64,000 nt of DNA, from sequence record MH051914, one strand, 5' to 3'. Positions 1-64,000 of this stretch are shown piece by piece. Under the pieces are notes generated by a model. That model made no database searches, was not told the origin of the DNA, and saw nothing but the letters and a program-made list of their open reading frames with translations. The translations under genes were made by a program, and so were the position numbers. Numbering within the stretch: position 1 is the first letter of the stretch; every line of letters starts with the position of its first letter. Source of the DNA: Enterobacteria phage vB_EcoM_IME338.

Positions 1-2367
1 ATGCGCATGGTAAATGACCACGCAGAAGTTATTAAGAGTTCAACTTCTTTGGAGACATCTCAAGCACAGATTACAATGACACCTGAAATGTTCAGCCTTT
101 TGAGTTCCGGTGTATACACATTTAAAGAAAGGGCAGTGATTCGTGAACTGTCGTGTAATGCAGTAGATGCTCAGAAAGAAGCTGGAAAAGAAAACATCCC
201 GTTCCATGTGCATTTACCTACTCGTTTTGAGCCTTACTTTGAAGTTCGTGATTTTGGAACTGGATTGACTCATGATAAAGTTATGAGTTTGTATCTGAAC
301 TACGGAGCTTCTACGAAGAATGACTCTAATGACTACATTGGTGCAATGGGTATCGGCTCAAAATCCCCATTTTCAATTGCTCAGTCATTCACAGTGTCTA
401 GCTATGTTGATGGTGTTGTTAATAAGTACTCTGTTTACCTTGAGAATGGTAAACCTCAAGTAACTAAACTTACTACTAACCCAACAAATGAACCCAATGG
501 CTTAGCTGTACGTGTAGCAGTTGCTGACCACCGTATCTCAAAATTCTTTGAAGAAGCTGGTCACGTATACTCATACTTTGCTGTAAAACCAGAAAGCAAT
601 ATCGAGTATGACGATGTATTAGCAGATATGAACATCCTTGCCCGTGAAGAAGGTGTTTATGATGCTATGATTCATAAGCAAAGTTGGCGCTCTAGCAGTA
701 ACAGGACAGGGTTTAATGTGGTGATGGGTAACATTGCCTATCCAGTTAACATGGAAGCATTACTTGGTGATGATTTCTTCAAAATCTTGCCAGAATTTTT
801 CCGTAGGAGTGTAGACCTTGTAAACATCTACATGCCTATTGGTTCAGTTGCTATAGCAGCTTCTCGTGAAGCTTTGCAGATGAATGATACGACAAAAAAT
901 GCTATCATTGAAGCTACTAAAAAGATAACTGAAGCCATTACAAAGGATGTTATCAAGAAAGTTAACAGCCAACCTACACTCATGGATGCTGCACAGGCTT
1001 ATGCTGAGTTACGTTTGAACTCACGAGAGATGTTTAATGTTGTGTGTCCAAAGCTAGAGTGGGGAGGCGTTAAGCTTGATTCTCTGGAAGTAGAATTACT
1101 AAACATCCGTCGTGGGATTATCTACGCAGAAGACGGCTCAGTCATTTATGAACGTGACGGTAAAGGTAATATCAAGGTTGATAGGAACGGGAACAATATC
1201 CCTAAAGTGGATTATCTTTATAATCCAGTTGCTTATGTCAAGTTCAACTCTTTAGAGAGTAAGATTCGTGCAACAGCACTTTCCTACACTCAAGAGGCAA
1301 GTATGTTCAATATCTTTGGTGTAATGCGTAAAAGCCAAATTGAACAGTTTTTGTTCGTGATTAATGACCGTCGCAATAAAAACGGAACTGAGAAGACTGT
1401 AGGACGCAATCAAATCTTGCGTGGTGCATGTCGAGACTACGCCAACGAGTCAAGTCTGTTTCACAGATATAATGGTATTGTGTTTGTATTCTCGACTGAA
1501 AAAGAGCTAGATGACTTAATCAACCTACACAAACTTGATAAAAGCTTGTTAAAGATTGTGAAGATGTCTGATAAGGAACATCACTATCAGCGTAAAGAGG
1601 CTGTAAGAGGTGTTGTAAAACTTTGGAAAGCTGTTCCAGCAGAAGGTGTAGCTTCCTATAAAGAGGTGTCAGAAGACTTAGACACAATTGAAGAGCCTCA
1701 ACTTTACATTAAGGCAGTTGGTGATACTGTTGATGGCAAATGTTTTTGCTCATCTCCAGATGATGTAGCTAAGTCAGTTGCCAATGTCATTGGAAAGACG
1801 GTCTATGTTTTCCGAAAAGCAAATTGGAAAAAGATACCAGAAGACTGGATTGAAGTAGATGAGAAACTCTTGAACGACAGCTTAACTGATGTTCATTGGA
1901 TTAATCATAACAGGTATATGACACGCGTCTGTATGCGTGGTGTCCTTAACCTTACAAGCTGTTGGATTATTACCAGAAACTTTACGTTCAATAACAGGAA
2001 GATTTCTGATGGTTATTGCTATTCACGGGATACAAACAAAACTATCTTCCTAGAAGGTAATGAAGATGCTGTTGAGGCAATGTTCGGTAAAATCCAATAC
2101 GTTGCTGCACAATTTGCATACACTTACACTATTAGTGTGTTGCAAGATTTGAAAAGGTGTCTTGGTAAGGATACAAAGCTTTACAAGAAAATTAAGAAAG
2201 CTGGTGACCGTATGTTTATTAAGGTGACAAACTACTTCTCAAAAAGAAAACAAGAAAACTTCTTGCTTTCTCATTTAGATTGGAATAAAGTGTCACCTGT
2301 TGAAGTGAGCAAGTTCTTAGGCTTTGATGTGAAGTGTGTTCCAGAAGGGACTACAATTTACGATTAA
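1..2367 (+). CDS. rIIA: rIIA-like protein with GHKL-type ATPase domain; 5' end abuts window edge and may be partial
   Basis: 788-aa ORF; N-terminal GHKL ATPase-like motifs (NAVDA, RDFGTGL, GIGSKS); followed by rIIB-like gene. Confidence 0.55.
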   Translation: MRMVNDHAEVIKSSTSLETSQAQITMTPEMFSLLSSGVYTFKERAVIRELSCNAVDAQKEAGKENIPFHVHLPTRFEPYFEVRDFGTGLTHDKVMSLYLNYGASTKNDSNDYIGAMGIGSKSPFSIAQSFTVSSYVDGVVNKYSVYLENGKPQVTKLTTNPTNEPNGLAVRVAVADHRISKFFEEAGHVYSYFAVKPESNIEYDDVLADMNILAREEGVYDAMIHKQSWRSSSNRTGFNVVMGNIAYPVNMEALLGDDFFKILPEFFRRSVDLVNIYMPIGSVAIAASREALQMNDTTKNAIIEATKKITEAITKDVIKKVNSQPTLMDAAQAYAELRLNSREMFNVVCPKLEWGGVKLDSLEVELLNIRRGIIYAEDGSVIYERDGKGNIKVDRNGNNIPKVDYLYNPVAYVKFNSLESKIRATALSYTQEASMFNIFGVMRKSQIEQFLFVINDRRNKNGTEKTVGRNQILRGACRDYANESSLFHRYNGIVFVFSTEKELDDLINLHKLDKSLLKIVKMSDKEHHYQRKEAVRGVVKLWKAVPAEGVASYKEVSEDLDTIEEPQLYIKAVGDTVDGKCFCSSPDDVAKSVANVIGKTVYVFRKANWKKIPEDWIEVDEKLLNDSLTDVHWINHNRYMTRVCMRGVLNLTSCWIITRNFTFNNRKISDGYCYSRDTNKTIFLEGNEDAVEAMFGKIQYVAAQFAYTYTISVLQDLKRCLGKDTKLYKKIKKAGDRMFIKVTNYFSKRKQENFLLSHLDWNKVSPVEVSKFLGFDVKCVPEGTTIYD

Positions 2368-2372
2368 AGTGT

Positions 2373-2402
2373 TTGACAAGGGGCTTCAAAGCCCCTTAGA
2401 AT
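2373..2402 (+). promoter_or_regulatory. sigma70-like promoter with stem-loop in spacer (also candidate terminator hairpin for rIIA)
   Basis: TTGACA-N17/18-TAGAAT; hairpin GGGGC-TTCAAA-GCCCC lies between -35 and -10. Confidence 0.4.
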
Positions 2403-2446
2403 AACCTCACAAAATGATTTATTAACTAACAAGAGAGAGTAATAAG

Positions 2447-3553
2447 ATGACTACTAAAACTAAATCACAGATTGACGCAGAAATTTACAAACTGGTTAAA
2501 GAGGGCAAGCTGACTAAAACAGCTATTGCACAGAAATTTAATACTTCAACCCGTTCAGTTGGTCGTGCTGTAGAGCGTCATGAAGCAACCTTAAAAGGTA
2601 AGAAGAAGGCAACTTCTACACCAGCTACAAAGACTTTGAAACAAGTTGCTAAGACCTTTAAAAAGAAAGCTGACAAACCAGTTGAAAAGGTTGTTAAAAA
2701 GGCTGTACAGAAAGCTCCGGTAAATAAACTGCATGAAGCTATGCAGAAAGATGACAAGATTGAGTACATGATTACTGGCGACTCTGTAATTATGACTTAC
2801 GGTTCAGAATCTGAAATTGTTGAGTCTACTCATCCGAACTATCAAGAGATTGTAGTCCATGTTGTGAAAGGTGAGTTTAAGAAAGCCTTTGAACTGATGA
2901 ATATTCGTAAGTCTATCGAAAACTTCACTCAGGGTGCTATCACAATCAAAGGTGACAAGTTATTCTACGGTGCTGTTGAGATGCGTTCTACTCTGGTTGA
3001 CCGTATTCTTCACATGATGAAGACTGGAGATAAATGTTTTGAACGCCTTGTAATGTTCTTCGAAAAACTGATGGAAAACCCATCTAAAGGTTCTGTAGAA
3101 CAACTGTGGGGATTCATATCTCACCTTGATGTTGAAATTGATGAAGAAGGCTACATTATCGGTTGGAAAAAGGTACAAAGTAAAGCTGACGGTTCTCTGG
3201 TAGACAGCCACACCCATAAAGTACCTAATGACTTGGGTAACCTAGTTGAGATGCCTCGTTGGATGGTTGATAATGACCCTAACCGCACTTGCTCTCAGGG
3301 TTTACATGTTGGTGCATGGGAATATGTATCATGTTTTGGAGGTGATACCATCCTGAAAGTTCGTGTCCATCCACGAGATGTTGTATCTGTTCCGACTGAT
3401 TACAACGATATGAAGATGCGTGTATCAGCTTATGAGTCTTTTGCGATTGTTGACAGCAACCGTAAAGTTATCAAGACTCACTCTGGCTCTGGTGGGTATC
3501 GTGTAGTGATTGGTTCTCACGGTGAGTTAATCTCCAAGACAGCACGCGTTTAA
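2447..3553 (+). CDS. rIIB: rIIB-like protein
   Basis: 368-aa ORF directly downstream of rIIA-like gene; N-terminal HTH-like segment; conserved-looking C-terminal block VHPRDVVSVPTDYNDMKMR; assignment by synteny and motif recollection. Confidence 0.5.
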   Translation: MTTKTKSQIDAEIYKLVKEGKLTKTAIAQKFNTSTRSVGRAVERHEATLKGKKKATSTPATKTLKQVAKTFKKKADKPVEKVVKKAVQKAPVNKLHEAMQKDDKIEYMITGDSVIMTYGSESEIVESTHPNYQEIVVHVVKGEFKKAFELMNIRKSIENFTQGAITIKGDKLFYGAVEMRSTLVDRILHMMKTGDKCFERLVMFFEKLMENPSKGSVEQLWGFISHLDVEIDEEGYIIGWKKVQSKADGSLVDSHTHKVPNDLGNLVEMPRWMVDNDPNRTCSQGLHVGAWEYVSCFGGDTILKVRVHPRDVVSVPTDYNDMKMRVSAYESFAIVDSNRKVIKTHSGSGGYRVVIGSHGELISKTARV

Positions 3554-3564
3554 TAGTTTACAAT

Positions 3565-3588
3565 AGGCTACTTCGGTAGCCTTTTTTG
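3565..3588 (+). terminator. rho-independent terminator
   Basis: AGGCTAC-TTCG-GTAGCCT hairpin followed by T6. Confidence 0.65.
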
Positions 3589-3602
3589 ATATGGGAGGAT
3601 GA

Positions 3603-4502
3603 ATGGCTAAAGCAGAACTTGATAAATACTACACACCTGACGAAGTAATAAGGGTGTGTGAAGATAAGCTACAAAAGGTCTTTAAAGGCTCTATTTCGTG
3701 CATTATAGACCCCTGTGCAGGTGACGGAAGATGGAAAGATTCTTTTAAGAGGGTTTGTCAAGATGTTGTGCTATACGACATCGAACCAGACTCTGAAGAT
3801 GTTAGTACAAGAGACTTCCTGAAAGATGACTTAGAGATTCCAGATAAACCTTTTGCGATTGTTACCAACCCTCCATTTGGTAAGGCAAATAGTCTGTCTA
3901 CAAAGTTCTTTAACAAGGCTGCTACAATGAATCCAGACTACATTTGCTTCTTAGTTCCCATTAACTTTGGGAAGAAGAATCTTAGCAGACTTAGCAGAGA
4001 GTACACCTGCATTGATGAAGTAGAACTACCTAACCTTCATTTTGAAAGGATTGATGGAGTTACCTACTCAGCAAAAGAATCATCACTACGCTGTAACTTC
4101 CAAATCTGGAAGAGACAAAAACGGACAGATAAAATTTGTAAGATTGTCCCTGTGATAGTTGATGGCGTAAGAGTTTATAAGCGTGAGAAATTCACACTAT
4201 ACAGGCCACCATGTCACAAGATTGATGGTAAAGAGCAGCCAGTAGGTGTTTTAGGTAAACTGGATGGAAAAGATTTGTTCACGATTATTACACATGGTCG
4301 TAAGGCTGGCACTGTGAAGGTTTTTGAACCAGATAAAGATAAGGTGTCAGTGAAACAGTTTATCGAACCACACGTAGAGGGTCTTTACTCAGCAATCAAA
4401 CAAGAATGGTTTAATGATTTGAGAGATGGTTTTGCACTGAGTCATGCAGGTTCTATCAACTCACAAGAAATTATAAATACTTTAGAAAAACACTTGCATT
4501 AA
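3603..4502 (+). CDS. N6-adenine DNA methyltransferase, gamma-class (TaqI/Eco57I-like), orphan
   Basis: motif X YYTPDEV, motif I DPCAGDG (SAM binding), motif IV TNPPFG in gamma-class order; no adjacent restriction enzyme. Confidence 0.75.
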   Translation: MAKAELDKYYTPDEVIRVCEDKLQKVFKGSISCIIDPCAGDGRWKDSFKRVCQDVVLYDIEPDSEDVSTRDFLKDDLEIPDKPFAIVTNPPFGKANSLSTKFFNKAATMNPDYICFLVPINFGKKNLSRLSREYTCIDEVELPNLHFERIDGVTYSAKESSLRCNFQIWKRQKRTDKICKIVPVIVDGVRVYKREKFTLYRPPCHKIDGKEQPVGVLGKLDGKDLFTIITHGRKAGTVKVFEPDKDKVSVKQFIEPHVEGLYSAIKQEWFNDLRDGFALSHAGSINSQEIINTLEKHLH

Positions 4503-4565
4503 TAAAAGAATTTATATAGTATACCTGTAAACAAACCTAGTAGACGAGAGAGAGAGAGAGCAACT

Positions 4566-5405
4566 ATGAAATTCAAAGAGTTCCAGAGCAAAACACCTTG
4601 CAAGATTGATTTCGTTTGTGGTGTAGCTTCCTTCTTCATGGGGTACATGGATTGGGCTAACTGTGCAAAGCCTTACTCAGCAAACCGTAGCATTGAACGA
4701 CGAATTGCTAAACCTTACCTTAATGAAGAACTTCGTGAGGTGGATTTACGTTCCCGTGTTACGGGTGTACTGTTCAATGGAGAAGTTATCAACATTGATT
4801 CTCATGCGCGTGTAGAGAACTGGAAGAATGGGAAGTTAGGTGCTCCCAAGAACGGCCTTGTCTATGTGACCCTGTTTGCTGTTAATTCACAGGAAGAAGT
4901 AGATTTCCTCTACGACCAAGAAAACTCACTAGACTCACGAGCCACAAATGGTGACCAAGTTACAACTGCAATACTACGCTCTGGTTATAAGCCACAGACA
5001 GCGTTCACCAAGAAATTTACTGGTGCTGGTGTGTGGGCCTTATTAGGTCTCCGTGGATGCCTTGATGAAGCATTTGTACTCTATCAAGAAGAGCTTAAAC
5101 TTATTGATGCACTTGGCATTGATAAGGATGAGATGGATAAGTACAAAGAGAAGACTGTAAACGGTATTAAGCAGAAGTGTGAACTGCGTAAAAAGTACTC
5201 TGCTCCAATTATGGCAGCAATGCTTAAGAGCTTCAAAGAAAACCCTGAAAAGGCTACAAAGTTCTGGTTGGACTACCGTGATGATGATGAGTCTGTAAGC
5301 AGCTTCTTAGATGCCATGAAGACCCAGTATGACCAGAATGGTGGTGTGTTTCAAGGTTATGTAATGTCACAAGCTGACGTTGCATTTAGAGCTTATAAGG
5401 ACTGA
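4566..5405 (+). CDS. hypothetical protein
   Basis: 279-aa ORF, purine-rich RBS upstream. Confidence 0.55.
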   Translation: MKFKEFQSKTPCKIDFVCGVASFFMGYMDWANCAKPYSANRSIERRIAKPYLNEELREVDLRSRVTGVLFNGEVINIDSHARVENWKNGKLGAPKNGLVYVTLFAVNSQEEVDFLYDQENSLDSRATNGDQVTTAILRSGYKPQTAFTKKFTGAGVWALLGLRGCLDEAFVLYQEELKLIDALGIDKDEMDKYKEKTVNGIKQKCELRKKYSAPIMAAMLKSFKENPEKATKFWLDYRDDDESVSSFLDAMKTQYDQNGGVFQGYVMSQADVAFRAYKD

Positions 5406-5406
5406 T

Positions 5407-5640
5407 ATGCAAGTTAAAAAGATGATGGTAAGAGTTGCTCTCAAGTATCTGGTGGCAGCTACACAATACGAAGTAGCAGAGTACCTCTCTACAAAGTTTG
5501 GTAAAAAATATCTCCCATCGGATTTTACACAGACTTTTATAGACTTAGAGAAGACGAAGACTATCACTAAGTTACCTGTTAAGCGTCGTAACTTTCGTAA
5601 TGGGAAACCTACAGGTTTTGGGAACCTCTACGTAATGTAA
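5407..5640 (+). CDS. hypothetical small protein
   Basis: ATG 1 nt after the preceding stop; track ORF 5380 trimmed to avoid overlap. Confidence 0.4.
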   Translation: MQVKKMMVRVALKYLVAATQYEVAEYLSTKFGKKYLPSDFTQTFIDLEKTKTITKLPVKRRNFRNGKPTGFGNLYVM

Positions 5641-5646
5641 CTAAAA

Positions 5647-5668
5647 GGCTGCTTCGGCGGCCTTTTTA
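5647..5668. terminator. rho-independent terminator
   Basis: GGCTGC-TTCG-GCGGCC hairpin flanked by A-run and T-run. Confidence 0.6.
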
Positions 5669-5669
5669 T

Positions 5670-5697
5670 TTGTATTTTGTGCAGAGTGCTGTATAAT
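5670..5697 (+). promoter_or_regulatory. sigma70-like promoter
   Basis: TTGTAT-N16-TATAAT upstream of 5729 gene. Confidence 0.5.
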
Positions 5698-5728
5698 TGT
5701 TGTCACGATAAACTAAACAGGAGAACCA

Positions 5729-6277
5729 ATGAAGAAGTTGATTCTAGGTTTGTGCTTAATGTTTACAGCACACTTATCTTATGCAGTTGACTGCCCAGAG
5801 CTATCAATTAGCCAAAAAGTAAACATGTTAAAAGCTTACCAGTATGGTGAGAATAACATGGGTAAAGGTTGGGGTATCACTCTAGCTGCTATAGCCTTAC
5901 AAGAGTCAGAGTTAGGTCTGAATATGGAGAATAAAAAGACCCATGACTATGGTATCTTCCAGAATCACTTGAAGACTGTTGTAAAGCGTAACAAAATTAG
6001 TCCTAATGTGGCTAAAAAGAAACTCTTAAAAGACTTTGACTATGCTGCAAAGGAAACGCACAAAGAACTTGAGTTTTGGACAAAGGTACATGGTCAGCCA
6101 AAGTCAAAGAAGACTTTACAAAAAGTTTTAGCATCATATAATGCTGGGTATTCGTACAAAATCCCTAAAGCTAAGAAATACTCTCAAGATGTCTATAACA
6201 ATATGAAAGTTATCGCTCAATGTGAATTTGCAACAAACATTTCTAAGGTAAATCATGAAAAAATTAAGAAAGTCTGA
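5729..6277 (+). CDS. secreted lysozyme-like / lytic transglycosylase (SLT-type) protein
   Basis: N-terminal signal peptide MKKLILGLCLMFTAHLSYA; SLT-like catalytic block QESELG...YGIFQ. Confidence 0.5.
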   Translation: MKKLILGLCLMFTAHLSYAVDCPELSISQKVNMLKAYQYGENNMGKGWGITLAAIALQESELGLNMENKKTHDYGIFQNHLKTVVKRNKISPNVAKKKLLKDFDYAAKETHKELEFWTKVHGQPKSKKTLQKVLASYNAGYSYKIPKAKKYSQDVYNNMKVIAQCEFATNISKVNHEKIKKV

Positions 6278-6950
6278 TGAAGTACTGTGCCATGCTTATG
6301 ACTTGCATCCTCATGAGTTAGGTCTTGATTCCTGTGTATGGACTCCAGAACAGTGCAGGGATTTTGAAGATACTGCAAGAGAAGTTGTATGTTCACTTGA
6401 AGAGTTCCACACATCAGAACCAATTGTGAACGTTGTGGACAAAGAGACTGGACAATCTATAGGTGTAAGACGTGATAGTTTAGTCATAGTCAATAAAGAC
6501 CTTGTAGAAAAAGGTAACCTCATCTTAGCAGATATTGATGGTGTTCTTACAAATTTTAATCACGAAGATTGCTCAACGGAACTGATTGATGGGTCATTCT
6601 CACAGTACACTAATCTTCTTGACTCTGTAAGAGCAAAACCAACATATGTTTTTAGTATTATTGATGCAATTGCTAATTATGCTGCCATTGGACTCTTGAC
6701 AGCTAGAGGTGAATCTCAGAGAATACCTACTGAGATGTTTTTAAGGCATTACATAGAGCATGATTACATGCTTTTCATGCGTGGTTTTGGAACTAACTCT
6801 ATAAGTGCAGAAAGTTTAAAAGTTAGGATGATTCAGTCTTGCATTCTTCCTTACTTTAATATAGTATGCTTTATAGAAGATACAGAGAAGAATGTTCAGA
6901 AGGTGAACAGGATTCTCCCACACATCAAAACCATGTTAGTTAAACATTGA
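6255..6950 (+). CDS. hypothetical protein
   Basis: 231-aa ORF, AGGT RBS. Confidence 0.5.
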   Translation: MKKLRKSDEVLCHAYDLHPHELGLDSCVWTPEQCRDFEDTAREVVCSLEEFHTSEPIVNVVDKETGQSIGVRRDSLVIVNKDLVEKGNLILADIDGVLTNFNHEDCSTELIDGSFSQYTNLLDSVRAKPTYVFSIIDAIANYAAIGLLTARGESQRIPTEMFLRHYIEHDYMLFMRGFGTNSISAESLKVRMIQSCILPYFNIVCFIEDTEKNVQKVNRILPHIKTMLVKH

Positions 6951-6960
6951 GAGAAAACTT

Positions 6961-7425
6961 ATGAATAATATCATTACGGTAGCACTGGACGTTACGGCAA
7001 ACAAATCTGAAGTAGTTCGTAACATTATCAAAAGCAACTTTGAGGGTAAAATCTTCCGTGCTGTCAATGTAAAAGCAGATGGTAACATCCGAGAATACCG
7101 TGCTCTTCTGAATGTTAAGAAACACGTCAAAGGTGCTGGTTCAACGACTGCACACAAAGAAAACCTGATGACTATCTATGATATGGGTATGGCTTCAGAG
7201 TTAGGTGCTGAAGGTATCGTTAAAGAAGGTGCTCCGTATCGCTCTTTCAATCTGGAAACTGCTCTTATGCTTTCCTTTACAAGTGGTTCTAAAACAACTA
7301 CTTATCTCTTTACTGATGCTGCAACGGTATCTGCTATCAAGGATGGCACTGTCAAAGCTGGCGTAGTTGCTGCTGCAAAAGCTTCTTCGATGGCTGCAAA
7401 TGTCCTTGCTAAAGTCCTCGGTTAA
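6961..7425 (+). CDS. hypothetical protein
   Basis: 154-aa ORF followed by strong terminator. Confidence 0.55.
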   Translation: MNNIITVALDVTANKSEVVRNIIKSNFEGKIFRAVNVKADGNIREYRALLNVKKHVKGAGSTTAHKENLMTIYDMGMASELGAEGIVKEGAPYRSFNLETALMLSFTSGSKTTTYLFTDAATVSAIKDGTVKAGVVAAAKASSMAANVLAKVLG

Positions 7426-7435
7426 GGTTAAGATA

Positions 7436-7459
7436 CAGGCTCCTTCGGGAGCCTTTTTC
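7436..7459 (+). terminator. rho-independent terminator
   Basis: GGCTCC-TTCG-GGAGCC hairpin followed by T5. Confidence 0.65.
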
Positions 7460-7476
7460 ATTTCAGGAGATTGTAT

Positions 7477-7635
7477 ATGTACAAAACATATTTGATAACA
7501 GTCGTCATAAAGGGTGTTGAAATTACCCTCCCAATGGCATCTAAAACTACTTGTGAGGTAGAGGCTTTGCAAGAGTTAGTTGAGCAAGCTGAATTACTTT
7601 ATCCACAAGCTGAATTTGTTTATCCAGCAGTGTAG
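7477..7635 (+). CDS. small hypothetical protein (52 aa)
   Basis: ATG preceded by GGAG RBS just after terminator; below ORF-track length cutoff. Confidence 0.35.
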   Translation: MYKTYLITVVIKGVEITLPMASKTTCEVEALQELVEQAELLYPQAEFVYPAV

Positions 7636-7647
7636 AGGATACTAAAA

Positions 7648-7995
7648 ATGACATTTAAAGAGTTCTGTCAAGCCACTTTCATAATTGTTTTCTTAGTTGG
7701 AGCAGGTGTCTGGGGAGGATACTCTTACAGAGACTACCAAGTTGCTGAAGCTGAGCTAAATAATGAGAAACTAATAAGTGTTGCCAAAGATGCTTATCAG
7801 GAAGGTTTAGCCACACTCAGCACCAATTACAAAAATGATTTGAAAGACGTGCTTGCTAAGAATAAGCATACAAAAGAGGTACTAACGTATGAAAAGACTA
7901 AGCCAGAGTTTTATAACATTTGTGCTACTGATACTTATGTCAGGGTGTTCAACGAACAAAGCGAACTTTACGTTCAAAAACTCCCAAGTAAGTGA
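7648..7995 (+). CDS. i-spanin-like (Rz-like) inner-membrane protein
   Basis: N-terminal TM helix then charged periplasmic region; overlaps a lipoprotein ORF in another frame. Confidence 0.5.
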   Translation: MTFKEFCQATFIIVFLVGAGVWGGYSYRDYQVAEAELNNEKLISVAKDAYQEGLATLSTNYKNDLKDVLAKNKHTKEVLTYEKTKPEFYNICATDTYVRVFNEQSELYVQKLPSK

Positions 7996-8158
7996 GAGTG
8001 ATAAGTACACTCAAGAAGAATCACGGTATATCATCAAAGGCAACACAGGCAGTGATGTAGCAGCAGCACTTGAGTTCTACCGTGATGGCTTTTACCAGTG
8101 TACAATTAAAGCTAATAACCTTATTGACATGATTTTATTAGGAAATAAGCAGCAATGA
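7889..8158 (+). CDS. o-spanin-like (Rz1-like) lipoprotein, overlapping the i-spanin gene
   Basis: lipobox LLILMSGCS; start embedded in 7648-7995 in a different frame. Confidence 0.5.
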   Translation: MKRLSQSFITFVLLILMSGCSTNKANFTFKNSQVSESDKYTQEESRYIIKGNTGSDVAAALEFYRDGFYQCTIKANNLIDMILLGNKQQ

Positions 8159-8424
8159 CAGAGAATCAAGATACTTTCTATGTAGAAGGTTACTTACTGT
8201 TACCACGACCAAAAGAAACTTATATGCGAATCGACTTCTTACCAACCATTATGGATAATGTGATGTGCCATATCTTTATGCAAGGTGTCACAGCACAGCT
8301 TAAGCATGTTGGTAAAGAGTGCAAAATAAAGGTTGACACTCATCCAGAAATCAAAGAGAATCACTACACATGGTTCTTACCAGACTCTAAAGAAATCTTA
8401 GCAGTTCTTAAAACGAGGAAGTAA
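8155..8424 (+). CDS. hypothetical protein
   Basis: 89-aa ORF, start overlaps upstream stop. Confidence 0.45.
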   Translation: MTENQDTFYVEGYLLLPRPKETYMRIDFLPTIMDNVMCHIFMQGVTAQLKHVGKECKIKVDTHPEIKENHYTWFLPDSKEILAVLKTRK

Positions 8425-8426
8425 CT

Positions 8427-8753
8427 ATGCAGATTAATGGAAGAGACTTTGTAGCTGTTTACTACGAGAAAGATAAAGAAGTTGGCGTAGCACAAGTATC
8501 TTATGGTAATGGTAAGTGGTTGTATGGGACAATCGCAGTAGTCGGAACAAGAAGTGATACAAAGACTTTTAAAGACTGTGTTGACCTTCTTGAAGAATCC
8601 ATCCACAATCATTGGTGTCTGATATGGATGACTGGCAACGAAGTGATAGAACGCTTCAAAAAGATTGGTATCAACATTGATAGTATTGAGCATGTTGACT
8701 TGTATGAGCTAACTGAGAAGGTAAACTATGAAAGTAATACTAGCCAGAGATAA
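8427..8753 (+). CDS. hypothetical protein
   Basis: 108-aa ORF, GAGGAAG RBS. Confidence 0.5.
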   Translation: MQINGRDFVAVYYEKDKEVGVAQVSYGNGKWLYGTIAVVGTRSDTKTFKDCVDLLEESIHNHWCLIWMTGNEVIERFKKIGINIDSIEHVDLYELTEKVNYESNTSQR

Positions 8754-8961
8754 AAAGACACGTAAGATTGTACGTTCAGCAGTATTCAAAGGGAGACATG
8801 AAGTCATCCCGTTTGCAGAAGAAGATGTGTTAACTTACAAGAAGGTGATAAAACGTGAGTGCAGTAACCATTTCCGTGACTTCTTCTCTGAACCATTAGA
8901 AGATTTCAAAAGTCGCTGTGGCGAAGGCATCATCATTCAAGAGGCAATTATTCATGGCTGA
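8728..8961 (+). CDS. hypothetical protein
   Basis: 77-aa ORF, AAGGTAA RBS. Confidence 0.4.
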   Translation: MKVILARDKKTRKIVRSAVFKGRHEVIPFAEEDVLTYKKVIKRECSNHFRDFFSEPLEDFKSRCGEGIIIQEAIIHG

Positions 8962-9154
8962 TTTCTGCAAAGATTGTGCTATCGAAATGTTTGGACGTGA
9001 TACAGGTGACTTAAAAGGCCTTATCACTGAAGATGACTTTAAAGCTGGCTATGCAATGCCAGTAATCTGTGAAGGTTGTGGATGTATCTGGGTAGACCAC
9101 GAAGGACAACGTGTAAAACCTTCAGAAGATAAAGAATCTTGGGAGAGATGCTAA
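8954..9154 (+). CDS. hypothetical Cys-rich (zinc-ribbon-like) small protein
   Basis: CxxC...CxGC pairs; start moved to ATG at 8954 with AAGAGG RBS (track start 8918). Confidence 0.4.
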   Translation: MADFCKDCAIEMFGRDTGDLKGLITEDDFKAGYAMPVICEGCGCIWVDHEGQRVKPSEDKESWERC

Positions 9155-9940
9155 ATGGGTATTGTAAAAATCATCAATGGGGATATCTTCTCCGCATTTG
9201 ATAAAGGTAAGTTTGATATCATTGGTCACGGTTGCAACTGTATGAATTTAATGGGTGCAGGTATCGCTGACAAGATTTCTAAACTTTACCCAAAAGCATA
9301 TGAAACCGATACAGAAGTTTATCTGTATGCAGGTGGCATAGGTCACAAACCCTGTGAAAATTTACTAGGGAATTTCTCTGTAGCACGTTTAGAACAAGGC
9401 CGTATAGCTAACCTTTACACTCAGCTTAAGACTGGTAAAGATGCCCGATACAGTGCTTTAGAGTCATCTTTGAAACAGCTTAACAGATACTGTGAAGTTA
9501 ATCAGTTGAAGAAGGTTGGGTTACCTATGATTGGTGCAGGTATCGGTGGGCTAGACCCTCAAGCCGTCACAGTTATCATCAATCAGGTGATGAAGAGTGT
9601 AGATGTTTATCTATATGTCTACGAAGGAGAGATGTACCACAAGTTACGCTCAGGTTGGAAGAACTACTGTGAACCAGAATACTTTGCAGGTGTAGTTGTG
9701 TTCACGGATAATGCAGTTACCCTCTTCAGACGAAGAAAAGGTAAGATACATCAAAGTAACCCTCCGGTTGAAAAGATGTCTCTAAGTAACGCTCTAGTTA
9801 CCCACCTGTCGAAGAGCAATCACAGAATTGCAGTAACATTTGGCAGTGATGCAGATACGTATATCTATGCAAGAACTGATGAGGATATCGAGACGGTCTT
9901 CTCATCACCGGAAGTTACCTTCTTAGACGCAAAGAACTAA
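9155..9940 (+). CDS. macro-domain (ADP-ribose-binding/processing) protein
   Basis: N-terminal NGDIF...GHGCNCMNLMGAGIA and later GLPMIGAGIGGL match the macro-domain Gly-rich phosphate-binding loops. Confidence 0.6.
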   Translation: MGIVKIINGDIFSAFDKGKFDIIGHGCNCMNLMGAGIADKISKLYPKAYETDTEVYLYAGGIGHKPCENLLGNFSVARLEQGRIANLYTQLKTGKDARYSALESSLKQLNRYCEVNQLKKVGLPMIGAGIGGLDPQAVTVIINQVMKSVDVYLYVYEGEMYHKLRSGWKNYCEPEYFAGVVVFTDNAVTLFRRRKGKIHQSNPPVEKMSLSNALVTHLSKSNHRIAVTFGSDADTYIYARTDEDIETVFSSPEVTFLDAKN

Positions 9941-9996
9941 GAAACTCTGTAGAATATTCACAATAGACTAAGCCTTTCTTATCTGGTAAATTTTTC

Positions 9997-10215
9997 AGGT
10001 AAGGAGGGCTTTTTCATTTCAGAATTGTGCAGGTATATTTCTATAGAGAAATCTGTAGAGAAAATTTTGAACTCCAAAGAGGAAATTCATTTTCAAACTG
10101 TGCAGGTAATCTCCAAAGAGCTTTTTCATTTTCAAAACGTGCAGAGAAAAATCAGGTCGGGCAAGAAAAATCATTTTAGAATTGTGCAGGTAGGTGGGTG
10201 CAGGTGGGGATGTTG
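9997..10215. repeat. four direct repeats of about 28 bp (TTTTCATTTTCA-AAYTGTGCAGGTA), 40-45 bp apart
   Basis: copies near 10007, 10081, 10119, 10166; ends in GGTGGGTGCAGGTGGGG. Confidence 0.5.
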
Positions 10216-10369
10216 CCATTTCTCACAATGCTACCACATCTGAAAAGAAAAGTCAACAGAAAAATTTGTAGCGGATTGAAAAATAATTCTTGATTGTAGT
10301 TCTGTTTTGTGGTAGCCGCGCGCACCCGTTTCATTACAATTTTTTGCAAAAATATTTTTAAAATTCCTA

Positions 10370-10398
10370 TTGACTCTTTGAGTATGGTTATCTAATAT
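10370..10398 (+). promoter_or_regulatory. sigma70-like promoter for small-gene array
   Basis: TTGACT-N17-TAATAT. Confidence 0.55.
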
Positions 10399-10447
10399 TT
10401 GCATCAGACGGGCAATCAAGCTCACTTCCTAAACTGGAGAATCAGAA

Positions 10448-10630
10448 ATGGCTAAAAAGATTAATGTTGGCGACGAAGTTGTTTTAAAGTTCGAAAAACG
10501 CTACACAAGAATGTCAATTAGTTCTCACAAGGTTTATAATGTTGATGCTATAAACAGCGATGGGACAATCAAGCTAAAAGGACACAAAGAAAGTTTTCCA
10601 AAAAATATGTTTGACAAATGGAAAAAATAA
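10448..10630 (+). CDS. small hypothetical protein (array gene 1)
   Basis: conserved TIR CCTAAACTGGAGAATC-N5-ATG. Confidence 0.5.
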   Translation: MAKKINVGDEVVLKFEKRYTRMSISSHKVYNVDAINSDGTIKLKGHKESFPKNMFDKWKK

Positions 10631-10669
10631 GTTATTCTCTTCCTTGATTCCTAAACTGGAGAATCTAAA

Positions 10670-10876
10670 ATGCTTTACAGCCGTGAATTGATGGATACAA
10701 CCAACGTTAATACAAAGGTAAAACGTTTTTATATGCAAGTGTGTGGCGCATGGCGTAGAATACCAGAAGCTGACTATTGCAACTATGTAGAAACGGCTAT
10801 CAACTCTAGTTGTTACCTTACAAAGAATACAAAGAAACTTATAAAACATACAGCTGTTTACTATTACGATATATAA
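10670..10876 (+). CDS. small hypothetical Cys-containing protein (array gene 2)
   Basis: conserved TIR upstream. Confidence 0.5.
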   Translation: MLYSRELMDTTNVNTKVKRFYMQVCGAWRRIPEADYCNYVETAINSSCYLTKNTKKLIKHTAVYYYDI

Positions 10877-10964
10877 AAAGTACTTTACAAGGGGCTTAAA
10901 AGTTGATATCTTAAGCCCCAGATAAAGAGCTTTACTAACTAACCTTAAACTAGGAGATTCTAAA
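10877..10964 (+). repeat. intergenic module family A copy 1 (promoter + stem-loop + RBS), diverged
   Basis: TTTACA..GGGGCTTA...TAAGCCCC..RBS. Confidence 0.5.
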
Positions 10965-11345
10965 ATGGCTTATCGTGCACCGAAATTCATCAACAAAGAC
11001 AACTTTCGCAAAGTACTGGAGAAGTCACTTGATGAAAAATTTAACGGAAAATTGATTATTGTTCACGCATTTAATTTTAAGTATGACATTAACGGGAATA
11101 AAATCAATCATTACACGGCAACAATGGTGGACGGTTTACTATCAAGTGAAAAAGCCATACTGAATGCGCTTGCTGGACGTGGTAAAAACCTGATAAGATG
11201 TGATAAGAGACGTTATCAAGGCGGCACATATGGTTATGATGATACTGTTTATCATCTTGAAAACATGGGCTATCAAGTAGAAAAAGCTGGAGTATCACAA
11301 ATTATCGGTAGTGATGGCTATGTGACAATTTTTAAAATTAAATAA
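10965..11345 (+). CDS. hypothetical protein (array gene 3)
   Basis: conserved TIR; 126 aa. Confidence 0.55.
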   Translation: MAYRAPKFINKDNFRKVLEKSLDEKFNGKLIIVHAFNFKYDINGNKINHYTATMVDGLLSSEKAILNALAGRGKNLIRCDKRRYQGGTYGYDDTVYHLENMGYQVEKAGVSQIIGSDGYVTIFKIK

Positions 11346-11432
11346 AAAGTACTTTACAAGGGGCTTATAGTTCGATAAAGTAAGCCCCAGATAAAGAGCT
11401 TTATCACTCAATCCTAAATTGGAGATTCTAAA
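11346..11432 (+). repeat. intergenic module family A copy 2
   Basis: TTTACA-N17-TAAAGT with hairpin GGGGCTTA/TAAGCCCC overlapping the spacer and -10, then conserved RBS. Confidence 0.55.
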
Positions 11433-11945
11433 ATGAAAACTGTAGACGCTACCTTTGAAGTTGTAAAAGAAAAATTTTCCATCATTTATGAGGCTGTTAC
11501 TTGGTATGAACCAAGTCATGCCCTTGAAAATTGGGAATTTACAGATGACCATCAAGGCGGGGTAACTATCAAAAATCCTAACTATCAACGAAATGGATTT
11601 AAGTATGCAATCCCTTTACATTATAGCCTGAAACAGCTTTCAAGTGATTATGCAAAACAAGGCCGGGAAAATCCATCCCGTGAGGCTTACACCAGCTTAC
11701 AGGAAGAACTACAAAGGGATTTAGAGGCTTCAGAGTATTACCTATCTGCAAAAGTTGTCGATGCAAACGGAAAAACGGTCTTAGATAGTTTTTCTATTGG
11801 TTACGCTTTCGATTGGTGCTATAGCGACGGTGAGGATTTAGAGGATAGACTAAGAGAAGAGGTGAACAATTCAGACGCAGAATCTGAAGTTATGGAACAA
11901 TTAGAAGCCTTAAAAGATTCAGTGATGAATATCTTTAAAAATTAA
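11433..11945 (+). CDS. hypothetical acidic protein (array gene 4)
   Basis: conserved TIR; 170 aa. Confidence 0.55.
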   Translation: MKTVDATFEVVKEKFSIIYEAVTWYEPSHALENWEFTDDHQGGVTIKNPNYQRNGFKYAIPLHYSLKQLSSDYAKQGRENPSREAYTSLQEELQRDLEASEYYLSAKVVDANGKTVLDSFSIGYAFDWCYSDGEDLEDRLREEVNNSDAESEVMEQLEALKDSVMNIFKN

Positions 11946-11961
11946 ATTAAGAAGGAACATC

Positions 11962-12294
11962 ATGTTAATGATGGGTGTCACTGCAATCATAGCCATTATA
12001 GCACTTTATAAGGCATATAAAGCCTATAATCTAGCAAGTAAGGCAATCACGCAACAGGTTAACAATAATCTCGTGATGAACTTTCTGGAGCGTTTAAGTG
12101 ATGAGCAAATAAAACGGTTAGAAATGAGCTTCAGATTTCAATCAAAAACCTATCAAATCAGCGACATTTTCAAAGATGATTTTCAGCTTGTCGATGATTA
12201 TAACTCTCTGATAAATGCTTTAAATATCAGTGATTTAAAAGATTATCATGCTGTAATAGTTCAAGAATTGAGCAAACGAAAAAATTCCTCTTGA
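11962..12294 (+). CDS. hypothetical membrane protein (array gene 5)
   Basis: N-terminal TM helix; AAGGAA RBS. Confidence 0.5.
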   Translation: MLMMGVTAIIAIIALYKAYKAYNLASKAITQQVNNNLVMNFLERLSDEQIKRLEMSFRFQSKTYQISDIFKDDFQLVDDYNSLINALNISDLKDYHAVIVQELSKRKNSS

Positions 12295-12381
12295 TTTTGG
12301 TTTTTAAAACAAGTAAATTACTAATCAACGGGAGGGATAACCTCCCCACTAAGTAAAGTCCTTAAACTAGGAGATTCTAAA
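12281..12381 (+). repeat. intergenic module family B copy 1
   Basis: TTGATT-N17-TAAATT, hairpin GGGAGG-GATAA-CCTCCC, conserved RBS; 5' end includes last codons of upstream gene. Confidence 0.55.
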
Positions 12382-12654
12382 ATGTATACTACTAACAATG
12401 GCCGTACTCTAAATGTCACTCTACGCCACTATGTAGACGGCGTGATGAACTTTGAAGATTTACAAGCGGAGCAACATATCTTAGATTGGCAACTTGCTGG
12501 ACTTCAAAAAACTGCTACCGGATATGGTAAAAAGATTCCAACTAGCTGGAAAGTATACTACAAAGGCCGTTTGCGCAGAATTTATCAGGATGTATACAGC
12601 AATAGCGCAACAAGTTACATCATGGTAAAAGGTAAAAAGCTGCATTTAGTGTAA
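12382..12654 (+). CDS. hypothetical protein (array gene 6)
   Basis: conserved TIR. Confidence 0.5.
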   Translation: MYTTNNGRTLNVTLRHYVDGVMNFEDLQAEQHILDWQLAGLQKTATGYGKKIPTSWKVYYKGRLRRIYQDVYSNSATSYIMVKGKKLHLV

Positions 12655-12739
12655 AGTACTTTACAAGGGGCTTATAGTTCGATAAAGTAAGCCCCAGATA
12701 AAGAGCTTTATCACTCAATCCTAAATTGGAGATTCTAAA
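12655..12739 (+). repeat. intergenic module family A copy 3
   Basis: near-identical to copy 2. Confidence 0.55.
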
Positions 12740-13144
12740 ATGGCTATTAATAACCGTGAATTATCAATTTTAAAAGCACGTTTGACCGTTAACCGGATTA
12801 ATGTTATGACATCAGCAGCGCCAGATGAGACCTTATATAATATTATCGGAAAGATTCAAAGCGTTATCTTAGACGTTGAAAGCGTAAAAAAATCACTGAT
12901 TGACGTTGCAGCGGGTATCACGCTAGACGGCGCACAATATGAAATGGCTGACATGTTAGGCAAATCTAAGGTAATGAATAGAGAGCTGGATTTGAAAATG
13001 TTCCGTTTTGCTGTCAAGGTGTGGCTATCCATCGAATATGACGCAAATTTTGCAATCGCTGACTTTTTCGCAACATGGTTACAACGTAATTTAACAAATT
13101 ATGATTTTCGTGATATCTGCGACGTAATTTATTCAGAACTTTAA
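12740..13144 (+). CDS. hypothetical protein (array gene 7)
   Basis: conserved TIR. Confidence 0.55.
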   Translation: MAINNRELSILKARLTVNRINVMTSAAPDETLYNIIGKIQSVILDVESVKKSLIDVAAGITLDGAQYEMADMLGKSKVMNRELDLKMFRFAVKVWLSIEYDANFAIADFFATWLQRNLTNYDFRDICDVIYSEL

Positions 13145-13248
13145 AAAATTCCTCTTGATTTTGGCTTTAAAAGCAAGTAAATTACTAATCAACGGGAAGG
13201 GGATGAACTCCCCCACTAAGTAAAGTTCTTAAACTAGGAGATTCTAAA
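13145..13248 (+). repeat. intergenic module family B copy 2
   Basis: as copy 1 with compensatory changes in hairpin. Confidence 0.55.
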
Positions 13249-13452
13249 ATGGCTATTATTAACGGTTTAAACATTGAAACTACTCATATCAAAGATATCA
13301 AAGTCGGTGATATAGTCCTTTTTCACGGCGTAGAAAAAACCGTCACTGAAAAGGATATCAAAGAGGATTTATTCATGGGCCGGACTCTCTTCGGTGATTC
13401 CTATTGCTTAGGTTACCGTGCAGTTTTAAAAGTTATCAAAAATAATCGTTAA
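13249..13452 (+). CDS. small hypothetical protein (array gene 8)
   Basis: conserved TIR. Confidence 0.5.
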   Translation: MAIINGLNIETTHIKDIKVGDIVLFHGVEKTVTEKDIKEDLFMGRTLFGDSYCLGYRAVLKVIKNNR

Positions 13453-13537
13453 AGTACTTTACAAGGGGCTTATAGTTCGATAAAGTAAGCCCCAGATAAA
13501 GAGCTTTATCACTCAATCCTAAATTGGAGATTCAAAA
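13453..13537 (+). repeat. intergenic module family A copy 4
   Basis: near-identical to copy 2. Confidence 0.55.
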
Positions 13538-14080
13538 ATGAAATGCTTTCACGGTACTACTCAAGAAAATTTTATCAACCTGATTAATAACGGTGATAAG
13601 CCATCAGGTGCATGGAATTGTTCGGATATGGATGGGAATTTTTACGTTTATCCAGAAAATAAAATCTATGGCGACGATGAGGAAGAGATAATCTCTGAAG
13701 GTATCCAACAATCTCTGGGTAATGCCGCTATCACCGCAGCTTTCCAGATGAAAACTCAAAACATTGTTATCTTGGAACTTGATATTCCAGAGGATGAGTT
13801 GAATGATGATTATTCTTGTGATAATATGTCAAACGTGGCAAGTTTTACAGAGTATTTTGATACAAGCTGGATTAAAAAGGTTTACATCACTGAATTTAAT
13901 GCTATGTTTTCGCCATTTTGTCTTCCTTCACTGGATAACCCGAATTTAAACCATATTGATGAGTCTCTGGAACTCCTCGCTAAAAGCGTTCAACAGTCCG
14001 ACAATATTCAGGTTTTTTGTGACATCATGGACACACTGACAGAAAACATCATAGAAAGAGATTTGAAGAGCTTTTTCTAA
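13538..14080 (+). CDS. hypothetical acidic protein (array gene 9)
   Basis: conserved TIR; 180 aa. Confidence 0.55.
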   Translation: MKCFHGTTQENFINLINNGDKPSGAWNCSDMDGNFYVYPENKIYGDDEEEIISEGIQQSLGNAAITAAFQMKTQNIVILELDIPEDELNDDYSCDNMSNVASFTEYFDTSWIKKVYITEFNAMFSPFCLPSLDNPNLNHIDESLELLAKSVQQSDNIQVFCDIMDTLTENIIERDLKSFF

Positions 14081-14146
14081 TAACCTATACAATCACCTTA
14101 TAAACACTATTCAGCCCCTTGTAGGGGCTTTTAGAAGGCTTTAATC

Positions 14147-14380
14147 ATGCTTACAACCGTTTATCTCATCCTTTCCATCTGTAATGGTCATTCATGTGAT
14201 TTTAAAGGGCTTGAGGAGTTTACAGGGAGTAAAGAAAATGCTATTCAGGTTTGCCAGATAGCAAGGCAAGACTACCCCGCCAGTGATGATATACAATGTT
14301 ATTTTAAGACAGAAGACAGCGACGGCGTCTATTTTGACAGTGTTGACGGGCAAGATGAAATTATCATAGAAAAAGACTAG
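14147..14380 (+). CDS. small hypothetical protein (array gene 10)
   Basis: GAAGG RBS; GC hairpin upstream. Confidence 0.45.
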   Translation: MLTTVYLILSICNGHSCDFKGLEEFTGSKENAIQVCQIARQDYPASDDIQCYFKTEDSDGVYFDSVDGQDEIIIEKD

Positions 14381-14470
14381 ACAAGCCTGATAGAAATCTG
14401 TAAATTGTCAATTAACGGGGAAGCGATAACATCCCCACTAGATAAAGTCCTTAAACTAGGAGATTCAAAA
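14381..14470 (+). repeat. intergenic module family B copy 3 (5' part diverged)
   Basis: hairpin GGGGAAGCGATAACATCCCC + conserved RBS. Confidence 0.5.
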
Positions 14471-14719
14471 ATGTATACCAAAACACAGCTCAAAAATATG
14501 GTTAAAAATGGCTTGATGGATGAAGTCTATATAGAGTGTAGACGATATGGAGAAATCAAAGGTAAATCAAGCTATGAATACACCCACACAATAAACTTTA
14601 AAACTAATGAGCAAAAAACCGACTTGATAACTAGCATTATAATTGAGTACAAAGGTATAATATGGTCCTTTGAGCTAGTAAAAGGCGAGTGTATAGAAAT
14701 CGAATTCAAAGACGCTTAA
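14471..14719 (+). CDS. small hypothetical protein (array gene 11)
   Basis: start reset to ATG after conserved TIR; track ORF 14405 starts inside the repeat module. Confidence 0.5.
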   Translation: MYTKTQLKNMVKNGLMDEVYIECRRYGEIKGKSSYEYTHTINFKTNEQKTDLITSIIIEYKGIIWSFELVKGECIEIEFKDA

Positions 14720-14806
14720 AAGTACTTTACAAGGGGCTTAAGAGATTGATACCATAAGCCCCAGATAAAGAGCTTTACCACTAAATCCTAAACTGGAGTT
14801 TTCACA
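14720..14806 (+). repeat. intergenic module family A copy 5 (variant)
   Basis: same architecture, variant stem. Confidence 0.5.
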
Positions 14807-14953
14807 ATGTCAAATGCTGTTGAAACGGTTTTTAACAATCCGGTATTTTCAGAGATGATTTTCTCGTTTATCATGATGTTACTTGTTAAAACCATGAAAA
14901 AGGCCGAAAAATTACACTCAAAGAAAAAAGCTATTGCAAACCGTTTTAAGTAA
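14807..14953 (+). CDS. small hypothetical membrane protein, 48 aa (array gene 12)
   Basis: conserved TIR then ATG; hydrophobic core; below track cutoff. Confidence 0.4.
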   Translation: MSNAVETVFNNPVFSEMIFSFIMMLLVKTMKKAEKLHSKKKAIANRFK

Positions 14954-15000
14954 AGCTATAGTATCAATCAAGCCCACTTCCTAAACTGGAGATTCAAAAA

Positions 15001-15342
15001 ATGGCTTATGTAACTGTAATTACCAATAAAGCGGATTCATCTTGGTCAACTCAAGTAAGCGATAAAATGTCACCTATGCAGTGCCTAAAATACTTTGAGC
15101 AGTGGAACAAAGGCGAGGATGTCAGCCCCTTTCAAGTCATGCAGATTATCCATGTAAGCAATGAAGGGGTTAAAACGGTTTTAAATAGTGAGTACTATGT
15201 AACCAGATTTGAAACAAGATGTAAAGCAATGAAGCTCTTGCGTGAGTCTGGTTATGCCCATATCGCCGCGTTAATCTGGAATGACTTGCTAAAAAATCAG
15301 CGTATCAGCTACGTAAAACCTGAAAAAATATTCATCAGTTAA
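15001..15342 (+). CDS. hypothetical protein (array gene 13)
   Basis: conserved TIR. Confidence 0.55.
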   Translation: MAYVTVITNKADSSWSTQVSDKMSPMQCLKYFEQWNKGEDVSPFQVMQIIHVSNEGVKTVLNSEYYVTRFETRCKAMKLLRESGYAHIAALIWNDLLKNQRISYVKPEKIFIS

Positions 15343-15461
15343 TCAATAACTTACAAAAAACTTTTAAAAAGATGTTGACAATCCCTCTTGACATTGGTAA
15401 CTTTGTTCGAGGGGGTTTATCTAAAAGGGATTCACTTAAAAGATTCTTTATAGATAAACTT

Positions 15462-15564
15462 AAAAAATTGCTTGCAATCAGATATCAAAACAAGTAAATT
15501 ACTAATCAACGGGGAGACGATAACCTCCCCACTAAATAAAGCCCTTAAACTAGGAGATTCAAAA
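15462..15564 (+). repeat. intergenic module family B copy 4
   Basis: TTGCAA-N17-TAAATT, hairpin GGGGAGACGATAACCTCCCC, conserved RBS. Confidence 0.55.
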
Positions 15565-16095
15565 ATGAACAAGTTCAAAGCTATCAACTTCATTCGTTCA
15601 AATAGTGTCATGTCAAAGCCTGTCAAAGATACCTACGAATTTCGTTGCAATAGGGTACATTTTGCAACCATCACCAAATCAGAAAACGGGGCTTATTACG
15701 TTCATCGTCGTAATGCTGCAACCGTTGCAGTCTCTCACTTTATGCAAGCTGTAGCAGAGTTATTACCGCTATTCTTAGAGATTTACTTAGATGATTGTAA
15801 AAACGTTCACAGACACGTTAAAAACCTTTTAAATGGTTATAAAATGGCTTATGAACGTTCTATTAAGTCCTTAAACAAGTTCTATAAAGCCCCTGTAAAT
15901 ACTGTTTCAATGGCCTACGGCATAGGTGGCTGGACTGTTAACCTTTCTCTAGTGGAAGAAATCGAGCTTTATGATTTACGTCCTAGCTGTTACGCTAAGA
16001 CACTGGGAGAGGGCTTATCTTTCAACATCAAGAACTTAGAGAAAACTTTAAAAGATATTGAAAAAGATATTGATGAGACAATCAAAAATCTGTAA
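15565..16095 (+). CDS. hypothetical protein (array gene 14)
   Basis: start reset to ATG after conserved TIR; track ORF 15472 starts inside the repeat module. Confidence 0.5.
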   Translation: MNKFKAINFIRSNSVMSKPVKDTYEFRCNRVHFATITKSENGAYYVHRRNAATVAVSHFMQAVAELLPLFLEIYLDDCKNVHRHVKNLLNGYKMAYERSIKSLNKFYKAPVNTVSMAYGIGGWTVNLSLVEEIELYDLRPSCYAKTLGEGLSFNIKNLEKTLKDIEKDIDETIKNL

Positions 16096-16136
16096 ATTAC
16101 TAATCAACGGGGCTAAATAGCCCCAGATACCTGAAC

Positions 16137-16161
16137 AGCCCCTATTTAAAGGGGCTTTTTT
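16137..16161 (+). terminator. rho-independent terminator closing the small-gene array
   Basis: AGCCCC-TATTTAAA-GGGGCT followed by T6. Confidence 0.6.
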
Positions 16162-17880
16162 ACGTCTTATCAAATACCCTTTCCTTTCCTTTCCAGAATC
16201 TATCCCACTGGTTCGATAGAATCTATCTCATACCTTAAAAGCAATAACTCTATAGTCTACTCTATAATCTCTTATCAAATCAACTTAAATATAAGCCCAT
16301 AACCCGAAAGGGAAGGGCAACCATTAATTGGTATTGTTACCAATCCCTAAAACGCTCTATAAAGCTCTATAACAGCCTTATCAACCTAACTTAAGCAATC
16401 ATATTAACCCACTTTAAAAAGCCCTTCCTAGAGCTTCCCAGAGCCTTAAAAGAATCTTATAAGTGTGTGAGCTTTATCATCTCGTTAGCTATCTTAATGG
16501 TATTGTTATCAATCCCTAGTGAATAACTAAACAACCCCTTGATAGTCACTAAAAAGTATGTTATAGGGGTTTAAAAGTTACTTTGAAGTAGCTTAAAAGT
16601 TACGTAAATGCTAGCCCCCTTAACATTTTCTTAACAATTCCTTAACAATCCCTACATAGTTATGCTTTTAAGGCACTTGTTAGCAACTTGTTAGCCCCTT
16701 GTTAAATCTCTGTTACAACCATGTAAAAGTTTTGTAAGAGTCTTTGACATAGCCTTAAAAGCTCCTGTAAAGCCCTATAAAGAGCTATCCATACAGTTGA
16801 GGGGTAGATACTAGGAAGAGGCTTAAAAGAGCTTACAAAGAGCTATAGAGAGCTTTTAAGAGGGCTATTTAAAGGGTCACTAGGGGTTGGTAACAATACC
16901 AATTAAGAAGGAAAGGGAACGATAAGAAAAGAGATAAGTTGTGTTTGTAAACAACCACTGTGACCATGTTAATAGCTTGTTAAAAAGATTAGACACTTGT
17001 TAGGAACTTGTTAATTATCTTAACAAAATAACTCTTAAAAATTAACTAATTGGTATTGTTACCAATCCCTGTTAACTCTTGTCAGTCATCTGTTAAACCT
17101 CTGTAAAGACTATGTATCAACTGTTAAGAAACTGTTACACTCTTGTTAAAACTGTTAAGAAACTGTTAAGACCTCTGAAGAGATGTTAAGAGCTTGAGAG
17201 AGTTGTTAAGAAATTGTTAAGGATATTTTAAAATTTTGCAAAGTACTTGTAAGGGAGCTGTTAAGGGCTACCAAGCAGATATACATCTTCTACAGATATT
17301 TTTGAGTTCCTTCAAAGACCCTAAAAAATGACTTGATAGTCCTATTTTATAAAAATTTTAAAATTCTGAATAATTACCTAGACAGTCTTTTAAAAATACA
17401 GGCATAAACAGGCTTATAAGATACCTTGTTAGTACCGTGTTAGACCTTGTGAGATAAGGTCTGTAAAGATATTCCTGTTAAGTTTGTTAAAACAGTCTAT
17501 ATAGAGGCTTAGTAATACCTAGTGAACACCTATAGAGGGTAACATAGCTGACATAATGGGTTACTGTTAAGTAATACAGATAACCTAGAGATTAAGAGGT
17601 GTATAGGGGCTTCTAAGAGGGTATAGAGAGATGGTTAAGGTGATTGTATAGGTTGTTAAGAATGCTTGTTAGAAGAGTGTTTAGAAGGGCTATACAGAGG
17701 GCTATTAAGACCACTAGATAGTTACTAAGATACTATATAGTACTATATAACTATATATAGAGAGTAAGATTAAGAAGGTTGTTAAGAAGGGTAGATATTT
17801 TATTCACATATGATGGTGACCCAGAGGTTGGGACAACCGATAAAATTTTATAAAAATTATAAATTTCGTAAATTTTACTC
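16162..17880. repeat. ORF-free repeat-rich region (palindromes, iteron-like short repeats)
   Basis: no ORF of 60 aa or more on either strand; 4 copies of palindrome-containing motif GGTATTGTTACCAATCC; many CTTAAAAG and TGTTAAG repeats. Confidence 0.6.
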
Positions 17881-17883
17881 AAT

Positions 17884-17915
17884 AAAAAGCCCCCAATTAA
17901 GGAGGCTCTTAAGAT
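17884..17915 (-). terminator. rho-independent terminator (minus strand)
   Basis: minus-strand hairpin AGCCTCC-TTAATT-GGGGGCT followed by T-run, downstream of 17919-18599. Confidence 0.5.
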
Positions 17916-17918
17916 ATT

Positions 17919-18599
17919 TTAAATCAGTGTTTCCAGAACTGTCTTCAGTGATGACTTGGTTGTCTGATAAAAATGAGTAAATCCGTTGTTGTTATCGAAT
18001 ACCAGCATCATGATATCATCTCCATTGATTGGGTACACTCGGATATCATAGTGGGACCCATTAAAGACAGCAGAACCATTACAGAATACACTAAAATCAT
18101 CCACTGAGATATACTCTTCATGACCTGTGATTTTTATACAAACACCTTTACTCGGTCTCTTAGGGTTGATATCTTCCATCACAAGCATTTGTTGTCCACC
18201 AAGAGAAATCATAGTGAACTCTTTACGGTTCTGCTGTTTAACATACATTTCAAGTTTCTGCAAAGTATCTTTATAGAACGGATAAGACTCCTTAACAAAG
18301 ATACCTTTTAGTGGCTCTTTACCATTCTTAACTTCTCTGATATGCCGTACTGTTAAGACAAGCTGCTCTAGTCTGTTAAGGCTTTCTTTGGATAATGCTT
18401 CTTGAACATCATTCCAGTCAAGTACCAAGTACTTTCTCTCTAATTCAAACTGTTTTTCCATATCTATCAAATCCTGAAAATACTTCTTAGTGATTTTTGA
18501 CCACTCAGCAAAATGAATCTTTTTCTTCTTCCGAAGGAGAACCATATCTTTCAAGTTCATCCAATTCATCCTGCGAAGGTGTCCCGTAAGATTCTTCAT
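17919..18599 (-). CDS. hypothetical protein
   Basis: 226-aa ORF. Confidence 0.55.
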   Translation of the reverse strand: MKNLTGHLRRMNWMNLKDMVLLRKKKKIHFAEWSKITKKYFQDLIDMEKQFELERKYLVLDWNDVQEALSKESLNRLEQLVLTVRHIREVKNGKEPLKGIFVKESYPFYKDTLQKLEMYVKQQNRKEFTMISLGGQQMLVMEDINPKRPSKGVCIKITGHEEYISVDDFSVFCNGSAVFNGSHYDIRVYPINGDDIMMLVFDNNNGFTHFYQTTKSSLKTVLETLI

Positions 18600-18764
18600 C
18601 GTACAATTTCATAGTGTGGTATAGAGTAAGTTTTATTTCCAGATGACATAGCTAAATCTTCTTTAGTAGAGTTATTCAGTATTGCTTTACGAACAATTTC
18701 TTTAAGTTTCATTTTCACTACCTTGTTTGGTTAAGAGGGGCTATCAAGTAACCCCTTCAAGATT

Positions 18765-18992
18765 TTACTCAGAATCCTCAGATTTCTTTTCAGTCTTCTT
18801 CGTTTTCTTTTCAGCTTTCTTCTCAACTTCTGGTTTTGATTCTACAGTAGCTTCAATAGCAATGTCCAGAAGTTTTGAAAGGTCAGATTTAAGAACCGTT
18901 ACAGGTTGTTCATTGTAGTAGTTCTTGTCAAGGTGCTCTTTCAGTTCGTTCAGAGAGCTAAAGCCGAATGGCTGGATAGGTGTCTTAATCAT
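18765..18992 (-). CDS. hypothetical protein with Lys/Glu-rich tail
   Basis: 75-aa ORF. Confidence 0.45.
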   Translation of the reverse strand: MIKTPIQPFGFSSLNELKEHLDKNYYNEQPVTVLKSDLSKLLDIAIEATVESKPEVEKKAEKKTKKTEKKSEDSE

Positions 18993-19068
18993 TACTTAGT
19001 TTCTCCATAAGCATCTTTCAAGATTGCCTTGTTAATCATTTCAGCGATTGCAAAACGAACACATACAG

Positions 19069-19602
19069 CTATAATTGTAGGTTGCATTCTTTACTTACCT
19101 CTTCAAGTTTAACCTCAGAGTCCTTAAGTCGTTTCTTATGAACTCTGAATCTCATTAGTGCGATGATGATACCAACTAAAGGGACAGCATACAAGTACCA
19201 AACATCATATACCTTTGCAGTAATCTGTGTAATGGTTGAGTCTTGAGCTATGGAACTGATTTCTGATACTGCCAGTAATGTTGCTAGGAAAAATGCCAGT
19301 ACCATTACCGTACTTAAACAACCTCTGGCATGGTGTTCATGCTTAATGCACTTATTCTTTTCGTCAACAACCCTGTTGTAGTCATTTGCAAAGTCTCTGT
19401 AGAAAGCTTTCAAGTATTCTTGACTGTAGCCTTCAAAGCAACCTGTACCGTACCAATAATCACCACCAAAATGTGCTATAATACCGGTATCTCCATTTGG
19501 TTTGGTTACTCTCAAAGAAGTGTGATGACGAGTATCTTGATAGTCTATTTTGTATCTTTCTTCGTAAATCATTTTCCAACCCCTCTCAATCGTTTGTTCC
19601 AT
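19069..19602 (-). CDS. hypothetical membrane protein
   Basis: 177 aa with hydrophobic helices in C-terminal half. Confidence 0.5.
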   Translation of the reverse strand: MEQTIERGWKMIYEERYKIDYQDTRHHTSLRVTKPNGDTGIIAHFGGDYWYGTGCFEGYSQEYLKAFYRDFANDYNRVVDEKNKCIKHEHHARGCLSTVMVLAFFLATLLAVSEISSIAQDSTITQITAKVYDVWYLYAVPLVGIIIALMRFRVHKKRLKDSEVKLEEVSKECNLQL

Positions 19603-19802
19603 TCAAGGTCAACAAGTCTTTGCAGGACTTTCCCTCTAGGTGTTACACCTTTTAAATCTGCATCGTAGCAACGGTAAAAGTCGCCTTCAGCGTGTTTACC
19701 ATAGCATTTTCTGATATTCTGACTTCTACGGTATTGTTCTAATAGAGACAGTCTGTAGTAATCTTCAACTGTAGTTAGTTTTTTCATTCTTTCACCACGC
19801 AT
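19569..19802 (-). CDS. hypothetical protein
   Basis: 77-aa ORF. Confidence 0.4.
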   Translation of the reverse strand: MRGERMKKLTTVEDYYRLSLLEQYRRSQNIRKCYGKHAEGDFYRCYDADLKGVTPRGKVLQRLVDLEWNKRLRGVGK

Positions 19803-19870
19803 CTTCTTAAGAAACTAAAAAGGGAACTACCTCTCGATAGCTCCCATCATAGTTAACATTGTATATTTGG

Positions 19871-20452
19871 TCAAGAGTATTTTTTAGGCAGTAATGCACT
19901 ACGTTTGTTACTCTCTTCACTCAACAGTGTGATAAAATCGTCACCTTTGCCTTTCCACGGGCTGAATGAAGGGATATGCTCACGAATGGCTTCAATCACT
20001 GTCTTCAGTGCTGTATTTTTCATCCACCAGTCAGAATCTGCTGATGCTACAACATAGTAGCCACCTTCATCAGTCAGGATTGGCTCTGAGATACATGGTG
20101 AAATCAGAGTGGTGATGATTGAACCATTATTCATGTAGTATGTGCGCTTCATAACCTTTTCAAGAAGCTTGTGAAGGTCACCAAACAGTGTTACAAGCTC
20201 TTTATGGTCAATGTCTTTTTCAAGATTTGCTCGATACTTCAAAAGTGCAGCATCAACTTCTCTGTCATTAAACTTGAAGTACTGGACTTCCTCAACAAGA
20301 CAAACACTGATGTTGTTGACATTCATAGTCAACTTGCAGACTTTTGCAGGAGAATTGATATTTGGTTGAAAAAGTGCAATACACCCTTCGATGTTTCCAA
20401 AATGTTGTACTAATGTCACTTGTGGAGTGATACTCTGTTGCTCTTCGGACAT
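19871..20452 (-). CDS. hypothetical protein
   Basis: 193-aa ORF. Confidence 0.55.
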   Translation of the reverse strand: MSEEQQSITPQVTLVQHFGNIEGCIALFQPNINSPAKVCKLTMNVNNISVCLVEEVQYFKFNDREVDAALLKYRANLEKDIDHKELVTLFGDLHKLLEKVMKRTYYMNNGSIITTLISPCISEPILTDEGGYYVVASADSDWWMKNTALKTVIEAIREHIPSFSPWKGKGDDFITLLSEESNKRSALLPKKYS

Positions 20453-20796
20453 TACAGTTTCCTCATTAAATACTTTTTAAGTTGTGTGTTAGGTTTCTCA
20501 AAAACTTCTATAGAAGATATCTTGACAGATTCACCACGCATACCTGTATGTTTGAATATATAGTATTCTAACATCCCTATATACTTTGCTGGTAAGTCAT
20601 ACTTGACATACACCGTTACAGAATCTTCAAATTCAACAACCTTTGTACCATCTTTGTAGTTAAACTCTTTAGGATGGTTGTAGTTGTCTATGTCGTACAT
20701 TAAAAAGAGTCTTTTACGTTGTAAGTCAAGCTTATTTGTTAAAGACTCTTTGATATCTGAGAAGTTTTTGTACACTGTGACATGGAGCTTACTCAT
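20452..20796 (-). CDS. hypothetical protein
   Basis: 114-aa ORF, start/stop overlap. Confidence 0.5.
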   Translation of the reverse strand: MSKLHVTVYKNFSDIKESLTNKLDLQRKRLFLMYDIDNYNHPKEFNYKDGTKVVEFEDSVTVYVKYDLPAKYIGMLEYYIFKHTGMRGESVKISSIEVFEKPNTQLKKYLMRKL

Positions 20797-21082
20797 CGTT
20801 AAACTCTCTGACGAAGAAATAGTTGACTTTGTTATTACCTACCATAAGGTCAAAGCAGGTATTCTCAAAAGGTTTGTTGTAGGCATCATATGAAGTGTAT
20901 GTATCAGCTACTTGTTTGGTGTTGAGCTTTTTACTTGATGGATTTAAGAGGCCACCATACAGTTTCTTGATAGCCTCTTCTACAACAGACCAGATGATTT
21001 CGTCAGTAATTTCTTCGTACAGGTCAAGTTCACGTTCTAGTGAGAAGTCACAAATAGGGAAAATAACCTGTACTTTACTCAT
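20789..21082 (-). CDS. hypothetical protein
   Basis: 97-aa ORF. Confidence 0.5.
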   Translation of the reverse strand: MSKVQVIFPICDFSLERELDLYEEITDEIIWSVVEEAIKKLYGGLLNPSSKKLNTKQVADTYTSYDAYNKPFENTCFDLMVGNNKVNYFFVREFNDE

Positions 21083-21492
21083 TAACGAATAACCTGTGTG
21101 ACTTGAATTGCTTCAGTTACGGACAAATCACCTACTTTCTCTTCTTTGATAAAAGTGAAGGTGAGTTCAACAGGTTCTTCTTCTTCTTGCTCAACTGGAA
21201 CACCATTAAGCTCATCAAAGATTGATTGAGTTGTCCAGTCTTCTCCACCATCTGGATAATGGATGGCGTAAAGAGGAAACTCCATATCATACCAGCCAAA
21301 TACAGGACAACCATCTTCATCATCATAGCGGTGATGCAGAACATTACCACTGTTTACAAAATGAAGACGCAGCTCACCATTATGCTGGTAAATAACTGCA
21401 CTTGCTTCTTGCTCATCCGTATTGCCATGAGCAGAAACGTCAACAATTACTGGAATCTCTTTATTCATAATAACCTCTCTCAGCTTTCTCAA
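21082..21492 (-). CDS. hypothetical acidic protein
   Basis: 136-aa ORF. Confidence 0.5.
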   Translation of the reverse strand: MRKLREVIMNKEIPVIVDVSAHGNTDEQEASAVIYQHNGELRLHFVNSGNVLHHRYDDEDGCPVFGWYDMEFPLYAIHYPDGGEDWTTQSIFDELNGVPVEQEEEEPVELTFTFIKEEKVGDLSVTEAIQVTQVIR

Positions 21493-21859
21493 TTTTTGCT
21501 CTTAAAGTTTCGCAATGCTGTAGATGGTAGTTAGCTTCTTGTTCATGTGTTGCTAACTTCCTTTCCAGAACAGATTTATAGTAACCTGCAAGTTGCTCTT
21601 TTGTCAATGGGTGCTCTGAAATAATATCAAGTCCACTTTCACCAAGAGGATTGAATTGTCCATGTTCGTTGACATTGTAAGTCTCAAACTTGAACAGACC
21701 ATTGTTCACAGACTCAATAGGTGACAGTTCAACAGGCTCTACAGTAAACCGTGTATATACCTTGTCACCTCTTGAAACCACATTGTTCCCGACAATGCGT
21801 ACAAGCGAGCCATTACGAGTGTACTTAAAAGTACCAAAGTCACTAGCCAAAAGTTTCAT
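21461..21859 (-). CDS. hypothetical protein
   Basis: 132-aa ORF. Confidence 0.5.
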   Translation of the reverse strand: MKLLASDFGTFKYTRNGSLVRIVGNNVVSRGDKVYTRFTVEPVELSPIESVNNGLFKFETYNVNEHGQFNPLGESGLDIISEHPLTKEQLAGYYKSVLERKLATHEQEANYHLQHCETLRAKIEKAERGYYE

Positions 21860-21876
21860 AGTTTTCTCCTTATAAA

Positions 21877-21900
21877 ATAAAAAAGGCTCCCGAAGGAGCC
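21877..21900 (-). terminator. rho-independent terminator (minus strand)
   Basis: GGCTCC-CGAA-GGAGCC hairpin with T-run on minus strand, downstream of endolysin. Confidence 0.6.
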
Positions 21901-21910
21901 TATGAAGATA

Positions 21911-22375
21911 TTACTTTGGATATAGATTGTCAAGATAAATATCAGCTTCCATCCTACGTCTGTTTTTCAGGCCGTTTGAAGTGACCTTCTTACCTTTGAC
22001 AGTAATCTTATCCCACCACTGCATAGCTTCTGCACAACCTACCTTATTACCAGCATTGTGGCGCTTGATAAATGTGGAATCCTGCATAGCCGTGATACCA
22101 ATGTTGTATGTTTCACTTACAAGTGCATCGAACTCATTCTGAGAAGTTGGAACCTTGATAGCTTTGTTCACTGCTGCAACGAACTTCTCAACATCTGCGA
22201 GAAGATACTGTTCAGCTTGTTCAGCAGTAATTTTCATACCCATCTTAACAGGTTTTCCGTCAATACGGATTGTCCCATACCCGATTGTTGGGATTCCGGC
22301 AGAGTCTTCGTAAGCCTCTAACTTCAGACCTTCAAAGAACTTGATAGCTTCTAAACCTTTTCTTGATAGTTGCAT
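21911..22375 (-). CDS. endolysin, T4-lysozyme-like (GH24 muramidase)
   Basis: LEAIKFFEGLKLEAYEDSAGIPTIGYGT matches the T4 lysozyme catalytic Glu/Asp/Thr block. Confidence 0.8.
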   Translation of the reverse strand: MQLSRKGLEAIKFFEGLKLEAYEDSAGIPTIGYGTIRIDGKPVKMGMKITAEQAEQYLLADVEKFVAAVNKAIKVPTSQNEFDALVSETYNIGITAMQDSTFIKRHNAGNKVGCAEAMQWWDKITVKGKKVTSNGLKNRRRMEADIYLDNLYPK

Positions 22376-23007
22376 TATACCTCCGCTACTGTGATAAATG
22401 TAACTGTTGCCGCATTAGATGTTACAGAGCCACCTGCACCAGTCACTACACAAGTGTAGATTCCTTCATCAGCAGCAGTTGCACCTTCTTTGGTGTAAGT
22501 TGCAGAAGTGGCACTGGGGATGTCCTCACCATCCTTCTTCCACTGGTAACCTGTTGCACCTGTTGCCACAACATTAAGCGTTAAGGTATCACCTTCAGTG
22601 ATTTCTTGATTGGTTGGCTGTTGAGTGATTGATGGTGGCTTGATAGCACCCTTCAGCTTAGCATTCAGCATTGAGAAGGGCTTAACTCTTGCCAACCATT
22701 CACAATACACTGTGTCAACGTCTTTACCATTGATGATTGCATACTGTAAATCCATGAAGAAATCAGCAGTTCTCATCTGTGCACCAACACTGTAAAGGAG
22801 TTCATCACTAAAAGGAACTTTGTAGTCTGGTTTGTAGTCAAACTTCGCAACCTCTGCAATATCAGCTTCAGGCCAATATGAGCTATAGGTGAGCGGTAAA
22901 ATAGCTTCTTGATATGTTCTAAAACCATATCTCTTACCAGCCTTTACATTTGCAACGAAACCTTTTACAAATTCTTTGAAGTCTGGGTAAGTCTTTGCTT
23001 TAATCAT
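22375..23007 (-). CDS. hypothetical protein with C-terminal Ig-like domain
   Basis: C-terminus YQWKKDG...DEGIYTCVV is I-set-like; N-terminal 120 aa paralogous to next gene. Confidence 0.55.
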   Translation of the reverse strand: MIKAKTYPDFKEFVKGFVANVKAGKRYGFRTYQEAILPLTYSSYWPEADIAEVAKFDYKPDYKVPFSDELLYSVGAQMRTADFFMDLQYAIINGKDVDTVYCEWLARVKPFSMLNAKLKGAIKPPSITQQPTNQEITEGDTLTLNVVATGATGYQWKKDGEDIPSATSATYTKEGATAADEGIYTCVVTGAGGSVTSNAATVTFITVAEV

Positions 23008-23375
23008 TTCTTTTTAGCCTCTAAATGTGCGTTTAGTCTAAAATAACCTTTGTGATGCGGAGATACATCACCAACAACAATACCTTTAACCTTATAACCT
23101 TTACCAATTACATACTGGATATCCATAAGGAATCTTCCAAGACCAACAATATGGAACATGGGATATAATAGATTCTCAGAGTCTGGAATATTGATTTCAG
23201 GTTTGTAGGTGCATTGTTCACTTGTTGGTGTGATATCTTCTTCAGGCCATTTACTGAGTCTCCATGTCAAAGGTGTTGGGATAACATCATTAAGGTTGTA
23301 CCTTTCACCATTTTGCACGGAATTGATATAGGATTGTAGGAAGCAATAAAAGTCTTTTGCACTCTTAGCTTTCAT
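23004..23375 (-). CDS. hypothetical protein, paralog of N-terminal domain of 22375-23007
   Basis: shared blocks e.g. FLMDIQYVI vs FFMDLQYAI. Confidence 0.5.
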   Translation of the reverse strand: MKAKSAKDFYCFLQSYINSVQNGERYNLNDVIPTPLTWRLSKWPEEDITPTSEQCTYKPEINIPDSENLLYPMFHIVGLGRFLMDIQYVIGKGYKVKGIVVGDVSPHHKGYFRLNAHLEAKKK

Positions 23376-23422
23376 TAAATATCCTTATAAATAGTTAAAG
23401 GGGCATCAGCCCCTATTCACAC

Positions 23423-24013
23423 TTAAGTTTTGGTCTTAAGTAGGTTCTTAAGTTTTTTAAGATTCATACTCTCATCAAACTTAAAACCAAATCCATTGAC
23501 ATAATCAATGAACTCGGATTTCTTACTAAGTGACAATGCGTAACTCATATCAAAGTTCTTACTTGTTTCTGCGTCTGGACTAGAGTTCACATCAAATGAA
23601 ATTTCTGTAGATTCTTGCTTACTTTTTCTCATATTATCAACCAACAAACATGTATAGTTTGCTGGATAGAAGTTAACACTACCATCAACATAGCTATACT
23701 TATTATTGTGAATAAGATTGGAAAATACATTAAAGAATGTTTCTGAGTCGTGGCACACAAGTTTGAATTGGCTGCTCTCTCCAAGCGCAACTAATGAGTA
23801 TGGACTTTCACTATCAAAGTCATAATTTGTATTCGATGCCGTCACTGTTACACGCATCAAGTTATTAGCAATAGTCTTCTGTTTAAAAGAATTTGGGATA
23901 TAGTGAAGACCTCTATCACACTGATTGACTAGCTCTTTAAGTAGGTCATTTGCATATGGTGAATTAATTGATACAGAACCATCACTATTGTAATTAAAAC
24001 TTACTGTTAACAT
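23423..24013 (-). CDS. hypothetical protein
   Basis: 196-aa ORF. Confidence 0.5.
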   Translation of the reverse strand: MLTVSFNYNSDGSVSINSPYANDLLKELVNQCDRGLHYIPNSFKQKTIANNLMRVTVTASNTNYDFDSESPYSLVALGESSQFKLVCHDSETFFNVFSNLIHNNKYSYVDGSVNFYPANYTCLLVDNMRKSKQESTEISFDVNSSPDAETSKNFDMSYALSLSKKSEFIDYVNGFGFKFDESMNLKKLKNLLKTKT

Positions 24014-24240
24014 TTTTCAGTTCTCCTGCGATTTATAATTTTGCTGCAATAGAGAAACGAAGTAAACTCACTGGAAGAAACCATTAAGTGTTGTTCACTA
24101 GATTGAGCCATTGCCCTGAAATACATTCCAGTCAAAGCATCATAGTGACTATTCTTTCCAATTGAGGTTATATAGCCATGACTCTTTGCAGTTTGATATA
24201 AATCTATAATATCTGCGATTTCTAATTGGGAACTACACAT
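24007..24240 (-). CDS. hypothetical protein
   Basis: 77-aa ORF. Confidence 0.4.
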   Translation of the reverse strand: MCSSQLEIADIIDLYQTAKSHGYITSIGKNSHYDALTGMYFRAMAQSSEQHLMVSSSEFTSFLYCSKIINRRRTEKC

Positions 24241-24404
24241 AGATAATCCTCTTGTCTTCTGTAATTTTGAAAGAACAGGTACAGACCAATTTCAGAGGAT
24301 GAATAGTAGAGCAACTCTACCCTTTTTGATTCCTTACAGTGATTGGTATTTTTACCTTTCTTCGGGTTGTTTGATTTTCTCATTAAGTCTCCTTTGTAGA
24401 ACAA
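24222..24404 (-). CDS. hypothetical basic protein
   Basis: 60-aa ORF. Confidence 0.35.
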   Translation of the reverse strand: MFYKGDLMRKSNNPKKGKNTNHCKESKRVELLYYSSSEIGLYLFFQNYRRQEDYLCVVPN

Positions 24405-24632
24405 GGCAGACCTACAGCTTCAAGTAAGATGGTACAGTAATCCATACAACAAGTCAAGAACTATTGCAAGTTAAAAAAGTTGTTGACAAAGTACTTGACA
24501 AGGTGTAGGCTTATAAATACTTAGAAGATAACTTAAAAGGTTCCTCTAAAAAGGCTATTTAAACAGATATCTTTCTGGATATCTATCTTTTATCTTAAAA
24601 GCCTTTTAAGAGGTCTTATAAGAGGCATACCA

Positions 24633-25004
24633 ATGAAAAACAGAACAAACAAAGGCCAGTTTAAAAAAGGCCAGTCTGGAAACCCATCTGGAAGACCAAA
24701 AGGCTCTCGTAACAAAAGCTCACTCGTAAAAGCTCAACTGACCATTGATAATTCTGCTGAGTTCGCTGCAAAGCTGTTTGAGGCGATTGTTACAAGGGAC
24801 GCGGCTAAGCTTGCAGAGTTCGGTTTGACGACTGACGATGTAAACCTGAAGTCAATGATGGAAGCTGGTAAAACTATCATGACCCACTCAGCAGGTGAGA
24901 TGAAAGCAATTGCAGCAGACACTAAGAAGACTCCTGATAATGGTGGTCAACAACAGACAGATAACAAACCAACGTTCTCTGCTGTAGCGACTCTCAAAAA
25001 ATAA
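24633..25004 (+). CDS. hypothetical protein with basic N-terminal GNPSGRPKG motif
   Basis: 123-aa ORF, AAGAGG RBS. Confidence 0.5.
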   Translation: MKNRTNKGQFKKGQSGNPSGRPKGSRNKSSLVKAQLTIDNSAEFAAKLFEAIVTRDAAKLAEFGLTTDDVNLKSMMEAGKTIMTHSAGEMKAIAADTKKTPDNGGQQQTDNKPTFSAVATLKK

Positions 25005-25015
25005 TTTTAAAAGGT

Positions 25016-25045
25016 GTTGACAGACTCTACAAAGTTGCTCTAAAG
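25016..25045 (+). promoter_or_regulatory. sigma70-like promoter upstream of Ro60-like gene
   Basis: TTGACA-N18-TAAAGT. Confidence 0.5.
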
Positions 25046-25085
25046 TCTGTCACATCAAACAACAAATGAGAGAAGAGAGTAAAAT

Positions 25086-26501
25086 ATGAGCGAGTTATTT
25101 AAACATGCGCACCTTCATGCAGGTCGAACTGAAAATGGTGCTGTAAACCATACTTCATCAATGTCTGCTCTGGTAGACTTCTACAAAGCCGCTGGCTCAA
25201 GCCGTAGCAATGTAGAAATCTTACCAGACCTGTTCTACAAAGCTTTGCGTGAGGATGTTGATGTTGCAGTTCGTATTTTACTGCATATGCGAGATGTAAG
25301 AGAAGGTATGGGTGAGCGTAAAGCTTTCCGAACTGTTTTACTTCAAGCGATTGAAGATAAGGTTTTAGAGCCTACACAGGTTCTTCGCATTATGGATAAG
25401 ATTGCAGAACTTGGTCGTTTTGATGACTTCAAAATCTTCGTAGGTACTCGTTTTGAGACAGATGCCTTCAAACATTTAGAATCAGCATTACTAGACCCTG
25501 CAACAGCAGGTTTAGCAGCTAAGTGGTTGCCACGAGTAAAACCACGCCACAAACAGTTTGTAAAACGTTTCTGCAAGTTTGCAAACTTAAGTGAGAAGGA
25601 GTATCGCACACTGTTGTCTGCACTATCTGATACGGTTGAGCAAAAAATCTCTGCTAATAAGTTTGGTAAGATTGACTACAGCAAGATTCCTTCACTCGCT
25701 GCTGCACGTTACCAAAAGCTCTTTAACCGTAAAGATGGGGAACGTTACAAAGCTTACATCGAGTCCCTCTCAAAAGGTGAGGCTAAGATTAACGCTGGTG
25801 CTGTTTACCCATACGATGTGATTAAATCTATCAAGTATGGTAATGCAGATGTTGCTAATGAGCAGTGGAAAGCACTACCAAACTGGATGGCAGAGGGTGA
25901 AAACATCTTGTGTATGACTGATGTTTCAAGCTCAATGTCTTGGGTGAATCTTGGTTCAATCACTGCCCTTGATATTGGTGTATCACTTGCCTTGTATGTA
26001 GCAGAACGCAATACAGGTTGCTTTAAAGATGAGTTAATGGTCTATTCAACAAACCCTCATTTCATTGAACTGAGTGGTGATTTACGAAACCGTCATCGTC
26101 AGGTAATGCGTCATGTTGAATATGGTTCAACTAACTTACAAGCAGCTTTTGACCGTATTCTTGAGGTAGGTAAGAGAAACAACTTGACTCAGAAAGATAT
26201 GCCAAGTAAGCTTATCATCTTCTCCGATATGGAGTTCAATCAGGTTGATGGAGCAAATGGTCGTACAAACTTTGAAGCAATTCAGAGTAAGTACAAAAAA
26301 GCTGGATACGAAATGCCACAACTAGTATTCTGGTACTTAGCAAACCGTAATGGGACTTGCGAAGTATCTGTTAAGGATAATGGTGTAGCAATGGTATCAG
26401 GGTTCTCTCCAGCCACTTTAAAAGCTCTGCTTGGTGGTGAGAAGTTTGACCCAATCAGCGTAATGCTCAAAGCAGTAATGATTGACCGTTACATCTGGTA
26501 A
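25086..26501 (+). CDS. rsr: Ro60/Rsr-like protein (C-terminal vWA with MIDAS; TROVE-like N-terminus)
   Basis: MIDAS DVSSSMS...T...D; C-terminal blocks IIFSDMEF and NRNGTCEVSVKDNGVAMVSGFSPATLKAL align with recalled human Ro60 vWA region; helical N-terminal region. Confidence 0.65.
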   Translation: MSELFKHAHLHAGRTENGAVNHTSSMSALVDFYKAAGSSRSNVEILPDLFYKALREDVDVAVRILLHMRDVREGMGERKAFRTVLLQAIEDKVLEPTQVLRIMDKIAELGRFDDFKIFVGTRFETDAFKHLESALLDPATAGLAAKWLPRVKPRHKQFVKRFCKFANLSEKEYRTLLSALSDTVEQKISANKFGKIDYSKIPSLAAARYQKLFNRKDGERYKAYIESLSKGEAKINAGAVYPYDVIKSIKYGNADVANEQWKALPNWMAEGENILCMTDVSSSMSWVNLGSITALDIGVSLALYVAERNTGCFKDELMVYSTNPHFIELSGDLRNRHRQVMRHVEYGSTNLQAAFDRILEVGKRNNLTQKDMPSKLIIFSDMEFNQVDGANGRTNFEAIQSKYKKAGYEMPQLVFWYLANRNGTCEVSVKDNGVAMVSGFSPATLKALLGGEKFDPISVMLKAVMIDRYIW

Positions 26502-26519
26502 AAAGTTTTAAAAAGGGTA

Positions 26520-26548
26520 TTGACAACGTGTTTGATACCCTTTAATAT
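26520..26548 (+). promoter_or_regulatory. sigma70-like promoter (tRNA/ncRNA array), overlapped by palindrome GGGTAT...ATACCC
   Basis: TTGACA-N17-TAATAT. Confidence 0.6.
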
Positions 26549-26610
26549 GTTCTACATAGAAACGAAATGAGAACTTTTCTAAGATACTGAAAAATATTTT
26601 AAAAAAGTTC

Positions 26611-26640
26611 TTGACAACCACTAAAAAATAATGTTAAAGT
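26611..26640 (+). promoter_or_regulatory. second sigma70-like promoter for tRNA array
   Basis: TTGACA-N17/18-TAAAGT. Confidence 0.55.
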
Positions 26641-26666
26641 GGTTACATAGAGTTTGAAAAGTTTAT

Positions 26667-26743
26667 CTCTGTTTAGCTCAGCTTGGTAGAGCGTTCCGTT
26701 TGGGGCGGTAAGGCCGGAGGTTCAAGTCCTCCAACAGAGACCA
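26667..26743 (+). tRNA. tRNA-Pro (anticodon TGG)
   Basis: manual cloverleaf: acceptor CTCTGTT/AACAGAG, anticodon loop TTTGGGG, T-arm GGAGG-TTCAAGT-CCTCC, CCA encoded. Confidence 0.75.
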
Positions 26744-26750
26744 AATTAAT

Positions 26751-26828
26751 GTTCCAGTAGACAAAATGGTATAGTCACCACTCTTTCAAAGTGGATATTT
26801 GAGGGTTCAAATCCCTTCTGGAACGCCA
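26751..26828 (+). tRNA. tRNA-Glu (anticodon TTC)
   Basis: acceptor GTTCCAG/CTGGAAC, anticodon arm CCACT-CTTTCAA-AGTGG, CCA encoded. Confidence 0.75.
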
Positions 26829-26835
26829 GTTTTGA

Positions 26836-26908
26836 CAGAAGACCAATTACAGCAAACTTAATCTTATTCATCTGACACGAAATCGGACAAAGAAGAGATT
26901 TGGTCTGG
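26836..26908 (+). ncRNA. Y-RNA-like structured element E1
   Basis: 5' CAGAAGACCAATTACAGCAA ... 3' TTGGTCTGG; terminal helix AGACCAA/TTGGTCT. Confidence 0.4.
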
Positions 26909-26919
26909 TCATTAAGAAT

Positions 26920-26996
26920 TGCGGGTATAGAGAAAGGGCGTCTCACATGTCTCATTAGCATGGTATCGGCAGGTTCGACTCCTGCACCCGCCTCCA
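26920..26996 (+). tRNA. tRNA-Met-like (anticodon CAT), atypical acceptor/D junction
   Basis: D-arm GAGA/TCTC, anticodon arm CATGT-CTCATTA-GCATG, T-arm GCAGG-TTCGACT-CCTGC; acceptor pairs only with a 3-nt connector or 1-72 mismatch. Confidence 0.5.
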
Positions 26997-27002
26997 ATTT
27001 TG

Positions 27003-27062
27003 CAGAAGACCGTATGCAGCAATAAACTACTTTTTGCGGATAAAAGAAAAAACACGGTCTGG
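27003..27062 (+). ncRNA. Y-RNA-like structured element E2
   Basis: 5' CAGAAGACCGTATGCAGCAA ... 3' ACGGTCTGG; helix AGACCGT/ACGGTCT (compensatory vs E1). Confidence 0.4.
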
Positions 27063-27073
27063 CAACCTATTAA

Positions 27074-27147
27074 GGTTAGGAAGCACATGAGGTATGTGCG
27101 GTCGCCTGTTAAGCGAATGGCACAGGGTTCGAATCCCTGACTAACCG
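27074..27147 (+). tRNA. tRNA-Asn (anticodon GTT)
   Basis: D-arm GCAC/GTGC, anticodon loop CTGTTAA, T-arm CAGGG-TTCGAAT-CCCTG. Confidence 0.75.
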
Positions 27148-27159
27148 CAAAATTTAAAT

Positions 27160-27247
27160 GTGTCGTTATCCCGTAGATGGTAGCGGTGGGGACTGTAAAT
27201 CCCTTGTCATTGAGACTCGGTAGGTTCGACTCCTACACGGCACACCA
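27160..27247 (+). tRNA. tRNA-Tyr (anticodon GTA), class II
   Basis: acceptor GTGTCGT/ACGGCAC, anticodon arm GGGGA-CTGTAAA-TCCCT, long variable arm, T-arm GTAGG-TTCGACT-CCTAC, CCA. Confidence 0.75.
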
Positions 27248-27308
27248 ATTTTGAGAGGGCTATTTAGCCCCTCCCTTAAAGGGTTCTTACGAGTATTCTT
27301 TAAAGGAG

Positions 27309-27382
27309 CAGAAGACCAAATACAGCAAGTTATTTAAAATTTCAAGCCAATTTAATTTTGAAAAATTTAAAACTTGGTCTGG
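27309..27382 (+). ncRNA. Y-RNA-like structured element E3
   Basis: 5' CAGAAGACCAAATACAGCAA ... 3' TTGGTCTGG. Confidence 0.4.
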
Positions 27383-27395
27383 CTCAACAAATTTA

Positions 27396-27526
27396 CAGAA
27401 AACCGTTTACAGCAAAACTTAAACAATCTATTTCTCGGTAAAGAAAAGGCGAAGGTTCGATTCCTTCACTCGGCAGATGTCGAGTTGGTGTAATGGTAGC
27501 ACTTAAGATGATAAACAACGGTCTGG
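27396..27526 (+). ncRNA. YrlA-like RNA candidate: terminal helix enclosing a permuted tRNA-like module
   Basis: ends CAGAAAACCGTTTACAGCAA / AACGGTCTGG; internal T-arm GAAGG-TTCGATT-CCTTC, closed acceptor-like hairpin ACTCGGC-AGAT-GTCGAGT, D-arm GTGT-AATGGTA-GCAC. Confidence 0.5.
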
Positions 27527-27529
27527 TAA

Positions 27530-27669
27530 TTATCTTTGTAGATAAGTTATTAAGCTTACCTGTGAGTATGCGACCACAAAGGGTGAAAGGGTAAATTCTA
27601 GATTTAAACCCAACAAGGCACATCGCTACAGACCTTAAGCAAGTCTGGGTAGCTTATCTACAAAGATAA
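27530..27669 (+). ncRNA. structured RNA candidate with perfect 17-bp terminal stem
   Basis: TTATCTTTGTAGATAAG pairs with CTTATCTACAAAGATAA about 105 nt away; inner bulged hairpin CTACAGAC/GTCTGGGTAG. Confidence 0.4.
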
Positions 27670-27675
27670 TTTAAT

Positions 27676-27751
27676 GGAAGTGTAGCAGAATGGTGATGCG
27701 GCAGACTTTTAATCTGACAGGCGATGGGTTCGAATCCCTCCACTTCTACCA
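27676..27751 (+). tRNA. tRNA-Lys (anticodon TTT)
   Basis: acceptor GGAAGTG/CACTTCT, anticodon loop CTTTTAA, T-loop TTCGAAT; T-stem only 3 G-C pairs. Confidence 0.6.
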
Positions 27752-27755
27752 ATAT

Positions 27756-27832
27756 GGTTCAGTCGCAGATAAGGTAATGCAGGGGTCTCATAAGCCCTAT
27801 GAATGTGGGTTCGATTCCCATCTGAACCTCCA
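27756..27832 (+). tRNA. tRNA-Met (anticodon CAT; initiator/elongator/Ile2 not resolved)
   Basis: acceptor GGTTCAG/CTGAACC, anticodon arm GGGGT-CTCATAA-GCCCT, T-arm GTGGG-TTCGATT-CCCAT. Confidence 0.7.
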
Positions 27833-27834
27833 AT

Positions 27835-27910
27835 GCTGTGAAAGCACATATGGATGTGCATTCGGCTGATAACCGAAAGGCAGAAGGTTCGAATCCTTCT
27901 CACAGTACCA
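27835..27910 (+). tRNA. tRNA-Ile (anticodon GAT)
   Basis: canonical: D GCAC/GTGC, anticodon arm TTCGG-CTGATAA-CCGAA, T-arm GAAGG-TTCGAAT-CCTTC, CCA. Confidence 0.85.
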
Positions 27911-27925
27911 ATTTCAATAAAGTTG

Positions 27926-27954
27926 TTGACATTGATGTGTGACTACTTTATAGT
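27926..27954 (+). promoter_or_regulatory. internal sigma70-like promoter within tRNA region
   Basis: TTGACA-N17-TATAGT. Confidence 0.55.
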
Positions 27955-28157
27955 AACCTTAGTTTTCGTTGCGTAGCGTCTATTTTGCAAATCTAAAATA
28001 AATGCAAACGACAATGTTTTTCTGGCAGTAGCTTGATAGGCTAAACACCAGTGAGGTCTTCCAATCCCTCATCAAAGAATTTGGCGTACTCGCCCACGGT
28101 ATGATTAATAAGGTGGGCATCTTTAAGGGCTTTCTAAGAGAGTCTTTAAAGATTAAT

Positions 28158-28234
28158 GCACCCTTAGTTCAACTGGACAGAACAAATGACTTCTAATCAT
28201 TAGGTTACAGGTTCGAATCCTGTAGGGTGTGCCA
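28158..28234 (+). tRNA. tRNA-Arg (anticodon TCT)
   Basis: D GTTC/GAAC, anticodon arm AATGA-CTTCTAA-TCATT, T-arm ACAGG-TTCGAAT-CCTGT, CCA. Confidence 0.8.
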
Positions 28235-28376
28235 AATAGTTAGCAGATTGCTTAGACGACCTTATCGGGTCTCCGTGTAAGGAGGTGGTCTGTATCTCAT
28301 GTTTTCCAGAACATGTAAATAATCTGAGAAGGGGCTTTACAGTGTTGTGAAAATACGGTAAGCTTCGAATTATAGT

Positions 28377-28459
28377 GTGGGACGATGTTAAGACTCTAAG
28401 GCATGAGCAACGGCTTCCAACACCGTTTCAAAGGGGTTCAACTCCTCCGTCCCATGCCA
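28377..28459 (+). tRNA. tRNA-Trp-like (anticodon CCA) with 7-nt insertion between acceptor stem and D-arm
   Basis: acceptor GTGGGAC/GTCCCAT + CCA; D ACTC-TAAGGCAT-GAGC; anticodon arm AACGG(C)-TTCCAAC-(A)CCGTT with 31-39 mismatch; T-loop TTCAACT; 9-nt connector instead of 2. Confidence 0.45.
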
Positions 28460-28472
28460 AAGTCTTATTAGG

Positions 28473-28560
28473 GGTAGGTAGCGGCTAATGGTAGCCAAAC
28501 TGTCTTGAAAACAGTTGCCACTGTAGAGATACGGTGAGGGTTCGACTCCTTTACTTACCG
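28473..28560 (+). tRNA. tRNA-Ser (anticodon TGA), class II
   Basis: acceptor GGTAGGT/ACTTACC, anticodon arm ACTGT-CTTGAAA-ACAGT, variable arm stem CTGTA/TACGG, T-loop TTCGACT. Confidence 0.7.
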
Positions 28561-28817
28561 CCTAATAAGATTTAAAGCCAAGCTTCATTCGGATGTTGCT
28601 TTGGTATCCCTCGTGTATTGTCGTACACCCTGATAAAGCACCTAGTAGGTGTCACGGAGAAGAGATAATATCAAGCTCTCCAAAGGTTCTAGTCACCGGA
28701 TTGAACAAGACTATGCAAAGACCAATTTAGGTCTTTTTAGAGGGCTTCTAAGGTTATTACAGCTTGTTGTGGAACCTTGTTGCTTAGGTTCTTAGAAGTT
28801 CTCTAAAAAGATTTAAT

Positions 28818-28894
28818 GCACCTATAGCCCAACTGGTAGAGGCAGCAGACTTAGAATCTGCTCAGTGTGAGTTCGAATCTCTCTAGGTGTACCA
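28818..28894 (+). tRNA. tRNA with anticodon TAG (Leu by anticodon) but short variable arm
   Basis: acceptor GCACCTA/TAGGTGT, anticodon arm GCAGA-CTTAGAA-TCTGC, T-loop TTCGAAT, A73, CCA. Confidence 0.6.
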
Positions 28895-28901
28895 AATTAA
28901 T

Positions 28902-28977
28902 GCAGGTGTAGCAAAATGGTTATGCGGCTGACTCTTAATCAGTAAGACGATGGGTTCAATTCCCTCCACCTGTACCA
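28902..28977 (+). tRNA. tRNA-Lys (anticodon CTT)
   Basis: paralog of Lys-TTT gene; anticodon loop CTCTTAA; CCA. Confidence 0.6.
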
Positions 28978-28983
28978 AACATT

Positions 28984-29059
28984 GGGGTCATAGTTTATAT
29001 GGTTAAAATTCGAGTTTTGCAAACTTGGGAACTGAGTTCAATTCTCAGTGACTCCACCA
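28984..29059 (+). tRNA. tRNA-Ala (anticodon TGC)
   Basis: acceptor GGGGTCA/TGACTCC with G3-U70 identity pair, anticodon loop TTTGCAA, T-arm CTGAG-TTCAATT-CTCAG, CCA. Confidence 0.8.
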
Positions 29060-29065
29060 ATTAGT

Positions 29066-29140
29066 GCATCCATAGTTTAAACGGGAAAATTACAGTCTTC
29101 CAAACTGAGGTTGAGGGTTCGATTCCCTCTGGATGCTCCA
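29066..29140 (+). tRNA. tRNA-Gly (anticodon TCC)
   Basis: acceptor GCATCCA/TGGATGC, anticodon loop CTTCCAA, T-arm GAGGG-TTCGATT-CCCTC, CCA. Confidence 0.75.
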
Positions 29141-29147
29141 AATTAAT

Positions 29148-29224
29148 GCTGCTTTCGTATAATTGGCTATTACACATCCCTTGTAAGGATGGAAATGCAG
29201 GTTCGAGTCCTGTGAGCAGCACCA
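29148..29224 (+). tRNA. tRNA-Thr (anticodon TGT)
   Basis: anticodon arm CATCC-CTTGTAA-GGATG, T-arm GCAGG-TTCGAGT-CCTGT, CCA. Confidence 0.75.
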
Positions 29225-29227
29225 ATT

Positions 29228-29319
29228 CAGAGGTCAAGTGAAAGACCGCTGGTGTCAACTGAAGACCGTAACAAATTCCACGGAGTTGAGTTAGCGGCAC
29301 AACTTCAGACCTCTTTCAT
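29228..29319 (+). ncRNA. structured element E6 with two GAAGACC-type motifs
   Basis: CAGAGGTC...GACCTCTTTCAT terminal pairing; internal GTGAAAGACCGC and CTGAAGACCGTAACAAA. Confidence 0.3.
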
Positions 29320-29394
29320 ACTCGCTTAGTTTATATGGTAAAACACCACCCTTACAAGATGAAGAAAAAGGTTCAAGTCCTTTAGTGAGTACCA
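29320..29394 (+). tRNA. tRNA-Val-like (anticodon TAC) with weak anticodon stem; possible pseudo-tRNA
   Basis: good acceptor, D-arm GTTT/AAAC, T-arm AAAGG-TTCAAGT-CCTTT; anticodon loop CTTACAA but stem CCACC/GATGA has 3 of 5 pairs. Confidence 0.45.
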
Positions 29395-29395
29395 T

Positions 29396-29474
29396 GTTCC
29401 AGTATCCCAATTGGCAGAGAGGCCAGACTTAAAATCTGTGTTATGTATCGGTTCGAATCCGATATGGAGTACCA
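29396..29474 (+). tRNA. tRNA-Leu-like (anticodon TAA), atypical 5' half
   Basis: T-arm ATCGG-TTCGAAT-CCGAT, anticodon loop CTTAAAA, acceptor GTTCCAG/ATGGAGT with two G-U pairs; D-arm pairing ambiguous. Confidence 0.45.
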
Positions 29475-29479
29475 AATTT

Positions 29480-29555
29480 AGCGGTATAGCATAACTGGCA
29501 ATGCAACAGTCTCTGAAGCTGTCTTATTAAGGTTCAAATCCTTATGCCGCTGCCA
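29480..29555 (+). tRNA. tRNA-Gln (anticodon CTG)
   Basis: D GCAT/ATGC, anticodon arm ACAGT-CTCTGAA-GCTGT, T-arm TAAGG-TTCAAAT-CCTTA, CCA. Confidence 0.75.
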
Positions 29556-29586
29556 CTTCTAAGGATTCTTACGAGAGTCCTTAAAT

Positions 29587-29662
29587 GTGGCCTTATCATA
29601 AATGGTAATAACCCATGCTGTGAACATGGTCTATACGGGTTCAAATCCCGTAGGTCACCCCA
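29587..29662 (+). tRNA. tRNA-His (anticodon GTG)
   Basis: anticodon arm CCATG-CTGTGAA-CATGG, T-arm ACGGG-TTCAAAT-CCCGT, C73, CCA; no encoded G-1. Confidence 0.7.
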
Positions 29663-29667
29663 ATTTA

Positions 29668-29744
29668 TAGTCCAAGTAGCTTATATGGTTAAAGCGCGTG
29701 TCTGAAAAACATGAGAAGAGGGTTCAAATCCCACTGGACTACCA
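29668..29744 (+). tRNA. tRNA-Phe-like (anticodon GAA), 4-nt acceptor/D connector
   Basis: perfect acceptor TAGTCCA/TGGACTA, D GCTT/AAGC, anticodon arm CGTGT-CTGAAAA-ACATG, T-loop TTCAAAT. Confidence 0.55.
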
Positions 29745-29760
29745 ATTTCAAAGGTGCTTA

Positions 29761-30495
29761 ATGAAAGAGATGACAGAACAAGGTAAGGAGATTTTTAATC
29801 TCTTAAAAACCGGTAGAGGGTTTTCTAATCCCCTTATTACTGGTGCAGCAGTTCTCGGTGGAACCGTAGCTGCCTCTACATCACTTATAAGCTCTATTAG
29901 CTCTGTAACAGACCCTACAATAAAGGATAAACTTGTTGCTGCTGGACTGACAACAGTTCTGCTTAACAGCTTTACAACGAGCCTGACAAGCACTACATCA
30001 ACCACTAAGACATTGACAGACTACGGTCAAAAGTCTATTGATGAGTTTTCATCACGTATGCAGGTAGCAAAAGGCTATTCTAATGTTATGGGTGCAGCAG
30101 GAGAGCAAGTTGGTTGTACACCATTTAGTGGTATTATGGGTGTTGCTACAGAGTATGGTCAAAAAGCTATTGACACAATTAACAGTGCACTAGATGGTGT
30201 TAATGATGTATTAAGCGACTTACAAGATGCTATTGATAAAGGTCTTGATACTATTTCTGATTTAGCTAACCAAGCTGTTAGCAAGATTAATGAAGGTATC
30301 TCAAAGATTACAGCTTATGCAGATGAAGTTGTGCAGATGATTGAAGAAGAAGCTGCCCTTATTGCAGAGTACCTTAAAACGAATATCAATGGGTTCTTAG
30401 CAGGTATCTTACCAGACTGGTTTGACGATGCTTGTAAAACTGGTGTAATTGATACTATTGCAACACCAGAAATGAAGAACGCATTACAGAAATAA
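29761..30495 (+). CDS. hypothetical Ser/Thr/Ala-rich protein embedded in tRNA array
   Basis: start reset to ATG 29761 with AAAGGTG RBS; track start 29698 would overlap tRNA-Phe-like gene. Confidence 0.5.
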   Translation: MKEMTEQGKEIFNLLKTGRGFSNPLITGAAVLGGTVAASTSLISSISSVTDPTIKDKLVAAGLTTVLLNSFTTSLTSTTSTTKTLTDYGQKSIDEFSSRMQVAKGYSNVMGAAGEQVGCTPFSGIMGVATEYGQKAIDTINSALDGVNDVLSDLQDAIDKGLDTISDLANQAVSKINEGISKITAYADEVVQMIEEEAALIAEYLKTNINGFLAGILPDWFDDACKTGVIDTIATPEMKNALQK

Positions 30496-30496
30496 T

Positions 30497-30589
30497 GGAA
30501 GATTAACCCTAAAAGGTAAGGGAGCAGTTTGCTAAACTGCCAGTAGCTGAGAAATCGGTGTACCAGTTCAAGTCTGGTATCTTCCTCCA
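30497..30589 (+). tRNA. tRNA-Ser (anticodon GCT), class II
   Basis: acceptor GGAAGAT/ATCTTCC, anticodon arm GCAGT-TTGCTAA-ACTGC, long variable arm, T-arm ACCAG-TTCAAGT-CTGGT, CCA. Confidence 0.75.
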
Positions 30590-30593
30590 ATTT

Positions 30594-30669
30594 GAATCCG
30601 TGACAGAAATGGATATGTGCCTGTCTGCAAAACAGGTTTATAAGGGTTCGAGTCCCTTCGGATTCTCCA
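30594..30669 (+). tRNA. tRNA-Cys (anticodon GCA)
   Basis: acceptor GAATCCG/CGGATTC, anticodon arm CCTGT-CTGCAAA-ACAGG, T-arm AAGGG-TTCGAGT-CCCTT, CCA. Confidence 0.8.
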
Positions 30670-30706
30670 AGTTATTTTACTCTCTCTCAATTAAAATAAT
30701 AATAAT

Positions 30707-30766
30707 GCCCTGCTATAAGTATTCTTCCTTTCGCTACCGAAGAGTATTTTTAGACAGGGCTTTTTT
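30707..30766 (+). terminator. compound terminator hairpin
   Basis: GCCCTG ... CAGGGC followed by T6, inner hairpin. Confidence 0.5.
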
Positions 30767-30831
30767 ACAGAGTTATACTTTATAAGAAGACTTATACAGT
30801 ATGTCTCTGACGTACATTGTGGTTTCTCCTT

Positions 30832-30855
30832 GACGGTCTCTGTACCGTCTTTTTT
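30832..30855 (+). terminator. rho-independent terminator
   Basis: GACGGT-CTCTGT-ACCGTC followed by T6. Confidence 0.6.
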
Positions 30856-30891
30856 AAGGAGAAACATGGTTAATTATTTGGAGAAAACATA

Positions 30892-31092
30892 ATGAGCGAG
30901 ACCGTTTATAAAGAACTTTATGAAGCTAATAAGAAGCTAGAATTTATGCAGAACACTATCATGGCAATTGCAGACAGATTGTCTGTAGCAACAGGTATTG
31001 ATATTAAAGAGGCATCTATGGATGCACTTCTTGATGCTGTTGATGCAAAGTTCGAAGTTAAGAAAGAAGAGACTGCTACAGACTCTGAATAA
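30892..31092 (+). CDS. small hypothetical protein upstream of terminase
   Basis: 66 aa, GGAG RBS; too short to call small terminase with confidence. Confidence 0.45.
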   Translation: MSETVYKELYEANKKLEFMQNTIMAIADRLSVATGIDIKEASMDALLDAVDAKFEVKKEETATDSE

Positions 31093-31113
31093 TTCTATTT
31101 GCGGAGGCGCTTA

Positions 31114-32715
31114 ATGGACTTAAATGCTGTTAAGCAGAAGCGAGTGGAAGATGTTAGGAAAGTCCTAGCTGGAGAGTTGGGGCTTTCTGATGAAGTAAAA
31201 GAAATTATCAAATCATTCGGTAAAGACCCCTCTAAATTCCTTCCAACTCAAATTCTGACTTTATTAAGATACACACCAGACCAAGTTCGCCTCATCTTTA
31301 AATTGATGACTGATAAGAACTATGTAGCCCCTCAACCGGGTTCTCAAGAGGTGTTTTTAAATACTAATGCTGACTTGGTTTTATATGGTGGTGCTGCTGG
31401 TGCTGGTAAAACTGCTGCATTGTTAATGGACTCTTTAAGGTTTATTGAAGACCCTAACTATAATGCTGTATATTTCCGTCGAAATACAACACAGTTACAA
31501 GGTGGTTTATGGCCTGCTGCAAAGAAACTATTTGGTAAGTTTGGTGGGGTTCCTCACGAGCAGAAGATGACTATCACATTCCCTTCTGGGGCAACTATCA
31601 AGTTCACCTACCTAGAACTTGAAAAGCACGCTGAAGGTCATCAGGGTATTGAATACTCAGCTATTTACTTTGACGAAGGTACACACTTCTCAGCTTCACA
31701 GATTTCATACCTACAGACTCGTCTACGTTCCGGTGCTGAAGGTGATTCATACATGAAGATTTCTATGAACCCAGATAGAGACCACTTCATTTATGATTGG
31801 GTAGAGCCATTCTTAGATGAAGAAGGTTATCCAGACCCTGAGAAATGTGGTCGTATTCGTTGGTATGTTATGAATGATGGTGTGATGGTTTCTGATTGGG
31901 AGAGAGACAAGATTCTTGAAATGTTCCCTCTTGAGATTCCTCAGACATACACCTTCATCTCTGGTACGATTGATGATAACCCAATTCTTGACTTCTTAGA
32001 ACCTAAATATCGTGGTAAGTTGGAAAACAACACACCTGTAAACGTTGCAAGACTTCGTTTCGGTAACTGGAAGGCTCGTGCAGAAGGTTCAAACTATTGG
32101 CAAAGACAATGGTGTGAGATTGTTGATTCACTACCAGAAGATGTTTTTGATGTCAGAGCATGGGACTTAGCAGCGACTTTACCATCTGAAATTAACCCTA
32201 ACCCAGACTGGACAGCGGGTGTTAAGATGGGTAAATCTAAAAAAGACGGTTGCTATTATATCATTGATGTAGTAAGATTTAGAGATAGACCCTCTGGAGT
32301 CGAAACACAAATTAATTTGACTGCTGAAAGTGACGGTAAGCGAACTGGTATTTTTATCCCTCAAGACCCAGGCGCTGCTGGTAAATCCTATGCAACATCC
32401 CTCATCAGGAAACTTGCCGAGAAAGGTTATCGCGCAAGAGCTAAACCCACAAATAAAGATAAAGTTACCCGCTTTGCGGGATTTTCTGCTGCTTCTGAAG
32501 CTGGACTTGTAAAAGTCTTGAGAGGTAGTTGGAACGAAGCTTACTTCCAAGAACTTGAAGGTTTTTGTGGTGATGGCAAAACTAAAGATGACCAAGTGGA
32601 TGCTACCAGTGATGCTTTCAACAGTCTTAATGAAGTTAAATTATTCAAGCCACCATCAATGGGTGCTCACACAGACTTAGTGAGAGGAAACCCATATGAG
32701 GGGCTTAGACGTTGA
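31114..32715 (+). CDS. terminase large subunit
   Basis: Walker A LYGGAAGAGKT; GGAGG RBS before ATG 31114 (track start 31099); precedes portal. Confidence 0.75.
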   Translation: MDLNAVKQKRVEDVRKVLAGELGLSDEVKEIIKSFGKDPSKFLPTQILTLLRYTPDQVRLIFKLMTDKNYVAPQPGSQEVFLNTNADLVLYGGAAGAGKTAALLMDSLRFIEDPNYNAVYFRRNTTQLQGGLWPAAKKLFGKFGGVPHEQKMTITFPSGATIKFTYLELEKHAEGHQGIEYSAIYFDEGTHFSASQISYLQTRLRSGAEGDSYMKISMNPDRDHFIYDWVEPFLDEEGYPDPEKCGRIRWYVMNDGVMVSDWERDKILEMFPLEIPQTYTFISGTIDDNPILDFLEPKYRGKLENNTPVNVARLRFGNWKARAEGSNYWQRQWCEIVDSLPEDVFDVRAWDLAATLPSEINPNPDWTAGVKMGKSKKDGCYYIIDVVRFRDRPSGVETQINLTAESDGKRTGIFIPQDPGAAGKSYATSLIRKLAEKGYRARAKPTNKDKVTRFAGFSAASEAGLVKVLRGSWNEAYFQELEGFCGDGKTKDDQVDATSDAFNSLNEVKLFKPPSMGAHTDLVRGNPYEGLRR

Positions 32716-32731
32716 TAGCTAGGTGAGAAGA

Positions 32732-34258
32732 ATGGCAGAAATTACAGAAACACAAGAAAGCTTACCACCATTTAGAATGGGTGAAGTAGGTTCTTTGGGT
32801 CTGAAGGTTAAGAATGGTAGAATCTATGAAGAACCTCGTCAGGCACTAAGGTTCCCTGAAAGTATTAAAACTTTCCAATTAATGATGCGTGACCCTGCTG
32901 TAGCAGCATCTGTAAATATTATTAAGATGTTTGTCAGAAAAGTCAACTGGAGATTCGTACCTCCAAAGGGAAAAGAGCAAGACCCTAAAATGCTTGAAAG
33001 AGCAGACTTCTTTAATTCTTTAATGGATGACATGGAGCATGATTGGGCAGATTTTATTAACTCTGTAATGTCATTCTGCACTTATGGATTCTGTGTTAAC
33101 GAAAAGGTTTATAAGAAACGTCAGGGTAAAAAAGGAAAGTACCAGTCAAAATTTGATGATGGTCTAATTGGGTGGGCTAAATTACCAATCAGAAATCAAT
33201 CAACGCTTGATAAGTGGTATTTTGACGAAGACTTTAGAAAAGTTACTGGTGTAAGACAGAATCTGAGAAATGTTTCACATATTGCTGGAGCAATTAATCT
33301 TGGAGAAAGACCACTAACAAGAAAACTCCCACGAGCTAAGTTCATGCTGTTTAAGTATGATGATGAGTATGGTAACCCAGAAGGTCGTTCACCAGCTAAG
33401 TTCATGCTGTTTAAGTATGATGATGAGTATGGTAACCCAGAAGGTCGTTCACCATTACTTAATGCTTATGTACCGTGGAAGTATAAAGTACAGATTGAAG
33501 AGTATGAAGCTGTTGGTGTTTCAAGAGACTTGGTAGGTATGCCAAAGATTGGTTTACCACCAGATTATCTGGATGAAAATGCAGAACCTGAAAAGAAAGC
33601 TTTCGTACAATACTGCAAAACTGTTGTTAATGATATGATTGCTAACGACAGAGCAGGTTTAATCTGGCCTAGATATATCGACCCAGATACTAAAGAGGAT
33701 ATTTTCGAGTTCTCATTAGTTTCTAGACAGGGTGCTAAAGCATATGACACAGGCTCTATTATTGACAGGTATTCTAAGCAGATTATGATGGCATTTATGT
33801 CAGATGTTCTTGCTATGGGTCAATCAAAATATGGTTCATTCTCTCTTGCAGATTCTAAGACAAGCTTATTAGCAATGTCAGTAGACATTCTGCTGAAGCA
33901 AATTAAGAACGTAATCAACCGCGACTTAGTTGCACAGACTTATGCTCTTAATATGTGGGATGATGAAGAACATGTGCAAATCACATATGATGATATCGAA
34001 ACTCCAGACCTTGAAGTAATTGGTTCTTACATTCAGAAGACTGTTGCAGTAGGTGCTTTGGAAGTTGACAAAGAGCTATCTAATAAACTTAGAGAGCATA
34101 TTGGTCTTCCTCCTGCTGATGAGTCTCAGCCAGTATCTGAAAAGCTTTCTCCAAATAGCCAAAGCCGTTCAGGAGATGGTTATAAGACCGCTGGAGAAGG
34201 TACTGCAAAGACACCTTCAGCGAAAGACCCAAGCACAGCAAATAAGGCAAATAAATAA
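32732..34258 (+). CDS. portal protein (candidate), contains 60-bp in-frame tandem duplication
   Basis: about 508 aa directly after terminase; AGGTGAG RBS before ATG 32732; duplicated 20-aa unit AKFMLFKYDDEYGNPEGRSP. Confidence 0.6.
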   Translation: MAEITETQESLPPFRMGEVGSLGLKVKNGRIYEEPRQALRFPESIKTFQLMMRDPAVAASVNIIKMFVRKVNWRFVPPKGKEQDPKMLERADFFNSLMDDMEHDWADFINSVMSFCTYGFCVNEKVYKKRQGKKGKYQSKFDDGLIGWAKLPIRNQSTLDKWYFDEDFRKVTGVRQNLRNVSHIAGAINLGERPLTRKLPRAKFMLFKYDDEYGNPEGRSPAKFMLFKYDDEYGNPEGRSPLLNAYVPWKYKVQIEEYEAVGVSRDLVGMPKIGLPPDYLDENAEPEKKAFVQYCKTVVNDMIANDRAGLIWPRYIDPDTKEDIFEFSLVSRQGAKAYDTGSIIDRYSKQIMMAFMSDVLAMGQSKYGSFSLADSKTSLLAMSVDILLKQIKNVINRDLVAQTYALNMWDDEEHVQITYDDIETPDLEVIGSYIQKTVAVGALEVDKELSNKLREHIGLPPADESQPVSEKLSPNSQSRSGDGYKTAGEGTAKTPSAKDPSTANKANK

Positions 34259-34758
34259 TGGCTGAAGTTATCTCTATTTCAAATGCTACACGGGTGCATT
34301 CGTATAGAGGTGTCCTTATCATCACTGATAAGTTATCTGTAGAGGCTGGCTCAAGGGTCAGCCTTTCAGGTTATGTTAGTGATGGTGGAGCCTCTGACGT
34401 TTTCACTATTTGCAGGTTACTTGATGCACCAATGAGTGGAAAACCGTTTATTTCAGGAAATTGTAGTGAAATTGTTAAAATTCCATTTGACAGTTCATGC
34501 CTTTTGGGTGTAAAGTTATATAACTGCGAGAATAAACGTATCAATGTTAAAAGCATTGAAGCCGCTTTCATTACCCTCGACACTGCATTTCAATCTCCAA
34601 TGACAGTTAATAAAGAAACAAACAGACTTGAATACATTTTTTCACAAAATGATTACAAAGTACTTGTCAAAGGTAAAGTATATGATATGATTGTAAATGT
34701 GGTAGATGAATCTGGTAACCATTCAACAGTCCTTAAACAAAAAGTAAGGTTTAATTAA
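34258..34758 (+). CDS. hypothetical head-module protein
   Basis: 166-aa ORF. Confidence 0.5.
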   Translation: MAEVISISNATRVHSYRGVLIITDKLSVEAGSRVSLSGYVSDGGASDVFTICRLLDAPMSGKPFISGNCSEIVKIPFDSSCLLGVKLYNCENKRINVKSIEAAFITLDTAFQSPMTVNKETNRLEYIFSQNDYKVLVKGKVYDMIVNVVDESGNHSTVLKQKVRFN

Positions 34759-35090
34759 TGGGAACATTAACTATTGATGGTAAGAATAAAATCCTCGCCA
34801 CGCTAACCCCAACGACTATTATTTTACACAATGTAGACCCAACGGCAGACCCTACAGCAAATAAGGTTACTCAGCCAGTGGCTATTTATTTTTCTGAACC
34901 GGATAATGGCTTAATTGCCTCAGAAGACACAGTTAACATTACTGTCCCAGCTTCTGCAACGGTCTCACACTATAGCTTGTGGGATACTAACGATAAATGC
35001 GTGGCAACTGGTGCTCTTAGTAAACCTCAATTCTTTGCTGAAGAAGGTATCTATGTTATCTCTTCAGTCTCTGTAGATTTAAACAAATAG
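34758..35090 (+). CDS. hypothetical head-module protein
   Basis: 110-aa ORF. Confidence 0.5.
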   Translation: MGTLTIDGKNKILATLTPTTIILHNVDPTADPTANKVTQPVAIYFSEPDNGLIASEDTVNITVPASATVSHYSLWDTNDKCVATGALSKPQFFAEEGIYVISSVSVDLNK

Positions 35091-35101
35091 GGTGAGTAAA
35101 A

Positions 35102-36448
35102 ATGAGTTCGAATATCTTCAGACTTGCTGATAGATTATTCAACCAACCTTTACTAGCCACTGAATCATTAGCTCACTCAGCAGCAACTTATGTGAATAAC
35201 AGATTGCTGGGTGATGTCCAAGCAGCAGTAAACTTTGATAAGCCCAAAGGTGACGCAAGAAGTCTTTTAAAAGTAAGAGATGATATTGCTATTATCCCTA
35301 TTATGGGTGGTTTAACTCATCGTATGACATTCATTGATGCAATGTGTACAGGTGGTTTAAGCTCTTATGAAGGTTTACGCAGAGGCTTTGACGAAGCTTT
35401 AGCAGATGAGTCAATCAAGACTATTGTTCTGCACATTGATTCTGGTGGTGGTGAAGCTTCAGGTTGCTTTGAATTAGCACGTCACATTATGGCTTCAAGA
35501 GGCCAAAAGAAAATTATTGCTTATGTAGATGAGTTCGCTTGTTCCGCTGCATATGCTCTTGCATCTTCTGCTGAAGAAATTATTGCGTCACCAGATGCAG
35601 ATGTTGGTTCTATTGGTGTAATCATGGTTCATCAGGAATTAACTAAGGCGTTTGAAAAGAATGGCGTAACAATTAACGTCATCAAAGCTGGTGAGTTTAA
35701 AGGTATGGGTTCACCATTCCAAGCACTTTCAGAAGAAAGCAAAGAAAGACTTCAAAAGAGAATTAATGATACCTACGCAACTTTTACAGGTTTTGTAGCT
35801 GAATCTCGTAATCTCTCTGAAGAAGCTGTAAAGAATACTGAGGCGAATGTTTATTCTGCTCAGGAAGCTCTTGAACTTGGTTTAATTAACTCAATCATGT
35901 CTCAAGATGATTTCTTAAATTACTTACAAGGTTCTGAAGAGGCTCCTGTAAGTTTAAACGTTAACAATTCAGGTGAAGAAATGACTGAACAAGAAAAGCA
36001 AGAACTAGAAGCTTTGCGTCTTCAGGTTGCTCAAATGAAAGCTAAAGAACAGGAAGCTGCTTTGTCAGATTTGACTAATAAGATTTCTGCTTCTGCTGAG
36101 GCTTTTGGATTTGATGCAAAAGAAGCTGCAACGACTATTTTAGGTGCTGGTCTTGATAACCCTCTGAGTGTTCTGTTTATGAATGCTATGGAAGGTGCTA
36201 ACCAGAAACTTAATGAAACTATCGCATCACATGCTTCTGCAATGGAAGAAAAAGAATCAGAAATTACCAAGCTGAAAGAAACTGCTGGTGCTGTTCTTGA
36301 ACATTCCAACGCTATGGAAGAAATGGGTAATGACGGCGAAGCTGATTTGGTTGAAGAAGAAAAAGAACCAGCTAAGAATGCTTCCGAAGACACCGCTGAA
36401 CAACGCAAACTGGCTCTCCAGAATGCTCTAAAATCTCTTATCAAATAA
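35102..36448 (+). CDS. prohead protease (ClpP/S49-like) fused to scaffold-like C-terminal region
   Basis: IDSGGGEASGC and CSAAYALASSA protease blocks; C-terminal E/A/K-rich coiled-coil-like region. Confidence 0.65.
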   Translation: MSSNIFRLADRLFNQPLLATESLAHSAATYVNNRLLGDVQAAVNFDKPKGDARSLLKVRDDIAIIPIMGGLTHRMTFIDAMCTGGLSSYEGLRRGFDEALADESIKTIVLHIDSGGGEASGCFELARHIMASRGQKKIIAYVDEFACSAAYALASSAEEIIASPDADVGSIGVIMVHQELTKAFEKNGVTINVIKAGEFKGMGSPFQALSEESKERLQKRINDTYATFTGFVAESRNLSEEAVKNTEANVYSAQEALELGLINSIMSQDDFLNYLQGSEEAPVSLNVNNSGEEMTEQEKQELEALRLQVAQMKAKEQEAALSDLTNKISASAEAFGFDAKEAATTILGAGLDNPLSVLFMNAMEGANQKLNETIASHASAMEEKESEITKLKETAGAVLEHSNAMEEMGNDGEADLVEEEKEPAKNASEDTAEQRKLALQNALKSLIK

Positions 36449-36459
36449 GGAACACAATA

Positions 36460-36837
36460 ATGGCATATCAAGGTTTTACTAAGTTAGGTAACAGAGAACC
36501 TCTGAATGATATCATTCTTTGGGAACAGATTACCCCAACAGGCCACTCTCGTAAAGAGTACACCCCACAGGCATCTACAGAATATCGTGTAGGTGAGGTT
36601 CTGAAAGCAGATGGTACTAAGGTTACAGCAGGGCAAGAGGCTCAGGCTGATTCAGTATGTATCGTTAACTTTTATGCAGACCTGCAACTGTCTTATCATG
36701 GTCAGTTGAAAGTTGTTGGTATTTACCGCGACGCAGAACTGAAAGACATGCTTACTCTTGAGTCTGGTGTTAATGCTGAGAACGTCAAGAAAGCTCTGGC
36801 TGCTAAAGGTATTGATTTCGTACCAACTGGCCTGTAA
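36460..36837 (+). CDS. head decoration protein (candidate), by position
   Basis: 125-aa ORF between protease/scaffold and major capsid gene. Confidence 0.4.
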   Translation: MAYQGFTKLGNREPLNDIILWEQITPTGHSRKEYTPQASTEYRVGEVLKADGTKVTAGQEAQADSVCIVNFYADLQLSYHGQLKVVGIYRDAELKDMLTLESGVNAENVKKALAAKGIDFVPTGL

Positions 36838-36870
36838 TAACAATAATAAGACATTCTGGAGAATTTTACA

Positions 36871-37974
36871 ATGTTGACTAATTCTGAAAAAAGCAGATTT
36901 TTCCTTGCTGACCTGACTGGTGAAGTCCAGTCTATCCCAAATACTTATGGGTATATTTCCAACTTAGGTCTGTTCCGTTCAGCACCAATCACCCAAACTA
37001 CTTTCCTTATGGACTTGACTGATTGGGATGTTAGCTTGCTTGATGCAGTAGACCGTGATAGCCGTAAAGCAGAGACTAGCGCACCTGAGCGTGTTCGTCA
37101 AATCAGCTTCCCAATGATGTACTTCAAAGAAGTTGAAAGCATCACTCCTGATGAAATTCAGGGTGTACGTCAGCCAGGCACTGCAAACGAGCTTACTACT
37201 GAAGCTGTAGTACGTGCTAAGAAGCTGATGAAGATTCGTACCAAGTTTGATATTACTCGTGAGTTCCTGTTTATGCAAGCTCTGAAGGGTAAAGTTGTTG
37301 ATGCTCGTGGTACTCTGTACGCTGACCTGTACAAGCAGTTCGACGTTGAGAAGAAGACTGTTTACTTCGACCTTGACAACCCTAATGCTGACATCGACGC
37401 TTCTATTGAAGAACTGCGTATGCACATGGAAGACGAAGCTAAGACTGGTACTGTAATCAACGGTGAAGAAATTCACGTAGTTGTTGACCGTGTATTCTTC
37501 AGCAAACTGGTTAAGCATCCTAAGATTCGTGACGCTTATCTTGCACAGCAGACTCCGCTGGCTTGGCAACAGATTACTGGTTCTCTGAGAACTGGTGGCA
37601 CTGACGGCGTTCAGGCTCATATGAACACCTTCTACTACGGTGGTGTTAAGTTTGTCCAGTACAACGGTAAGTTCAAAGACAAGCGTGGTAAGGTTCACAC
37701 TCTGGTGAGCATTGACAGCGTAGCAGACACTGTTGGTGTAGGTCATGCTTTCCCTAACGTATCTATGCTGGGTGAAGCAAACAACATCTTCGAAGTGGCT
37801 TATGGTCCATGTCCTAAGATGGGTTATGCAAATACACTTGGTCAGGAACTGTACGTATTCGAATATGAAAAAGACCGTGACGAAGGTATTGACTTCGAAG
37901 CTCACTCTTACATGCTGCCATACTGTACTCGTCCTCAGTTGCTGGTAGATGTTCGCGCTGACGCTAAAAAATAA
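36871..37974 (+). CDS. major capsid protein
   Basis: 367 aa, strong RBS, position after protease/scaffold, codon usage typical of highly expressed genes. Confidence 0.65.
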   Translation: MLTNSEKSRFFLADLTGEVQSIPNTYGYISNLGLFRSAPITQTTFLMDLTDWDVSLLDAVDRDSRKAETSAPERVRQISFPMMYFKEVESITPDEIQGVRQPGTANELTTEAVVRAKKLMKIRTKFDITREFLFMQALKGKVVDARGTLYADLYKQFDVEKKTVYFDLDNPNADIDASIEELRMHMEDEAKTGTVINGEEIHVVVDRVFFSKLVKHPKIRDAYLAQQTPLAWQQITGSLRTGGTDGVQAHMNTFYYGGVKFVQYNGKFKDKRGKVHTLVSIDSVADTVGVGHAFPNVSMLGEANNIFEVAYGPCPKMGYANTLGQELYVFEYEKDRDEGIDFEAHSYMLPYCTRPQLLVDVRADAKK

Positions 37975-37995
37975 TATTCTTAAGGAGGGTTATGA

Positions 37996-38445
37996 ATGTG
38001 CTATACAGGCGACCCAGCCAATAACCCTCTTGATAGAGTAAGAATCCTCTGCACAGACACCAATAATGATGAAATTCTTATTGAACAGTCTGTGCTAGAG
38101 TGGTTCTATCTAGAATCTGGAAAGGATGAAAAGAAAGCAGCCATCAAAGCTCTTAAATATTTACTCTTTCAAGTAGCCAAGATGGGAGATGAGAAGGTTG
38201 GTGGTGTTTATTTACGTAACTCTTCCAGATTCAAATCTCTGAAAGCTGTTTATGACGACCTTGTTAAAAGCTCTGTTTCAGGACTACCCTATGCAGGTGG
38301 TATTAATCAGTGTGATATTGACATGCGTCGTCATAATCCTTGCTCTGTCAAGAAATACACAGAATATGGTGATGCTGCCAGATACGAAGGCAGAGATTAC
38401 TGCAACCGTGTTAATGGCGTATTTATTATCGAGCGAGATGAATAA
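37996..38445 (+). CDS. hypothetical head-tail joining protein
   Basis: 149-aa ORF, AAGGAGGG RBS. Confidence 0.5.
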   Translation: MCYTGDPANNPLDRVRILCTDTNNDEILIEQSVLEWFYLESGKDEKKAAIKALKYLLFQVAKMGDEKVGGVYLRNSSRFKSLKAVYDDLVKSSVSGLPYAGGINQCDIDMRRHNPCSVKKYTEYGDAARYEGRDYCNRVNGVFIIERDE

Positions 38446-38927
38446 TGGTTAAAAGGGTTATTCACCCCGCTAGAGCAAAATTAGTCGGGGCTATGAAGAA
38501 CTTGCAAACGGCTAATGCTCAAGTTGGGTATTTTCAAGAACAAGGTCAACATAGCTCTGGTTTTTCTTATCCTGCTTTAATGTATTTACAAGAAGTTATT
38601 GGGGTTCCTTCAGCTTCTGGTAAAGTATATCGTAGGTTGTTTGAAATCACTATGATGCTAAACAAACAGACCTTGTTAGAGCAGACTAAGAAGAATCTAT
38701 ATAAGCAACTTAGAAGTCTCAACACGGACCCTTCAAATACCTTAGAAGCATTTGCAAAGAATGCTCAAAAGGCAATTAAAAGAGGTTTTGGTAATTCTGC
38801 TATCCTCCCTCCTAACGCACCTTCCACAGTCAAGAAAAAAGGCTTTAATGCACCTCTTGTTGAGACAGGTGATTTAAGGGAGAACCTTGCTTATAAAATT
38901 TCTACTAAGAAGGGTATTAAAAAATGA
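38445..38927 (+). CDS. hypothetical head-tail joining protein
   Basis: 160-aa ORF, overlapping start/stop. Confidence 0.5.
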   Translation: MVKRVIHPARAKLVGAMKNLQTANAQVGYFQEQGQHSSGFSYPALMYLQEVIGVPSASGKVYRRLFEITMMLNKQTLLEQTKKNLYKQLRSLNTDPSNTLEAFAKNAQKAIKRGFGNSAILPPNAPSTVKKKGFNAPLVETGDLRENLAYKISTKKGIKK

Positions 38928-39325
38928 GACTCTTAAACAGACACAGCTTTGTAGTAAAGCGTAAAGTCTCTGAAGATGGTTATTATAATGATGATGGTGA
39001 TTGGGTAGCTTCACAAGATATTGTAGAGGTTAACTGTAAAGGTAATATCCAGCCATATATCAAAGGTTCTGTAAAGAATGGTACACAGATTGCTTTACCG
39101 GAAGGTATTAGGCTTACCGATACAAGAATCCTGTATACCACATATAAGCTTAGAACTTCAGATGATGTAGAGTGGAATGAGTCTGACATTGTTATGATTG
39201 ATGGTCATGAGTATGAAGTATTTATGACTATGGATTGGTCACAGCAATTAGCCCATACGTCCCATTATGAATATATCATTATTAGAAGGGATAAAATGAA
39301 TGCAGTTAGAAACAGCAGAACTTGA
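38924..39325 (+). CDS. hypothetical head-tail joining protein
   Basis: 133-aa ORF. Confidence 0.5.
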   Translation: MRLLNRHSFVVKRKVSEDGYYNDDGDWVASQDIVEVNCKGNIQPYIKGSVKNGTQIALPEGIRLTDTRILYTTYKLRTSDDVEWNESDIVMIDGHEYEVFMTMDWSQQLAHTSHYEYIIIRRDKMNAVRNSRT

Positions 39326-39899
39326 AAAAGGTCTAGTTAGAACCTTAGTGGATGTTATTGGTCACAGACTAGCTCGTGATAAAAATAATAGACCAAACGT
39401 AATTAGAGCTTACCCTTCTGATAACTCAAATGACAAAGGTTTAAAACCTGACCAGCCATTTATTACCGTATATTGTCAAGATGCTGCAACACCTTATGGT
39501 TGGGTTCTTGATAAGTTTGTTGAGGATGATGTAGTTTGCTACAGAATTGCTTTTCAGATTCCAGTATTAATTACGGTAAATGGTAAAGGTGCTCACAGTA
39601 TTATGCTTGAGCTTAAACAAAGATTAGAGATGAGTTCAGTCAGAGATTTAATCCTTGAAGAAACAGGAGCTACAGTACTGGACACTGGAGCAATCCCGAA
39701 TGACTATACTTATCTCAATACAGATTTCGAAAATTCTGCACCTCTTGTTGTAACTCTTGTAAAAAACTCAGTCCTGAAAGATGAACGTGGAAGTATTATT
39801 GAGCGTGTCATTGTTGATGGTGAGTTGGTTTATGAAGAAGGACAAGAGCCACCAGAATATACTATCCATCTAGATGTAGACTCCAAAGGGGTAAAATAA
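39300..39899 (+). CDS. hypothetical tail completion protein
   Basis: 199-aa ORF. Confidence 0.5.
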   Translation: MQLETAELEKGLVRTLVDVIGHRLARDKNNRPNVIRAYPSDNSNDKGLKPDQPFITVYCQDAATPYGWVLDKFVEDDVVCYRIAFQIPVLITVNGKGAHSIMLELKQRLEMSSVRDLILEETGATVLDTGAIPNDYTYLNTDFENSAPLVVTLVKNSVLKDERGSIIERVIVDGELVYEEGQEPPEYTIHLDVDSKGVK

Positions 39900-41252
39900 A
39901 TGTGGAATCCAATTGTTAATGTAGATATTACATTGAACACCGCAGGAACTACAAGAGAAGGTTTTGGCTTGCCACTATTCTTAGCTTCAACAGATAACTT
40001 TGAAGAAAGAGTGCGTGGTTACACTTCCTTAACTGAAGTTGCTGAAGATTTCGATGAGAGGTCTGCTGCATATAAGGCTGCTAAACAACTTTGGAGTCAG
40101 ACTCCTAAAGTAACTCAGCTTTATATTGGTAGACGTGCTATGCAGTACACTGTATCAATTCCTGATGCCGTTACCGAAAGTACAGACTACTCAATTACTG
40201 TTGCTGTTGGTGGTGGAATTTCTCAACCATACCAGTACACAGCACTGAAATCAGACACTGCTGAGAAAGTTTTGCAACAGTTTAAAACACAGATTGAAGC
40301 TGACCAAACAATCAAAGATAAGGTTTCTGTGAATGTGACTGGTAGCAATGGCTCTGCCACAATGATTATTACCAAAGCTGGTGATAATGACTTTGTGAAA
40401 GTAACAACCACAGCAAAGACTGTATATATTGCAAGTACAACTGCCGATACAGCATCAACTGCTCTGGCAGCTATTGAAGCCTATTCTACTGACTGGTATT
40501 TCATTGCAGCAGAAGATAGAACTCAACAGTTTGTCTTAGCAATGGCTTCTGAGATTCAAGCCCGTAAGAAGATTTTCTTTACAGCTAACTCTGGTGTAAC
40601 AGCCCTACAAGGCACAGAATTAGCCAGTGCAAATGATGTTCCAGCACAGCTTGCTAAGGGTATGTATACTCGCACAGTTTGCTTGTGGCATCACACAGCG
40701 GCAGAAGATTATCCAGAGATGGCATACATTGCTTATGGTGCTCCATATGATGCAGGTTCAATTGCTTGGGGTAATGCTCAGCTAACTGGTGTAGCTGCTT
40801 CTCTACAGCCAGCTAATAAGAGACCTCTGACAAGTATTCAGAAGTCAGCTTTAGATGCACGTCACTGTAACTTTATTGACCTTGATGGTGGTGTTCCAGT
40901 GGTTCGTAGGGGGATTACTTCTGGTGGGGAATGGATTGATATCGTCCGTGGTGTTGACTGGTTAGAATCAGACCTGAAAACTTCTCTGAGAGACTTGCTA
41001 ATTAATCAGAAGGGTGGTAAGATTACTTATGATGATACTGGTATTACCCGTATTCGTCAAGTCATTGAAACCTCTCTGCAAAGAGCAGTCAACAGAAACT
41101 TCCTGTCATCTTACACAGTTAATGTTCCTAAAGCCTCTCAAGTTGCTTTGGCAGACAAGAAAGCGCGTATCCTGAAAGATGTTACCTTCGCAGGTATCTT
41201 AGCAGGGGCTATCTTGGATGTTGACTTGAAAGGTACAGTGGCTTACGAATAA
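39900..41252 (+). CDS. tail sheath protein (candidate)
   Basis: 450 aa immediately upstream of small tube-like gene; gene order sheath-tube-chaperones-tape measure. Confidence 0.55.
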   Translation: MWNPIVNVDITLNTAGTTREGFGLPLFLASTDNFEERVRGYTSLTEVAEDFDERSAAYKAAKQLWSQTPKVTQLYIGRRAMQYTVSIPDAVTESTDYSITVAVGGGISQPYQYTALKSDTAEKVLQQFKTQIEADQTIKDKVSVNVTGSNGSATMIITKAGDNDFVKVTTTAKTVYIASTTADTASTALAAIEAYSTDWYFIAAEDRTQQFVLAMASEIQARKKIFFTANSGVTALQGTELASANDVPAQLAKGMYTRTVCLWHHTAAEDYPEMAYIAYGAPYDAGSIAWGNAQLTGVAASLQPANKRPLTSIQKSALDARHCNFIDLDGGVPVVRRGITSGGEWIDIVRGVDWLESDLKTSLRDLLINQKGGKITYDDTGITRIRQVIETSLQRAVNRNFLSSYTVNVPKASQVALADKKARILKDVTFAGILAGAILDVDLKGTVAYE

Positions 41253-41267
41253 TAGAGGTAAATTGGA

Positions 41268-41714
41268 ATGGCTATGTATCAGCAATATTCCCCTAAAGAC
41301 GTTGTATGTAGCTGGAATGGTATTGCCATTGAAGGCTTTGCCCCAGACTCATTCTTACGTCTACAGAGAACATCGCCACTTGTGACACCAGTTGTTGGTG
41401 CAGGTGGTCAAGTTGCTCTGACAAGAAATGCAGACAAGACAGGTACTATTGAGATTGAGCTAATGCAGACTTCTCTCTCTAACCAGATGCTTTCTGCAAT
41501 TCAAGCTAAACAAGACAATATGGAACTTGAAGAAGATATCTCTTCTAACTTCGTAATCTACGACCCATCAGGCTCTGTTCTGGCAACTGGTATTAATGCT
41601 TGGTTGCAGGAATTACCACAGGTTGAACTTGGTCGTGACCAGAACTCTAAAACTTGGATTTTTGGTTGTGAGAAGTTAGACTACACTTCTACAATTCCAG
41701 CGTCAAGTGTTTAA
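41268..41714 (+). CDS. tail tube protein (candidate)
   Basis: 148 aa after sheath, followed by strong terminator. Confidence 0.5.
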   Translation: MAMYQQYSPKDVVCSWNGIAIEGFAPDSFLRLQRTSPLVTPVVGAGGQVALTRNADKTGTIEIELMQTSLSNQMLSAIQAKQDNMELEEDISSNFVIYDPSGSVLATGINAWLQELPQVELGRDQNSKTWIFGCEKLDYTSTIPASSV

Positions 41715-41726
41715 TAAATCCTATAA

Positions 41727-41758
41727 GGGGGAGACTTTAAAAGGTCTTCCCCTTTTTT
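41727..41758 (+). terminator. rho-independent terminator
   Basis: GGGGGAGAC-loop-GTCTTCCCC followed by T6. Confidence 0.7.
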
Positions 41759-41787
41759 GTTTCTTTTAAAAGTATTAAGGAATCACA

Positions 41788-42186
41788 ATGAAAACAGAAT
41801 CTAGAGTAATTAACGGTAAGAAAGTGAATATCATTCTGCTTGGGGCAAGAGATGGTATTAAGATGTCTATGAAGTTGGGTAAAATTGTTGTTCCAACTTT
41901 TGCACAGATGCTATCAAGTCTGACTGATAAAGATAAGAAAGAAGTTCCAATGGTTCCATTTAAAGAACTTGTTGAAGCTTGTTTTGACAGAATTGAAGAA
42001 ATTAACCTTGAAGAAATGGCTACCCTGTTATTTCAAGGGGCAACTGTTGATGACTTCCCACTTAATATTGATACATACTTCCAAGCAAACTATGGTGAGT
42101 TTATTGATTACTTAGCATTTGCGCTGGAGGCAAACTTCGGAAGTTTTTTCGAAGCAAGCATTTTCAAAAGCCTAACTTCTCAGTAA
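41788..42186 (+). CDS. tail assembly chaperone (candidate)
   Basis: 132 aa upstream of tape measure. Confidence 0.45.
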   Translation: MKTESRVINGKKVNIILLGARDGIKMSMKLGKIVVPTFAQMLSSLTDKDKKEVPMVPFKELVEACFDRIEEINLEEMATLLFQGATVDDFPLNIDTYFQANYGEFIDYLAFALEANFGSFFEASIFKSLTSQ

Positions 42187-42188
42187 AC

Positions 42189-42427
42189 ATGGGCAATACT
42201 CTACAGACACCACTGACTGATGCTGCTGTAGAGGCAACCTATGAAGAAGCAGACGAGATGAAATTTGTGCTTGCTATTTATGGTATGGAAGGGTGTAAAG
42301 AAACACTTGACCAACTCTTTGCTATGACATTCTCTGATTTATTATCATTGAGACAATTTCTTGAGATTCAGAGGTCGTATAAAGAGGAAATTGCTTACAA
42401 CGAACTTAGAAGAGCAGGAAAAATGTA

Positions 42428-42428
<1 letters not shown>
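42189..42428 (+). CDS. tail assembly chaperone, second ORF (candidate)
   Basis: 79 aa between chaperone and tape measure. Confidence 0.4.
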
Positions 42429-50426
<7,998 letters not shown>

Positions 50427-50428
50427 TA

Positions 50429-51601
50429 ATGGCAGTAGGTGAAATTCAAATTAGTGCCTTGCCTCAAGCAGCCTTACCAATTGACCTTAGTGATATCTTC
50501 CATCTTAAGCAGGGTATTGAGGATAAGAGGTGCACTCTTGAGCAATTACTTGCCCCACACGCAAGTCTAAAAAATAACCCTCATGGTGTTACTAAAACAC
50601 AAATTGGTTTAGATAATGTTATTAATGCTCTTCAGTTAGTCGCTGCAAATAACTTATCAGATATTGTTAATGTAGCTGAGGCAAGAGCAAATCTACAGAT
50701 TATGTCTTCAGAAGAGGTTAATAACCTTGTCCAGCAACATATCAAGGACAAGAGTAACCCACACAATACAACTAAGGCACAGGTTGGTTTAAGTAACGTT
50801 CAGAACTGGACAACATCCAACCTTTATAATGAAGATGCAGATAAGTACGCTACAGCAAGAGCAGTAAATAACTTGTACAAGGCTGTTCAGGCTTCTTATC
50901 CAGTAGGTACTATCCATCTTTCTATGAACTCTGCAAACCCTTCTACATATTTAATTTGTGGAGGCACTTGGGAGTTAGTTTCAAAAGGTAGGGCATTGGT
51001 TGGTTATGCCTCTGATGCAAGACCAGCAGGTTCTGTATTTGGTGCTTCAACTGTCACTTTGTCAGTTAATAACATGCCTCAACACTCACACTCTGTGTCT
51101 CTTAGTGGTGGTGGTCACACTCATAATGCAACTGTGTCAATTTCAGCTTTTGACTATGGGACTAAGACTACCAACTCTTTTGACTATGGAACAAAAGATA
51201 CCAATACAACTGGTAACCATACACACAACGTATCAGGTAACACAAGTACAGATGGCACTCACAACCATGATGTGTACCCTAGAGAAAATGATGGTACTGG
51301 TAATGCTGTAGCTGACTCTGATGGTGGTGGTGCATGGAGAACATCAAGAACTTCTAGTGACGGTGCACACTCACACAGTTTTAACGTCACATCTGGTGCA
51401 TCAGGTGACCACAGCCACACGGTTGGTATTGGTGCTCACAGTCATACTGTTGGTATTGGCTCACATACACACAATGGTACTGTGGCAGTTTCTTCTTCTG
51501 AGCATACGCATAGTGGGGACACTAATAGTATTGGTGGTGGACAAGCTTTCAACATTGAGCAGCCATCCTTCGTACTGTATGTATGGCAGAGAACAGCTTA
51601 A
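50429..51601 (+). CDS. tail fiber protein with C-terminal HxH repeat domain
   Basis: repeated HSHS/HTHN/GDHSHTVGIGAHSHTVGIGSHTHNG motifs. Confidence 0.6.
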   Translation: MAVGEIQISALPQAALPIDLSDIFHLKQGIEDKRCTLEQLLAPHASLKNNPHGVTKTQIGLDNVINALQLVAANNLSDIVNVAEARANLQIMSSEEVNNLVQQHIKDKSNPHNTTKAQVGLSNVQNWTTSNLYNEDADKYATARAVNNLYKAVQASYPVGTIHLSMNSANPSTYLICGGTWELVSKGRALVGYASDARPAGSVFGASTVTLSVNNMPQHSHSVSLSGGGHTHNATVSISAFDYGTKTTNSFDYGTKDTNTTGNHTHNVSGNTSTDGTHNHDVYPRENDGTGNAVADSDGGGAWRTSRTSSDGAHSHSFNVTSGASGDHSHTVGIGAHSHTVGIGSHTHNGTVAVSSSEHTHSGDTNSIGGGQAFNIEQPSFVLYVWQRTA

Positions 51602-51610
51602 TTTCTTTAC

Positions 51611-51631
51611 AGGGGCTTTATAGCCCCTTTT
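51611..51631 (+). terminator. rho-independent terminator
   Basis: GGGGC-TTTATA-GCCCC followed by T4. Confidence 0.6.
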
Positions 51632-51647
51632 AAGAGGAAAATTTATA

Positions 51648-53999
51648 ATGGCAGATTACAAATTGAGTCAATTAAACTCAATCGATACAATCCGTTCAGA
51701 TGACCTTCTTCATGTCAGAGTTAAAAAGAGACCTGAAATGCTGGGTGATGAAGACCGTCGAATGACCTATCAAGACTTCTTAGCATCTTTTAAACTAGAA
51801 AGATTTGTCCAGATTGCTGGTAGTACTATGACGGGTGACTTAGGTATTGTTAAGCTACTCTATGGTGGTAAGGCAGTATTTGACCCAACAGGCTCTTCTG
51901 AGATTACTATTGGGGATGTTTTAAAGACTTTTAAAATCAACGCAAACGACCTTAGACTAACTATTGCAGATGCTTCAAGGTCAGCAACTGTTTATCATAC
52001 TCTGAATAAACCAAGTCCTAATGAACTTGGGATGAGAACTAATGAAGAGAATGATGCAAGATACTCAAGATTAGCTGCAAATAACATCTTTACATTCCAG
52101 CAGGTTATTCAAGCAAATGGTGAGGCTATTAGGTTAAAAAACTCTTCTGAGAACTCACCGTTGTATATCAGAGGTCAGGATAGCGCTGGGAATAATAGGT
52201 GGTATGTAGGTAATGATTCGGGGAATGATGATGTTCTTATCTACAACAACAAGACAGGCTCTCAAGTTATCATCACTAATGATGTTGCTGTCAATAAAAC
52301 ACTGAGAATCACTGGTCAAGTTCAACCATCCGACTTCTCTAACTTAGATGCTAGATACTTTACTCAGACAGTTGCTAATCAGAGATTTGCACAGTTAGCT
52401 GAAAATAATACTTTCAGTGGTTTAAACAAATTTAATAACTATGTTAGTGTTAGCTCTAATGCTGCTGCTATCGTGCTAAAAAATAAAGCTGTCAATGAAT
52501 CTTTGTTCATCCTAGCAAAAGATATTGAAGACAATAATCTGTGGTATATTGGTAAAGGTGATGCAAACGACAATATCACATTTTACGATTACAAGGGTGG
52601 TACTTCTCTTGTCTTCAACTCGTCTGGTGCTGCATTTAACAAACCTGTAAAAATCACTGGTCAAGTTCAACCTTCCGATTGGACCAACATTGACTCTAGA
52701 TACATTCCAGCAGGGACTTTGAGTAATCTTGCTAAGCTAAGTGATGTAAACACTTTTAGGATTGCACAGATTATTAATCAGAATGGCTCATTGTTACAGC
52801 TAAAGAATACTACACAAGACAAAGAGCTATACTTTGCTGGTCATAATGCTGATGGTGTTAGAAGGTGGTACATTGGGAATGGGGAAACATCCAACCCAAA
52901 AAGATTTATTATCCATAACGACAGAACTGCAACTACGATTTACATGGAAGATGATTTCTTGTTGAATAAAACAGTCAGAGTTAATGGTCAAGTTCAACCT
53001 TCTAATTGGTCTAACTTAGATAATAGATATTTTGTTAAGACTAAGCTATTAGACCAATCCTTAATGACTGTAACTGTAAATAACCTTGAAGACCATCCAG
53101 CATTTAATCTTGGATACTCAGGTTTTGTCAGAAATAACGGCGTTACTGATGGCTTGAGAGATTTGGCAATTCATGTTGCGCACTCTAGTAAGACTGCTGC
53201 ATATGCAAGGGGTATCTCTTTTTCGTACGGCTCAATGGGTTTAGGAGTATTCACCTATGCCTATGATGACGAGGGTGAATACGCTGGAGAAGCACAGTTT
53301 TATACAACTGATTTTAAACCAACCCCTTCAGATATTGGTGCATACACTAAAGCTGAAACTGACCAGAAGATTGCACAGGCAATTAGTGACTCTACAGACC
53401 TTAATAAAATCTATCCAGTAGGTATTGTAACGTGGTTTAACAGTAATGTTAACCCTAATACAGCACTTCCTGGGTTAACTTGGACGTACCTGAACAATGG
53501 TGTTGGTAGAACTATCAGAATCGCAGCAGCAAACGGTTCAGATGTTGCTACAACTGGTGGTTCAGACTCTGTAACTTTAGATGTTGGTAACTTACCATCA
53601 CACACTCACAGTTTCTCTGCTACCACTTCATCTTTTGACTATGGTACGAAGGGAACTAACACTACGGGTGGACACACTCACTCTGGTAGTGGTTCTACTA
53701 GCACAAATGGTGGGCACACCCACTACATTGAGGCGTGGAACGGTACTGGTGTAGGTGGTAATAGGACTTCATCATATGCTGTATCATACAGGAGTGGTGG
53801 TCATGAAACTTATGCATCAGGTGACCACAGCCATACTTTCTCTTTTGGTACTAGCGGTGCTGGTGACCATTCCCACTCTGTAGCTATTGGTGCTCACACC
53901 CACACAGTTAGTGGTAACACTGGTAGTACAGGTTCTGGTTCGGCATTTAGTGTTACTAACCAGTTCTACAAGTTAATGGCTTGGGTAAGAACTGCTTAA
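51648..53999 (+). CDS. long tail fiber protein with three internal repeats and C-terminal HxH domain
   Basis: three repeats of ITGQVQPSD(F/W)(S/T)N(L/I)D(A/S)RY; C-terminal domain homologous to 50429-51601. Confidence 0.6.
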
Positions 54000-54078
54000 T
54001 CCCTTGTTGACTGATTGTTAAGATGGTGTTAATATTCTTTATGGGTATTCTCACCATCTTGGCTGATGAGGTGATTAA

Positions 54079-54276
54079 ATGCCTACAATCCTAGCAATTC
54101 TTCTAAAAAATCTAGGTAGTTTCTTCTGGAAACTCATTTTATCCCTTCTAAGTGAATACATGATTGAGAAAGTGTTCTTTAGGCTTGCAAGATACCTTGC
54201 GAGTAAAACAGACACACCTATTGATGATGAGTTCGTAGATAACTTAGAAAAAGCTTTTAAGGGGGAGAATAAATGA
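54079..54276 (+). CDS. small membrane protein (holin-like candidate)
   Basis: 65 aa, hydrophobic N-terminal helix, charged C-terminus. Confidence 0.35.
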   Translation: MPTILAILLKNLGSFFWKLILSLLSEYMIEKVFFRLARYLASKTDTPIDDEFVDNLEKAFKGENK

Positions 54277-54644
54277 AGTGGCTGGAGGAAGCTTTTAAAA
54301 ATAATATTGGTGCAATTGTAGTTGGTATTTTTAGTGTTATTGGGATGTATACCACCATGCAAGTTTCAAGTGGTAAACAAGAAGTGTCTGTCTCAACAAA
54401 GTTACAACAGCTAGATAATTATTCAAAAAGTAATTATTCAGCTATTCGTGATTTACAGTCTGATATGAGGCTGCTTCAGCTAGGGATGGAGAACCAGAAA
54501 GTCCAGTTAGAGAATGTTAAGGGTGAGAACGCAAAACTTACTAAGACTCTTGATAAATTCTCTGATAGTGTGAACAATCTGGCTCAATCAGTATCAGCCC
54601 TCCAAGCTATTACTGAAAAGAACACAAAGAATACTGAAAAGTAA
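54273..54644 (+). CDS. membrane-anchored coiled-coil protein
   Basis: N-terminal TM helix then Q/L-rich coiled-coil region. Confidence 0.4.
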   Translation: MKWLEEAFKNNIGAIVVGIFSVIGMYTTMQVSSGKQEVSVSTKLQQLDNYSKSNYSAIRDLQSDMRLLQLGMENQKVQLENVKGENAKLTKTLDKFSDSVNNLAQSVSALQAITEKNTKNTEK

Positions 54645-54650
54645 AGTTTA

Positions 54651-54678
54651 AGGCTCCTTTTTTACGGGAGCCTTTTTT
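54651..54678. terminator. bidirectional terminator between convergent gene blocks
   Basis: GGCTCC-TTTTTTAC-GGGAGCC flanked by T-runs. Confidence 0.6.
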
Positions 54679-54681
54679 GTT

Positions 54682-55581
54682 TTATTTACCTACTGACAAA
54701 GGTGCTTCAATCTTTCCTGCATGTTGATAGTTGCTAATACCACCAATAAAGTCACTTGCAGTGAGATGTTTTAAGTCACTTAAAGTGTTAAGTGGGACAC
54801 CAATCTCAAAAGTTGGTGCATGGAACTCTTCATTGTTCATCAGTTCATAAACCTGCTTCATATGGTTCTGATAAATCTGAGTATCTCCAAAGACACCTAT
54901 CAAATATCGTGGAGTGTATCCAGTCATCTTGCAAAGAACTTCCAGAATAAAGCCATAAGACGCAATATTAAACGGAAGTCCTAAAAAGGTGTCTACAGAA
55001 CGCTGATACCATTGCAAATCAACTTCACCCTCGTTAGTGATATAAATCTGAAACAGAACATGACAAGGTGCTAAAGCCATTGAGTTTGCTGCAATATCTG
55101 CTGCATTCCAAGCATTAACAAGCATGTAACGGTCTGTGATATCACCCTTCATCTTCGCTACTAAGGTCTCTAACTGGTCTACAACACAACCATTATGACC
55201 TTCAAAGTTTCTCCACTGAACCCCGTAGATTCTTCCACCTGCATCTTCTAACCAATCTTGTTCAGAAGAGTAATTAGAGCTTAACCAGCGTTTAAAATCA
55301 TCTGACCAGATAGTCCAACGTTCTCCGTCATTTTCACCCCAAGTACGATAACGGAGTTCACCAAGCTTATTCTCGCCATTCAGGAACCATAAAGCTTCCC
55401 CAATAACTTGCCGTGTAAACACCTGTTTAGATGTTAAGAGTGGGAAACCAGTTCGCATATCAAAACGAAACTGAGGTGGAGCAAATGCAGAGATAACATC
55501 TCCAGTTCGTGTAGTACGCAGTTCACCAACGGATAAAACATGGTTCAGGATATTTTTGTAACTTGAATCTGCTTGTGACAT
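54682..55581 (-). CDS. thyA: thymidylate synthase
   Basis: ThyA blocks RTGDVISAF, active-site LAPCH, QRSVDTFLGLPFNIASY. Confidence 0.85.
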   Translation of the reverse strand: MSQADSSYKNILNHVLSVGELRTTRTGDVISAFAPPQFRFDMRTGFPLLTSKQVFTRQVIGEALWFLNGENKLGELRYRTWGENDGERWTIWSDDFKRWLSSNYSSEQDWLEDAGGRIYGVQWRNFEGHNGCVVDQLETLVAKMKGDITDRYMLVNAWNAADIAANSMALAPCHVLFQIYITNEGEVDLQWYQRSVDTFLGLPFNIASYGFILEVLCKMTGYTPRYLIGVFGDTQIYQNHMKQVYELMNNEEFHAPTFEIGVPLNTLSDLKHLTASDFIGGISNYQHAGKIEAPLSVGK

Positions 55582-55582
55582 A

Positions 55583-56128
55583 TCAAAAGTGTCCTTTTAC
55601 TTGTGGAACATAAATTTCAAAAGTTGCTTTACCATCCTCTGATGGTTTTGACTGTACCTTTGTAAATACACGGTTATCATACAGCTTCTCAAAGAAGTTT
55701 TCAAAAGGTAAATGCACAGTGGCCTCTTCAGTAACTTTATGGAAAACTGTATGGAAAACTACACCAGCATACGGTAAAGCATTGACAAGGACACCTGCAC
55801 CACCAATTACAAAGACATCTTCATCAATAGAGCTATCAAGATAGTTCAAAAATGCTCCAAAGGATTCTTTGCTGGCCTTAGCATACATTACATCATCTTT
55901 GCCAAAATCTATGCCTAAATATGGTACAGAGTTTGTTAAGATGAGGTTTGCACGTTCTGGTAAAGGTTTACTACCCAGAGTCTTAAAAGTCTCATTACCC
56001 ATTACTACTAAGTTGTTTTTAGTGAGTCTCTTAAACTCTTGCATATCCTGTTTATGTCGAGGCCACGGCATACCAGTTGGAGTACCAAACTCACCATTTT
56101 CACCACTTGCAAAGATTAATTTAATCAT
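55583..56128 (-). CDS. folA: dihydrofolate reductase
   Basis: N-terminal MIKLIFA...GMPWP...FKRLT...VVMGNETFKTLG DHFR pattern. Confidence 0.8.
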   Translation of the reverse strand: MIKLIFASGENGEFGTPTGMPWPRHKQDMQEFKRLTKNNLVVMGNETFKTLGSKPLPERANLILTNSVPYLGIDFGKDDVMYAKASKESFGAFLNYLDSSIDEDVFVIGGAGVLVNALPYAGVVFHTVFHKVTEEATVHLPFENFFEKLYDNRVFTKVQSKPSEDGKATFEIYVPQVKGHF

Positions 56129-56397
56129 TTTGTAAATCCTTTCTTAATGAACCAGTTGATAACATTCTTCACAGCTTTATTGCTATGGTAGATTAAGTGT
56201 GGTGTAGGTTGGTATGAACCGTAAGCCCAGAAAGCAATGATTTCACTACACCCTGTACACCTTGTACTCTCTTCAGCAATATGACCGTTGACTATTTCAC
56301 TTACCTCACCTTGTAAGTCTGTACATCCACAATGTGGGCATTTTAAAGGTTCTCCGTCTTGACTGTAACAGTGTTCAAACTTCTCAAACAGTTTCAT
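56125..56397 (-). CDS. hypothetical zinc-ribbon protein
   Basis: CPHCGC...CTGC. Confidence 0.45.
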   Translation of the reverse strand: MKLFEKFEHCYSQDGEPLKCPHCGCTDLQGEVSEIVNGHIAEESTRCTGCSEIIAFWAYGSYQPTPHLIYHSNKAVKNVINWFIKKGFTK

Positions 56398-56915
56398 TTT
56401 TTGTTTACCTTAAAAGTTTGCTGGATATCAACTACGAAGTCTAAATCATCACACTCACTTGATAGGAAATCTTCAAAGTGTTTTGGTATAAAACTTAGGA
56501 AATCCATAGAACCTAAATCACCTACTAAGCGAATGTAATAATTGTTCTCACAAGTTGCATTAACTACATGTCGGCCTATGTATGGCTTCACAACCTCTCT
56601 GATATCATCTATGAAGATGTTCAGAAGAGTTTTGAAGGATTTAGGGTACTGAGTTCCTCCATACAAGTCAATGCTTGCTTCAGTCTTTACAGAGATTGAT
56701 TTAGCATCTCTGAACTCAGTTGCGAACAGATGAGCAGGAAGAATACAAAGTGAGTCCCCAGTATCTTCATCAACCAACTCAATAGTTCCTGCATCATAGT
56801 TTGTTTTAATCAGTATTTCACCTTCTTGTGACTTTTTGGTTTCAAGGTGAGTGGTGATAATACCTCTCAACATTGATGCTTCTGGGAGCAGTAAGTTAAT
56901 TCCAATCTTTTGCAT
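56394..56915 (-). CDS. hypothetical protein
   Basis: 173-aa ORF. Confidence 0.5.
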   Translation of the reverse strand: MQKIGINLLLPEASMLRGIITTHLETKKSQEGEILIKTNYDAGTIELVDEDTGDSLCILPAHLFATEFRDAKSISVKTEASIDLYGGTQYPKSFKTLLNIFIDDIREVVKPYIGRHVVNATCENNYYIRLVGDLGSMDFLSFIPKHFEDFLSSECDDLDFVVDIQQTFKVNKK

Positions 56916-56916
56916 G

Positions 56917-57420
56917 TCATACCTCTACAAAGGTGTTTTTGTCATTATCAAACTCGAAGAGTTTTATACACTTCTGAGTCTTCCAGTCAATCTTTTGGTC
57001 ATAAGAAAGACCTTGAGAGACTCTCTTACCAACTGTTTGATAGATAATTTCACGCAGAGCATCATATTCCTTCCAAGCTCTTGTACCAATAGTTATATTG
57101 GCTCTCTTATAGCTCTCAACAGCTTGCTCATTCCAACGTTGCTCACTAACACTACCAACTTTGTAGAGTCTTGGAAGAAGCTCATAAACCATTTGACCTT
57201 TCTCTCTGGCAATCTTTAGGTTATGAAGGTACTCGTTAAGGCGACCGTCTTCTTCAAGCCAACGATAAAGACTCTGGAGACCAAAAATCTCGTTGTTGAA
57301 GTGAGCAGCACGTTTCACAGAACCTAAGTCAGCACGATAATCTGATTTAGGGAGGCTTAGAATACAATCTTGTAATACATTGTATCCAAAGTACAAGTTC
57401 AGTTTTATGGGAAGAGACAT
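56917..57420 (-). CDS. hypothetical protein
   Basis: 167-aa ORF. Confidence 0.5.
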   Translation of the reverse strand: MSLPIKLNLYFGYNVLQDCILSLPKSDYRADLGSVKRAAHFNNEIFGLQSLYRWLEEDGRLNEYLHNLKIAREKGQMVYELLPRLYKVGSVSEQRWNEQAVESYKRANITIGTRAWKEYDALREIIYQTVGKRVSQGLSYDQKIDWKTQKCIKLFEFDNDKNTFVEV

Positions 57421-57764
57421 TTAATATCCTCATTTTTAAAGGTGAACGTGGTGTAGTTGTGACCATCAACATCCAGCCAAACAGCCTGAACATCTACACC
57501 ATCGAGATTCTGGTAAAGCTCTTTGATGAAGTGGTCTTTTACAATCTGACTGCTAGTGGTTTCCAGCTTAATGTTTGAGATTGCTGAACCTACAGCCATA
57601 TAACCCATGACACGTTTCTTCTCAGTATGCTTAATCTTACCATCTTTGTAAGCCATAATGAGATTGGAAAGAATCTTTACACCATAATACTTTTCAAGGT
57701 GAGTAGGTACACCATAAAAGCCTAATGCGAAGTTTTCAGAGTGGATAATGTTTTCACGTTTCAT
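57405..57764 (-). CDS. hypothetical protein
   Basis: 119-aa ORF. Confidence 0.5.
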   Translation of the reverse strand: MKRENIIHSENFALGFYGVPTHLEKYYGVKILSNLIMAYKDGKIKHTEKKRVMGYMAVGSAISNIKLETTSSQIVKDHFIKELYQNLDGVDVQAVWLDVDGHNYTTFTFKNEDIKCLFP

Positions 57765-57765
57765 A

Positions 57766-58095
57766 TTAATCTGCCAGCCTTAAATTAAAATTAACACCAA
57801 ATTTTTCACATACTTCCAACATAAACTCCAGAGAGACATTACCAGTGAGGTTGATTATGTTGGATACGCGAGCCTGAGATATACCACAAATTTTAGCAAC
57901 TTGCTCTTGAGAAAGACCTCTGGATTTAATCTCTCTCTTAAAACGATGTGCAACGAAGTCTCTCATTTCGTCTACATCCATCGGACAAATATAACTCTCC
58001 ATTTCAGCTTCTCTGTCAGCCTCCCAATCATCTTGTGGAGCATAAGGGTCAAAAACCTCATTCATCTTTCTTCTTCCGTTTACGTGAAGTGTCAA
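57766..58095 (-). CDS. HTH (XRE-like) DNA-binding protein
   Basis: helix-turn-helix LSQEQVAKICGISQARVSNI. Confidence 0.55.
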   Translation of the reverse strand: MTLHVNGRRKMNEVFDPYAPQDDWEADREAEMESYICPMDVDEMRDFVAHRFKREIKSRGLSQEQVAKICGISQARVSNIINLTGNVSLEFMLEVCEKFGVNFNLRLAD

Positions 58096-58270
58096 TCAAT
58101 GAATCTATGTTTGTAGCCCTAACCTTTTCACGTTCATCGTTAAGATAATCGTCAAGAGCCTTTTCAATCTGTGAATCATCTTGACAGATGACTGTAAAGA
58201 CTGTAAAGCCGTCTGTATCGTCAATTATCTTACCATAACCGCTTCTGGGATGTAACTTTTTAAGAGCCAT
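58058..58270 (-). CDS. hypothetical protein
   Basis: 70-aa ORF. Confidence 0.4.
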   Translation of the reverse strand: MALKKLHPRSGYGKIIDDTDGFTVFTVICQDDSQIEKALDDYLNDEREKVRATNIDSLIDTSRKRKKKDE

Positions 58271-58271
58271 A

Positions 58272-58655
58272 TCAAATACCTGTGCAGCTTCTGTTTTCTA
58301 AGAAATACTCAACACCATACATAGCTTTTTGCATCAAGTCTTCTTTAAACTGGATACGGTGGTTGAGCATAGCCTGTACATCAATATCATCACGGTGTTT
58401 CTCTTTAATATTTGCAGATTGCAGGAAATACTCTGCAAGAACACGATACTGGTAGTCAGTTACCTTATCAGTCATCTCTGTTAAAGACTCTTCAGAGATT
58501 GGTTTAAGTAACTCACCATTAGCCAGAGCAACACCTTTAACAATCTGACAAGTATCTTCTGGAACACCGGATAAGTCCACATTTGGGAGTTCTGTTGCAT
58601 TGACTGGTAAATTCATTGCCATGACCATTGCAGCAGCTAATAAAATCTTTTTCAT
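58272..58655 (-). CDS. secreted hypothetical protein
   Basis: signal peptide MKKILLAAAMVMAMNLPVNA. Confidence 0.5.
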   Translation of the reverse strand: MKKILLAAAMVMAMNLPVNATELPNVDLSGVPEDTCQIVKGVALANGELLKPISEESLTEMTDKVTDYQYRVLAEYFLQSANIKEKHRDDIDVQAMLNHRIQFKEDLMQKAMYGVEYFLENRSCTGI

Positions 58656-58938
58656 AATGACCTCAAAGTTATATTAAATTTTGTATTACGTTGAGTATAA
58701 AAATAAGCTATAACACCTGACTTGTCAACAGATTTTATAGCTTATTTGGCAGATTTTTTATAAGGCTACTGCCATCCTTCCATACCAGACCACACCATGC
58801 AAAACCAGACTTCACATCACCCTACCGTGCAATACATCACTTAAAAACCCTTTTAAAAGACTCTTAAGTGATGCTGGTGAGTACCCGTTGGTTTATGCTG
58901 CTCAGTATACTCACCAAATTCCCTATGTCAACAACTTT

Positions 58939-60039
58939 TTATTCGTAATCTCGTATAACTAACCCAACAGGGAACTGTAAAGAACCCTTACGAGTCATCT
59001 TCTGGAACTGAACCGTTAAAGGCTTCCCGATAAACTCTTCAGGATGCTCAGCAAGATACTGTTTCTTCTCATGAGTAGTCTTCCATGAGACATCTACAAA
59101 GACGTTAGGAAGAGTCTCTACAACGAACTTGCCATGACCACGCTTATCAGTCTTTACACCAGTCACTTTAAACTCTTCAGTGTGCATCTTCTTATGCTTA
59201 ATCAAGAAGTATGAACGGTGACAACACTCATAGAAGGAGTCTTCAGAGATTGAACGGTACATTGCACCTTCAAACTTAGCTTCAACCCACTTATCATGAG
59301 CTTCATCAAACTCTTCCCAAGAGTTAACACGGATAGTCTGTACAGGAACAACTCTACAGGTATCACCAAGCTCAATAATGGGTGAGTTATCAATAACTTC
59401 ACGACGCTCAGGCCAAGTTTTTGAATTGTCACAGATATCATACCAGTAGAATTTAAGAAGGTGACGTTCTGGGTTGTCAGCATTCTTAATCATAGACACA
59501 ATATCTTCTAAGTCCCAACCATGAGCATAAATCTCACCATCAAAGTCTTCGACTTGTGGATGTAATTTAAGCAACAAAAGCAAATCTGGGATTAGTTCTG
59601 CTGGGACGTTGTAAACAGTATTCTCACGAGAATAAGCCGTGAAGCTAACTGAATCAGCATCTCTTGAAATTCTACAACGTACACCGTCAAGTTTTGGTTG
59701 AGCATCAGCAGGGAACTTCAGATACTTTGCATGGCTAACCTTTGCAGCATCATGAGCAAGTTGTACACCAACCTTCTCAGTGTTCTGTGCAGACTCTTTT
59801 GTGTAAGCATAACCTTTGCGGTCAACTTGCTTTTTATACTTAGCAGCAACTTCAAAGAGAGCTTGCTGTTCAGCGTTACGCTCATTCTTTTTACCGATGT
59901 TTTTAGGTTCTGCTGTATACTCTTCAAACATCATCTTGCCATTTTCTTTACCATACGTGGTAACAACTTTGTCACCTACAGCAACACATGACCAGACGTT
60001 GAAAGAGCCGTCTTTATTTTGTTTGTACAGAATTGTCAT
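58939..60039 (-). CDS. ATP-dependent DNA ligase
   Basis: nucleotidyltransferase motif I PKLDGVRC, motif IV-like FDGEIY; 366 aa (too short for NAD-dependent LigA). Confidence 0.7.
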   Translation of the reverse strand: MTILYKQNKDGSFNVWSCVAVGDKVVTTYGKENGKMMFEEYTAEPKNIGKKNERNAEQQALFEVAAKYKKQVDRKGYAYTKESAQNTEKVGVQLAHDAAKVSHAKYLKFPADAQPKLDGVRCRISRDADSVSFTAYSRENTVYNVPAELIPDLLLLLKLHPQVEDFDGEIYAHGWDLEDIVSMIKNADNPERHLLKFYWYDICDNSKTWPERREVIDNSPIIELGDTCRVVPVQTIRVNSWEEFDEAHDKWVEAKFEGAMYRSISEDSFYECCHRSYFLIKHKKMHTEEFKVTGVKTDKRGHGKFVVETLPNVFVDVSWKTTHEKKQYLAEHPEEFIGKPLTVQFQKMTRKGSLQFPVGLVIRDYE

Positions 60040-60242
60040 TTTCTCTTACCACCAATTTCTACGTCAATAACTTGAACATCACCAGCAACATCAAACTTAT
60101 GAATGATACTTTCCACAGTGTAAGTCCAACCATCAATACGAACCAATTCACCTTCTCGTGGGACGATTGGGTTACGTTGAGCTACGGTTGTAGTGGAGTG
60201 AACAACATCATAACAGTAGATATAGTTTACTAGGACTTCCAT
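60036..60242 (-). CDS. hypothetical protein
   Basis: 68-aa ORF. Confidence 0.4.
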   Translation of the reverse strand: MEVLVNYIYCYDVVHSTTTVAQRNPIVPREGELVRIDGWTYTVESIIHKFDVAGDVQVIDVEIGGKRK

Positions 60243-60251
60243 ATCTTTTCC

Positions 60252-60470
60252 TTAAAATGATAAGTCAATATTAATACGTTCACCCTTAATGACTCCTGTA
60301 TGGTCTCTTGCAATCTTCCCTTCAACAATAAGAATGTGTGCAGACCTTAAAGTGTCACTGTTAAAGGCTTTTACGAACTTGCTAGGCATCACTACAATAA
60401 GCATCTCCTGAATCAACTCTGGAGTATAGCAATTGTCGTGAAGTTGTTGGATAACGTCTGCAAGTTTCAT
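60252..60470 (-). CDS. hypothetical protein
   Basis: 72-aa ORF. Confidence 0.4.
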   Translation of the reverse strand: MKLADVIQQLHDNCYTPELIQEMLIVVMPSKFVKAFNSDTLRSAHILIVEGKIARDHTGVIKGERINIDLSF

Positions 60471-60521
60471 ATAACCTCCTATATAAGATATTGTATAATA
60501 TACTCTTCCATGAGCACCTTG

Positions 60522-61054
60522 TCAAGATAGTTTTGCAAACTCTCCGTGGAGTTTTATAGTGGCTTCACAGTAAGCTTTATGGGCTTCTTCAGGTGTGTCA
60601 TGATAACCTAAAAACATCTTCTTACCTCTATAACTTATCTGTGCGACCCACCTACCAGACTTCTTCTTAAGACTTACACCCTTGTACCCAGATTTATTGG
60701 TGACTGGCTTACCTTTATTCCAAGCACTTTGAAAGTCATCTGCTTCCCTTAAGTTTACAATCCTGTTGTCAAGTGAGTCTCCGTTGATATGGTCAATGAT
60801 ACTTTTGGCATCTTGCCATACACGTAAAGCCATGCGAGTCTGTGTGCTTTATGTGCTTTCTTGTCAAAATAGATACTAATCTGTTTATGACCACTTGAAT
60901 CAGTCTGGATATTACCTGCCACCTTTCCTGCATAATTACTGTTAAAAACACTAACAGCTCTTGATTTACCTTCTCTACGAAGCCAAGTAAAGACCCCTGT
61001 TTCGGGGTCATAGCGTAGCAGCTCCTTTAAACGTTTTTGTAAAATAAAATCCAT
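60522..61054 (-). pseudogene. HNH homing endonuclease with AP2-like DNA-binding domain, split by a frameshift
   Basis: two overlapping ORFs in different frames: N-terminal part [10 protein letters not shown]...AHRLAW (60755-61054) and HNH motif [17 protein letters not shown] + AP2-like C-terminus (60522-60833). Confidence 0.55.
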
Positions 61055-61057
61055 TAA

Positions 61058-61615
61058 TCAATGTACCTCATACCAGCTCTTACCAACCTTTGCTGTACCA
61101 GTTACAAGTGTTTCTTTCCTCAAGCCTAAGTTTTTTGAAGCTTGCCCATACATCCAGTCAGCAATTGCTTTCATATCATGTGTCATACCCTCTGGGCATT
61201 CCCAACTATTTTCGTCGTGATATGCCAGAAGTAACCTTGCTCCGATAGCTGGTTTTCGAGCATTCAGTTTTGTCAGGCCATCTTCACAGGCTTTTCTTGC
61301 TGCTAGGTTGATGGCTTCATTCTGAATCTGTGCTTCCGAACTCATCAGGAGGTAGTTCAGTAGTTTATGTGGAGATTTGCACCATATCCATGCTCCAGCG
61401 ACCCTGATATAACCACCTTTAGCAATTGAAGAGTTCTTCCCAAAAACCTCTTCCAGAGCCTTTTTAGACGCCTTAAAATCAGCTTCTAAGCTATCAAGTA
61501 ACTTCTTAATCTTTGGTAAACGCATATAGTAAGTTTGTTTAGTCAATGCACCTTCTTCCGTAGATGATGCCTTGATAGTTTTTGCAAACTTCTCATCGCC
61601 AGCCCCGAACAATAC
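61058..61615 (-). CDS. DNA polymerase family A, exon 2 (C-terminal part)
   Basis: starts inside motif B (LFGAGDEK) and contains motif C LLLAYHDE; no ATG in frame (first track codon is TTG). Confidence 0.7.
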   Translation of the reverse strand, partial: VLFGAGDEKFAKTIKASSTEEGALTKQTYYMRLPKIKKLLDSLEADFKASKKALEEVFGKNSSIAKGGYIRVAGAWIWCKSPHKLLNYLLMSSEAQIQNEAINLAARKACEDGLTKLNARKPAIGARLLLAYHDENSWECPEGMTHDMKAIADWMYGQASKNLGLRKETLVTGTAKVGKSWYEVH

Positions 61616-61886
61616 ATCTGGTCAATACACTCGCAAGGTGTACCAGTTCTCTTATGAACTTCTCCGCATTTCTACGGAGTGTCGGACTATATCACGTAGC
61701 AGTGATGCTACCGTTGCACTTGGGGATGGTCATTAGCTTACCACCCTACTCTACTCAGTTCATACGTTAAGTATGCTTTTCGATAGTCTCTGAACGTTCC
61801 TCTTAAGAGGCTTCGCTGCTGATTACCATATCTTTCCAGACTTAGGCTTCCAGCAATTCACAACGTTTTACATGCGCCACTGACGC
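61616..61886 (-). other. group I intron interrupting the DNA polymerase gene (boundaries within a few nt)
   Basis: minus-strand RNA carries group I core: P4-like GAAUUGCUGGAAGCC, UAUGGUAAUCAGCAG, P7 strands GUUCAGAGACUA and GAUAUAGUCCGAC; exon 1 frame hits a stop inside. Confidence 0.75.
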
Positions 61887-64000
61887 ATAAATGCCATTTT
61901 TGGCTTTCTTACGACCTTTTGTAATCTCGTGAAGAAGCTCCTCATCCTGCGTCTCCCTACAACGAACAATATCATCTTCCTTGTTTAGACCGAAGTAAAT
62001 ACTATTCAGTGTATGTGCATCAGTACCTGTGTAGACTTCGTAGAGGTCATTCTCAGCATCATAACGAAGATACTTATCAGTTTCTGGATTGAGGTACTTA
62101 TCGAGATGCTTGCAATAGTATCTTCCATCCTCTTGCTTGGTAAATTCTACTGACTCTTTACCTTCAGTTACCGCTTTGGTGAAGTCTTTATCACCCATAA
62201 AGTTACACAGTAAAACAAGCTGTGCAGAGTTCTGGTCAACTGAAACGATATTAGTCCCTTCCTCGCAAATCCACACCTCCCTCATAGGTGCTCCATAGAC
62301 AGCAGCACCAGACGGTACGTTTACAATACCATATTGTGTCATACGTCCAGTTGAAGTACCAAACACCATTGCACCAGCACTAAGGCGACCATCAGGACGA
62401 ATCTGGTTCAACCAACCTTTTTCATCATCCTTTGAGTTCTCAATAGTTCTGCGTCGGTGCATCAAGGTATAGTATTTCGCAATCTTCTGTCCAAGCTCAC
62501 CTTCAATCGTATCATAAGATGATTCAGTAAGTTTTGGTGAAGTACGGATTAAGCAAGGCTCAAGCAAATCTGTGTACTTCTTCACAGACCAGTTATGCTC
62601 AATGTACTGGACACCTTCGTGTTCAACATAACTCAAACCACACCGTTCCACCATCTCATCCCATTTAGGATGCTTTGTAATCATCTTTTTGTTGTCTTTG
62701 AAGCGACAAACCTTAACAGGACGACCATCAGAGTCTTTCTTATAGTTCCAGTCATCTGGAATCCAACCAACTGATTTCAAGTAGTCTTTAACAACTGCTA
62801 CCTGAGTCATACGAGAAACTTCGAACTCAATTGGTGTATATGGTGCATCAATCAAACCTGTGTAGCGACTTGACTCAAGTTCAAAGTGGTTAACAACATG
62901 ACTGTTATAGTACTTCACAGTCTTAACTGTTTTTACTGGCTTCCAGTCTTTGCATTTCTTACCAATCTTTGCATTCAACTCATTGCAAATTGCACGAGCA
63001 TCCTTCATTGCTACAAAGCCTTCCTTGTACTCTTCACCAGTTACCGAGTTGGTTGGTGTATAGCAATTCCGCTTTTCAATGTTAAAAATCTTTGTAGTTG
63101 GCTTACCAAATGGCTTGATTTCATATGTCTGCATCTCACCGTTACGTACCTGTTGACGATACTTTGTCTTAGGGTACTTGGTAATTCTCTTCAGTCCATC
63201 TGCATGACCAAATGCTTCAACATACTCATTCCAAGCTTTTGCAAATTCTTCTCCAGTGACTTTACCTTTGGTCTTAATAGTTGGAGGAAGATGTGGTTCA
63301 ACTTCTGAAGCAAGCTCGTTAGTCAACTTGTCAAGTTCCTTTACATGGAACTCCATAAGCTCTTTATCAGCTTTCCAACCATTGATAGCCTGTTGACTCA
63401 TCCAGAAAGATGTTTCTTTAGCTCGCATGTAGGTTTCATAGGTGTCTACGCCACACTTCTTTAGCTTCAGATATTCATTATCCAATGCACGTTTAGTTTT
63501 GGCGTTAATACGGATATCTTCCACAACACGAGTGAAGATTTCTGCATTCCACACACCCCAATGTTCAATCTCTGGTTTACGGACACCAACACGAGCACCC
63601 CATGCTGCCAAGCCATGAGCACCTTTATAGCCTTTTGGAGTTGGTCTATCCATCCACTGAACACGAGACTGGATAAGAGAATCCTGAAAGAAATTACTCC
63701 ACGGCTTACACTTTGGATTATCAAAGTTCCACAAATCGGGTGCAATGTGATTGAAAACCCACCAGTCATAACCGAGACCGTTATGGATGCAAAGACGTTT
63801 TGCCTTTAACGCAAATTCAACACCTTCACGTAAACCACCCTTAATGTACTTGGTATACTTGTGACCGAGGATAGGTTCATCTGTAAAGACCCATACAGGT
63901 GGCTCTTCATCGTCAGATTTATAGTCTGCGAAAGCCATTACGTGCACTTTAGTGAACTCAAGGAGTAAACCATCAGTTTCTGTATCACCAACTAAATGTA
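61887..64000 (-). CDS. DNA polymerase family A, exon 1 (N-terminal part, runs off window end)
   Basis: Exo I motif DTETDGL in the frame extending past 63947 to the window edge; motif A VSVDQNSAQL; ends inside motif B RKKAKNGIY. Confidence 0.75.

Follow-up and report, generated by a model that had tools for sequence, protein, structure and literature searches.

Functions have only recently been assigned to macro domains of the phage protein family PHROG 335, and the two on record are not the same: removal of ADP-ribose from DNA as protection from the DarTG2 defence system, and dephosphorylation of ADP-ribose-1''-phosphate (ADPR-1''-P) as protection from the RES-domain NADase defence aRES. For phage T4, HIDEN-SEQ identified tk.4 as the single conditionally essential gene on DarTG2, and a clean tk.4 knockout makes T4 sensitive to this system; the gene has been named adfM (bioRxiv 10.1101/2025.11.20.689424). 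Macro proteins of chimalliviruses, e.g. gp104 of phiKZ, have independently been named AdfM and strip DarT2-made ADP-ribose from DNA in vitro (PMC13309987). The dephosphorylating enzyme is Adpp, a Poa1p-like macro protein encoded beside Adps and Namat in 15% of NARP1 operons; Adpp of the Vibrio phage Gary turns ADPR-1''-P into ADPR, which enables NARP1 to overcome aRES (bioRxiv 10.64898/2026.01.28.702374). The founding example of NARP1 is formed by genes 79–80 of phage Bas63 (bioRxiv 10.1101/2024.02.11.579819).

Here, we analyze a family member encoded on a stretch of 64,000 nt, given as one strand, from Enterobacteria phage vB_EcoM_IME338 (MH051914), referred to as the window. Hundreds of genomes already carry an annotation of this gene, and functions have been published for its enzyme family; new is the two-domain form found in Ounavirinae, in which the macro domain is followed by an orphan, rapidly evolving C-terminal domain (CTD). 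By analogy to the characterized relatives, the best reading is that the protein acts as a counter-defence ADP-ribose 1''-hydrolase with a lineage-specific adaptor domain. Felixounaviruses serve in typing and biocontrol of Salmonella and E. coli, and their relatives that carry NARP1 together with the macro protein lend themselves naturally to the questions whether a single enzyme fills both published roles and which defence is countered in a NARP1-bearing phage.

Genomic setting of the macro gene

Sequence comparison identified the window as DNA of a Felixounavirus of E. coli. A megablast search with positions 8000–11000 returned 253 phage records at 90–95% identity, essentially all of them Felixounavirus infecting E. 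coli, Salmonella or Shigella. The encoded protein is 99% identical to the copy in phage Andreotti and about 97–99% identical to many others, for which the usual database labels are 'putative phosphatase' or 'macro domain-containing protein'; the ortholog in the BASEL phage Bas63 (JohannRWettstein) is gene 95 (bas63_0095, 'putative phosphatase'). Each of the 31 copies examined is intact.

The macro gene is placed within an accessory block of small genes and belongs to a co-directional run that begins upstream at rIIA, the first gene of the window (1–2367), and proceeds via rIIB, methyltransferase-like ORFs, a 182-aa gene, a polynucleotide-kinase-like gene, spanins and small ORFs to the macro gene, behind which a terminator-like hairpin closes it (Table 1). 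The small ORF in front ends with a TAA stop codon (9152–9154) that directly adjoins the start codon of the macro gene, an arrangement that suggests translational coupling of the two. A lasting partnership with the Cys-rich ORF directly upstream was considered and dismissed, as the pairing is seen among close relatives only.

In a Pfam scan of 56 non-structural ORFs of the window, Macro was the sole ADP-ribose-related domain, and ART, NADAR, sirtuin or Tpt1 domains were not found. The idea that the phage itself supplies an ADP-ribosyltransferase, NADAR or Tpt1 partner from within the window was thus discarded, and the substrate of the enzyme is presumably made by the host.

Table 1. Coordinates in the window of the macro gene, its protein domains and motifs, and flanking signals
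Feature	Position	Strand	Description and evidence
Shine-Dalgarno-like GGGAGAG	9141..9147	+	7 nt 5' of the macro-gene ATG; read from sequence
Macro gene, complete	9155..9940	+	261 aa plus stop; ATG start, TAA stop; PHROG 335 match, E=2.6e-113
Macro domain, residues 1–157	9155..9625	+	Pfam Macro; Foldseek TM; identity to T4 Tk.4/AdfM and Gary Adpp
Loop 1 GHGCNCMNLMGAGIA, residues 24–38	9224..9268	+	contains H25 and N28; family and DarG/Poa1p alignments
NLYTQ motif, residues 86–90	9410..9424	+	profile alignment to TARG1; DarG alignment
Loop 2 GLPMIGAGIGGLD, residues 122–134	9518..9556	+	diphosphate-binding Gly-rich loop; TARG1/DarG alignments
CTD, residues 158–261 (104 aa)	9626..9937	+	helix 158–167, six beta-strands, helix 244–249
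Terminator-like hairpin	9970..10021	+	17-pair stem, 8-nt loop, then TTTTCATTTC (T-run)

The N-terminal part is a macro domain of the AdfM/Adpp family

An earlier note on this DNA had proposed an N-terminal macro domain and had suggested a Pfam search as a check. This search was run and returned PF01661 with 32.1 bits, above the gathering cutoff of 22 (E=1.2e-7), residues 25–141 aligning to profile positions 2–117 of 118. In addition, the profile of PHROG 335 ('phosphatase'), a group of more than 2,800 phage records, matched with E=2.6e-113. When a profile built from 31 homologs was compared to the PDB, TARG1 (4e-17), M. tuberculosis DarG (5e-16), SCO6735, Poa1p (4e-15) and T. aquaticus DarG (1e-13) were retrieved.

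We further modelled the full-length protein with AlphaFold2 from the 31-homolog alignment (pLDDT 90.6, pTM 0.89). The best fold matches of this model in the PDB, according to Foldseek, were human TARG1/OARD1 (4J5Q/R/S; TM 0.81–0.85) and yeast Poa1p (6LFQ; TM 0.75), both of which are eukaryotic and, unlike the phage protein, single-domain, with an identity of about 24%; DarG scored 0.77–0.80, with the T. aquaticus protein at 0.80. These best matches span about 155–178 columns and hence the macro domain only. The three-layer alpha/beta/alpha architecture and the two Gly-rich ADP-ribose-binding loops that define a macro fold are found in model and sequence. The sole matches in NCBIfam and PADLOC were DarG models (1.3e-12 and 3.8e-13), which cover the macro half only; the DarG equivalog NF048014 reached 47.7 bits versus its cutoff of 250 over profile positions 4–153 of 338. 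Taking profile, fold and family matches together, the assignment of the N-terminal part to the macro domains of the Tk.4/AdfM-Adpp family is secure and far beyond chance, and the boundaries given in the earlier note hold. Both Gly-rich loops quoted there are likewise present (GHGCNCMNLMGAGIA at residues 24–38, GLPMIGAGIGGL at residues 122–133). Three features lay beyond the view of that note: the replacement of the catalytic Lys by Gln90, the presence of NARP1 in close relatives and the orphan, fast-evolving nature of the CTD of Ounavirinae-like phages.

Among characterized proteins, T4 Tk.4/AdfM is the closest relative (35% identity over the whole macro domain, 81 bits, E=6e-24), followed by Gary Adpp (KNV71_gp137; 27% identity, 53 bits). 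Both belong to PHROG 335 as well (1.3e-65 and 1.3e-49, respectively). T4 AdfM shares with our protein identical HGCNC and NLYTQ motifs, a short loop after the Gln and a position in the genome of a virulent coliphage amid small accessory genes; it differs in being a single domain of 155 aa that lacks the additional 104-aa CTD, and an anti-DarTG2 phenotype is, of the two, on record for the T4 protein only. Gary Adpp shares the HxCNC and N-x-Y-x-Q motifs and the Gly loops. It carries a His-rich insertion of 7 residues, QYHWHAHKVAPGRN, right after the Gln, which is absent from both T4 AdfM and the protein studied here, and it is encoded between Adps and Namat, whereas the ortholog of our gene in Bas63 lies about 8 kb and 15 genes away from NARP1 and our protein has a CTD.

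A split of the family into AdfM-type and Adpp-type proteins by sequence similarity was attempted and given up, the three proteins being roughly equidistant, with the loop insertion as the one robust difference. T4 AdfM and the Adpp ortholog of phage Noelle are 35% identical (77 bits), and a search with Adpp brings up the same set of roughly 2,450 phage records, among them the T4-like ones. Hence, functions within the family cannot be told apart from similarity alone.

An invariant glutamine replaces the catalytic lysine of TARG1 and DarG

For the comparison of active sites, the sequences of Poa1p and of the DarG proteins from M. tuberculosis and T. aquaticus were checked against the PDB and then aligned with the phage proteins. 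A signature, HxCNC ... N-[LV]-Y-x-Q ... P-x-IG-x-G, is common to our protein, T4 AdfM and Gary Adpp, and its HxCNC part also occurs in Poa1p. Residues H25, G26, N28 and C29 are invariant in the alignment of family homologs, and N86, L87, T89 and Q90 are invariant across 31 family members; the more distant ortholog of Erwinia phage MM7 has a Gln at the position of H25. H25 aligned to H23 of Poa1p, the residue mutated in 6LFS, and to H32 of TARG1. N28 aligned to the active-site residue N22 of both DarG proteins, and mutation of the corresponding Asn in phiKZ AdfM lowers activity (PMC13309987). Loop 2 (GAGIGGLD) aligned with GVGNGGLD in the PPLGVGNGGLD stretch of DarG. As the placement of Poa1p by MAFFT was ambiguous around the Gln loop, its loop length was left out of the evidence.

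The catalytic Lys of TARG1 (K84) and DarG (K80) is replaced by Q90 in our protein, and G131 takes the position of TARG1 D125, where DarG likewise has a Gly. An equivalent of Gln90 is present in T4 Tk.4 and Gary Adpp. Since these two proteins share the Gln and the macro domain evolves with an omega of about 0.03, Gln90 is, judged from the sequences, not a feature of decay. The invariance of this Gln across thousands of phage genes, in place of a Lys that is catalytic in TARG1 and DarG, poses a mechanistic puzzle.

These substitutions bear on two alternative readings. One is that the protein is a non-catalytic ADP-ribose reader or sponge, as the exchange of K84/K80 by Q90 and of D125 by G131 could indicate. 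However, Gary Adpp is active with the same Gln, N28 and Q90 are invariant and the purifying selection on the macro domain is very strong (omega about 0.03), so that we attach hardly any probability to it. According to the other, the enzyme would act on protein or RNA rather than on DNA and undo ADP-ribosylation by host ART toxins, one example being CmdT, which modifies mRNA; the choice of the modified macromolecule would fall to the CTD. The top structural match, TARG1, is indeed a protein (Glu-ADPr) hydrolase, macro domains are promiscuous and RNA- and protein-targeting ART defences are reported for E. coli (PMC11618068). Nevertheless, both catalytic residues of TARG1, K84 and D125, are missing here and a family homolog with such an activity has not been reported; we therefore hold this reading to be quite improbable.

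A counter-defence hydrolase is the favoured function

Since T4 AdfM is the closest characterized homolog, the loops resemble those of DarG and the insertion of Adpp is missing, we rank de-ADP-ribosylation of DNA against DarT2 first, with a likelihood that we tentatively put somewhat below an even chance, and an Adpp-like role second. The early-region gene product would bind ADP-ribose via its macro domain and hydrolyze the bond at the ribose 1'' carbon. In this way, ADP-ribose added by DarT2 would be stripped from thymidines of single-stranded phage DNA, and replication could proceed on E. coli and Salmonella hosts carrying DarTG2. Catalysis would employ the conserved Asn28 and the family-invariant Gln90 instead of the Lys of TARG1 and DarG. 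ADPR-1''-P is also a quite possible substrate, because removal of a 1''-substituent is the chemistry of the sister enzyme Adpp. The CTD, non-catalytic and specific to the lineage, would pack against the macro domain and most plausibly target the enzyme to a partner or substrate, be it a host toxin, DNA or a phage protein. Substrate and in-vivo target are inferred here from the characterized relatives, and for the CTD role we offer a guess. The hedged suggestion in the earlier note that the protein counters ADP-ribosylation-based host responses or processes NAD-derived signals agrees with the roles of AdfM and Adpp within PHROG 335.

Several points speak against the DarT2 assignment. The essential Lys of DarG and TARG1 (K80/K84) is a Gln here, and the DNA activity of T4 AdfM was inferred from genetics and structural similarity only. 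The sole phage AdfM with biochemically proven activity on DNA, phiKZ gp104, resembles our protein by its published description in being a phage macro domain with the catalytic Asn conserved, but it differs in having kept the Lys seen in DarG (K78) and in being imported into the phage nucleus (PMC13309987). Moreover, similarity fails to separate the two functions, as set out above for T4 AdfM and the Adpp ortholog, and NARP1 in the same conserved block of relatives favours Adpp. In a literature search, we found no published test of any Felixounavirus against DarTG2 or aRES; PhageMaP challenged Bas63 with 33 defence systems, neither DarTG nor aRES among them, and nothing was reported for gene 95.

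NARP1 and a polynucleotide-kinase-like gene in the conserved block of relatives

An Adps-Namat pair lies upstream of the macro gene and on the same strand in Bas63, in SUSP2 (Suspvirus) and in Erwinia phage MM7 (Kolesnikvirus), at a distance of about 8–10 kb in the former two and about 10–12 kb in MM7. A metagenomic relative with 41% identity (L007) likewise has a gene of the NAPRTase family (Namat-like) upstream. The 5' end of the window, in rIIA, is just downstream of the expected NARP1 site. Bas63, which carries NARP1, has a CTD 99% identical to that of the window.

This co-occurrence is why we place second a function as an Adpp-type phosphatase, a serious rival, if somewhat unlikely. Here, aRES would cleave NAD+ to nicotinamide and ADPR-1''-P, the macro protein would remove the 1''-phosphate and the phage's own NARP1 enzymes Adps and Namat would rebuild NAD+. 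The NARP1-AP pathway of Ounavirinae would then be a split one, with the CTD possibly tethering the enzyme to Adps/Namat or to aRES. Gary Adpp, with which the protein shares PHROG, motifs and loops, is biochemically an ADPR-1''-P phosphatase, and the aRES of that study comes from E. coli (10.64898/2026.01.28.702374). Furthermore, one family member, P0026, has a fused cREC domain, for which processing of cyclic-phosphate ADPr derivatives is predicted (PMC9503650). On the other hand, the gene is located outside the NARP1 operon: in Bas63, rIIA/B and spanin/lysis genes stand between genes 79–80 and gene 95, which is further than the 'within two genes' by which the source paper defined Adpp. The protein lacks the His-rich insertion and stands closer in sequence to T4 AdfM than to Adpp, T4 has a family member although it does not possess NARP1, and a phosphatase acting on a small molecule has no obvious need of an extra domain of 104 aa. 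The reactions proposed for DarT2 reversal and for Adpp resemble each other chemically, and one does not have to rule out the other.

A second conserved neighbour is the polynucleotide-kinase (PNKP-like) gene at 6255–6950 (PHROG 3970), which lies about 2 kb upstream and is conserved in every relative, even in distant ones. It is compatible with a housekeeping role, in which the macro protein would cooperate with this kinase and clear, in a Poa1p-like manner, the ADPR-1''-P that arises as a by-product of RNA repair by 2'-phosphotransferase chemistry. The HxCNC motif with H25 corresponding to Poa1p H23 fits such a role, and PhageMaP mentions a faint Tpt1-like resemblance of Bas63 gp107. Its equivalent in the window (13538–14077), however, has no Tpt1/KptA match in Pfam, RNA ligase or 2H phosphoesterase genes were not found among the window ORFs scanned, and both experimentally supported roles of the family are anti-defence, which makes housekeeping very improbable.

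The C-terminal domain is an orphan that evolves faster than the macro domain

The earlier note had also described a C-terminal extension of about 110 aa. The extension is present and is confidently predicted to form a separate fold, both in the full-length model and when modelled alone (pLDDT 78, pTM 0.71), but its length is 104 aa. Only P174, G179 and Y236 are conserved in it. A basic hairpin, RRRKGK, at residues 194–199 is not kept in distant members, and since the domain is charge-neutral with a pI of 7.1, it is not an acidic DNA mimic.

Searches for relatives of the CTD gave nothing significant in Pfam, with a PH domain below threshold (E 0.04–0.1), nor with a profile against the PDB, where ribosomal protein S17 and BamB appeared at E above 0.02. 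A word-index search yielded zero candidates, BFVD returned the ortholog of SUSP2 alone, and a paralog was not found elsewhere in the window. An HMM searched exhaustively against 1.84 billion representative proteins matched family members and pieces of this gene, all remaining hits being spurious ones to beta-propeller or repeat giants. Within the scope of Pfam, PDB, BFVD and these representatives, the CTD is thus an orphan in sequence and fold. By tblastn, it was detected in 255 phage records, essentially all of Felixounavirus, Suspvirus or Mooglevirus type; it occurs solely fused to this macro domain and in Ounavirinae-like phages. Metagenomic relatives with CTD identities as low as 19–23% retain the rIIA-rIIB-PNK-...-macro synteny.

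Both domains differ in their rate of evolution. Nei-Gojobori omega values are 0.18 for the CTD and 0.03 for the macro domain within the genus, and 0.28 and 0.10, respectively, among sister genera; amino-acid identities between genera amount to 46–52% for the CTD versus 75–80% for the macro domain. As all 31 examined copies are intact and the omega of the CTD ranges from 0.18 to 0.28, the CTD is a real selected module under purifying selection, with a rate of evolution several times that of the macro domain. Given this higher rate and the lack of polar residues that are conserved, a binding or adaptor role fits better than catalysis, and the domain is a candidate for a new specificity or inhibitor module.

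The combination of an N-terminal macro domain with a second, C-terminal domain is also seen in DarG (T. aquaticus, 5M31/5M3E; M. tuberculosis, 5M3I and 7YK3), which in addition shares the Asn (N22, N28 here) and the GxGxGGLD loop. DarG is encoded adjacent to darT (DUF4433), in contrast to our gene, whose neighbours are unrelated small genes devoid of an ART-like Pfam domain. Homology of the CTD to the DarT-binding, ssDNA-mimicking domain of DarG was rejected, with an hhalign probability of 0.2% against 7YK3_B. Still, the CTD could be a hypervariable inhibitor or adaptor that binds a host effector, i.e. DarT2 or an aRES-type NADase, in which case the defence would be neutralized by enzymatic reversal plus direct blockade, and a virulent phage would have re-invented the two-domain DarG antitoxin in a convergent, non-homologous manner. 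We regard this proposal as distinctly unlikely; if it were true, the turnover of the CTD between Ounavirinae genera, up to the unrecognizable region of MM7, would track different host toxins.

The MM7 ortholog (260 aa) has a C-terminal region of similar length in which no similarity to the CTD was detectable (hhalign 0.06%). In the PHROG 335 profile, this region and the CTD cover the same segment, and the MM7 region may have arisen by divergence or by domain replacement. In some genomes, the two domains are mosaic; in one of these (L024), the macro domain is 92% and the CTD 100% identical.

Modular composition of the macro protein family

Comparison of the macro gene with other Felixounavirus copies revealed that its two domains can differ in their degree of identity. 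In two IMG/VR Felixounavirus genomes (L024 and L025), the macro domain shares 92% identity with that encoded in the window, while the orphan C-terminal domain (CTD) is 99–100% identical. A third genome (L014) displays the opposite pattern, with 99% identity in the macro domain and 95% in the CTD. This domain-level mosaicism implies intragenic recombination close to the boundary between the macro domain and the CTD.

We further compared the protein to family members carrying other C-terminal regions. The macro domain of gp101 from the Erwinia Kolesnikvirus vB_EamM-M7 is 44% identical to that of the window protein across the aligned domain and harbors a glutamine at the position of H25, the histidine of loop 1, and no similarity was detectable between its C-terminal 105 aa and the Felixounavirus CTD. 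The metagenomic protein P0026 (339 aa) shares the family motif NLYTQ with the window protein but differs in the C-terminal partner, as its macro domain is fused to cREC_REC (PF20274, 'cyclic-phosphate processing receiver'). This fusion hints at small-molecule ADPr-phosphate processing within the macro family.

A copy of the CTD with 89% identity to the coliphage domain is also contained in GenBank record GU169904.1 ('Staphylococcus phage SA1', 147 kb; positions 128366–128683), and a further match was obtained in one 'Campylobacter' record. Both records are probably chimeric or mislabelled.

Genomic surroundings of the macro gene

Table. Features of the window and of a Kolesnikvirus relative (L037)
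Feature	Position	Details
Macro ortholog, Erwinia phage vB_EamM-M7 gp101	L037 13998-14780	260 aa
Two ORFs between rIIB and the 182-aa gene	3603-5405	299 aa and 279 aa
Small Cys-rich ORF (CKDC...CEGCGC)	8918-9154	PHROG 2210
28-34-nt repeat (...TTCATTTTCAAACTGTGCAG)	10005-10189	4 copies
Conserved intergenic cassettes	10868-14809 and 12311-15567	5' of each of successive small ORFs
Clustered tRNA genes	26667-30669	22 genes, + strand

The start codon of the macro gene directly adjoins the stop codon of the Cys-rich ORF. Felixounavirus and Suspvirus phages retain the latter, as does one metagenomic relative, but its conservation does not extend to the more distant relatives with the two-domain architecture. 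Further upstream, the 299-aa ORF gives a weak match to N6-DNA-methylases and the 279-aa ORF corresponds to PHROG 2615; neither is present between rIIB and the 182-aa gene in SME50 or Bas63, a BASEL coliphage with a macro-gene ortholog. Distant relatives carry a Dam-type methyltransferase in this slot, marking the position as a hot spot for indels or cargo genes.

The TTCATTTTCAAACTGTGCAG repeats, spaced by 73, 39 and 45 nt, sit in the non-coding stretch of about 500 nt that directly follows the macro-gene terminator, a terminator-like hairpin. The intergenic cassettes, located downstream of the macro gene, fall into two families, one of about 99 nt (five copies, 69–100% identity) and one of 74 nt (four copies). 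Each cassette comprises a promoter-like TTTACA box, a hairpin with the stem GGGGCTTA...TAAGCCCC or GGGAGG...CCTCCC, a GGAG Shine-Dalgarno sequence and the ATG of the ORF, an arrangement resembling the mobile promoter-stem-loop cassettes of T4-type phages. The tRNA cluster includes two genes each for tRNA-Met, tRNA-Lys, tRNA-Leu and tRNA-Ser.

Follow-up and report, generated by a model that had tools for sequence, protein, structure and literature searches.

A subfamily-wide array of iteron-like direct repeats, probably protein-binding sites, in a non-coding gap of Felix O1-like and related phages

Results

The locus

The DNA analysed here – a stretch of 64,000 nucleotides, hereafter the window – comes from Enterobacteria phage vB_EcoM_IME338 (sequence record MH051914). 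The 2.5 kb around the array matches 252 phage records at 90–95 % identity, nearly all of them Felix O1-like myophages (Felixounavirus), and the gene map was taken from garuso, a complete close relative. On the + strand a primase/helicase region is followed by ribonucleotide reductases, NAMPT, rIIA/rIIB, a lysin-like gene, polynucleotide kinase, spanins and a macro-domain ('phosphatase') gene. The last of these (9155–9940, + strand, 261 aa; Pfam Macro PF01661, E 1.2e-7) is the immediate upstream neighbour of the array in all four genera of the Ounavirinae, with conservation in Kolesnikvirus limited to the N-terminal ~153 aa.

Beyond the macro-domain gene lies a 507-bp non-coding gap (9941–10447), opened by the array and followed by some 20 small + strand genes that extend to 16095. 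A strong intrinsic terminator, identified by terminator scan, occupies 9970–10011 on the + strand; it comprises a 17-pair hairpin, and its T-tail enters the first repeat copy. The hairpin is also present in Felix O1, where it was described as terminator t13 with a dG of -21.8 kcal/mol (PMC3185647). Terminator t13 closes a 30-kb transcription unit for replication, nucleotide metabolism and lysis.

On its other side the array runs into a 59-bp variable segment (10189–10247), the least conserved part of the gap (identity 0.60). Over 33 tabulated loci the segment exists as two unrelated alleles, both of 59 bp in Felixounavirus sequences: the window carries a G-rich allele with GGTGGGTGCAGGTGGGG and an extra GTGCAGGT half-unit, while a C-rich allele is found in Felix O1 and in Susp- and Moogle-type phages. 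The initial annotation had the array end in GGTGGGTGCAGGTGGGG; this tail is indeed present (10193–10209), but it belongs to only one of the two alleles. A scan of the window also revealed a promoter-like site on the - strand (TTGACT-17-TAGCAT with an upstream TG; 10228–10256) that faces the array. Kolesnikvirus has a different array-facing site (TTGACG-18-TATACT), none passes the promoter scan in phages with the C-rich allele, and an array-facing minus-strand promoter is thus not robustly shared among relatives.

The remainder of the gap is more uniform. A highly conserved non-coding block (AAAAGTCAACAGAAAAATTTGTAGCGGATTGAAAAATAATTCTTGATT) spans 10248–10300, with per-column conservation mostly 0.9–1.0 across 25 distinct sequences. 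The sigma-70 promoter of the terminal small-gene block, TTGACT-17-TAATAT, lies on the + strand at 10370–10398: its TTGAC is invariant in 8/8 aligned phages, and equivalent promoters occur in the relatives scanned. The end of the fourth repeat copy is 177 bp from the -35 of this promoter. A duplex-stability profile places the least stable, A/T-rich DNA of the gap at 10341–10400, ~150 bp from copy 4 and overlapping the upstream region of the promoter; the array itself is of average stability.

The repeat family

The array comprises four copies in the same orientation, all on the + strand, with a core of TCATTTNNNANNNGTGCA starting at 10014, 10087, 10126 and 10171. Unit 1 (GGGCTTTTTCATTTCAGAATTGTGCAGGTA; 10006–10035) is joined to the terminator, the T-rich half of this copy being the T-tail of t13 itself. 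Unit 2 (GAGGAAATTCATTTTCAAACTGTGCAGGTA; 10079–10108) is absent from variants with three units, unit 3 (GAGCTTTTTCATTTTCAAAACGTGCAGAGA; 10118–10147) carries a CGTGCA variant common to unit 2 of Kolesnikvirus, and unit 4 (AAGAAAAATCATTTTAGAATTGTGCAGGTA; 10163–10192) completes the set. Over 32 nt the units of the window are 63–72 % identical.

Each unit is asymmetric and bipartite: TCATTT(T) is followed by ~7 less constrained bases and then GTGCA. The core measures 18–20 bp, with conserved flanks of R-R-G N W4 before TCATTT and GGTA after GTGCA. Because these flanks extend from ~8 bp before TCATTT to the GGTA after GTGCA, the 28-bp unit length originally proposed is about right. The regular spacing of 40–45 bp proposed with it does not hold: start-to-start intervals in the window are 73, 39 and 45 bp, so that the claim is wrong for the first interval, and the series as a whole is not regular.

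That four repeats lie upstream of the small genes is real and far beyond chance. When the 64-kb window was scanned with the degenerate 19-mer TCATTTNNRAANYGTGCAG, four zero-mismatch matches were obtained, all on the + strand and at this site only; the other matches (n=4, each with 3 mismatches) equal the shuffle background, and a repeat search of the window recovered the same family. The same picture emerged in the complete 85.8-kb genome of garuso with a position weight matrix derived from 32 units, drawn from 8 phages, in which GTGCA and TCATTT are essentially invariant. With both strands searched, the four units score 28–32 bits and the next best match 10.9 bits, against 0.6 weight-matrix matches at 9 bits or more in shuffled genomes. 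Allowing up to 1 mismatch to the pattern returned solely the four array positions of that genome.

A solitary, degenerate unit (TTATTTGTATTTTGTGCAG) lies elsewhere in the window, at 5666–5684 on the + strand. It directly follows the T-tail of the rIIB terminator and overlaps the -35 and spacer of a promoter, TTGTAT-16-TATAAT (5670–5697). In Moogle- and Susp-like contigs this unit has at most 1 mismatch and the promoter there reads TTGAAA-16-TATAAT; in Felix-type phages it reaches only 9 bits on the weight matrix, and in Kolesnikvirus it is absent.

Conservation across the Ounavirinae

The check suggested at the outset, conservation in relatives, has a clear answer: all four Ounavirinae genera retain the array. 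It follows the macro-gene terminator, in the same orientation, in Felixounavirus (Felix O1, XTG1, garuso), Suspvirus (phiSUSP1, mistaenkt), Mooglevirus (Sf13, HP1) and Kolesnikvirus (phiEa21-4, SPARTY, PMBT37, Coenus), with 3–4 units in each case. When IMG/VR was searched for two copies of the pattern, 26 contigs of 51–90 kb were retrieved (22/26 being 84–90 kb), every one of which carries an array of the same spacing with 3 or 4 units that pass a 1-mismatch filter.

In an alignment of eight genomes the invariant blocks are exactly TTTTTCATTT and GTGCA. Pairwise comparison of 25 distinct Felix-, Susp- and Moogle-type sequences gives a mean identity of 0.92 for the unit cores, 0.82 for the spacers and 0.78 for the final 36 bp of the macro gene. 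Spacing varies by lineage, from 73–77/39–41/43–45 to 37/37/39 in Kolesnikvirus; the combinations seen in relatives are 75/41/45, 77/39/45, 73/39/43 and 37/37/39. Only in Kolesnikvirus are there minus-strand promoter matches inside the array, and these hinge on its shorter spacing.

Three phages – phiWec172, BPS17L1 and VpaE1_ev035 – have three units, unit 2 being the one that is missing. Both the end of the macro gene and the terminator hairpin differ from those of the window, yet a unit is still joined to the T-tail, with counterparts of copies 3 and 4 behind it. Three units therefore suffice for a viable phage, and the junction between tail and unit, kept despite a swapped hairpin, is under selection.

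The same data bear on the idea that the array is evolutionary debris, a stack of terminator-tail and promoter remnants left by the loss of small genes and devoid of present function. Terminators of the phage usually have the T-rich half, (G/C)CTTTTTCATTT, as their tail (t2, t5, t13, t35; PMC3185647), the solitary unit belongs to a real terminator–promoter junction, and copy number varies (3 versus 4). Debris would not, however, be expected to keep its cores across four genera in which the spacers and adjacent coding DNA have drifted apart, to hold GTGCA and TCATTT essentially invariant over 32 units, or to persist in phages that have exchanged both the flanking terminator and the macro-gene end. 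We regard this explanation as very improbable.

Coding potential and RNA structure

Several records annotate ORFs over the array, and stop-free frames of 58–96 aa exist on both strands of the window; hypothetical proteins are annotated in relatives (Felix O1 ORF31-34, Sf13 gp58, mistaenkt_18). A small protein-coding gene with internal repeats is nonetheless barely credible. The open frame and its strand differ between genera, and Coenus has none of at least 45 aa; the identical DNA unit is read in different frames; indels between units are not multiples of 3 (73 vs 75; 39 vs 41 vs 37); and the array is unannotated in most records. The annotated ORFs are probably spurious.

A second class of explanation holds that the repeats act as RNA, be it a type III antitoxin decoy (pseudo-ToxI-like), a protein-sponge RNA or an antisense RNA. 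The likeness lies in architecture. A period of 37–45 nt and 3–4 copies recall the ToxI/CptI/TenpI arrays, which likewise have few copies and a period of ~36–45 nt; phage pseudo-ToxI arrays, intergenic like the present one, exist (PMC3475682, PMC3401426); and a promoter-like site faces the array in the window and in Kolesnikvirus. Beyond this the resemblance fails. The units are not near-identical copies placed head to tail, their spacers vary in length and sequence, and no pseudoknot, dedicated promoter, toxin gene or host counterpart accompanies them. No conserved promoter drives either strand, Pfam gives no ToxN-like neighbour of the array in the phage, and a two-copy scan of 185,579 representative bacterial genomes – in which plasmid-borne systems could be missed – found no enterobacterial locus with the repeat.

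Folding points the same way. None of the Rfam 15 covariance models yields a match that nears its gathering score, even with E up to 10. The minus strand folds no better than its shuffles (z -0.09), and the + strand value (z -3.6) is due to the terminator hairpin. RNAalifold gives weak consensus folds on both strands: on the + strand there is no compensatory pair, while the single one on the minus strand is broken in another sequence and the covariation term is positive. Conserved structure or covariation is thus seen on neither strand, and action as RNA is unlikely. A structured non-coding RNA or known RNA family was rejected as unsupported, there being no Rfam match and no covariation. A CRISPR-like array was likewise rejected: the spacers are too short and no Rfam CRISPR-DR model matches the array.

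Discussion

A central issue is the nature of the entity that the repeats define. They are non-coding, their cores are more constrained than their spacers, they are unique in the genome and they are kept in four genera. Conservation across the subfamily, together with the lack of any other genomic occurrence, makes docking sites for a DNA-binding protein the most likely explanation; on the evidence of sequence, we put the probability that the array is an iteron-like set of protein-binding sites at roughly 0.75. Asymmetric, bipartite units in direct orientation typify sites bound by monomers, iterons being an example. The half-sites are ~12 bp apart centre to centre and therefore lie on the same face of the helix. 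Each copy would probably be bound by one molecule of a sequence-specific DNA-binding protein, encoded by phage or host.

Candidates for such a protein were sought. Among the neighbours none was identifiable: Pfam assigns the macro domain upstream and nothing DNA-binding downstream, where the genes differ between genera. The phage encodes a Cro/C1-type helix-turn-helix (HTH) protein at 57766–58065, and no link between it and the motif could be demonstrated. Inspection by eye for sites of host factors (DnaA, IHF, CRP, Fis, LexA, sigma-54, UP element) produced only a likeness to the DnaA box in Kolesnikvirus, whose units end in TGTGCATAG or CGTGCATAA and agree at 8/9 positions with the DnaA-box complement TGTGNATAA; Felix-type units agree at 6/9.

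We found no published description of the array in the literature searched. The Felix O1 genome paper, which lists only exact repeats of at least 24 bp, does not mention it (PMC3185647). The literature searched contained no Felixounavirus transcriptome and no mapping of replication in these phages, and the genome-wide knockout study of Bas63 provides no intergenic scores for that phage. Apparently, then, the array is undescribed so far, although iteron-like protein-binding repeats are already known as a kind.

Felix O1-like phages are widely used in the typing of Salmonella and E. coli, in biocontrol and in therapy. Near the point where the replication/metabolism unit gives way to the terminal early genes, no other unique non-coding element shared across the subfamily is as conspicuous as the array, which offers a short, precisely defined target for the study of origin and temporal control. 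Knowing what binds there would probably bring to light a system of origin recognition, a timing switch or a checkpoint for entry. For phage engineering, the 'empty' 500-bp gap should not count as a neutral insertion site.

As to the role of the site, our tentative preference is for a nucleoprotein complex of the replication-origin type, in which the loaded repeats, along with a strongly transcribed A/T-rich promoter region (10341–10400), would mark the place where a T7-like replisome – a family A polymerase with a gp4-like primase-helicase – starts. The repeats occupy a unique locus that is syntenic across relatives, with a strong conserved promoter and the gap's least stable DNA at a distance of ~150–180 bp. 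A T7-type polymerase and a primase/helicase are encoded by the phage, for which no origin has been described (PMC3185647). As with the iterons of lambda ori, of the plasmids F, P1 and R6K and of T4 oriE (12 nt long in the last case), a short asymmetric site is present in several direct copies at a unique non-coding locus; indeed, the array has the three or more direct repeats of ~17–22 bp at a unique locus that mark iteron origins. The parallel with T4 oriE goes further. Its iterons stand at syntenic positions in relatives and beside small early genes, and the origin depends on an early promoter (PMC3016281), much as the present array is syntenic and neighbours an early promoter and small early genes.

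Several features nevertheless sit uneasily with such a complex. Iteron origins are evenly spaced at ~11–23 bp, whereas the spacing of the array (37–77 bp) is irregular and variable between relatives: it drifts in 2-bp steps (37/37/39; 39–41; 43–45; 73–77) and is not helically phased. As the spacing drifts between phages, a rigid, helically phased initiator complex is disfavoured. The stability profile shows no unwinding element within or directly beside the array, the least stable DNA of the gap being ~150 bp from copy 4, and, by Pfam, no cognate initiator-like gene is adjacent. GC skew merely tracks transcription and is uninformative or slightly contrary: + strand values are larger on the left side of the array than on its right, and a bidirectional origin at this site would add the reverse pattern. 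Phages with three units are viable. Both copy 1 and the unit at 5666 are joined to terminator T-tails, which hints at transcription rather than replication, and even the oriE iterons of T4 have never been tied to origin activity (PMC3016281).

R-loop logic was considered separately and dropped: the -10 hexamer of copy 1 and the G- or C-rich allele that follows copy 4 show no correlation.

The hint toward transcription deserves to be taken up. A regulator bound just past terminator t13 could act as a roadblock or insulator ahead of the terminal early-gene block; alternatively it could repress or activate a promoter in copy 1, the antisense promoter or, by looping, the promoter of the block. A boundary or operator function of this sort is possible, if open to doubt. 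A terminator precedes the array and the block's first promoter comes after it, and copy 1 is joined to the T-tail even where the hairpin has been swapped. Flexible spacing and 3–4 copies suit sites that are bound independently. The unit at 5666, the only unit-like site outside the array in Felix-, Susp- and Moogle-type phages, is placed there as an operator would be: behind a terminator tail, and across the -35 and spacer of a good sigma-70 promoter. The phage encodes a Cro/C1-type HTH protein, and the Felix O1 genome paper states that temporal regulation of transcription is not known, so that this control lacks an explanation (PMC3185647).

Multi-site operators of transcription regulators are familiar from phages, the p4 sites of phi29 and the direct repeats of P2 Cox and 186 Apl among them. 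In such operators, as in the array, three to seven sites sit close together in the interval that separates transcription units, and the extra unit that overlaps a promoter -35 in some genera adds to the likeness. The four units themselves, however, overlap no conserved promoter. Operators overlap their promoter or lie within ~100 bp upstream of it, whereas 177 bp separate the end of copy 4 from the main promoter downstream, a long way for an operator or activator site of the classical type. The promoter that the initial annotation placed in copy 1 is only a weak match in the window (TTTTCA-N17-TATATT, 10011–10039, 9/12) and is not conserved: relatives have TAGAGT, TGAAAT, TGCAAT, TAAAAG, TATCTG or GGGACT at the position of its -10. 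The antisense promoter is not common to all alleles, the solitary unit is degenerate in Felix-type phages and absent in Kolesnikvirus, and the other early promoters of the terminal block are without the motif. Dimers of Cro/C1 HTH proteins, moreover, usually bind palindromes rather than asymmetric direct repeats.

Two further transcriptional assignments were rejected. A general promoter element (middle or late box) fails because the motif occurs nowhere else in the complete genome, and an array of sigma-70 promoters fails because only copy 1 has a rightly placed -10-like hexamer, which is not conserved.

The proposal that the repeats form an operator or activator-binding array thus survives in part: behaviour like that of protein sites is supported, by inference, and the regular spacing and copy-1 promoter offered with it are not. 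Given irregular spacing, an unconserved copy-1 promoter, a main promoter 177 bp away and the lack of a named regulator, control of the downstream genes is one possible role among several of comparable likelihood. What probability the roles discussed in this section leave over is divided among RNA-level roles, neutral debris and functions that we have not conceived.

A further role is suggested by where the array lies relative to the end of the genome. The terminal repeat of UAB_Phi87, determined experimentally, is 608 bp; that of SPARTY, defined by PhageTerm, is 439 bp, exact at both ends of the record and rich in TCTTAACA. The SPARTY repeat maps to 17122–17243 of the window, and 9/20 of the window's TCTTAACA copies fall between 16.6 and 17.8 kb, a cluster that sits in a 1.8-kb non-coding gap (16096–17918). 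With the terminal-repeat region thus at ~17.1–17.7 kb, the array lies ~7 kb, or ~8 % of the genome, from the physical end. Many GenBank records correspondingly have the array 6.5–8 kb from the end of the record.

This position recalls the injection stop signal (iss) region of T5, a set of cis-acting, highly conserved non-coding repeats that lies 7.9 % from the end and is more conserved than the neighbouring ORFs (10.1101/866236). By analogy, and provided that this end of the genome enters first, the array could be a DNA-entry checkpoint, pausing genome transfer once the terminal early block and its first promoter are inside the cell; transfer would then halt until early proteins had been made. 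We think this improbable. In its favour, both elements are conserved non-coding repeats at the inner edge of terminal small early genes – in the present case exactly at that edge – and the 8/9 agreement of Kolesnikvirus unit ends with the DnaA-box complement is of interest given that DnaA boxes have been proposed for T5 iss. Yet the architectures differ. The iss of T5, enclosed in a 10-kb terminal repeat, is built of inverted repeats and palindromes along with paired DnaA boxes; here the terminal repeat is short (0.4–0.6 kb), and the array has 3–4 simple direct repeats only, with Felix-type units at just 6/9 to the DnaA box. The literature searched holds no report of two-step transfer in Felix O1-like phages, and a comparable block of small genes at the opposite genome end has no array of this kind. 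If true, the idea would extend two-step DNA delivery beyond T5-like siphophages to a subfamily of myophages with short terminal repeats.

The TCTTAACA cluster invites comparison with the array for another reason: both are clustered direct repeats in non-coding DNA of the same genome, as is found for the short repeats in the terminal repeats of DTR phages. They differ in motif and in place, standing ~7 kb apart. A terminal repeat or pac site was accordingly rejected as an identity for the array, the repeat being ~7 kb downstream of it. One record, that of BoyaciRG1, contains an exact 1232-bp duplication that spans the array; this is probably an assembly overlap.

Variation in the repeat units

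Natural three-unit variants of the array, which in the window comprises four direct repeats (copies 1-4) downstream of the macro gene, exist in phiWec172, BPS17L1 and VpaE1_ev035 (loci L087, L088 and L089). In these phages the spacing is 75/45 and unrelated sequence stands in place of copy 2; the terminator differs, as does the macro gene at its 3′ end, and in VpaE1_ev035 the C-rich tract additionally carries an internal duplication. In the window, copies 1 and 2 are separated by a long spacer of 73 bp, which harbors a tandem duplication in perfect register at 10040-10063 (TCTATAGAGAAA / TCTGTAGAGAAA).

The units themselves also vary among genera. Those of Kolesnikvirus, seen at positions 1502-1640 of locus L002 (Erwinia phage phiEa21-4), end in TGTGCATAG or CGTGCATAA and so agree with the complement of the DnaA box, TGTGNATAA, at eight of nine positions. 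For units of the Felix type (TGTGCAGGT) the agreement is just six of nine.

Two more exact GTGCAGGTA 9-mers occur within the macro gene (9255-9263 and 9534-9542). Both encode Gly-Ala-Gly-Ile (GAGI) loops and are thus explained by coding; they do not count as additional repeat units.

A solitary fifth unit

A terminator hairpin (GGCTGCTTCGGCGGCC plus a T-tail) is followed directly by a degenerate fifth unit in the region 5647-5697. The unit itself (5666-5684) overlaps a promoter, TTGTAT-16-TATAAT, at 5670-5697. Its counterpart in four Moogle-/Susp-like contigs (L017, L021, L033 and L041) has at most one mismatch, and the promoter there reads TTGAAA-16-TATAAT; in Kolesnikvirus this fifth unit is absent.

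Two alleles of the segment after copy 4

The segment after copy 4 (10189-10247) exists as two unrelated alleles, of which the window carries the one that is G-rich on the + strand. The minus strand of the alternative, C-rich allele reads GGGGGGAGGGGGAGTAAGAGGGGGAGAGGGG and is G-quadruplex-like. Among Felixounavirus sequences both alleles measure 59 bp, and this equality of length suggests a constraint on spacing; in Susp- and Moogle-type phages the C-rich allele spans 53-55 bp.

Within the G-rich allele, GCAGGTGG (10200-10207) matches the Chi site of E. coli, GCTGGTGG, at all but one position and has the orientation of an active Chi for RecBCD coming in from the nearby genome end. The likeness is possibly a coincidence.

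The genome end

The + strand and - strand gene blocks converge upon a 1.8-kb non-coding gap at 16096-17918, within which the terminal-repeat region of the phage sits. Hafnia phage SPARTY has an exact 439-bp terminal repeat (DTR) whose alignment falls at 17122-17243; nine of the 20 copies of TCTTAACA in the window are grouped at 16629-17787. Together, these observations place the physical genome end inside the window.

Erwinia phage BoyaciRG1 (OR125561.1; L008/L009) has an exact duplication of 1232 bp at both ends of its record, which starts within the macro gene and spans the array and the next gene. Because its location does not coincide with that of the DTR mapped from SPARTY, it probably reflects overlap in the assembly and not a genuine terminal repeat.

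Leaders and other genes

A 25-nt translation-initiation leader, TTCCTAAACTGGAGAATC(A/T)(G/A)AAATG, is repeated at 10426-10450 and 10648-10672, ahead of two consecutive small genes. In phages of the Felix, Susp and Moogle types, CCTAAACTGGAGA is also kept where it precedes the first gene downstream. A candidate transcription regulator of the phage is a Cro/C1-type helix-turn-helix protein of 99 aa (57766-58065, - strand; Pfam HTH_3, E 4e-11), whose gene is located amid a thymidylate synthase / DHFR / ligase block. The + strand also carries 22 clustered tRNA genes (26667-30669), situated upstream of the terminase/structural module.

Follow-up and report, generated by a model that had tools for sequence, protein, structure and literature searches.

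The longest ORF-free region of the phage vB_EcoM_IME338 window is very probably the terminus and concatemer junction of a Felixounavirus chromosome

We analyzed a window of 64,000 nucleotides (the whole stretch of DNA considered here) from Enterobacteria phage vB_EcoM_IME338 (sequence record MH051914). Its first gene is rIIA, where genomes are opened by the convention used for Felix O1. The ORF scan showed that the longest interval of the 64 kb without overlap by any ORF of at least 60 aa is 16096-17918 (1823 bp), the runners-up in the whole window lying within the tRNA cluster; this agrees with the first-pass annotation, which had reported no such ORF on either strand between 16162 and 17880. 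On the left side, the upstream gene ends at 16095 and the rightward transcription unit finishes at 16103-16162 (+ strand), with the hairpin GGGGCTAAATAGCCCC (16108-16123) and a rho-independent terminator whose stem (16137-16156) is followed by a T run. On the right side, a leftward gene (17919-18599, - strand) ends at 17919 and its unit has a rho-independent terminator at 17880-17904 (- strand), 99% conserved. The terminator scan found no terminators within the scanned region other than these two, and the records of relatives annotate terminators at both flanking positions. The six flanking genes gave no Pfam match and belonged to PHROG families all of unknown function; no candidate repeat-binding protein was recognizable among these neighbors.

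BLAST with 16100-17950 matched 256 phage records at 80-90% identity, nearly all of them Felixounavirus or other Ounavirinae, and by this sequence similarity the phage is a Felixounavirus (Felix O1-like myovirus). An early guess, that the region was a T5-type injection-stop region, was discarded after this result. Conservation figures given here come from an alignment of 17 Felixounavirus genomes.

We also considered whether the region could be a noncoding RNA locus, as proposed among other candidates in the first-pass annotation, or a group of small genes that have decayed or escaped annotation, as the region is long and conserved and ORFs of 26-50 aa are annotated here in some records. Base autocorrelation, scored for the region against 300 control pieces drawn from the same window, showed no 3-nt coding periodicity; moreover, most indels among relatives are not multiples of 3 and the tiny annotated ORFs are not common to different records. 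Concerning RNA, Rfam 15 covariance models run on 15000-19000 at E<=1 returned no relevant family, the sole match being a chance-level one on the terminator, below threshold with 24 bits versus a gathering score of 55. The sigma-70 scan gave 13 promoter-like sites versus 9.5 +/- 3.2 in shuffled sequence, which is chance level, the inward-facing terminators bracket the region, and the folding z-scores of its best-conserved block were ordinary on both strands (-1.3 and -1.8). With no Rfam match, no promoter excess and ordinary folding energy, the noncoding RNA proposal is unsupported, and we regard RNA or small genes as a very improbable content of the region. Small genes annotated in relatives together with unconserved repeats had been named as the observation that would speak against a special function; instead, the tiny ORFs are unconserved and the TGTTAAG arrays are kept in three genera.

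Comparison with relatives revealed that 16614-17272 (659 bp) is homologous from end to end to the annotated direct terminal repeats (DTRs) of Pr103Blw (581 bp), UAB_69 (618 bp) and HP1 (570 bp). The record of Pr103Blw contains a DTR of 581 bp determined by PhageTerm, with identical copies annotated at both ends; its start corresponds to 16614 of the window and the end of its DTR to 17272. The same left base (query position 515) opens the records of Pr103Blw, CRP22, H12, D4, NBSal004 and the Mooglevirus HP1, while SPJ41, NBEco004, NBEco005, SLAM_phiST56, NBSal004, SeKF_63 and pEP20 start or end at 17272, so that more than 10 records have a terminus at one of the two positions. In the annotated DTR of UAB_69 both edges fall within 2 nt of these (left 16612, right 17274), a disagreement of 2 nt between methods at each edge (16612 versus 16614; 17272 versus 17274). 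In UAB_Phi87, a DTR of 608 bp was established by Bal31 digestion and run-off sequencing (PMC4837284), and the short DTRs of Kolesnikvirus are backed by PhageTerm (PMC11984208). Homology to these mapped termini thus places the DTR of our phage, in position and extent, at 16614-17272. Compared with the DTRs of UAB_Phi87, UAB_69, Pr103Blw and HP1, it has edges within 2 nt, the same place between convergent terminators and the same kind of internal arrays, but it is longer (659 bp), the excess coming from two inserted mini-elements, additional 11-nt units and further indels of about 24 nt. The contig is opened at rIIA, and the window has only one copy of the DTR, placed mid-contig. Since virion DNA should have a DTR at each end, one copy here would correspond to a collapsed or circularized assembly.

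The two edges of the DTR carry the same motif, TGTTAAGGG..CTA, in inverted orientation. On the left, the edge motif is TAGCCCCCTTAACA (16612-16625, - strand), the reverse complement of TGTTAAGGGGGCTA, with the genome left end at 16614 in PhageTerm-type records; on the right, it is TGTTAAGGGCTACC(AA) (17259-17274, + strand), with the genome right end at 17272, or at 17274 following the UAB_69 annotation, and the conserved sequence AAGCAGATATACA comes directly after it. Only 3 copies of TGTTAAGGG exist in the whole window, 2 of which are this inverted pair. The left edge falls within the longest invariant run of the 17-genome alignment (16596-16626), and the right edge is about 90% conserved.

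The sequences on either side of the DTR are noncoding as well. The right-arm subterminal flank (16162-16613) has no ORF and shows the lowest conservation in the region (mean 0.72 in the 17-genome alignment); its + strand is C-rich and carries four CTCTATA (+) and three CTTAAAAG copies, and in the virion it would lie just inside the right-hand DTR. The left-arm subterminal flank (17273-17880) is, on the contrary, the most conserved part, with 17300-17525 at 97-100% and an invariant AT-rich block at 17342-17380. TGTTA units go on in this flank, together with TATAGAG, the reverse complement of CTCTATA. When the k-mers shared by the left part and the right part were compared in inverted and in direct orientation, no clear difference pointed to a global inverted symmetry; orientation flips only for specific words (TGTTAAG, CTCTATA).

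The DTR is filled with TGTTA(A/G) units at 11-nt spacing. TGTTAAG has 39 exact copies in the window, where about 16 are expected, and 15 of them are within 16619-17786; TGTTA(A/G) units amount to 25 forward and 4 reverse. Counting TGTTA[A/G/C], 13 of 28 same-strand spacings are exactly 11 nt, and six of the seven window matches to a triple TGTTA-N6 pattern, for which 0 are expected, are inside the DTR. Base autocorrelation within the ORF-free region has its maxima at lags of 10-11 nt (z about 8), 20-22 nt (z about 6) and 31-32 nt (z 4-6). With one TGTTA(A/G) every 11 nt, the units would lie on one face of the helix.

Three arrays can be distinguished. Just inside the left DTR edge there are three TGTTAAG units at 11-nt spacing (16619-16647, - strand), a reverse triplet found at DTR positions 7, 18 and 29 in Pr103Blw and HP1 and at related positions in MM7. 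Next, the spacing count gives four TGTTA(G/A) units at 11 nt (16678-16716, + strand), whose number differs among relatives through 11- and 22-nt indels. The main forward array (16967-17265, + strand) has about 17 TGTTA(A/G/C) units, with spacings of 9-13, 20-21 and 31 nt, is broken by one reverse unit (17020) and by copy 4 of a mini-element described below, and reaches the right DTR edge. The tandem TGTTAAG run that the first-pass annotation had placed around 17090-17280 is real. Indel sizes among relatives are about 11, 22-24, 33 and 99 nt, which means that helical phase is kept. This layout is common to Pr103Blw, HP1 (Mooglevirus) and MM7 (Erwinia Kolesnikvirus, DTR of 444 bp) despite the divergence of the remaining sequence, and against Erwinia Kolesnikvirus phages the main forward array is the only part that can still be aligned by BLAST. 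In scans of IMG/VR for the 16-mer TTGGTATTGTTACCAA, and in scans for three TGTTAA units at 11-nt spacing, unrelated matches dominate among the matches listed.

The units resemble the operators of ArcA, a response regulator by which the host senses oxygen. Sites for ArcA-P in E. coli are made of 2-5 direct repeats with the core TGTTA (ATGTTAAAAA-1-ATGTTAAAAA) at 11- or 22-bp spacing, and additional repeats increase the affinity of ArcA-P (PMC4173790). The phage units, with consensus YTGTTAAGA, have spacings equal to those of ArcA-P sites, and the region does contain at least two TGTTA direct repeats at 11- or 22-bp center-to-center spacing, as ArcA-P sites are defined in PMC4173790. The array is conserved from phages of E. 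coli, Salmonella and Citrobacter through to those of Erwinia. To our knowledge, all these hosts have ArcA. The repeats could then be sites for ArcA-P, or another OmpR/PhoB-type protein, coating the chromosome ends as an architectural or silencing factor.

However, the likeness to ArcA is one of motif only. ArcA-P operators share with our arrays the TGTTA core, the direct orientation, the 11-/22-bp spacing and a variable repeat number (PMC4173790), but far more repeats are found here (about 25) and they do not overlap promoters. Against the full 10-bp consensus ATGTTAAAAA, the phage consensus is A-rich on its 3' side and position 7 is most often G, in the window and in MM7, instead of the A of ArcA, suggesting perhaps a different, possibly phage-encoded, protein. 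Moreover, a conserved phage protein such as terminase explains the conservation across genera equally well. That the roughly 25 phased units are true sites for ArcA-P (or another OmpR/PhoB-type regulator), which would mark, protect or silence the ends, is on this motif evidence improbable; if true, packaging or end stability would be tied to anaerobic gut conditions.

The same repeats, in helical phase, could also be read as the iterons of a replication origin, as the first-pass annotation had suggested: they would bind an initiator, and the invariant AT-rich block (17342-17380), about 70 nt past the array in the best-conserved part of the region, would unwind. An origin could coexist with a terminus, as in the T7 record, where the "origin" promoters phiOL and phiOR are beside the terminal repeats, within the terminal noncoding regions. 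Phased direct repeats adjoining an AT-rich block are indeed what iteron-type origins show. Typical iterons, however, have 17-22 bp, whereas the units here are shorter and spaced by 11 nt. There is no enrichment of DnaA boxes (the window has 83 versus 92 expected, and the region 3), they form no cluster, and no initiator gene is adjacent, the neighboring genes being without any replication-protein signature in the Pfam and PHROG searches. GC skew across the window tracks transcription direction, giving no independent origin signal, and no origin is known from experiments in the genus Felixounavirus. An origin at this place is thus doubtful, although less so than host-regulator sites. A partition site, also proposed in that annotation, finds no support, as the phage is virulent and no partition gene is recognizable among the neighbors.

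The homology of the region to a DTR with its flanks makes it a concatemer junction, in the order right-arm flank, DTR, left-arm flank. We consider it very probable that this is the terminus and concatemer junction of the Felixounavirus chromosome, with recognition and cutting for packaging as the inferred mechanism. As the physical genome ends are in the region, the cut sites used in packaging the concatemers should be there too; among the functions listed in the first-pass annotation, a packaging site therefore came closest, in that genome ends and cut sites are located here. In the virion, each end of the linear DNA would carry 16614-17272 as a short, exact direct terminal repeat, with 16162-16613 as the noncoding end of the right arm and 17273-17880 as the noncoding start of the left arm. 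Both arms would be transcribed outward to the ends, halting at the terminators, which would leave the junction transcriptionally quiet.

By analogy with T7, the most likely role of the junction is to be recognized and cut by the packaging machinery. The large terminase TerL is encoded at 31099-32715 (Terminase_6N/6C); clustering in the "Felixounalikevirus DTR group" is as reported in PMC4837284, where only a large terminase is described for the group. A terminase complex would recognize the junction in the head-to-tail concatemer and cut at both DTR edges, 5-9 nt beyond the TGTTAAG of each edge motif. As TGTTAAGGG..CTA is inverted at the two edges, the same geometry of recognition and cleavage could nick the two opposite strands at points about 660 bp from each other, and strand-displacement synthesis through the repeat, following the T7 paradigm, would then provide each daughter end with a full DTR. 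The phased TGTTA(A/G) units would offer a cooperative binding platform for the recognition protein, which may be a small terminase or a different winged-helix-type protein, from phage or host. We infer both this repeat-binding protein and the manner of cutting, and the arrays could instead act in a different process at the chromosome ends, for instance replication, end protection or silencing. Peak conservation (17300-17525) is outside the DTR, and the cutting model gives no explanation for this block.

The junction of T7 is one of the closest known systems. The T7 record has a DTR of 160 bp and arrays of the heptamer CCTAAAG at 13-nt spacing (units CCTAAAG, CTTAAAG and CATAAAG), and this junction is a packaging substrate; PMC13236587 cites Chung and Hinkle 1990 for packaging needing no more than the T7 concatemer junction and an origin. 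Both systems have a short exact DTR in a noncoding junction, with regularly spaced short A-rich units in or beside the repeat. On the other hand, there is no sequence homology between the two junctions, and the T7 units are 13 nt apart, in a single orientation and mostly just outside the repeat, whereas here they are 11 nt apart, mostly within the repeat and with inverted copies at both edges. The T7 junction also carries promoters (A0, phiOL, phiOR) and is transcribed through, while here terminators isolate the junction, and Felix O1 encodes no phage RNA polymerase (PMC3185647). By this comparison, the junction is an analogue of that of T7 outside the T7 family.

Arrays of short repeats recognized by terminase are also known from the R sites of lambda cosB, the hexamer arrays of P1 pac, and pacL/pacR of SPP1. 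In all of these, as here, several short repeats near the cut could form a cooperative protein-binding platform. Those are, however, cos or headful systems, in which a single region is cut and an exact DTR is lacking, and the P1 pac repeats contain GATC, absent from our units. A further difference is that no small terminase is known for the Felix O1-type group (PMC4837284).

Many Felix O1-like genomes, probably including this one, are deposited opened at rIIA or arbitrarily, with the DTR collapsed and unannotated. Once the region is recognized, the real ends of the genome are fixed, and its full length would be that of the collapsed assembly plus one DTR. It also provides, for an important therapeutic and diagnostic phage group, a testable map of where the packaging machinery would act, including two inverted edge motifs, phased arrays conserved in three genera and a highly conserved block inside the left end. 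Our literature searches found reports of DTRs and no published account of their internal repeat anatomy; the available part of the PhageMaP study of Felixounavirus Bas63, which targeted genes, holds no report on this region. The identity as chromosome terminus is already known for the genus, and the fine structure is new but modest, consisting of short repeats in helical phase and a small movable palindrome, neither previously described.

This small palindrome corresponds to the motif that the first-pass annotation had counted four times and treated as a core feature. The count was right: GGTATTGTTACCAATCC occurs in the region at 16330 (+, 0 mismatches), 16499 (+, 1), 16884 (-, 1) and 17052 (+, 0), and allowing up to 3 mismatches gives 5 matches in the window, where 0.17 are expected by chance. 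It is not a perfect palindrome, as it consists of a 6-4-6 dyad (TTGGTA TTGT TACCAA) with an asymmetric center and oriented flanks. Nor is it a conserved core, since the copies are clean presence/absence insertions of 22-23 nt that are missing in most relatives, the mini-element being found in about a quarter of them. Copy 1 (TTAATTGGTATTGTTACCAATCC, 16324-16346, +), a 23-nt insertion relative to most relatives, occupies its site in the window, L27 and SUSP2 (as a variant), the site being empty in Felix O1, Pr103Blw, Mushroom, AYO145A, Andreotti and UAB_69. Copy 2 (AATGGTATTGTTATCAATCCCTA, 16496-16518, +) is a degenerate 23-nt insertion; its site is empty in all 16 other aligned Felixounavirus genomes and filled in the Mooglevirus Silverhawkium. 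The other two copies are inside the DTR: the inverted copy 3 (16881-16903, -) is common to Andreotti and VpaE1 (L118), and copy 4 (17048-17069, +, 22 nt) to UAB_69, NBSal004, Silverhawkium and SUSP2, both sites being empty in the other relatives. The element does not qualify as a miniature transposable element (MITE or IS-derived), which would measure tens to hundreds of bp and have terminal inverted repeats and a consistent target-site duplication, as it has one internal 6-4-6 dyad in 22-23 nt; a TA duplication fits copy 3 and the L145 site and does not fit copies 1, 2 and 4.

The palindromic module, in a 25-nt form, was also found in ORF-free DNA at the ends of some E. coli prophage-like elements, one of them in NC_013364 at 1.6067 Mb, which resemble no other phage group. 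It could be a shared protein-binding site, or a satellite could be copying the end signals of its helper phage. Either the binding of a host regulator or a 25-nt module linking phages to chromosomal elements would be new biology if true, and both are now leads only. As for the other motif clusters previously pointed out, that of AGAGCTAT is weak, with only 2 exact copies in the region, while for CTTAAAAG 7 of its 25 window copies (5.8 expected window-wide) are within 16234-16860.

In this Felix O1-like phage, 16162-17880 is the terminal-repeat region, an identity that is clear and already known for the genus. The lack of ORFs reported by the first-pass annotation was borne out, as 16096-17918 (1823 bp) is the longest interval of the window without an overlapping ORF of at least 60 aa on either strand, the runners-up lying within the tRNA cluster. 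Convergent transcription units border the region on both sides. On the left, the last plus-strand gene stops at 16095, with a terminator behind it at 16137-16156; on the right, the minus-strand gene 17919-18599 stops at 17919, with its terminator at 17904-17890. The junction is thereby isolated by terminators. Relatives, including the Mooglevirus phage Moogle, have a matching ORF-free gap of about 1.6 kb with annotated terminators on both sides. The last right-arm gene (15472-16095) is an allele common to this phage and phage Mushroom, an unrelated gene occupying its position in other relatives, which indicates mosaicism directly beside the terminus.

We also looked at which phages carry this region. 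Results showed matches to 16100-17950 at 80-90% identity in 256 phage records, of which all but a few belong to Felixounavirus or other Ounavirinae. Among the matches, positions 135363-137110 of GenBank GU169904.1 ("Staphylococcus phage SA1", 147 kb) are a Felixounavirus terminal region at 87% identity, and this record looks chimeric or contaminated. The window opens with a rIIA homologue, a convention introduced for Felix O1 (Felix O1 genome paper), and encodes 22 tRNAs, a large terminase of T4 type and a portal of Mu type. A 66-aa ORF (30892-31092) directly precedes the large terminase gene (31099-32715), a position of interest since a small terminase is not among the proteins recognised in this phage group (PMC4837284).

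Several GenBank records start or stop inside the region rather than crossing it, and both record ends match it. The record of Pr103Blw, whose direct terminal repeat (DTR) of 581 bp was determined by PhageTerm (PMC8303462) and is annotated as 2 identical copies at both ends, opens with GCCCCCTTAACA, corresponding to 16614; a homologous start was found in CRP22, H12, D4, NBSal004 and HP1 (Mooglevirus). Its DTR finishes with ...TGTTAAGGGCTACC, corresponding to 17272, and homologous ends were found in SPJ41, NBEco004, NBEco005, SLAM_phiST56, NBSal004, SeKF_63 and pEP20. The DTR annotated in UAB_69 agrees with both edges to within 2 nt, and in its sister UAB_Phi87, experiments with time-limited Bal31 digestion and run-off sequencing demonstrated 608-bp terminal repeats (PMC4837284). 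Because of these record ends, annotation and mapping, we place the DTR of this phage, by homology, at 16614-17272 (659 bp); 16162-16613 would then be the non-coding end of the right arm (left flank) and 17273-17880 the non-coding start of the left arm (right flank). Short terminal repeats had been inferred earlier for Felix O1 (Felix O1 genome paper). Among the functions put forward by the first-pass annotation, a packaging site came closest, while a noncoding RNA, like small genes, is unlikely here; base autocorrelation revealed no 3-nt coding signal in the region or in any of its 3 parts.

The repeats noticed earlier are present and far above chance, with one weak exception. With up to 3 mismatches allowed, the motif GGTATTGTTACCAATCC has 5 matches in the window, where 0.17 would be expected, and 4 copies lie in the region. 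Of the window's 39 exact TGTTAAG copies, 15 fall within 16619-17786, and of its 25 CTTAAAAG copies, 7 lie in the region; the supposed cluster of AGAGCTAT is weak because the region has just 2 exact copies. Both DTR edges carry one motif, inverted relative to each other: the left edge is TAGCCCCCTTAACA, the reverse complement of TGTTAAGGGGGCTA, and the right edge, TGTTAAGGGCTACC, has the opposite orientation. The word TGTTAAGGG occurs 3 times in 64 kb, and 2 of these occurrences are the DTR edges. Immediately inside the left edge, 3 reverse TGTTAAG units stand at 11-nt spacing (16619-16647), and from 16678 on units are forward oriented. The region has 25 forward and 4 reverse TGTTA(A/G) units. 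When TGTTA(A/G/C) is considered, 13 of the 28 gaps between consecutive forward units are exactly 11 nt, the remainder being mostly 9, 13, 20-21 and 31 nt, and the window contains 7 matches to the pattern TGTTA-N6-TGTTA-N6-TGTTA, 6 of them in the DTR, where chance predicts none. Compared with 300 control pieces of the same window, base autocorrelation of the region peaks at lags 10-11 (z ~8), 20-22 (z ~6) and 31-32 (z 4-6), a pattern also seen in the left flank, DTR and right flank taken separately. CTCTATA also flips orientation, from forward in the left flank to reverse from 16844 rightward, and G-C skew goes from about -0.25 to -0.55 over most of the left flank up to +0.74 in the right flank.

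We asked how this anatomy is kept among relatives, using an alignment of 17 Felixounavirus genomes (the window and 16 others). The longest invariant run (16596-16626, 31 nt) covers the left DTR edge. Indels within 16162-17880 cluster at lengths of 10-12, 21-27, 32-33, 88 and 99 nt, close to whole numbers of 11-nt units, so that helical phase is kept and the region evolves by gaining or losing whole helical-turn units. Outside the genus, the 570-bp DTR of HP1 has edges and unit positions as in this phage. In the record of the Erwinia phage MM7 (Kolesnikvirus), each end carries the same exact 444-bp repeat, with reverse TTAACA units marking the left edge and a forward TGTTAAG array reaching the right one, and the TTTTGCAAAG ... 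| ... AGATATACA context recurs; short DTRs in Kolesnikvirus are supported by PhageTerm (PMC11984208). Between this phage and MM7-type phages, BLAST aligns the array alone. The 11-nt periodicity is found in all 3 genera. This spacing exactly matches that of ArcA-P sites, which consist of 2-5 TGTTA direct repeats at 11 or 22 bp centre to centre (PMC4173790), and a platform for a host regulator of this kind is an intriguing lead suggested by the motif. We nonetheless consider it quite improbable, given that position 7 of the unit is most often G in this phage and MM7 but A in the ArcA consensus, and that conservation across genera suits a phage protein equally well.

Conservation is higher in the right flank (0.90) than in the DTR (0.81) or left flank (0.72). 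It reaches 0.97-1.00 at 17300-17525, just inside the left end and above the DTR itself, and this stretch includes an invariant AT-rich block (17342-17380). Phased repeats adjoining such a block would fit an iteron-type replication origin, a doubtful reading given that DnaA boxes occur about as often as chance predicts and the genes on either side fall in the unknown-function class. At 17724-17760, the right flank (start of the left arm) also has a TATA-rich tandem run (ACTATATAGTACTATATAACTATATATAGAG, period 8-10) that is invariant.

The terminal-repeat reading suggests how ends might be formed. In a replicative concatemer, one DTR copy would lie between 2 genomes; a recognition protein would bind the phased units cooperatively on one helix face, the terminase would nick opposite strands at the 2 inverted edge motifs, about 660 bp apart, and strand-displacement synthesis through the repeat would yield a complete DTR on each end. 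This is the classical T7 scheme, the likeness being functional and architectural, not homologous. The T7 junction, which is the packaging substrate (PMC13236587), likewise combines a short DTR, of 160 bp, and CCTAAAG-type heptamers every 13 nt beside and inside the repeat. However, unit sequence, spacing and orientation all differ, and T7 has promoters inside its junction where this phage has terminators around it. The very high conservation of 17300-17525 is left unexplained by end cutting. The inverted edge motifs, the 11-nt phased arrays over 3 genera, the phase-preserving indels and a polymorphic 23-nt module appear previously undescribed; this fine structure refines a known kind of element and gives clear experiments.

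That module is the palindrome (a 6-4-6 dyad) that the first-pass annotation had taken as a core feature, and it is not conserved in the terminus. When aligned with most relatives, each of its 4 copies stands out as a clean insertion of 22-23 nt: 16324-16346 is common to one relative genome (L27), 16496-16518 is in none of the 16 other aligned genomes, the inverted copy 16881-16903 is common to Andreotti and VpaE1, and 17048-17069 is common to UAB_69. No copy was found in Felix O1, Pr103Blw, Mushroom, AYO145A, Moogle, Sf17, HP1 or MM7. By BLAST, about 68 Ounavirinae records contain it, each genome having 1-3 copies; in every record checked it lies within the non-coding terminal region. It occupies 6 or more distinct sites, some filled in common across Felixounavirus, Mooglevirus and Suspvirus. 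A TA target duplication is compatible with some sites and not others. The element acts like a small module 2 helical turns in length, which may spread via recombination or by an insertion process of unknown kind and is a possible protein-binding site.

Of 5426 complete E. coli genomes, 103 have a 25-nt form (TAATTGGTATTGTTACCAATCCCTA) in the chromosome at 100% identity. Two were examined, NC_013364.1 (L267, E. coli O111 11128) and NZ_CP017220.1 (L268), and it lies at 6001-6025 of the excerpt taken from each. In both, the surrounding 1-1.5 kb or so is free of ORFs and sits at the end of a prophage-like region. Megablast of the E. coli non-coding stretch against 50,697 phage records gave no match, and a more sensitive search matched Ounavirinae only, via the module and a second segment of about 90 nt absent from the window. 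Possible readings of the module are a shared protein-binding site, a mobile mini-module and a satellite-like element. The second segment (6731-6826 of the L267 excerpt) matches Ounavirinae at 72-80% identity, for example at 36814-36890 of Andreotti (MN850610), an unannotated spot about 44 kb from the terminus.

Related words were also seen elsewhere in the window. A terminator-like hairpin family (..CTTTACAAGGGGCTTAA(A/G)AG...TAAGCCCCAGATAAAGAGCTTTAC) is represented twice, at 10880-10950 and 14720-14790; both copies have CTTAAAAG and AAAGAGCT in common with the terminal region and appear to match the 57-bp direct repeats described in the Felix O1 genome paper. At 24405-24632, a short gap free of ORFs contains a TTGACA hexamer, the palindromic CTTAAAAGGCTTTTAAG and more CTTAAAAG/CTTATAAG words; GC skew changes sign near 24.4-24.6 kb, suggesting that leftward genes and the rightward tRNA/structural block may be separated here by a divergent promoter region.

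What the first reader, a model, noticed from the sequence alone, without database searches (positions are those of the whole stretch)
25086..26501. Ro60/Rsr-like gene immediately upstream of the tRNA array
The 471-aa product has a C-terminal vWA domain with MIDAS DVSSSMS and blocks that line up with the recalled human Ro60 vWA region (IIFSDMEF ~ IVFTDNETF; NRNGTCEVSVKDNGVAMVSGFSPATLKAL ~ [28 protein letters not shown]), after a helical N-terminal region. Ro60 orthologs act with Y RNAs in RNA quality control, and their genes usually sit next to the Y RNA genes. Here the gene has its own promoter and is followed on the same strand by two promoters and a cluster of Y-RNA-like elements and tRNAs. 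A phage-encoded Ro60 module is a candidate for manipulating host RNA decay or tRNA surveillance.
Basis: partly seen in the sequence, partly recalled or inferred. Interest (0 to 1): 0.9.

Follow-up and report, generated by a model that had tools for sequence, protein, structure and literature searches.

The report
Phage Ro60-like protein with partner RNAs
This Felix-O1-type phage gene encodes a very divergent look-alike of the RNA-binding ring protein Ro60; its near-identical counterpart in phage Bas63 is already known to defeat a bacterial defence, and it sits next to a previously unannotated family of small RNAs that are probably its partners.

Summary
ORF 25086-26501 (+, 471 aa) exists, carries the quoted motifs, and lies upstream of a 22-tRNA array in a Felixounavirus.

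**Protein**
- It matches Pfam DUF2828 + DUF7788, not TROVE.
- Only the vWA half shows profile-level homology to Ro60 (E 2.6e-6).
- The protein is 97% identical to Bas63 gp130. A 2024 preprint already describes gp130 as Ro60-like, upstream of the tRNAs, and an experimentally validated counter to the ppl defence. The gene-level finding is therefore not new.

**RNA (new here)**
- Four unannotated RNA elements (E1-E4, 26834-27528) lie between the first tRNAs.
- Each is a bulged terminal stem followed by UWCAGCAAW. E4 also encloses a permuted tRNA-like module like that of bacterial YrlA Y RNAs.
- In 65 non-redundant phage loci of this protein family, such elements lie within 1 kb of the gene 74 times on its strand and 4 times on the other.
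- 25 of the 43 element-bearing loci have no tRNA within 5 kb.
- Canonical Ro60 genes carry GNCGAA at the same position.

**Conclusion**
Most likely this is a divergent Ro60-like/Y-RNA-like RNP used in counter-defence. RNA binding is inferred, not shown.

The parts
25017..25046 (+). sigma-70-like promoter candidate for the gene (TTGACA-18-TAAAGT)
   Evidence: 10/12 consensus match; consensus scan only, and the count in the region is not above shuffled expectation
25086..26501 (+). Ro60-like protein gene (DUF2828 helical ring + DUF7788 vWA/MIDAS), 471 aa; ortholog of Bas63 gp130
25086..25889 (+). N-terminal all-helical region (residues 1-268), structurally equivalent to the Ro60 HEAT/TROVE ring; no sequence-level TROVE signal
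25893..26498 (+). C-terminal vWA domain (residues 270-471), remote homolog of the Ro60 vWA domain
   Evidence: Pfam DUF7788 1.7e-43; hhalign to the Ro60 alignment 88.6%, E 2.6e-6 over 190 columns
25920..25934 (+). MIDAS DxSxS motif (D279-S281-S283); T349 and D381 complete the site
   Evidence: invariant columns in 40-sequence alignment A1
26520..26548 (+). sigma-70-like promoter candidate 1 downstream of the gene, lying inside a 12-bp hairpin
26611..26640 (+). sigma-70-like promoter candidate 2 (extended -10), heading the tRNA / Y-like RNA array
26834..26910 (+). E1: short Y-like element (GAC[AGA]AGACCAA-UUACAGCAAA ... UUGGUCU-G-GUC), between tRNA-Glu and tRNA-Met
   Evidence: (family D11)
27001..27064 (+). 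E2: short Y-like element (UGC[AGA]AGACCGU-AUGCAGCAAU ... ACGGUCU-G-GCA), between tRNA-Met and tRNA-Asn
   Evidence: model R1 22.3 bits, E 0.011
27307..27384 (+). E3: short Y-like element (AGC[AGA]AGACCAA-AUACAGCAAG ... UUGGUCU-G-GCU)
27396..27528 (+). E4: YrlA-like element. Terminal stem + UUUACAGCAAA encloses a permuted tRNA-like module: T-arm 27451-27467, closed acceptor-like hairpin 27468-27485, D-arm ~27488-27502
   Evidence: Top hit in the whole window of model R1, which was built only from non-Felix phages: 37.1 bits, E 4.5e-6, full-length. Fold. Not detected by Rfam YrlA
26667..30669 (+). 22-tRNA array in which E1-E4 are embedded (context; flanking tRNAs probably supply the processing sites)

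Best explanation
The ORF encodes a highly divergent Ro60-type protein: a ring of alpha-helical repeats closed by a vWA domain with an intact MIDAS site. It belongs to the phage-dominated DUF2828/DUF7788 family (PHROG 850) and is the ortholog of Bas63 gp130, an experimentally validated counter-defence protein.

I propose that it forms ribonucleoproteins with the RNAs encoded just downstream (E1-E4). Each RNA presents a bulged terminal helix immediately followed by single-stranded UWCAGCAAW. That motif sits where canonical Y RNAs carry the GNCGAA Ro60-binding motif. E1-E4 would be co-transcribed with the tRNAs and released by the tRNA-processing enzymes that cut the flanking tRNAs.

E4 adds a tRNA mimic with the T-arm, closed acceptor, D-arm order of YrlA. 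By analogy with Rsr-YrlA-PNPase and phiLo Ro60-Yrl-PNPase, such a module could tether or decoy host enzymes that recognise tRNA or degrade RNA. The net effect is protection of the infection from host defence.

Shown here: the fold, family membership, orthology to gp130, and the existence, conservation, covariation and gene linkage of the RNA elements. Inferred: that the protein binds these RNAs. Speculative: what the RNP then does.
For: Fold:
- AlphaFold model pLDDT 89, pTM 0.88.
- Foldseek top 8 hits are all full-length Ro60; best E 9e-8, TM 0.66.
- vWA profile homology to Ro60, E 2.6e-6. MIDAS residues invariant.

Function:
- 97% identity and identical synteny to Bas63 gp130, which counters ppl (PMC11482910).

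RNA partner:
- In 65 non-redundant loci, stem+CAGCAA elements lie within 1 kb of the gene 74 times on the same strand and 4 times on the opposite strand. Seven control hexamers give 2-16 and 0-4. 43/65 loci have at least one.
- 25 of those 43 loci have no tRNA within 5 kb.
- Rfam YrlA hits lie directly downstream of the homologs in LeBron (39.8 bits) and FBKp34 (39.6 bits).
- A covariance model built without any Felix-like sequence ranks E4 first in the 64-kb window (E 4.5e-6). All 65 of its hits in 70 sources are on the gene's strand.
- The P1 stem is 97% paired, with compensatory changes at 7/7 pairs.
- Motif switch: canonical Ro60 of Bxz1 has GCCGAGAG/GCCGAAGG at the same position and no CAGCAA stems. 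GNCGAA stems show no strand bias near DUF2828 genes, 23 vs 18. phiLo Yrl RNAs were located through CGAA motifs.
Against: - No TROVE or vWA_Ro60 Pfam match. There is no profile similarity in the N-terminal half, so the ring resemblance rests on a predicted structure.
- RNA binding has not been measured for any member of this family.
- Bas63 gp130 alone, expressed from a plasmid or inserted into T7, restores growth on ppl without the phage RNAs. The anti-ppl activity therefore does not obviously need E1-E4.
- Rfam YrlA does not detect E4 even at E<=10, and its hits in other phages are below the gathering score.
- 22 of 65 loci showed no element with my simple criterion.
- The covariation count was made on a model-fitted alignment.
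Confidence: 0.6

Rival explanations
1. The protein works on its own as a protein-protein inhibitor. Its invariant MIDAS site binds and blocks a host defence protein such as ppl. The Ro60-like ring is an inherited scaffold with no RNA role in this family, and the neighbouring RNA elements are unrelated to it or only regulate its expression.
For: gp130 alone rescues T7 on ppl-carrying cells (PMC11482910). The MIDAS residues are invariant, and MIDAS sites classically bind protein ligands. There is no TROVE sequence signal.
Against: The same RNA element is tightly linked to the gene, on the same strand, across phage groups as distant as mycobacterial siphoviruses, Listeria Herelleviridae, Campylobacter phages and T4-like phages. 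The motif switch relative to canonical Ro60 is seen in direct comparisons with Bxz1 and phiLo. Many invariant Arg/Lys residues lie in the helical half: R40, R69, R72, R78, R111, K146, R150.
Confidence: 0.2
2. E1-E4 are features of the tRNA array rather than partners of the protein. They could be processing or spacer signals, remnants of decayed tRNA genes, or scars of homing-endonuclease activity. Their proximity to the gene is then a by-product of both sitting in the tRNA region.
For: In the window they lie between tRNAs. E4 contains tRNA-derived arms. Relatives carry an HNH endonuclease and an extra tRNA-Asp in this interval. tRNA-tRNA junctions can mimic the permuted order (second hit).
Against: 25 of 43 element-bearing loci have no tRNA within 5 kb, including L025 with several elements and LeBron. 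Compensatory changes preserve the stems. The invariant CAGCAA is not a tRNA feature. The elements peak within about 500 nt of the gene ends.
Confidence: 0.1
3. The RNP is an RNA-repair platform rather than a decoy or inhibitor. Like the Salmonella rsr-yrlBA-rtcBA operon, it would present damaged phage or host tRNAs to ligases and end-healing enzymes, reversing cleavage by host anticodon nucleases.
For: Listeria P100 has an RtcB-type 'tRNA splicing ligase' and an HD phosphohydrolase just downstream of its homolog. One metagenomic locus has an Rnl1 ligase and an AAA_33 kinase about 6.5 kb away. Jumbo-phage ROT/TROVE proteins are discussed as repair platforms (PMC7824862).
Against: Repair genes are not consistent neighbours, and none is adjacent in the window. 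ppl, the one validated target, is predicted to act through a PHP phosphoesterase domain and was proposed to degrade DNA.
Confidence: 0.1

Closest known systems
Bas63 (Escherichia phage JohannRWettstein) gp130, PhageMaP preprint PMC11482910
   Same: This is the same gene: 459/471 identical residues, with the same neighbours (DUF5681 gene upstream, tRNA array downstream). It is already described as structurally Ro60-like, located upstream of the tRNAs, and a counter to the ppl defence.
   Different: The preprint guessed that some annotated tRNA genes might be Y RNAs. The candidates found here are the unannotated inter-tRNA elements E1-E4. In Bas63 the E4 counterpart (L089:22780-22909) is covered by two small minus-strand 'hypothetical protein' ORFs.
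Ro60/Rsr with Y RNAs (Xenopus Ro60; D. radiodurans Rsr-Yrn1; S. Typhimurium Rsr-YrlA/YrlB)
   Same: Overall fold: helical ring + vWA + MIDAS. Partner RNAs are encoded on the same strand within a few kb. One partner RNA has a permuted tRNA-like domain, and a conserved motif sits just 3' of the 5' strand of the terminal stem (Chen 2014).
   Different: No TROVE or vWA_Ro60 HMM match, 11-16% identity, and about 60-80 residues shorter. The RNA motif is UWCAGCAAW instead of GNCGAAN0-1G. Rfam YrlA scores are sub-threshold or absent.
Thermus phage phiLo Ro60 with Yrl1/Yrl2 (PMC12135203)
   Same: A phage-encoded Ro60-fold protein with adjacent phage-encoded Y-like RNAs, proposed to interfere with host factors (PNPase). 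Structural hits 9kop and 9l5y.
   Different: phiLo Ro60 is annotated as a TROVE-domain protein in its PDB entry, and its RNAs were found through CGAA motifs. The window protein is DUF2828-type with CAGCAA RNAs. No biochemical data exist for this family.
'Ro-like RNA binding protein' of cluster-L mycobacteriophages (e.g. LeBron gp53); PHROG 850 'RNA-binding protein'
   Same: Same protein family: DUF2828 + DUF7788, 31% identity (PHROG match 1.4e-183). LeBron has three CAGCAA elements downstream, one of them a YrlA hit.
   Different: Only an annotation label exists; I found no study of the RNA partners. The LeBron locus has no tRNAs nearby.
Canonical phage Ro60 (mycobacteriophage Bxz1 gp220)
   Same: A phage Ro60 with Y-like RNAs next to the gene on the same strand.
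   Different: Bxz1 gp220 matches TROVE (9e-50) and vWA_Ro60 (4e-54). Pairwise BLAST to the window protein is not significant. Its RNAs carry GCCGAGAG/GCCGAAGG, not CAGCAA.

Membership tests
Ro60 / TROVE protein family | Significant match to the Pfam TROVE domain (PF05731) | tested here: not met
   No TROVE hit at E<=1. The positive control Bxz1 gp220 scores 9.4e-50.
Ro60 / TROVE protein family | Profile-level homology of the N-terminal helical region to TROVE | tested here: not met
   hhalign of the N-terminal halves gives probability 0.3%, E 0.22. The profiles were shallow (Neff about 2.9), so a deeper search could still find a signal.
Ro60 / TROVE protein family | Ro60-type vWA domain | tested here: inconclusive
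   Pfam vWA_Ro60 is not matched. hhalign to a Ro60 alignment gives 88.6% probability, E 2.6e-6, over 190 columns that include the helix preceding the domain.
Ro60 / TROVE protein family | Overall architecture: helical-repeat ring closed by the vWA domain | tested here: met
Ro60 / TROVE protein family | MIDAS motif DxSxS...T...D | tested here: met
   D279, S281, S283, T349 and D381 are invariant in 40 sequences.
Ro60 / TROVE protein family | Y RNA gene(s) encoded near the protein gene on the same strand (within about 4 kb in bacteria; Chen 2014) | tested here: met
   E1-E4 lie 333-1027 nt downstream on the + strand. Family-wide strand bias is 74 vs 4. The RNAs are a variant type.
Ro60 / TROVE protein family | Binding of Y RNA and misfolded RNA; association with exoribonucleases | not testable with these tools
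   Needs RIP/CLIP, EMSA and co-purification.
DUF2828/DUF7788 family (PHROG 850) | Matches to PF11443 + PF25043 and to phrog_850 over the full length | tested here: met
   PF25043 1.7e-43 and PF11443 1.8e-29; phrog_850 1.4e-183 over residues 1-471. There are 709 phage records with a homolog.
YrlA bacterial Y RNA (Rfam RF02553), applied to E4 | Score at or above the Rfam gathering threshold (69 bits) | tested here: not met
   No YrlA hit in the window at gathering threshold or at E<=10. Counterparts in LeBron and FBKp34 score 39.8 and 39.6 bits.
YrlA bacterial Y RNA (Rfam RF02553), applied to E4 | Permuted tRNA-like domain (T-arm, closed acceptor-like stem, D-arm) inside a terminal stem | tested here: met
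   MFE fold. Full-length match to model R1, built from other phages' elements including the two Rfam YrlA hits: 37.1 bits, E 4.5e-6.
YrlA bacterial Y RNA (Rfam RF02553), applied to E4 | [quoted passage not shown] | tested here: not met
   The position is occupied by UUUACAGCAAA. The only GGCGAAGG (27448) is part of the T-stem. Family-wide, GNCGAA stems show no strand bias: 23 vs 18.

The most novel reading that the evidence does not exclude
DUF2828 proteins and CAGCAA-stem RNAs form a distinct, phage-wide RNP system that parallels Ro60/Y RNA. A single protein-binding handle (bulged stem + UWCAGCAAW) is grafted onto interchangeable RNA modules:
- short hairpins;
- tRNA mimics in two circularly permuted topologies (closed acceptor with open handle, or open acceptor with encoded CCA and closed handle);
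- structured RNAs of 240-280 nt.
The system would let phages present decoys or tethers to host tRNA- and RNA-directed enzymes and defences. Bas63 gp130 / ppl would be its first validated case.
Probability: 0.4. Interest if true: 0.8.

Novelty: new variant of a known kind. Interest (0 to 1): 0.6.

Why it matters
The gene itself is not a discovery. Its Ro60-like fold, its position upstream of the tRNAs and an anti-defence phenotype are already published for a 97%-identical ortholog, and relatives are annotated 'Ro-like RNA binding protein'.

What matters is the link made here:
- This family is found in at least 709 phage genomes and is invisible to the TROVE model.
- It is consistently accompanied by its own class of Y-like RNAs, with a recognition motif different from that of canonical Ro60.
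- That gives the validated counter-defence protein concrete candidate RNA ligands (E1-E4).
- It explains unannotated gaps, and probably spurious small ORFs, in Felix-type tRNA arrays.
- It extends the Ro60/Y-RNA principle, a protein ring plus modular tRNA-mimicking RNAs, to a large part of the phage world.
- It makes the mechanism of gp130 directly testable.

Tried and rejected
**Negative searches**
- Sequence searches against PDB, with the single sequence and with the 40-sequence profile, found no Ro60.
- NCBIfam found nothing.
- Pairwise BLAST to a canonical phage Ro60 was not significant.
- hhalign of the N-terminal halves alone was negative in local, low-mact and global modes.
- Rfam found no Y_RNA or YrlA in the window, even when only the 166 nt around E4 were scanned.

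**Leads dropped**
- The GGCGAAGG at 27448 looked like the published Rsr motif, but it is part of E4's T-stem.
- GNCGAAG is over-represented in the window as a whole: 21 sites vs 10.7 expected, almost all in coding DNA. I dropped it as irrelevant.
- My first strict element definition, which required a G two bases after the helix, lost true elements. Greedy helix extension shifted the register. I replaced it with a plain >=7-bp rule plus controls.
- The second-best R1 hit in the window (28857-28938) is a tRNA-Leu/tRNA-Lys junction and not an element.
- Neighbouring protein genes were examined for a constant partner: NAD-salvage genes, Metallophos, Rnl1, RtcB, homing endonucleases. None is consistent.

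**Alignment problems**
- MAFFT alignments of the tRNA-like elements were partly misaligned (A2, A3). I used a five-sequence alignment with a hand-mapped structure (A4).

**Unavailable sources**
- The supplementary tables of Chen et al. 2014 (the list of 22 phages) and the Sim et al. 2020 review are not held. I could not check whether any DUF2828 phage was in their set.
Full report
**1. The observation**

The window is a Felixounavirus (Felix-O1-like myovirus). A 2.8-kb stretch around the finding is 98.7% identical to Salmonella phage BPS17L1, and about 250 related records carry most of the stretch.

- In a 40-sequence alignment reaching down to 43% identity (A1), the MIDAS residues D279, S281, S283, T349 and D381 are invariant. 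So are many basic residues of the helical half: R40, R69, R72, R78, R111, K146, R150.
- Twenty-two tRNA genes follow on the same strand at 26667-30669.
- Sigma-70-like hexamer pairs lie at 25017-25046 before the gene, and at 26520-26548 and 26611-26640 after it. These are consensus matches, and their count in the region is not above shuffled expectation.

**2. What the protein is**

Sequence-level tests against Ro60 are negative or weak:
- Pfam assigns DUF2828 (1.8e-29) and DUF7788 (1.7e-43). It finds no TROVE or vWA_Ro60 match even at E<=1.
- PHROGs places the protein in phrog_850, labelled 'RNA-binding protein' (1.4e-183).
- Searches of PDB sequences, by single sequence and by profile, find no Ro60.

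The structure gives a different answer:
- The AlphaFold2 model built from A1 is confident (pLDDT 89.1, pTM 0.88).
- Foldseek against the PDB returns full-length Ro60 proteins as its eight best hits. These are Xenopus 2i91/1yvp, human 9nep/9nf8, Deinococcus Rsr 2nvo and Thermus phage phiLo 9kop/9l5y. Their E-values are 9e-8 to 2e-6 and TM reaches 0.66. Isolated vWA domains follow only at E>4e-3.
- About 200 aligned residues must therefore come from the helical ring.

To test homology at sequence level I used a genuine phage Ro60, Bxz1 gp220 (TROVE 9e-50, vWA_Ro60 4e-54), and built a 22-sequence alignment of its relatives:
- The profile-profile comparison aligns the vWA domain plus the helix leading into it (query 236-446, template 318-537) with 88.6% probability and E 2.6e-6.
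- The N-terminal halves alone show nothing (E 0.22).

The protein is therefore Ro60-like in architecture and remotely homologous in the vWA half. It is not a member of the TROVE sequence family.

**3. It is a known gene**

- A tblastn search finds homologs in 709 phage records. Hosts include Escherichia, Salmonella, Vibrio, Listeria, Staphylococcus, Campylobacter, Enterococcus, Bacillus and Mycobacterium.
- In cluster-L mycobacteriophages the homolog is already annotated 'Ro-like RNA binding protein' (LeBron gp53).
- The PhageMaP preprint (PMC11482910) studied the Felixounavirus Bas63. [quoted passage not shown]
- In that study, deleting gene 130 cripples plaque formation on cells carrying the ppl defence (ATPase + PHP domain). 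gp130 alone, from a plasmid or inserted into T7, restores T7 growth on ppl cells. The authors speculate that some annotated tRNAs may be Y RNAs.
- Bas63 gp130 is 459/471 identical to the window protein, with identical gene order.

**4. The RNA elements**

Between the first tRNAs lie four copies of a bipartite element.
- The 5' half is CAGAAGACCnnnTRCAGCAA (repeat family D11). The 3' half is nnGGTCTGG.
- All four plus-strand GGTCTGG sites of the 64-kb window fall in this 700-nt stretch.
- Each copy folds as an outer 3-bp stem, a 3-nt AGA bulge and a 7-bp stem, followed by unpaired UACAGCAA.
- The copies differ by compensatory changes: CCAA/UUGG in E1 and E3, CCGU/ACGG in E2 and E4. The outer stem also varies (GAC/GUC, UGC/GCA, AGC/GCU).
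- E1 (26834-26910), E2 (27001-27064) and E3 (27307-27384) have AU-rich interiors.
- E4 (27396-27528) encloses a T-arm (GAAGG-UUCGAUU-CCUUC), then a closed 7-bp acceptor-like hairpin (ACUCGGC-AGAU-GUCGAGU), then a D-arm (GUGU-AAUGGUA-GCAC). This is the circularly permuted tRNA order that defines bacterial YrlA Y RNAs (Chen et al. 2014).

**5. Are these the protein's partners?**

Rfam's YrlA model does not detect E4. It does hit directly downstream of the homologous gene, on the same strand, in two distant phages:
- LeBron: 39.8 bits, E 1.7e-6, 125 nt after the stop codon.
- Klebsiella phage FBKp34: 39.6 bits, 267 nt after the stop codon, before its tRNA array.

Both scores are below the gathering score of 69. 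Reading those intergenic regions shows the same handle: a stem followed by NCAGCAAW. LeBron has three copies, FBKp34 four and Cronobacter phage S13 one.

I then fetched 80 further loci from IMG/VR and scanned 65 non-redundant loci, with the Felix group counted once:
- Stems of >=7 bp followed within 0-3 nt by CAGCAA occur within 1 kb of the gene, outside the CDS, 74 times on the gene's strand and 4 times on the other.
- Seven control hexamers give 2-16 and 0-4.
- 43 of 65 loci have at least one element.
- Positions peak within about 500 nt of either end of the gene.
- 25 of the 43 loci have no tRNA within 5 kb, so the elements follow the gene and not the tRNAs.

A covariance model (R1) was built only from five non-Felix phages:
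- It ranks E4 first in the whole window: 37.1 bits, E 4.5e-6, full-length.
- It also picks up E2: 22.3 bits, E 0.011.
- In 70 sources, all 65 of its hits at E<=0.05 are on the gene's strand.
- On the resulting alignment the terminal stem is 97% paired, with compensatory changes at all seven pairs.
- The whole structure is 89.8% paired, against 60.5% in shuffles and 36-49% when the 3' partners are slid. That alignment is fitted to the model, which favours the structure.

Finally, the motif differs between the two protein subfamilies in the cases compared:
- Canonical Ro60 of Bxz1 has GCCGAGAG and GCCGAAGG, the published GNCGAA motif, exactly where DUF2828 phages have CAGCAA. It has no CAGCAA stems nearby.
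- phiLo's Yrl RNAs were located through CGAA motifs.
- GNCGAA stems show no strand bias near DUF2828 genes: 23 vs 18.

This is what one expects if the motif is the protein's recognition site. It remains an inference.

**6. Diversity of the RNA family**

The same handle carries different cargo:
- short AU-rich hairpins of 53-95 nt;
- YrlA-like tRNA mimics of about 110-155 nt;
- large inserts of 240-280 nt that are conserved between unrelated contigs.

In Cronobacter S13 and an Aeromonas-type T4-like contig (L066) the topology is permuted. A normal open acceptor stem with an encoded CCA is kept, and the anticodon arm is replaced by a closed handle followed by C(N)GCAA. This explains 'tRNAs' of 113-121 nt in the S13 annotation.

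**7. Mechanism**

- Shown: a Ro60-type predicted fold with an intact MIDAS site, orthology to a validated anti-ppl factor, and a conserved, covarying, gene-linked RNA family that includes a tRNA mimic.
- Inferred: the protein binds the handle. The RNAs are released from the tRNA transcript by the processing of the flanking tRNAs, since E1 and E2 start 4-6 nt after one tRNA and end 9 nt before the next.
- Speculative: by analogy with Rsr-YrlA-PNPase and with phiLo Ro60-Yrl, which attenuates PNPase (PMC12135203), the RNP tethers or decoys host enzymes that recognise tRNA or degrade RNA.

The main counter-evidence is that gp130 alone suffices against ppl in T7. The RNAs may therefore serve another function, regulate the protein, or be replaceable by host RNAs.

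Gene neighbours give no constant protein partner. Listeria P100 does have RtcB and an HD phosphohydrolase next door, as in the Salmonella rsr-rtcBA operon.

**8. Verdict**

The finding is real and its interpretation is right, but for the gene it is already in the literature and in annotation. The added value is the specific candidate partner RNAs and the evidence that DUF2828 proteins and CAGCAA-handle RNAs form a widespread, distinct variant of the Ro60/Y-RNA system. I found no description of these RNAs in Rfam 15 or in the papers searched. The search library is incomplete.

Noticed in passing
window 27926-28157 (+): The strongest promoter-like site in the region (TTGACA-17-TATAGT, 11/12) is followed by a weak Rfam tmRNA match (27968-28157, 15.2 bits, E 0.0055). 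It is also followed by a tmRNA-tag-like reading frame at 28003-28038, GCA AAC GAC AAT GTT TTT CTG GCA GTA GCT TGA TAG = ANDNVFLAVA**. The frame is conserved in 15 Felix-like loci with synonymous changes (GAC->GAT, TGA->TAA) and one V->A change. ARAGORN calls no tmRNA. It may be a degenerate or split tmRNA-like gene.
   Followed up: partly
window 28378-28466 (+): Unannotated tRNA-like sequence with an acceptor stem (TGGGACG/CGTCCCA), a T-arm and a 3' GCCA, but no normal D-arm or anticodon arm. It was not called by ARAGORN or Rfam.
   Followed up: no
window 61662-61945 (-): Group I intron, Rfam RF00028, 62.2 bits (above the gathering score), full-length model.
   Followed up: no
L005 (Listeria phage P100) 2426-2977 and 3611-3893: A ROOL RNA match (86 bits, E 6e-16, just below the gathering score of 99.1) lies 1 kb upstream of the DUF2828 gene, followed by three CAGCAA-handle elements. 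The P100 record annotates the neighbouring tRNAs on the opposite strand from where Rfam finds them. RtcB ('tRNA splicing ligase') and an HD phosphohydrolase lie downstream.
   Followed up: partly
L007 (Cronobacter phage S13) 5895-6015, 6025-6137; L066 8940-9320: 'tRNAs' of 113-121 nt are tRNA-shaped RNAs whose anticodon arm is replaced by a closed hairpin plus (U)UCAGCA / C(N)GCAA. This is a circular permutation of the YrlA-like elements. They keep an open acceptor stem and an encoded CCA end, so they could be substrates of tRNA enzymes.
   Followed up: partly
L038 4785-5040, L058 6513-6770, L029 6463-6729; also L055 4124-4347 / L030 4011-4286; L070 4643-4906 / L081 4644-4908: CAGCAA handles enclose 240-280-nt inserts that share conserved blocks between unrelated metagenomic phages (e.g. 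GAUGUAAAAAGAGAUAUAGCUGCCGAGC). They may be unknown structured RNAs. They were not scanned against Rfam.
   Followed up: no
L089 (Bas63) 22749-23023; window 27393-27623 (-): Small minus-strand 'hypothetical protein' ORFs (bas63_0137, bas63_0138; a 76-aa ORF in the window) lie over the E4 element and are probably annotation artefacts.
   Followed up: partly
window 24633-25004 (+): The 123-aa gene immediately upstream is named a DUF5681 protein in RefSeq and has a very basic N-terminus (MKNRTNKGQFKKGQSGNPSGRPKGSRNK). It is co-oriented with the Ro60-like gene and syntenic with it in the Felix-like records examined (SLAM_phiST56, Bas63). Whether it belongs to the module was not examined.
   Followed up: no
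L004 (FBKp34) 1-2658; L090 3875-6493: NAD-salvage genes (NAPRTase/NAMPT-like and PRPP synthetase) sit directly upstream of the DUF2828 gene in two unrelated phages. This may be another counter-defence cluster, against NAD-depleting systems.
   Followed up: no
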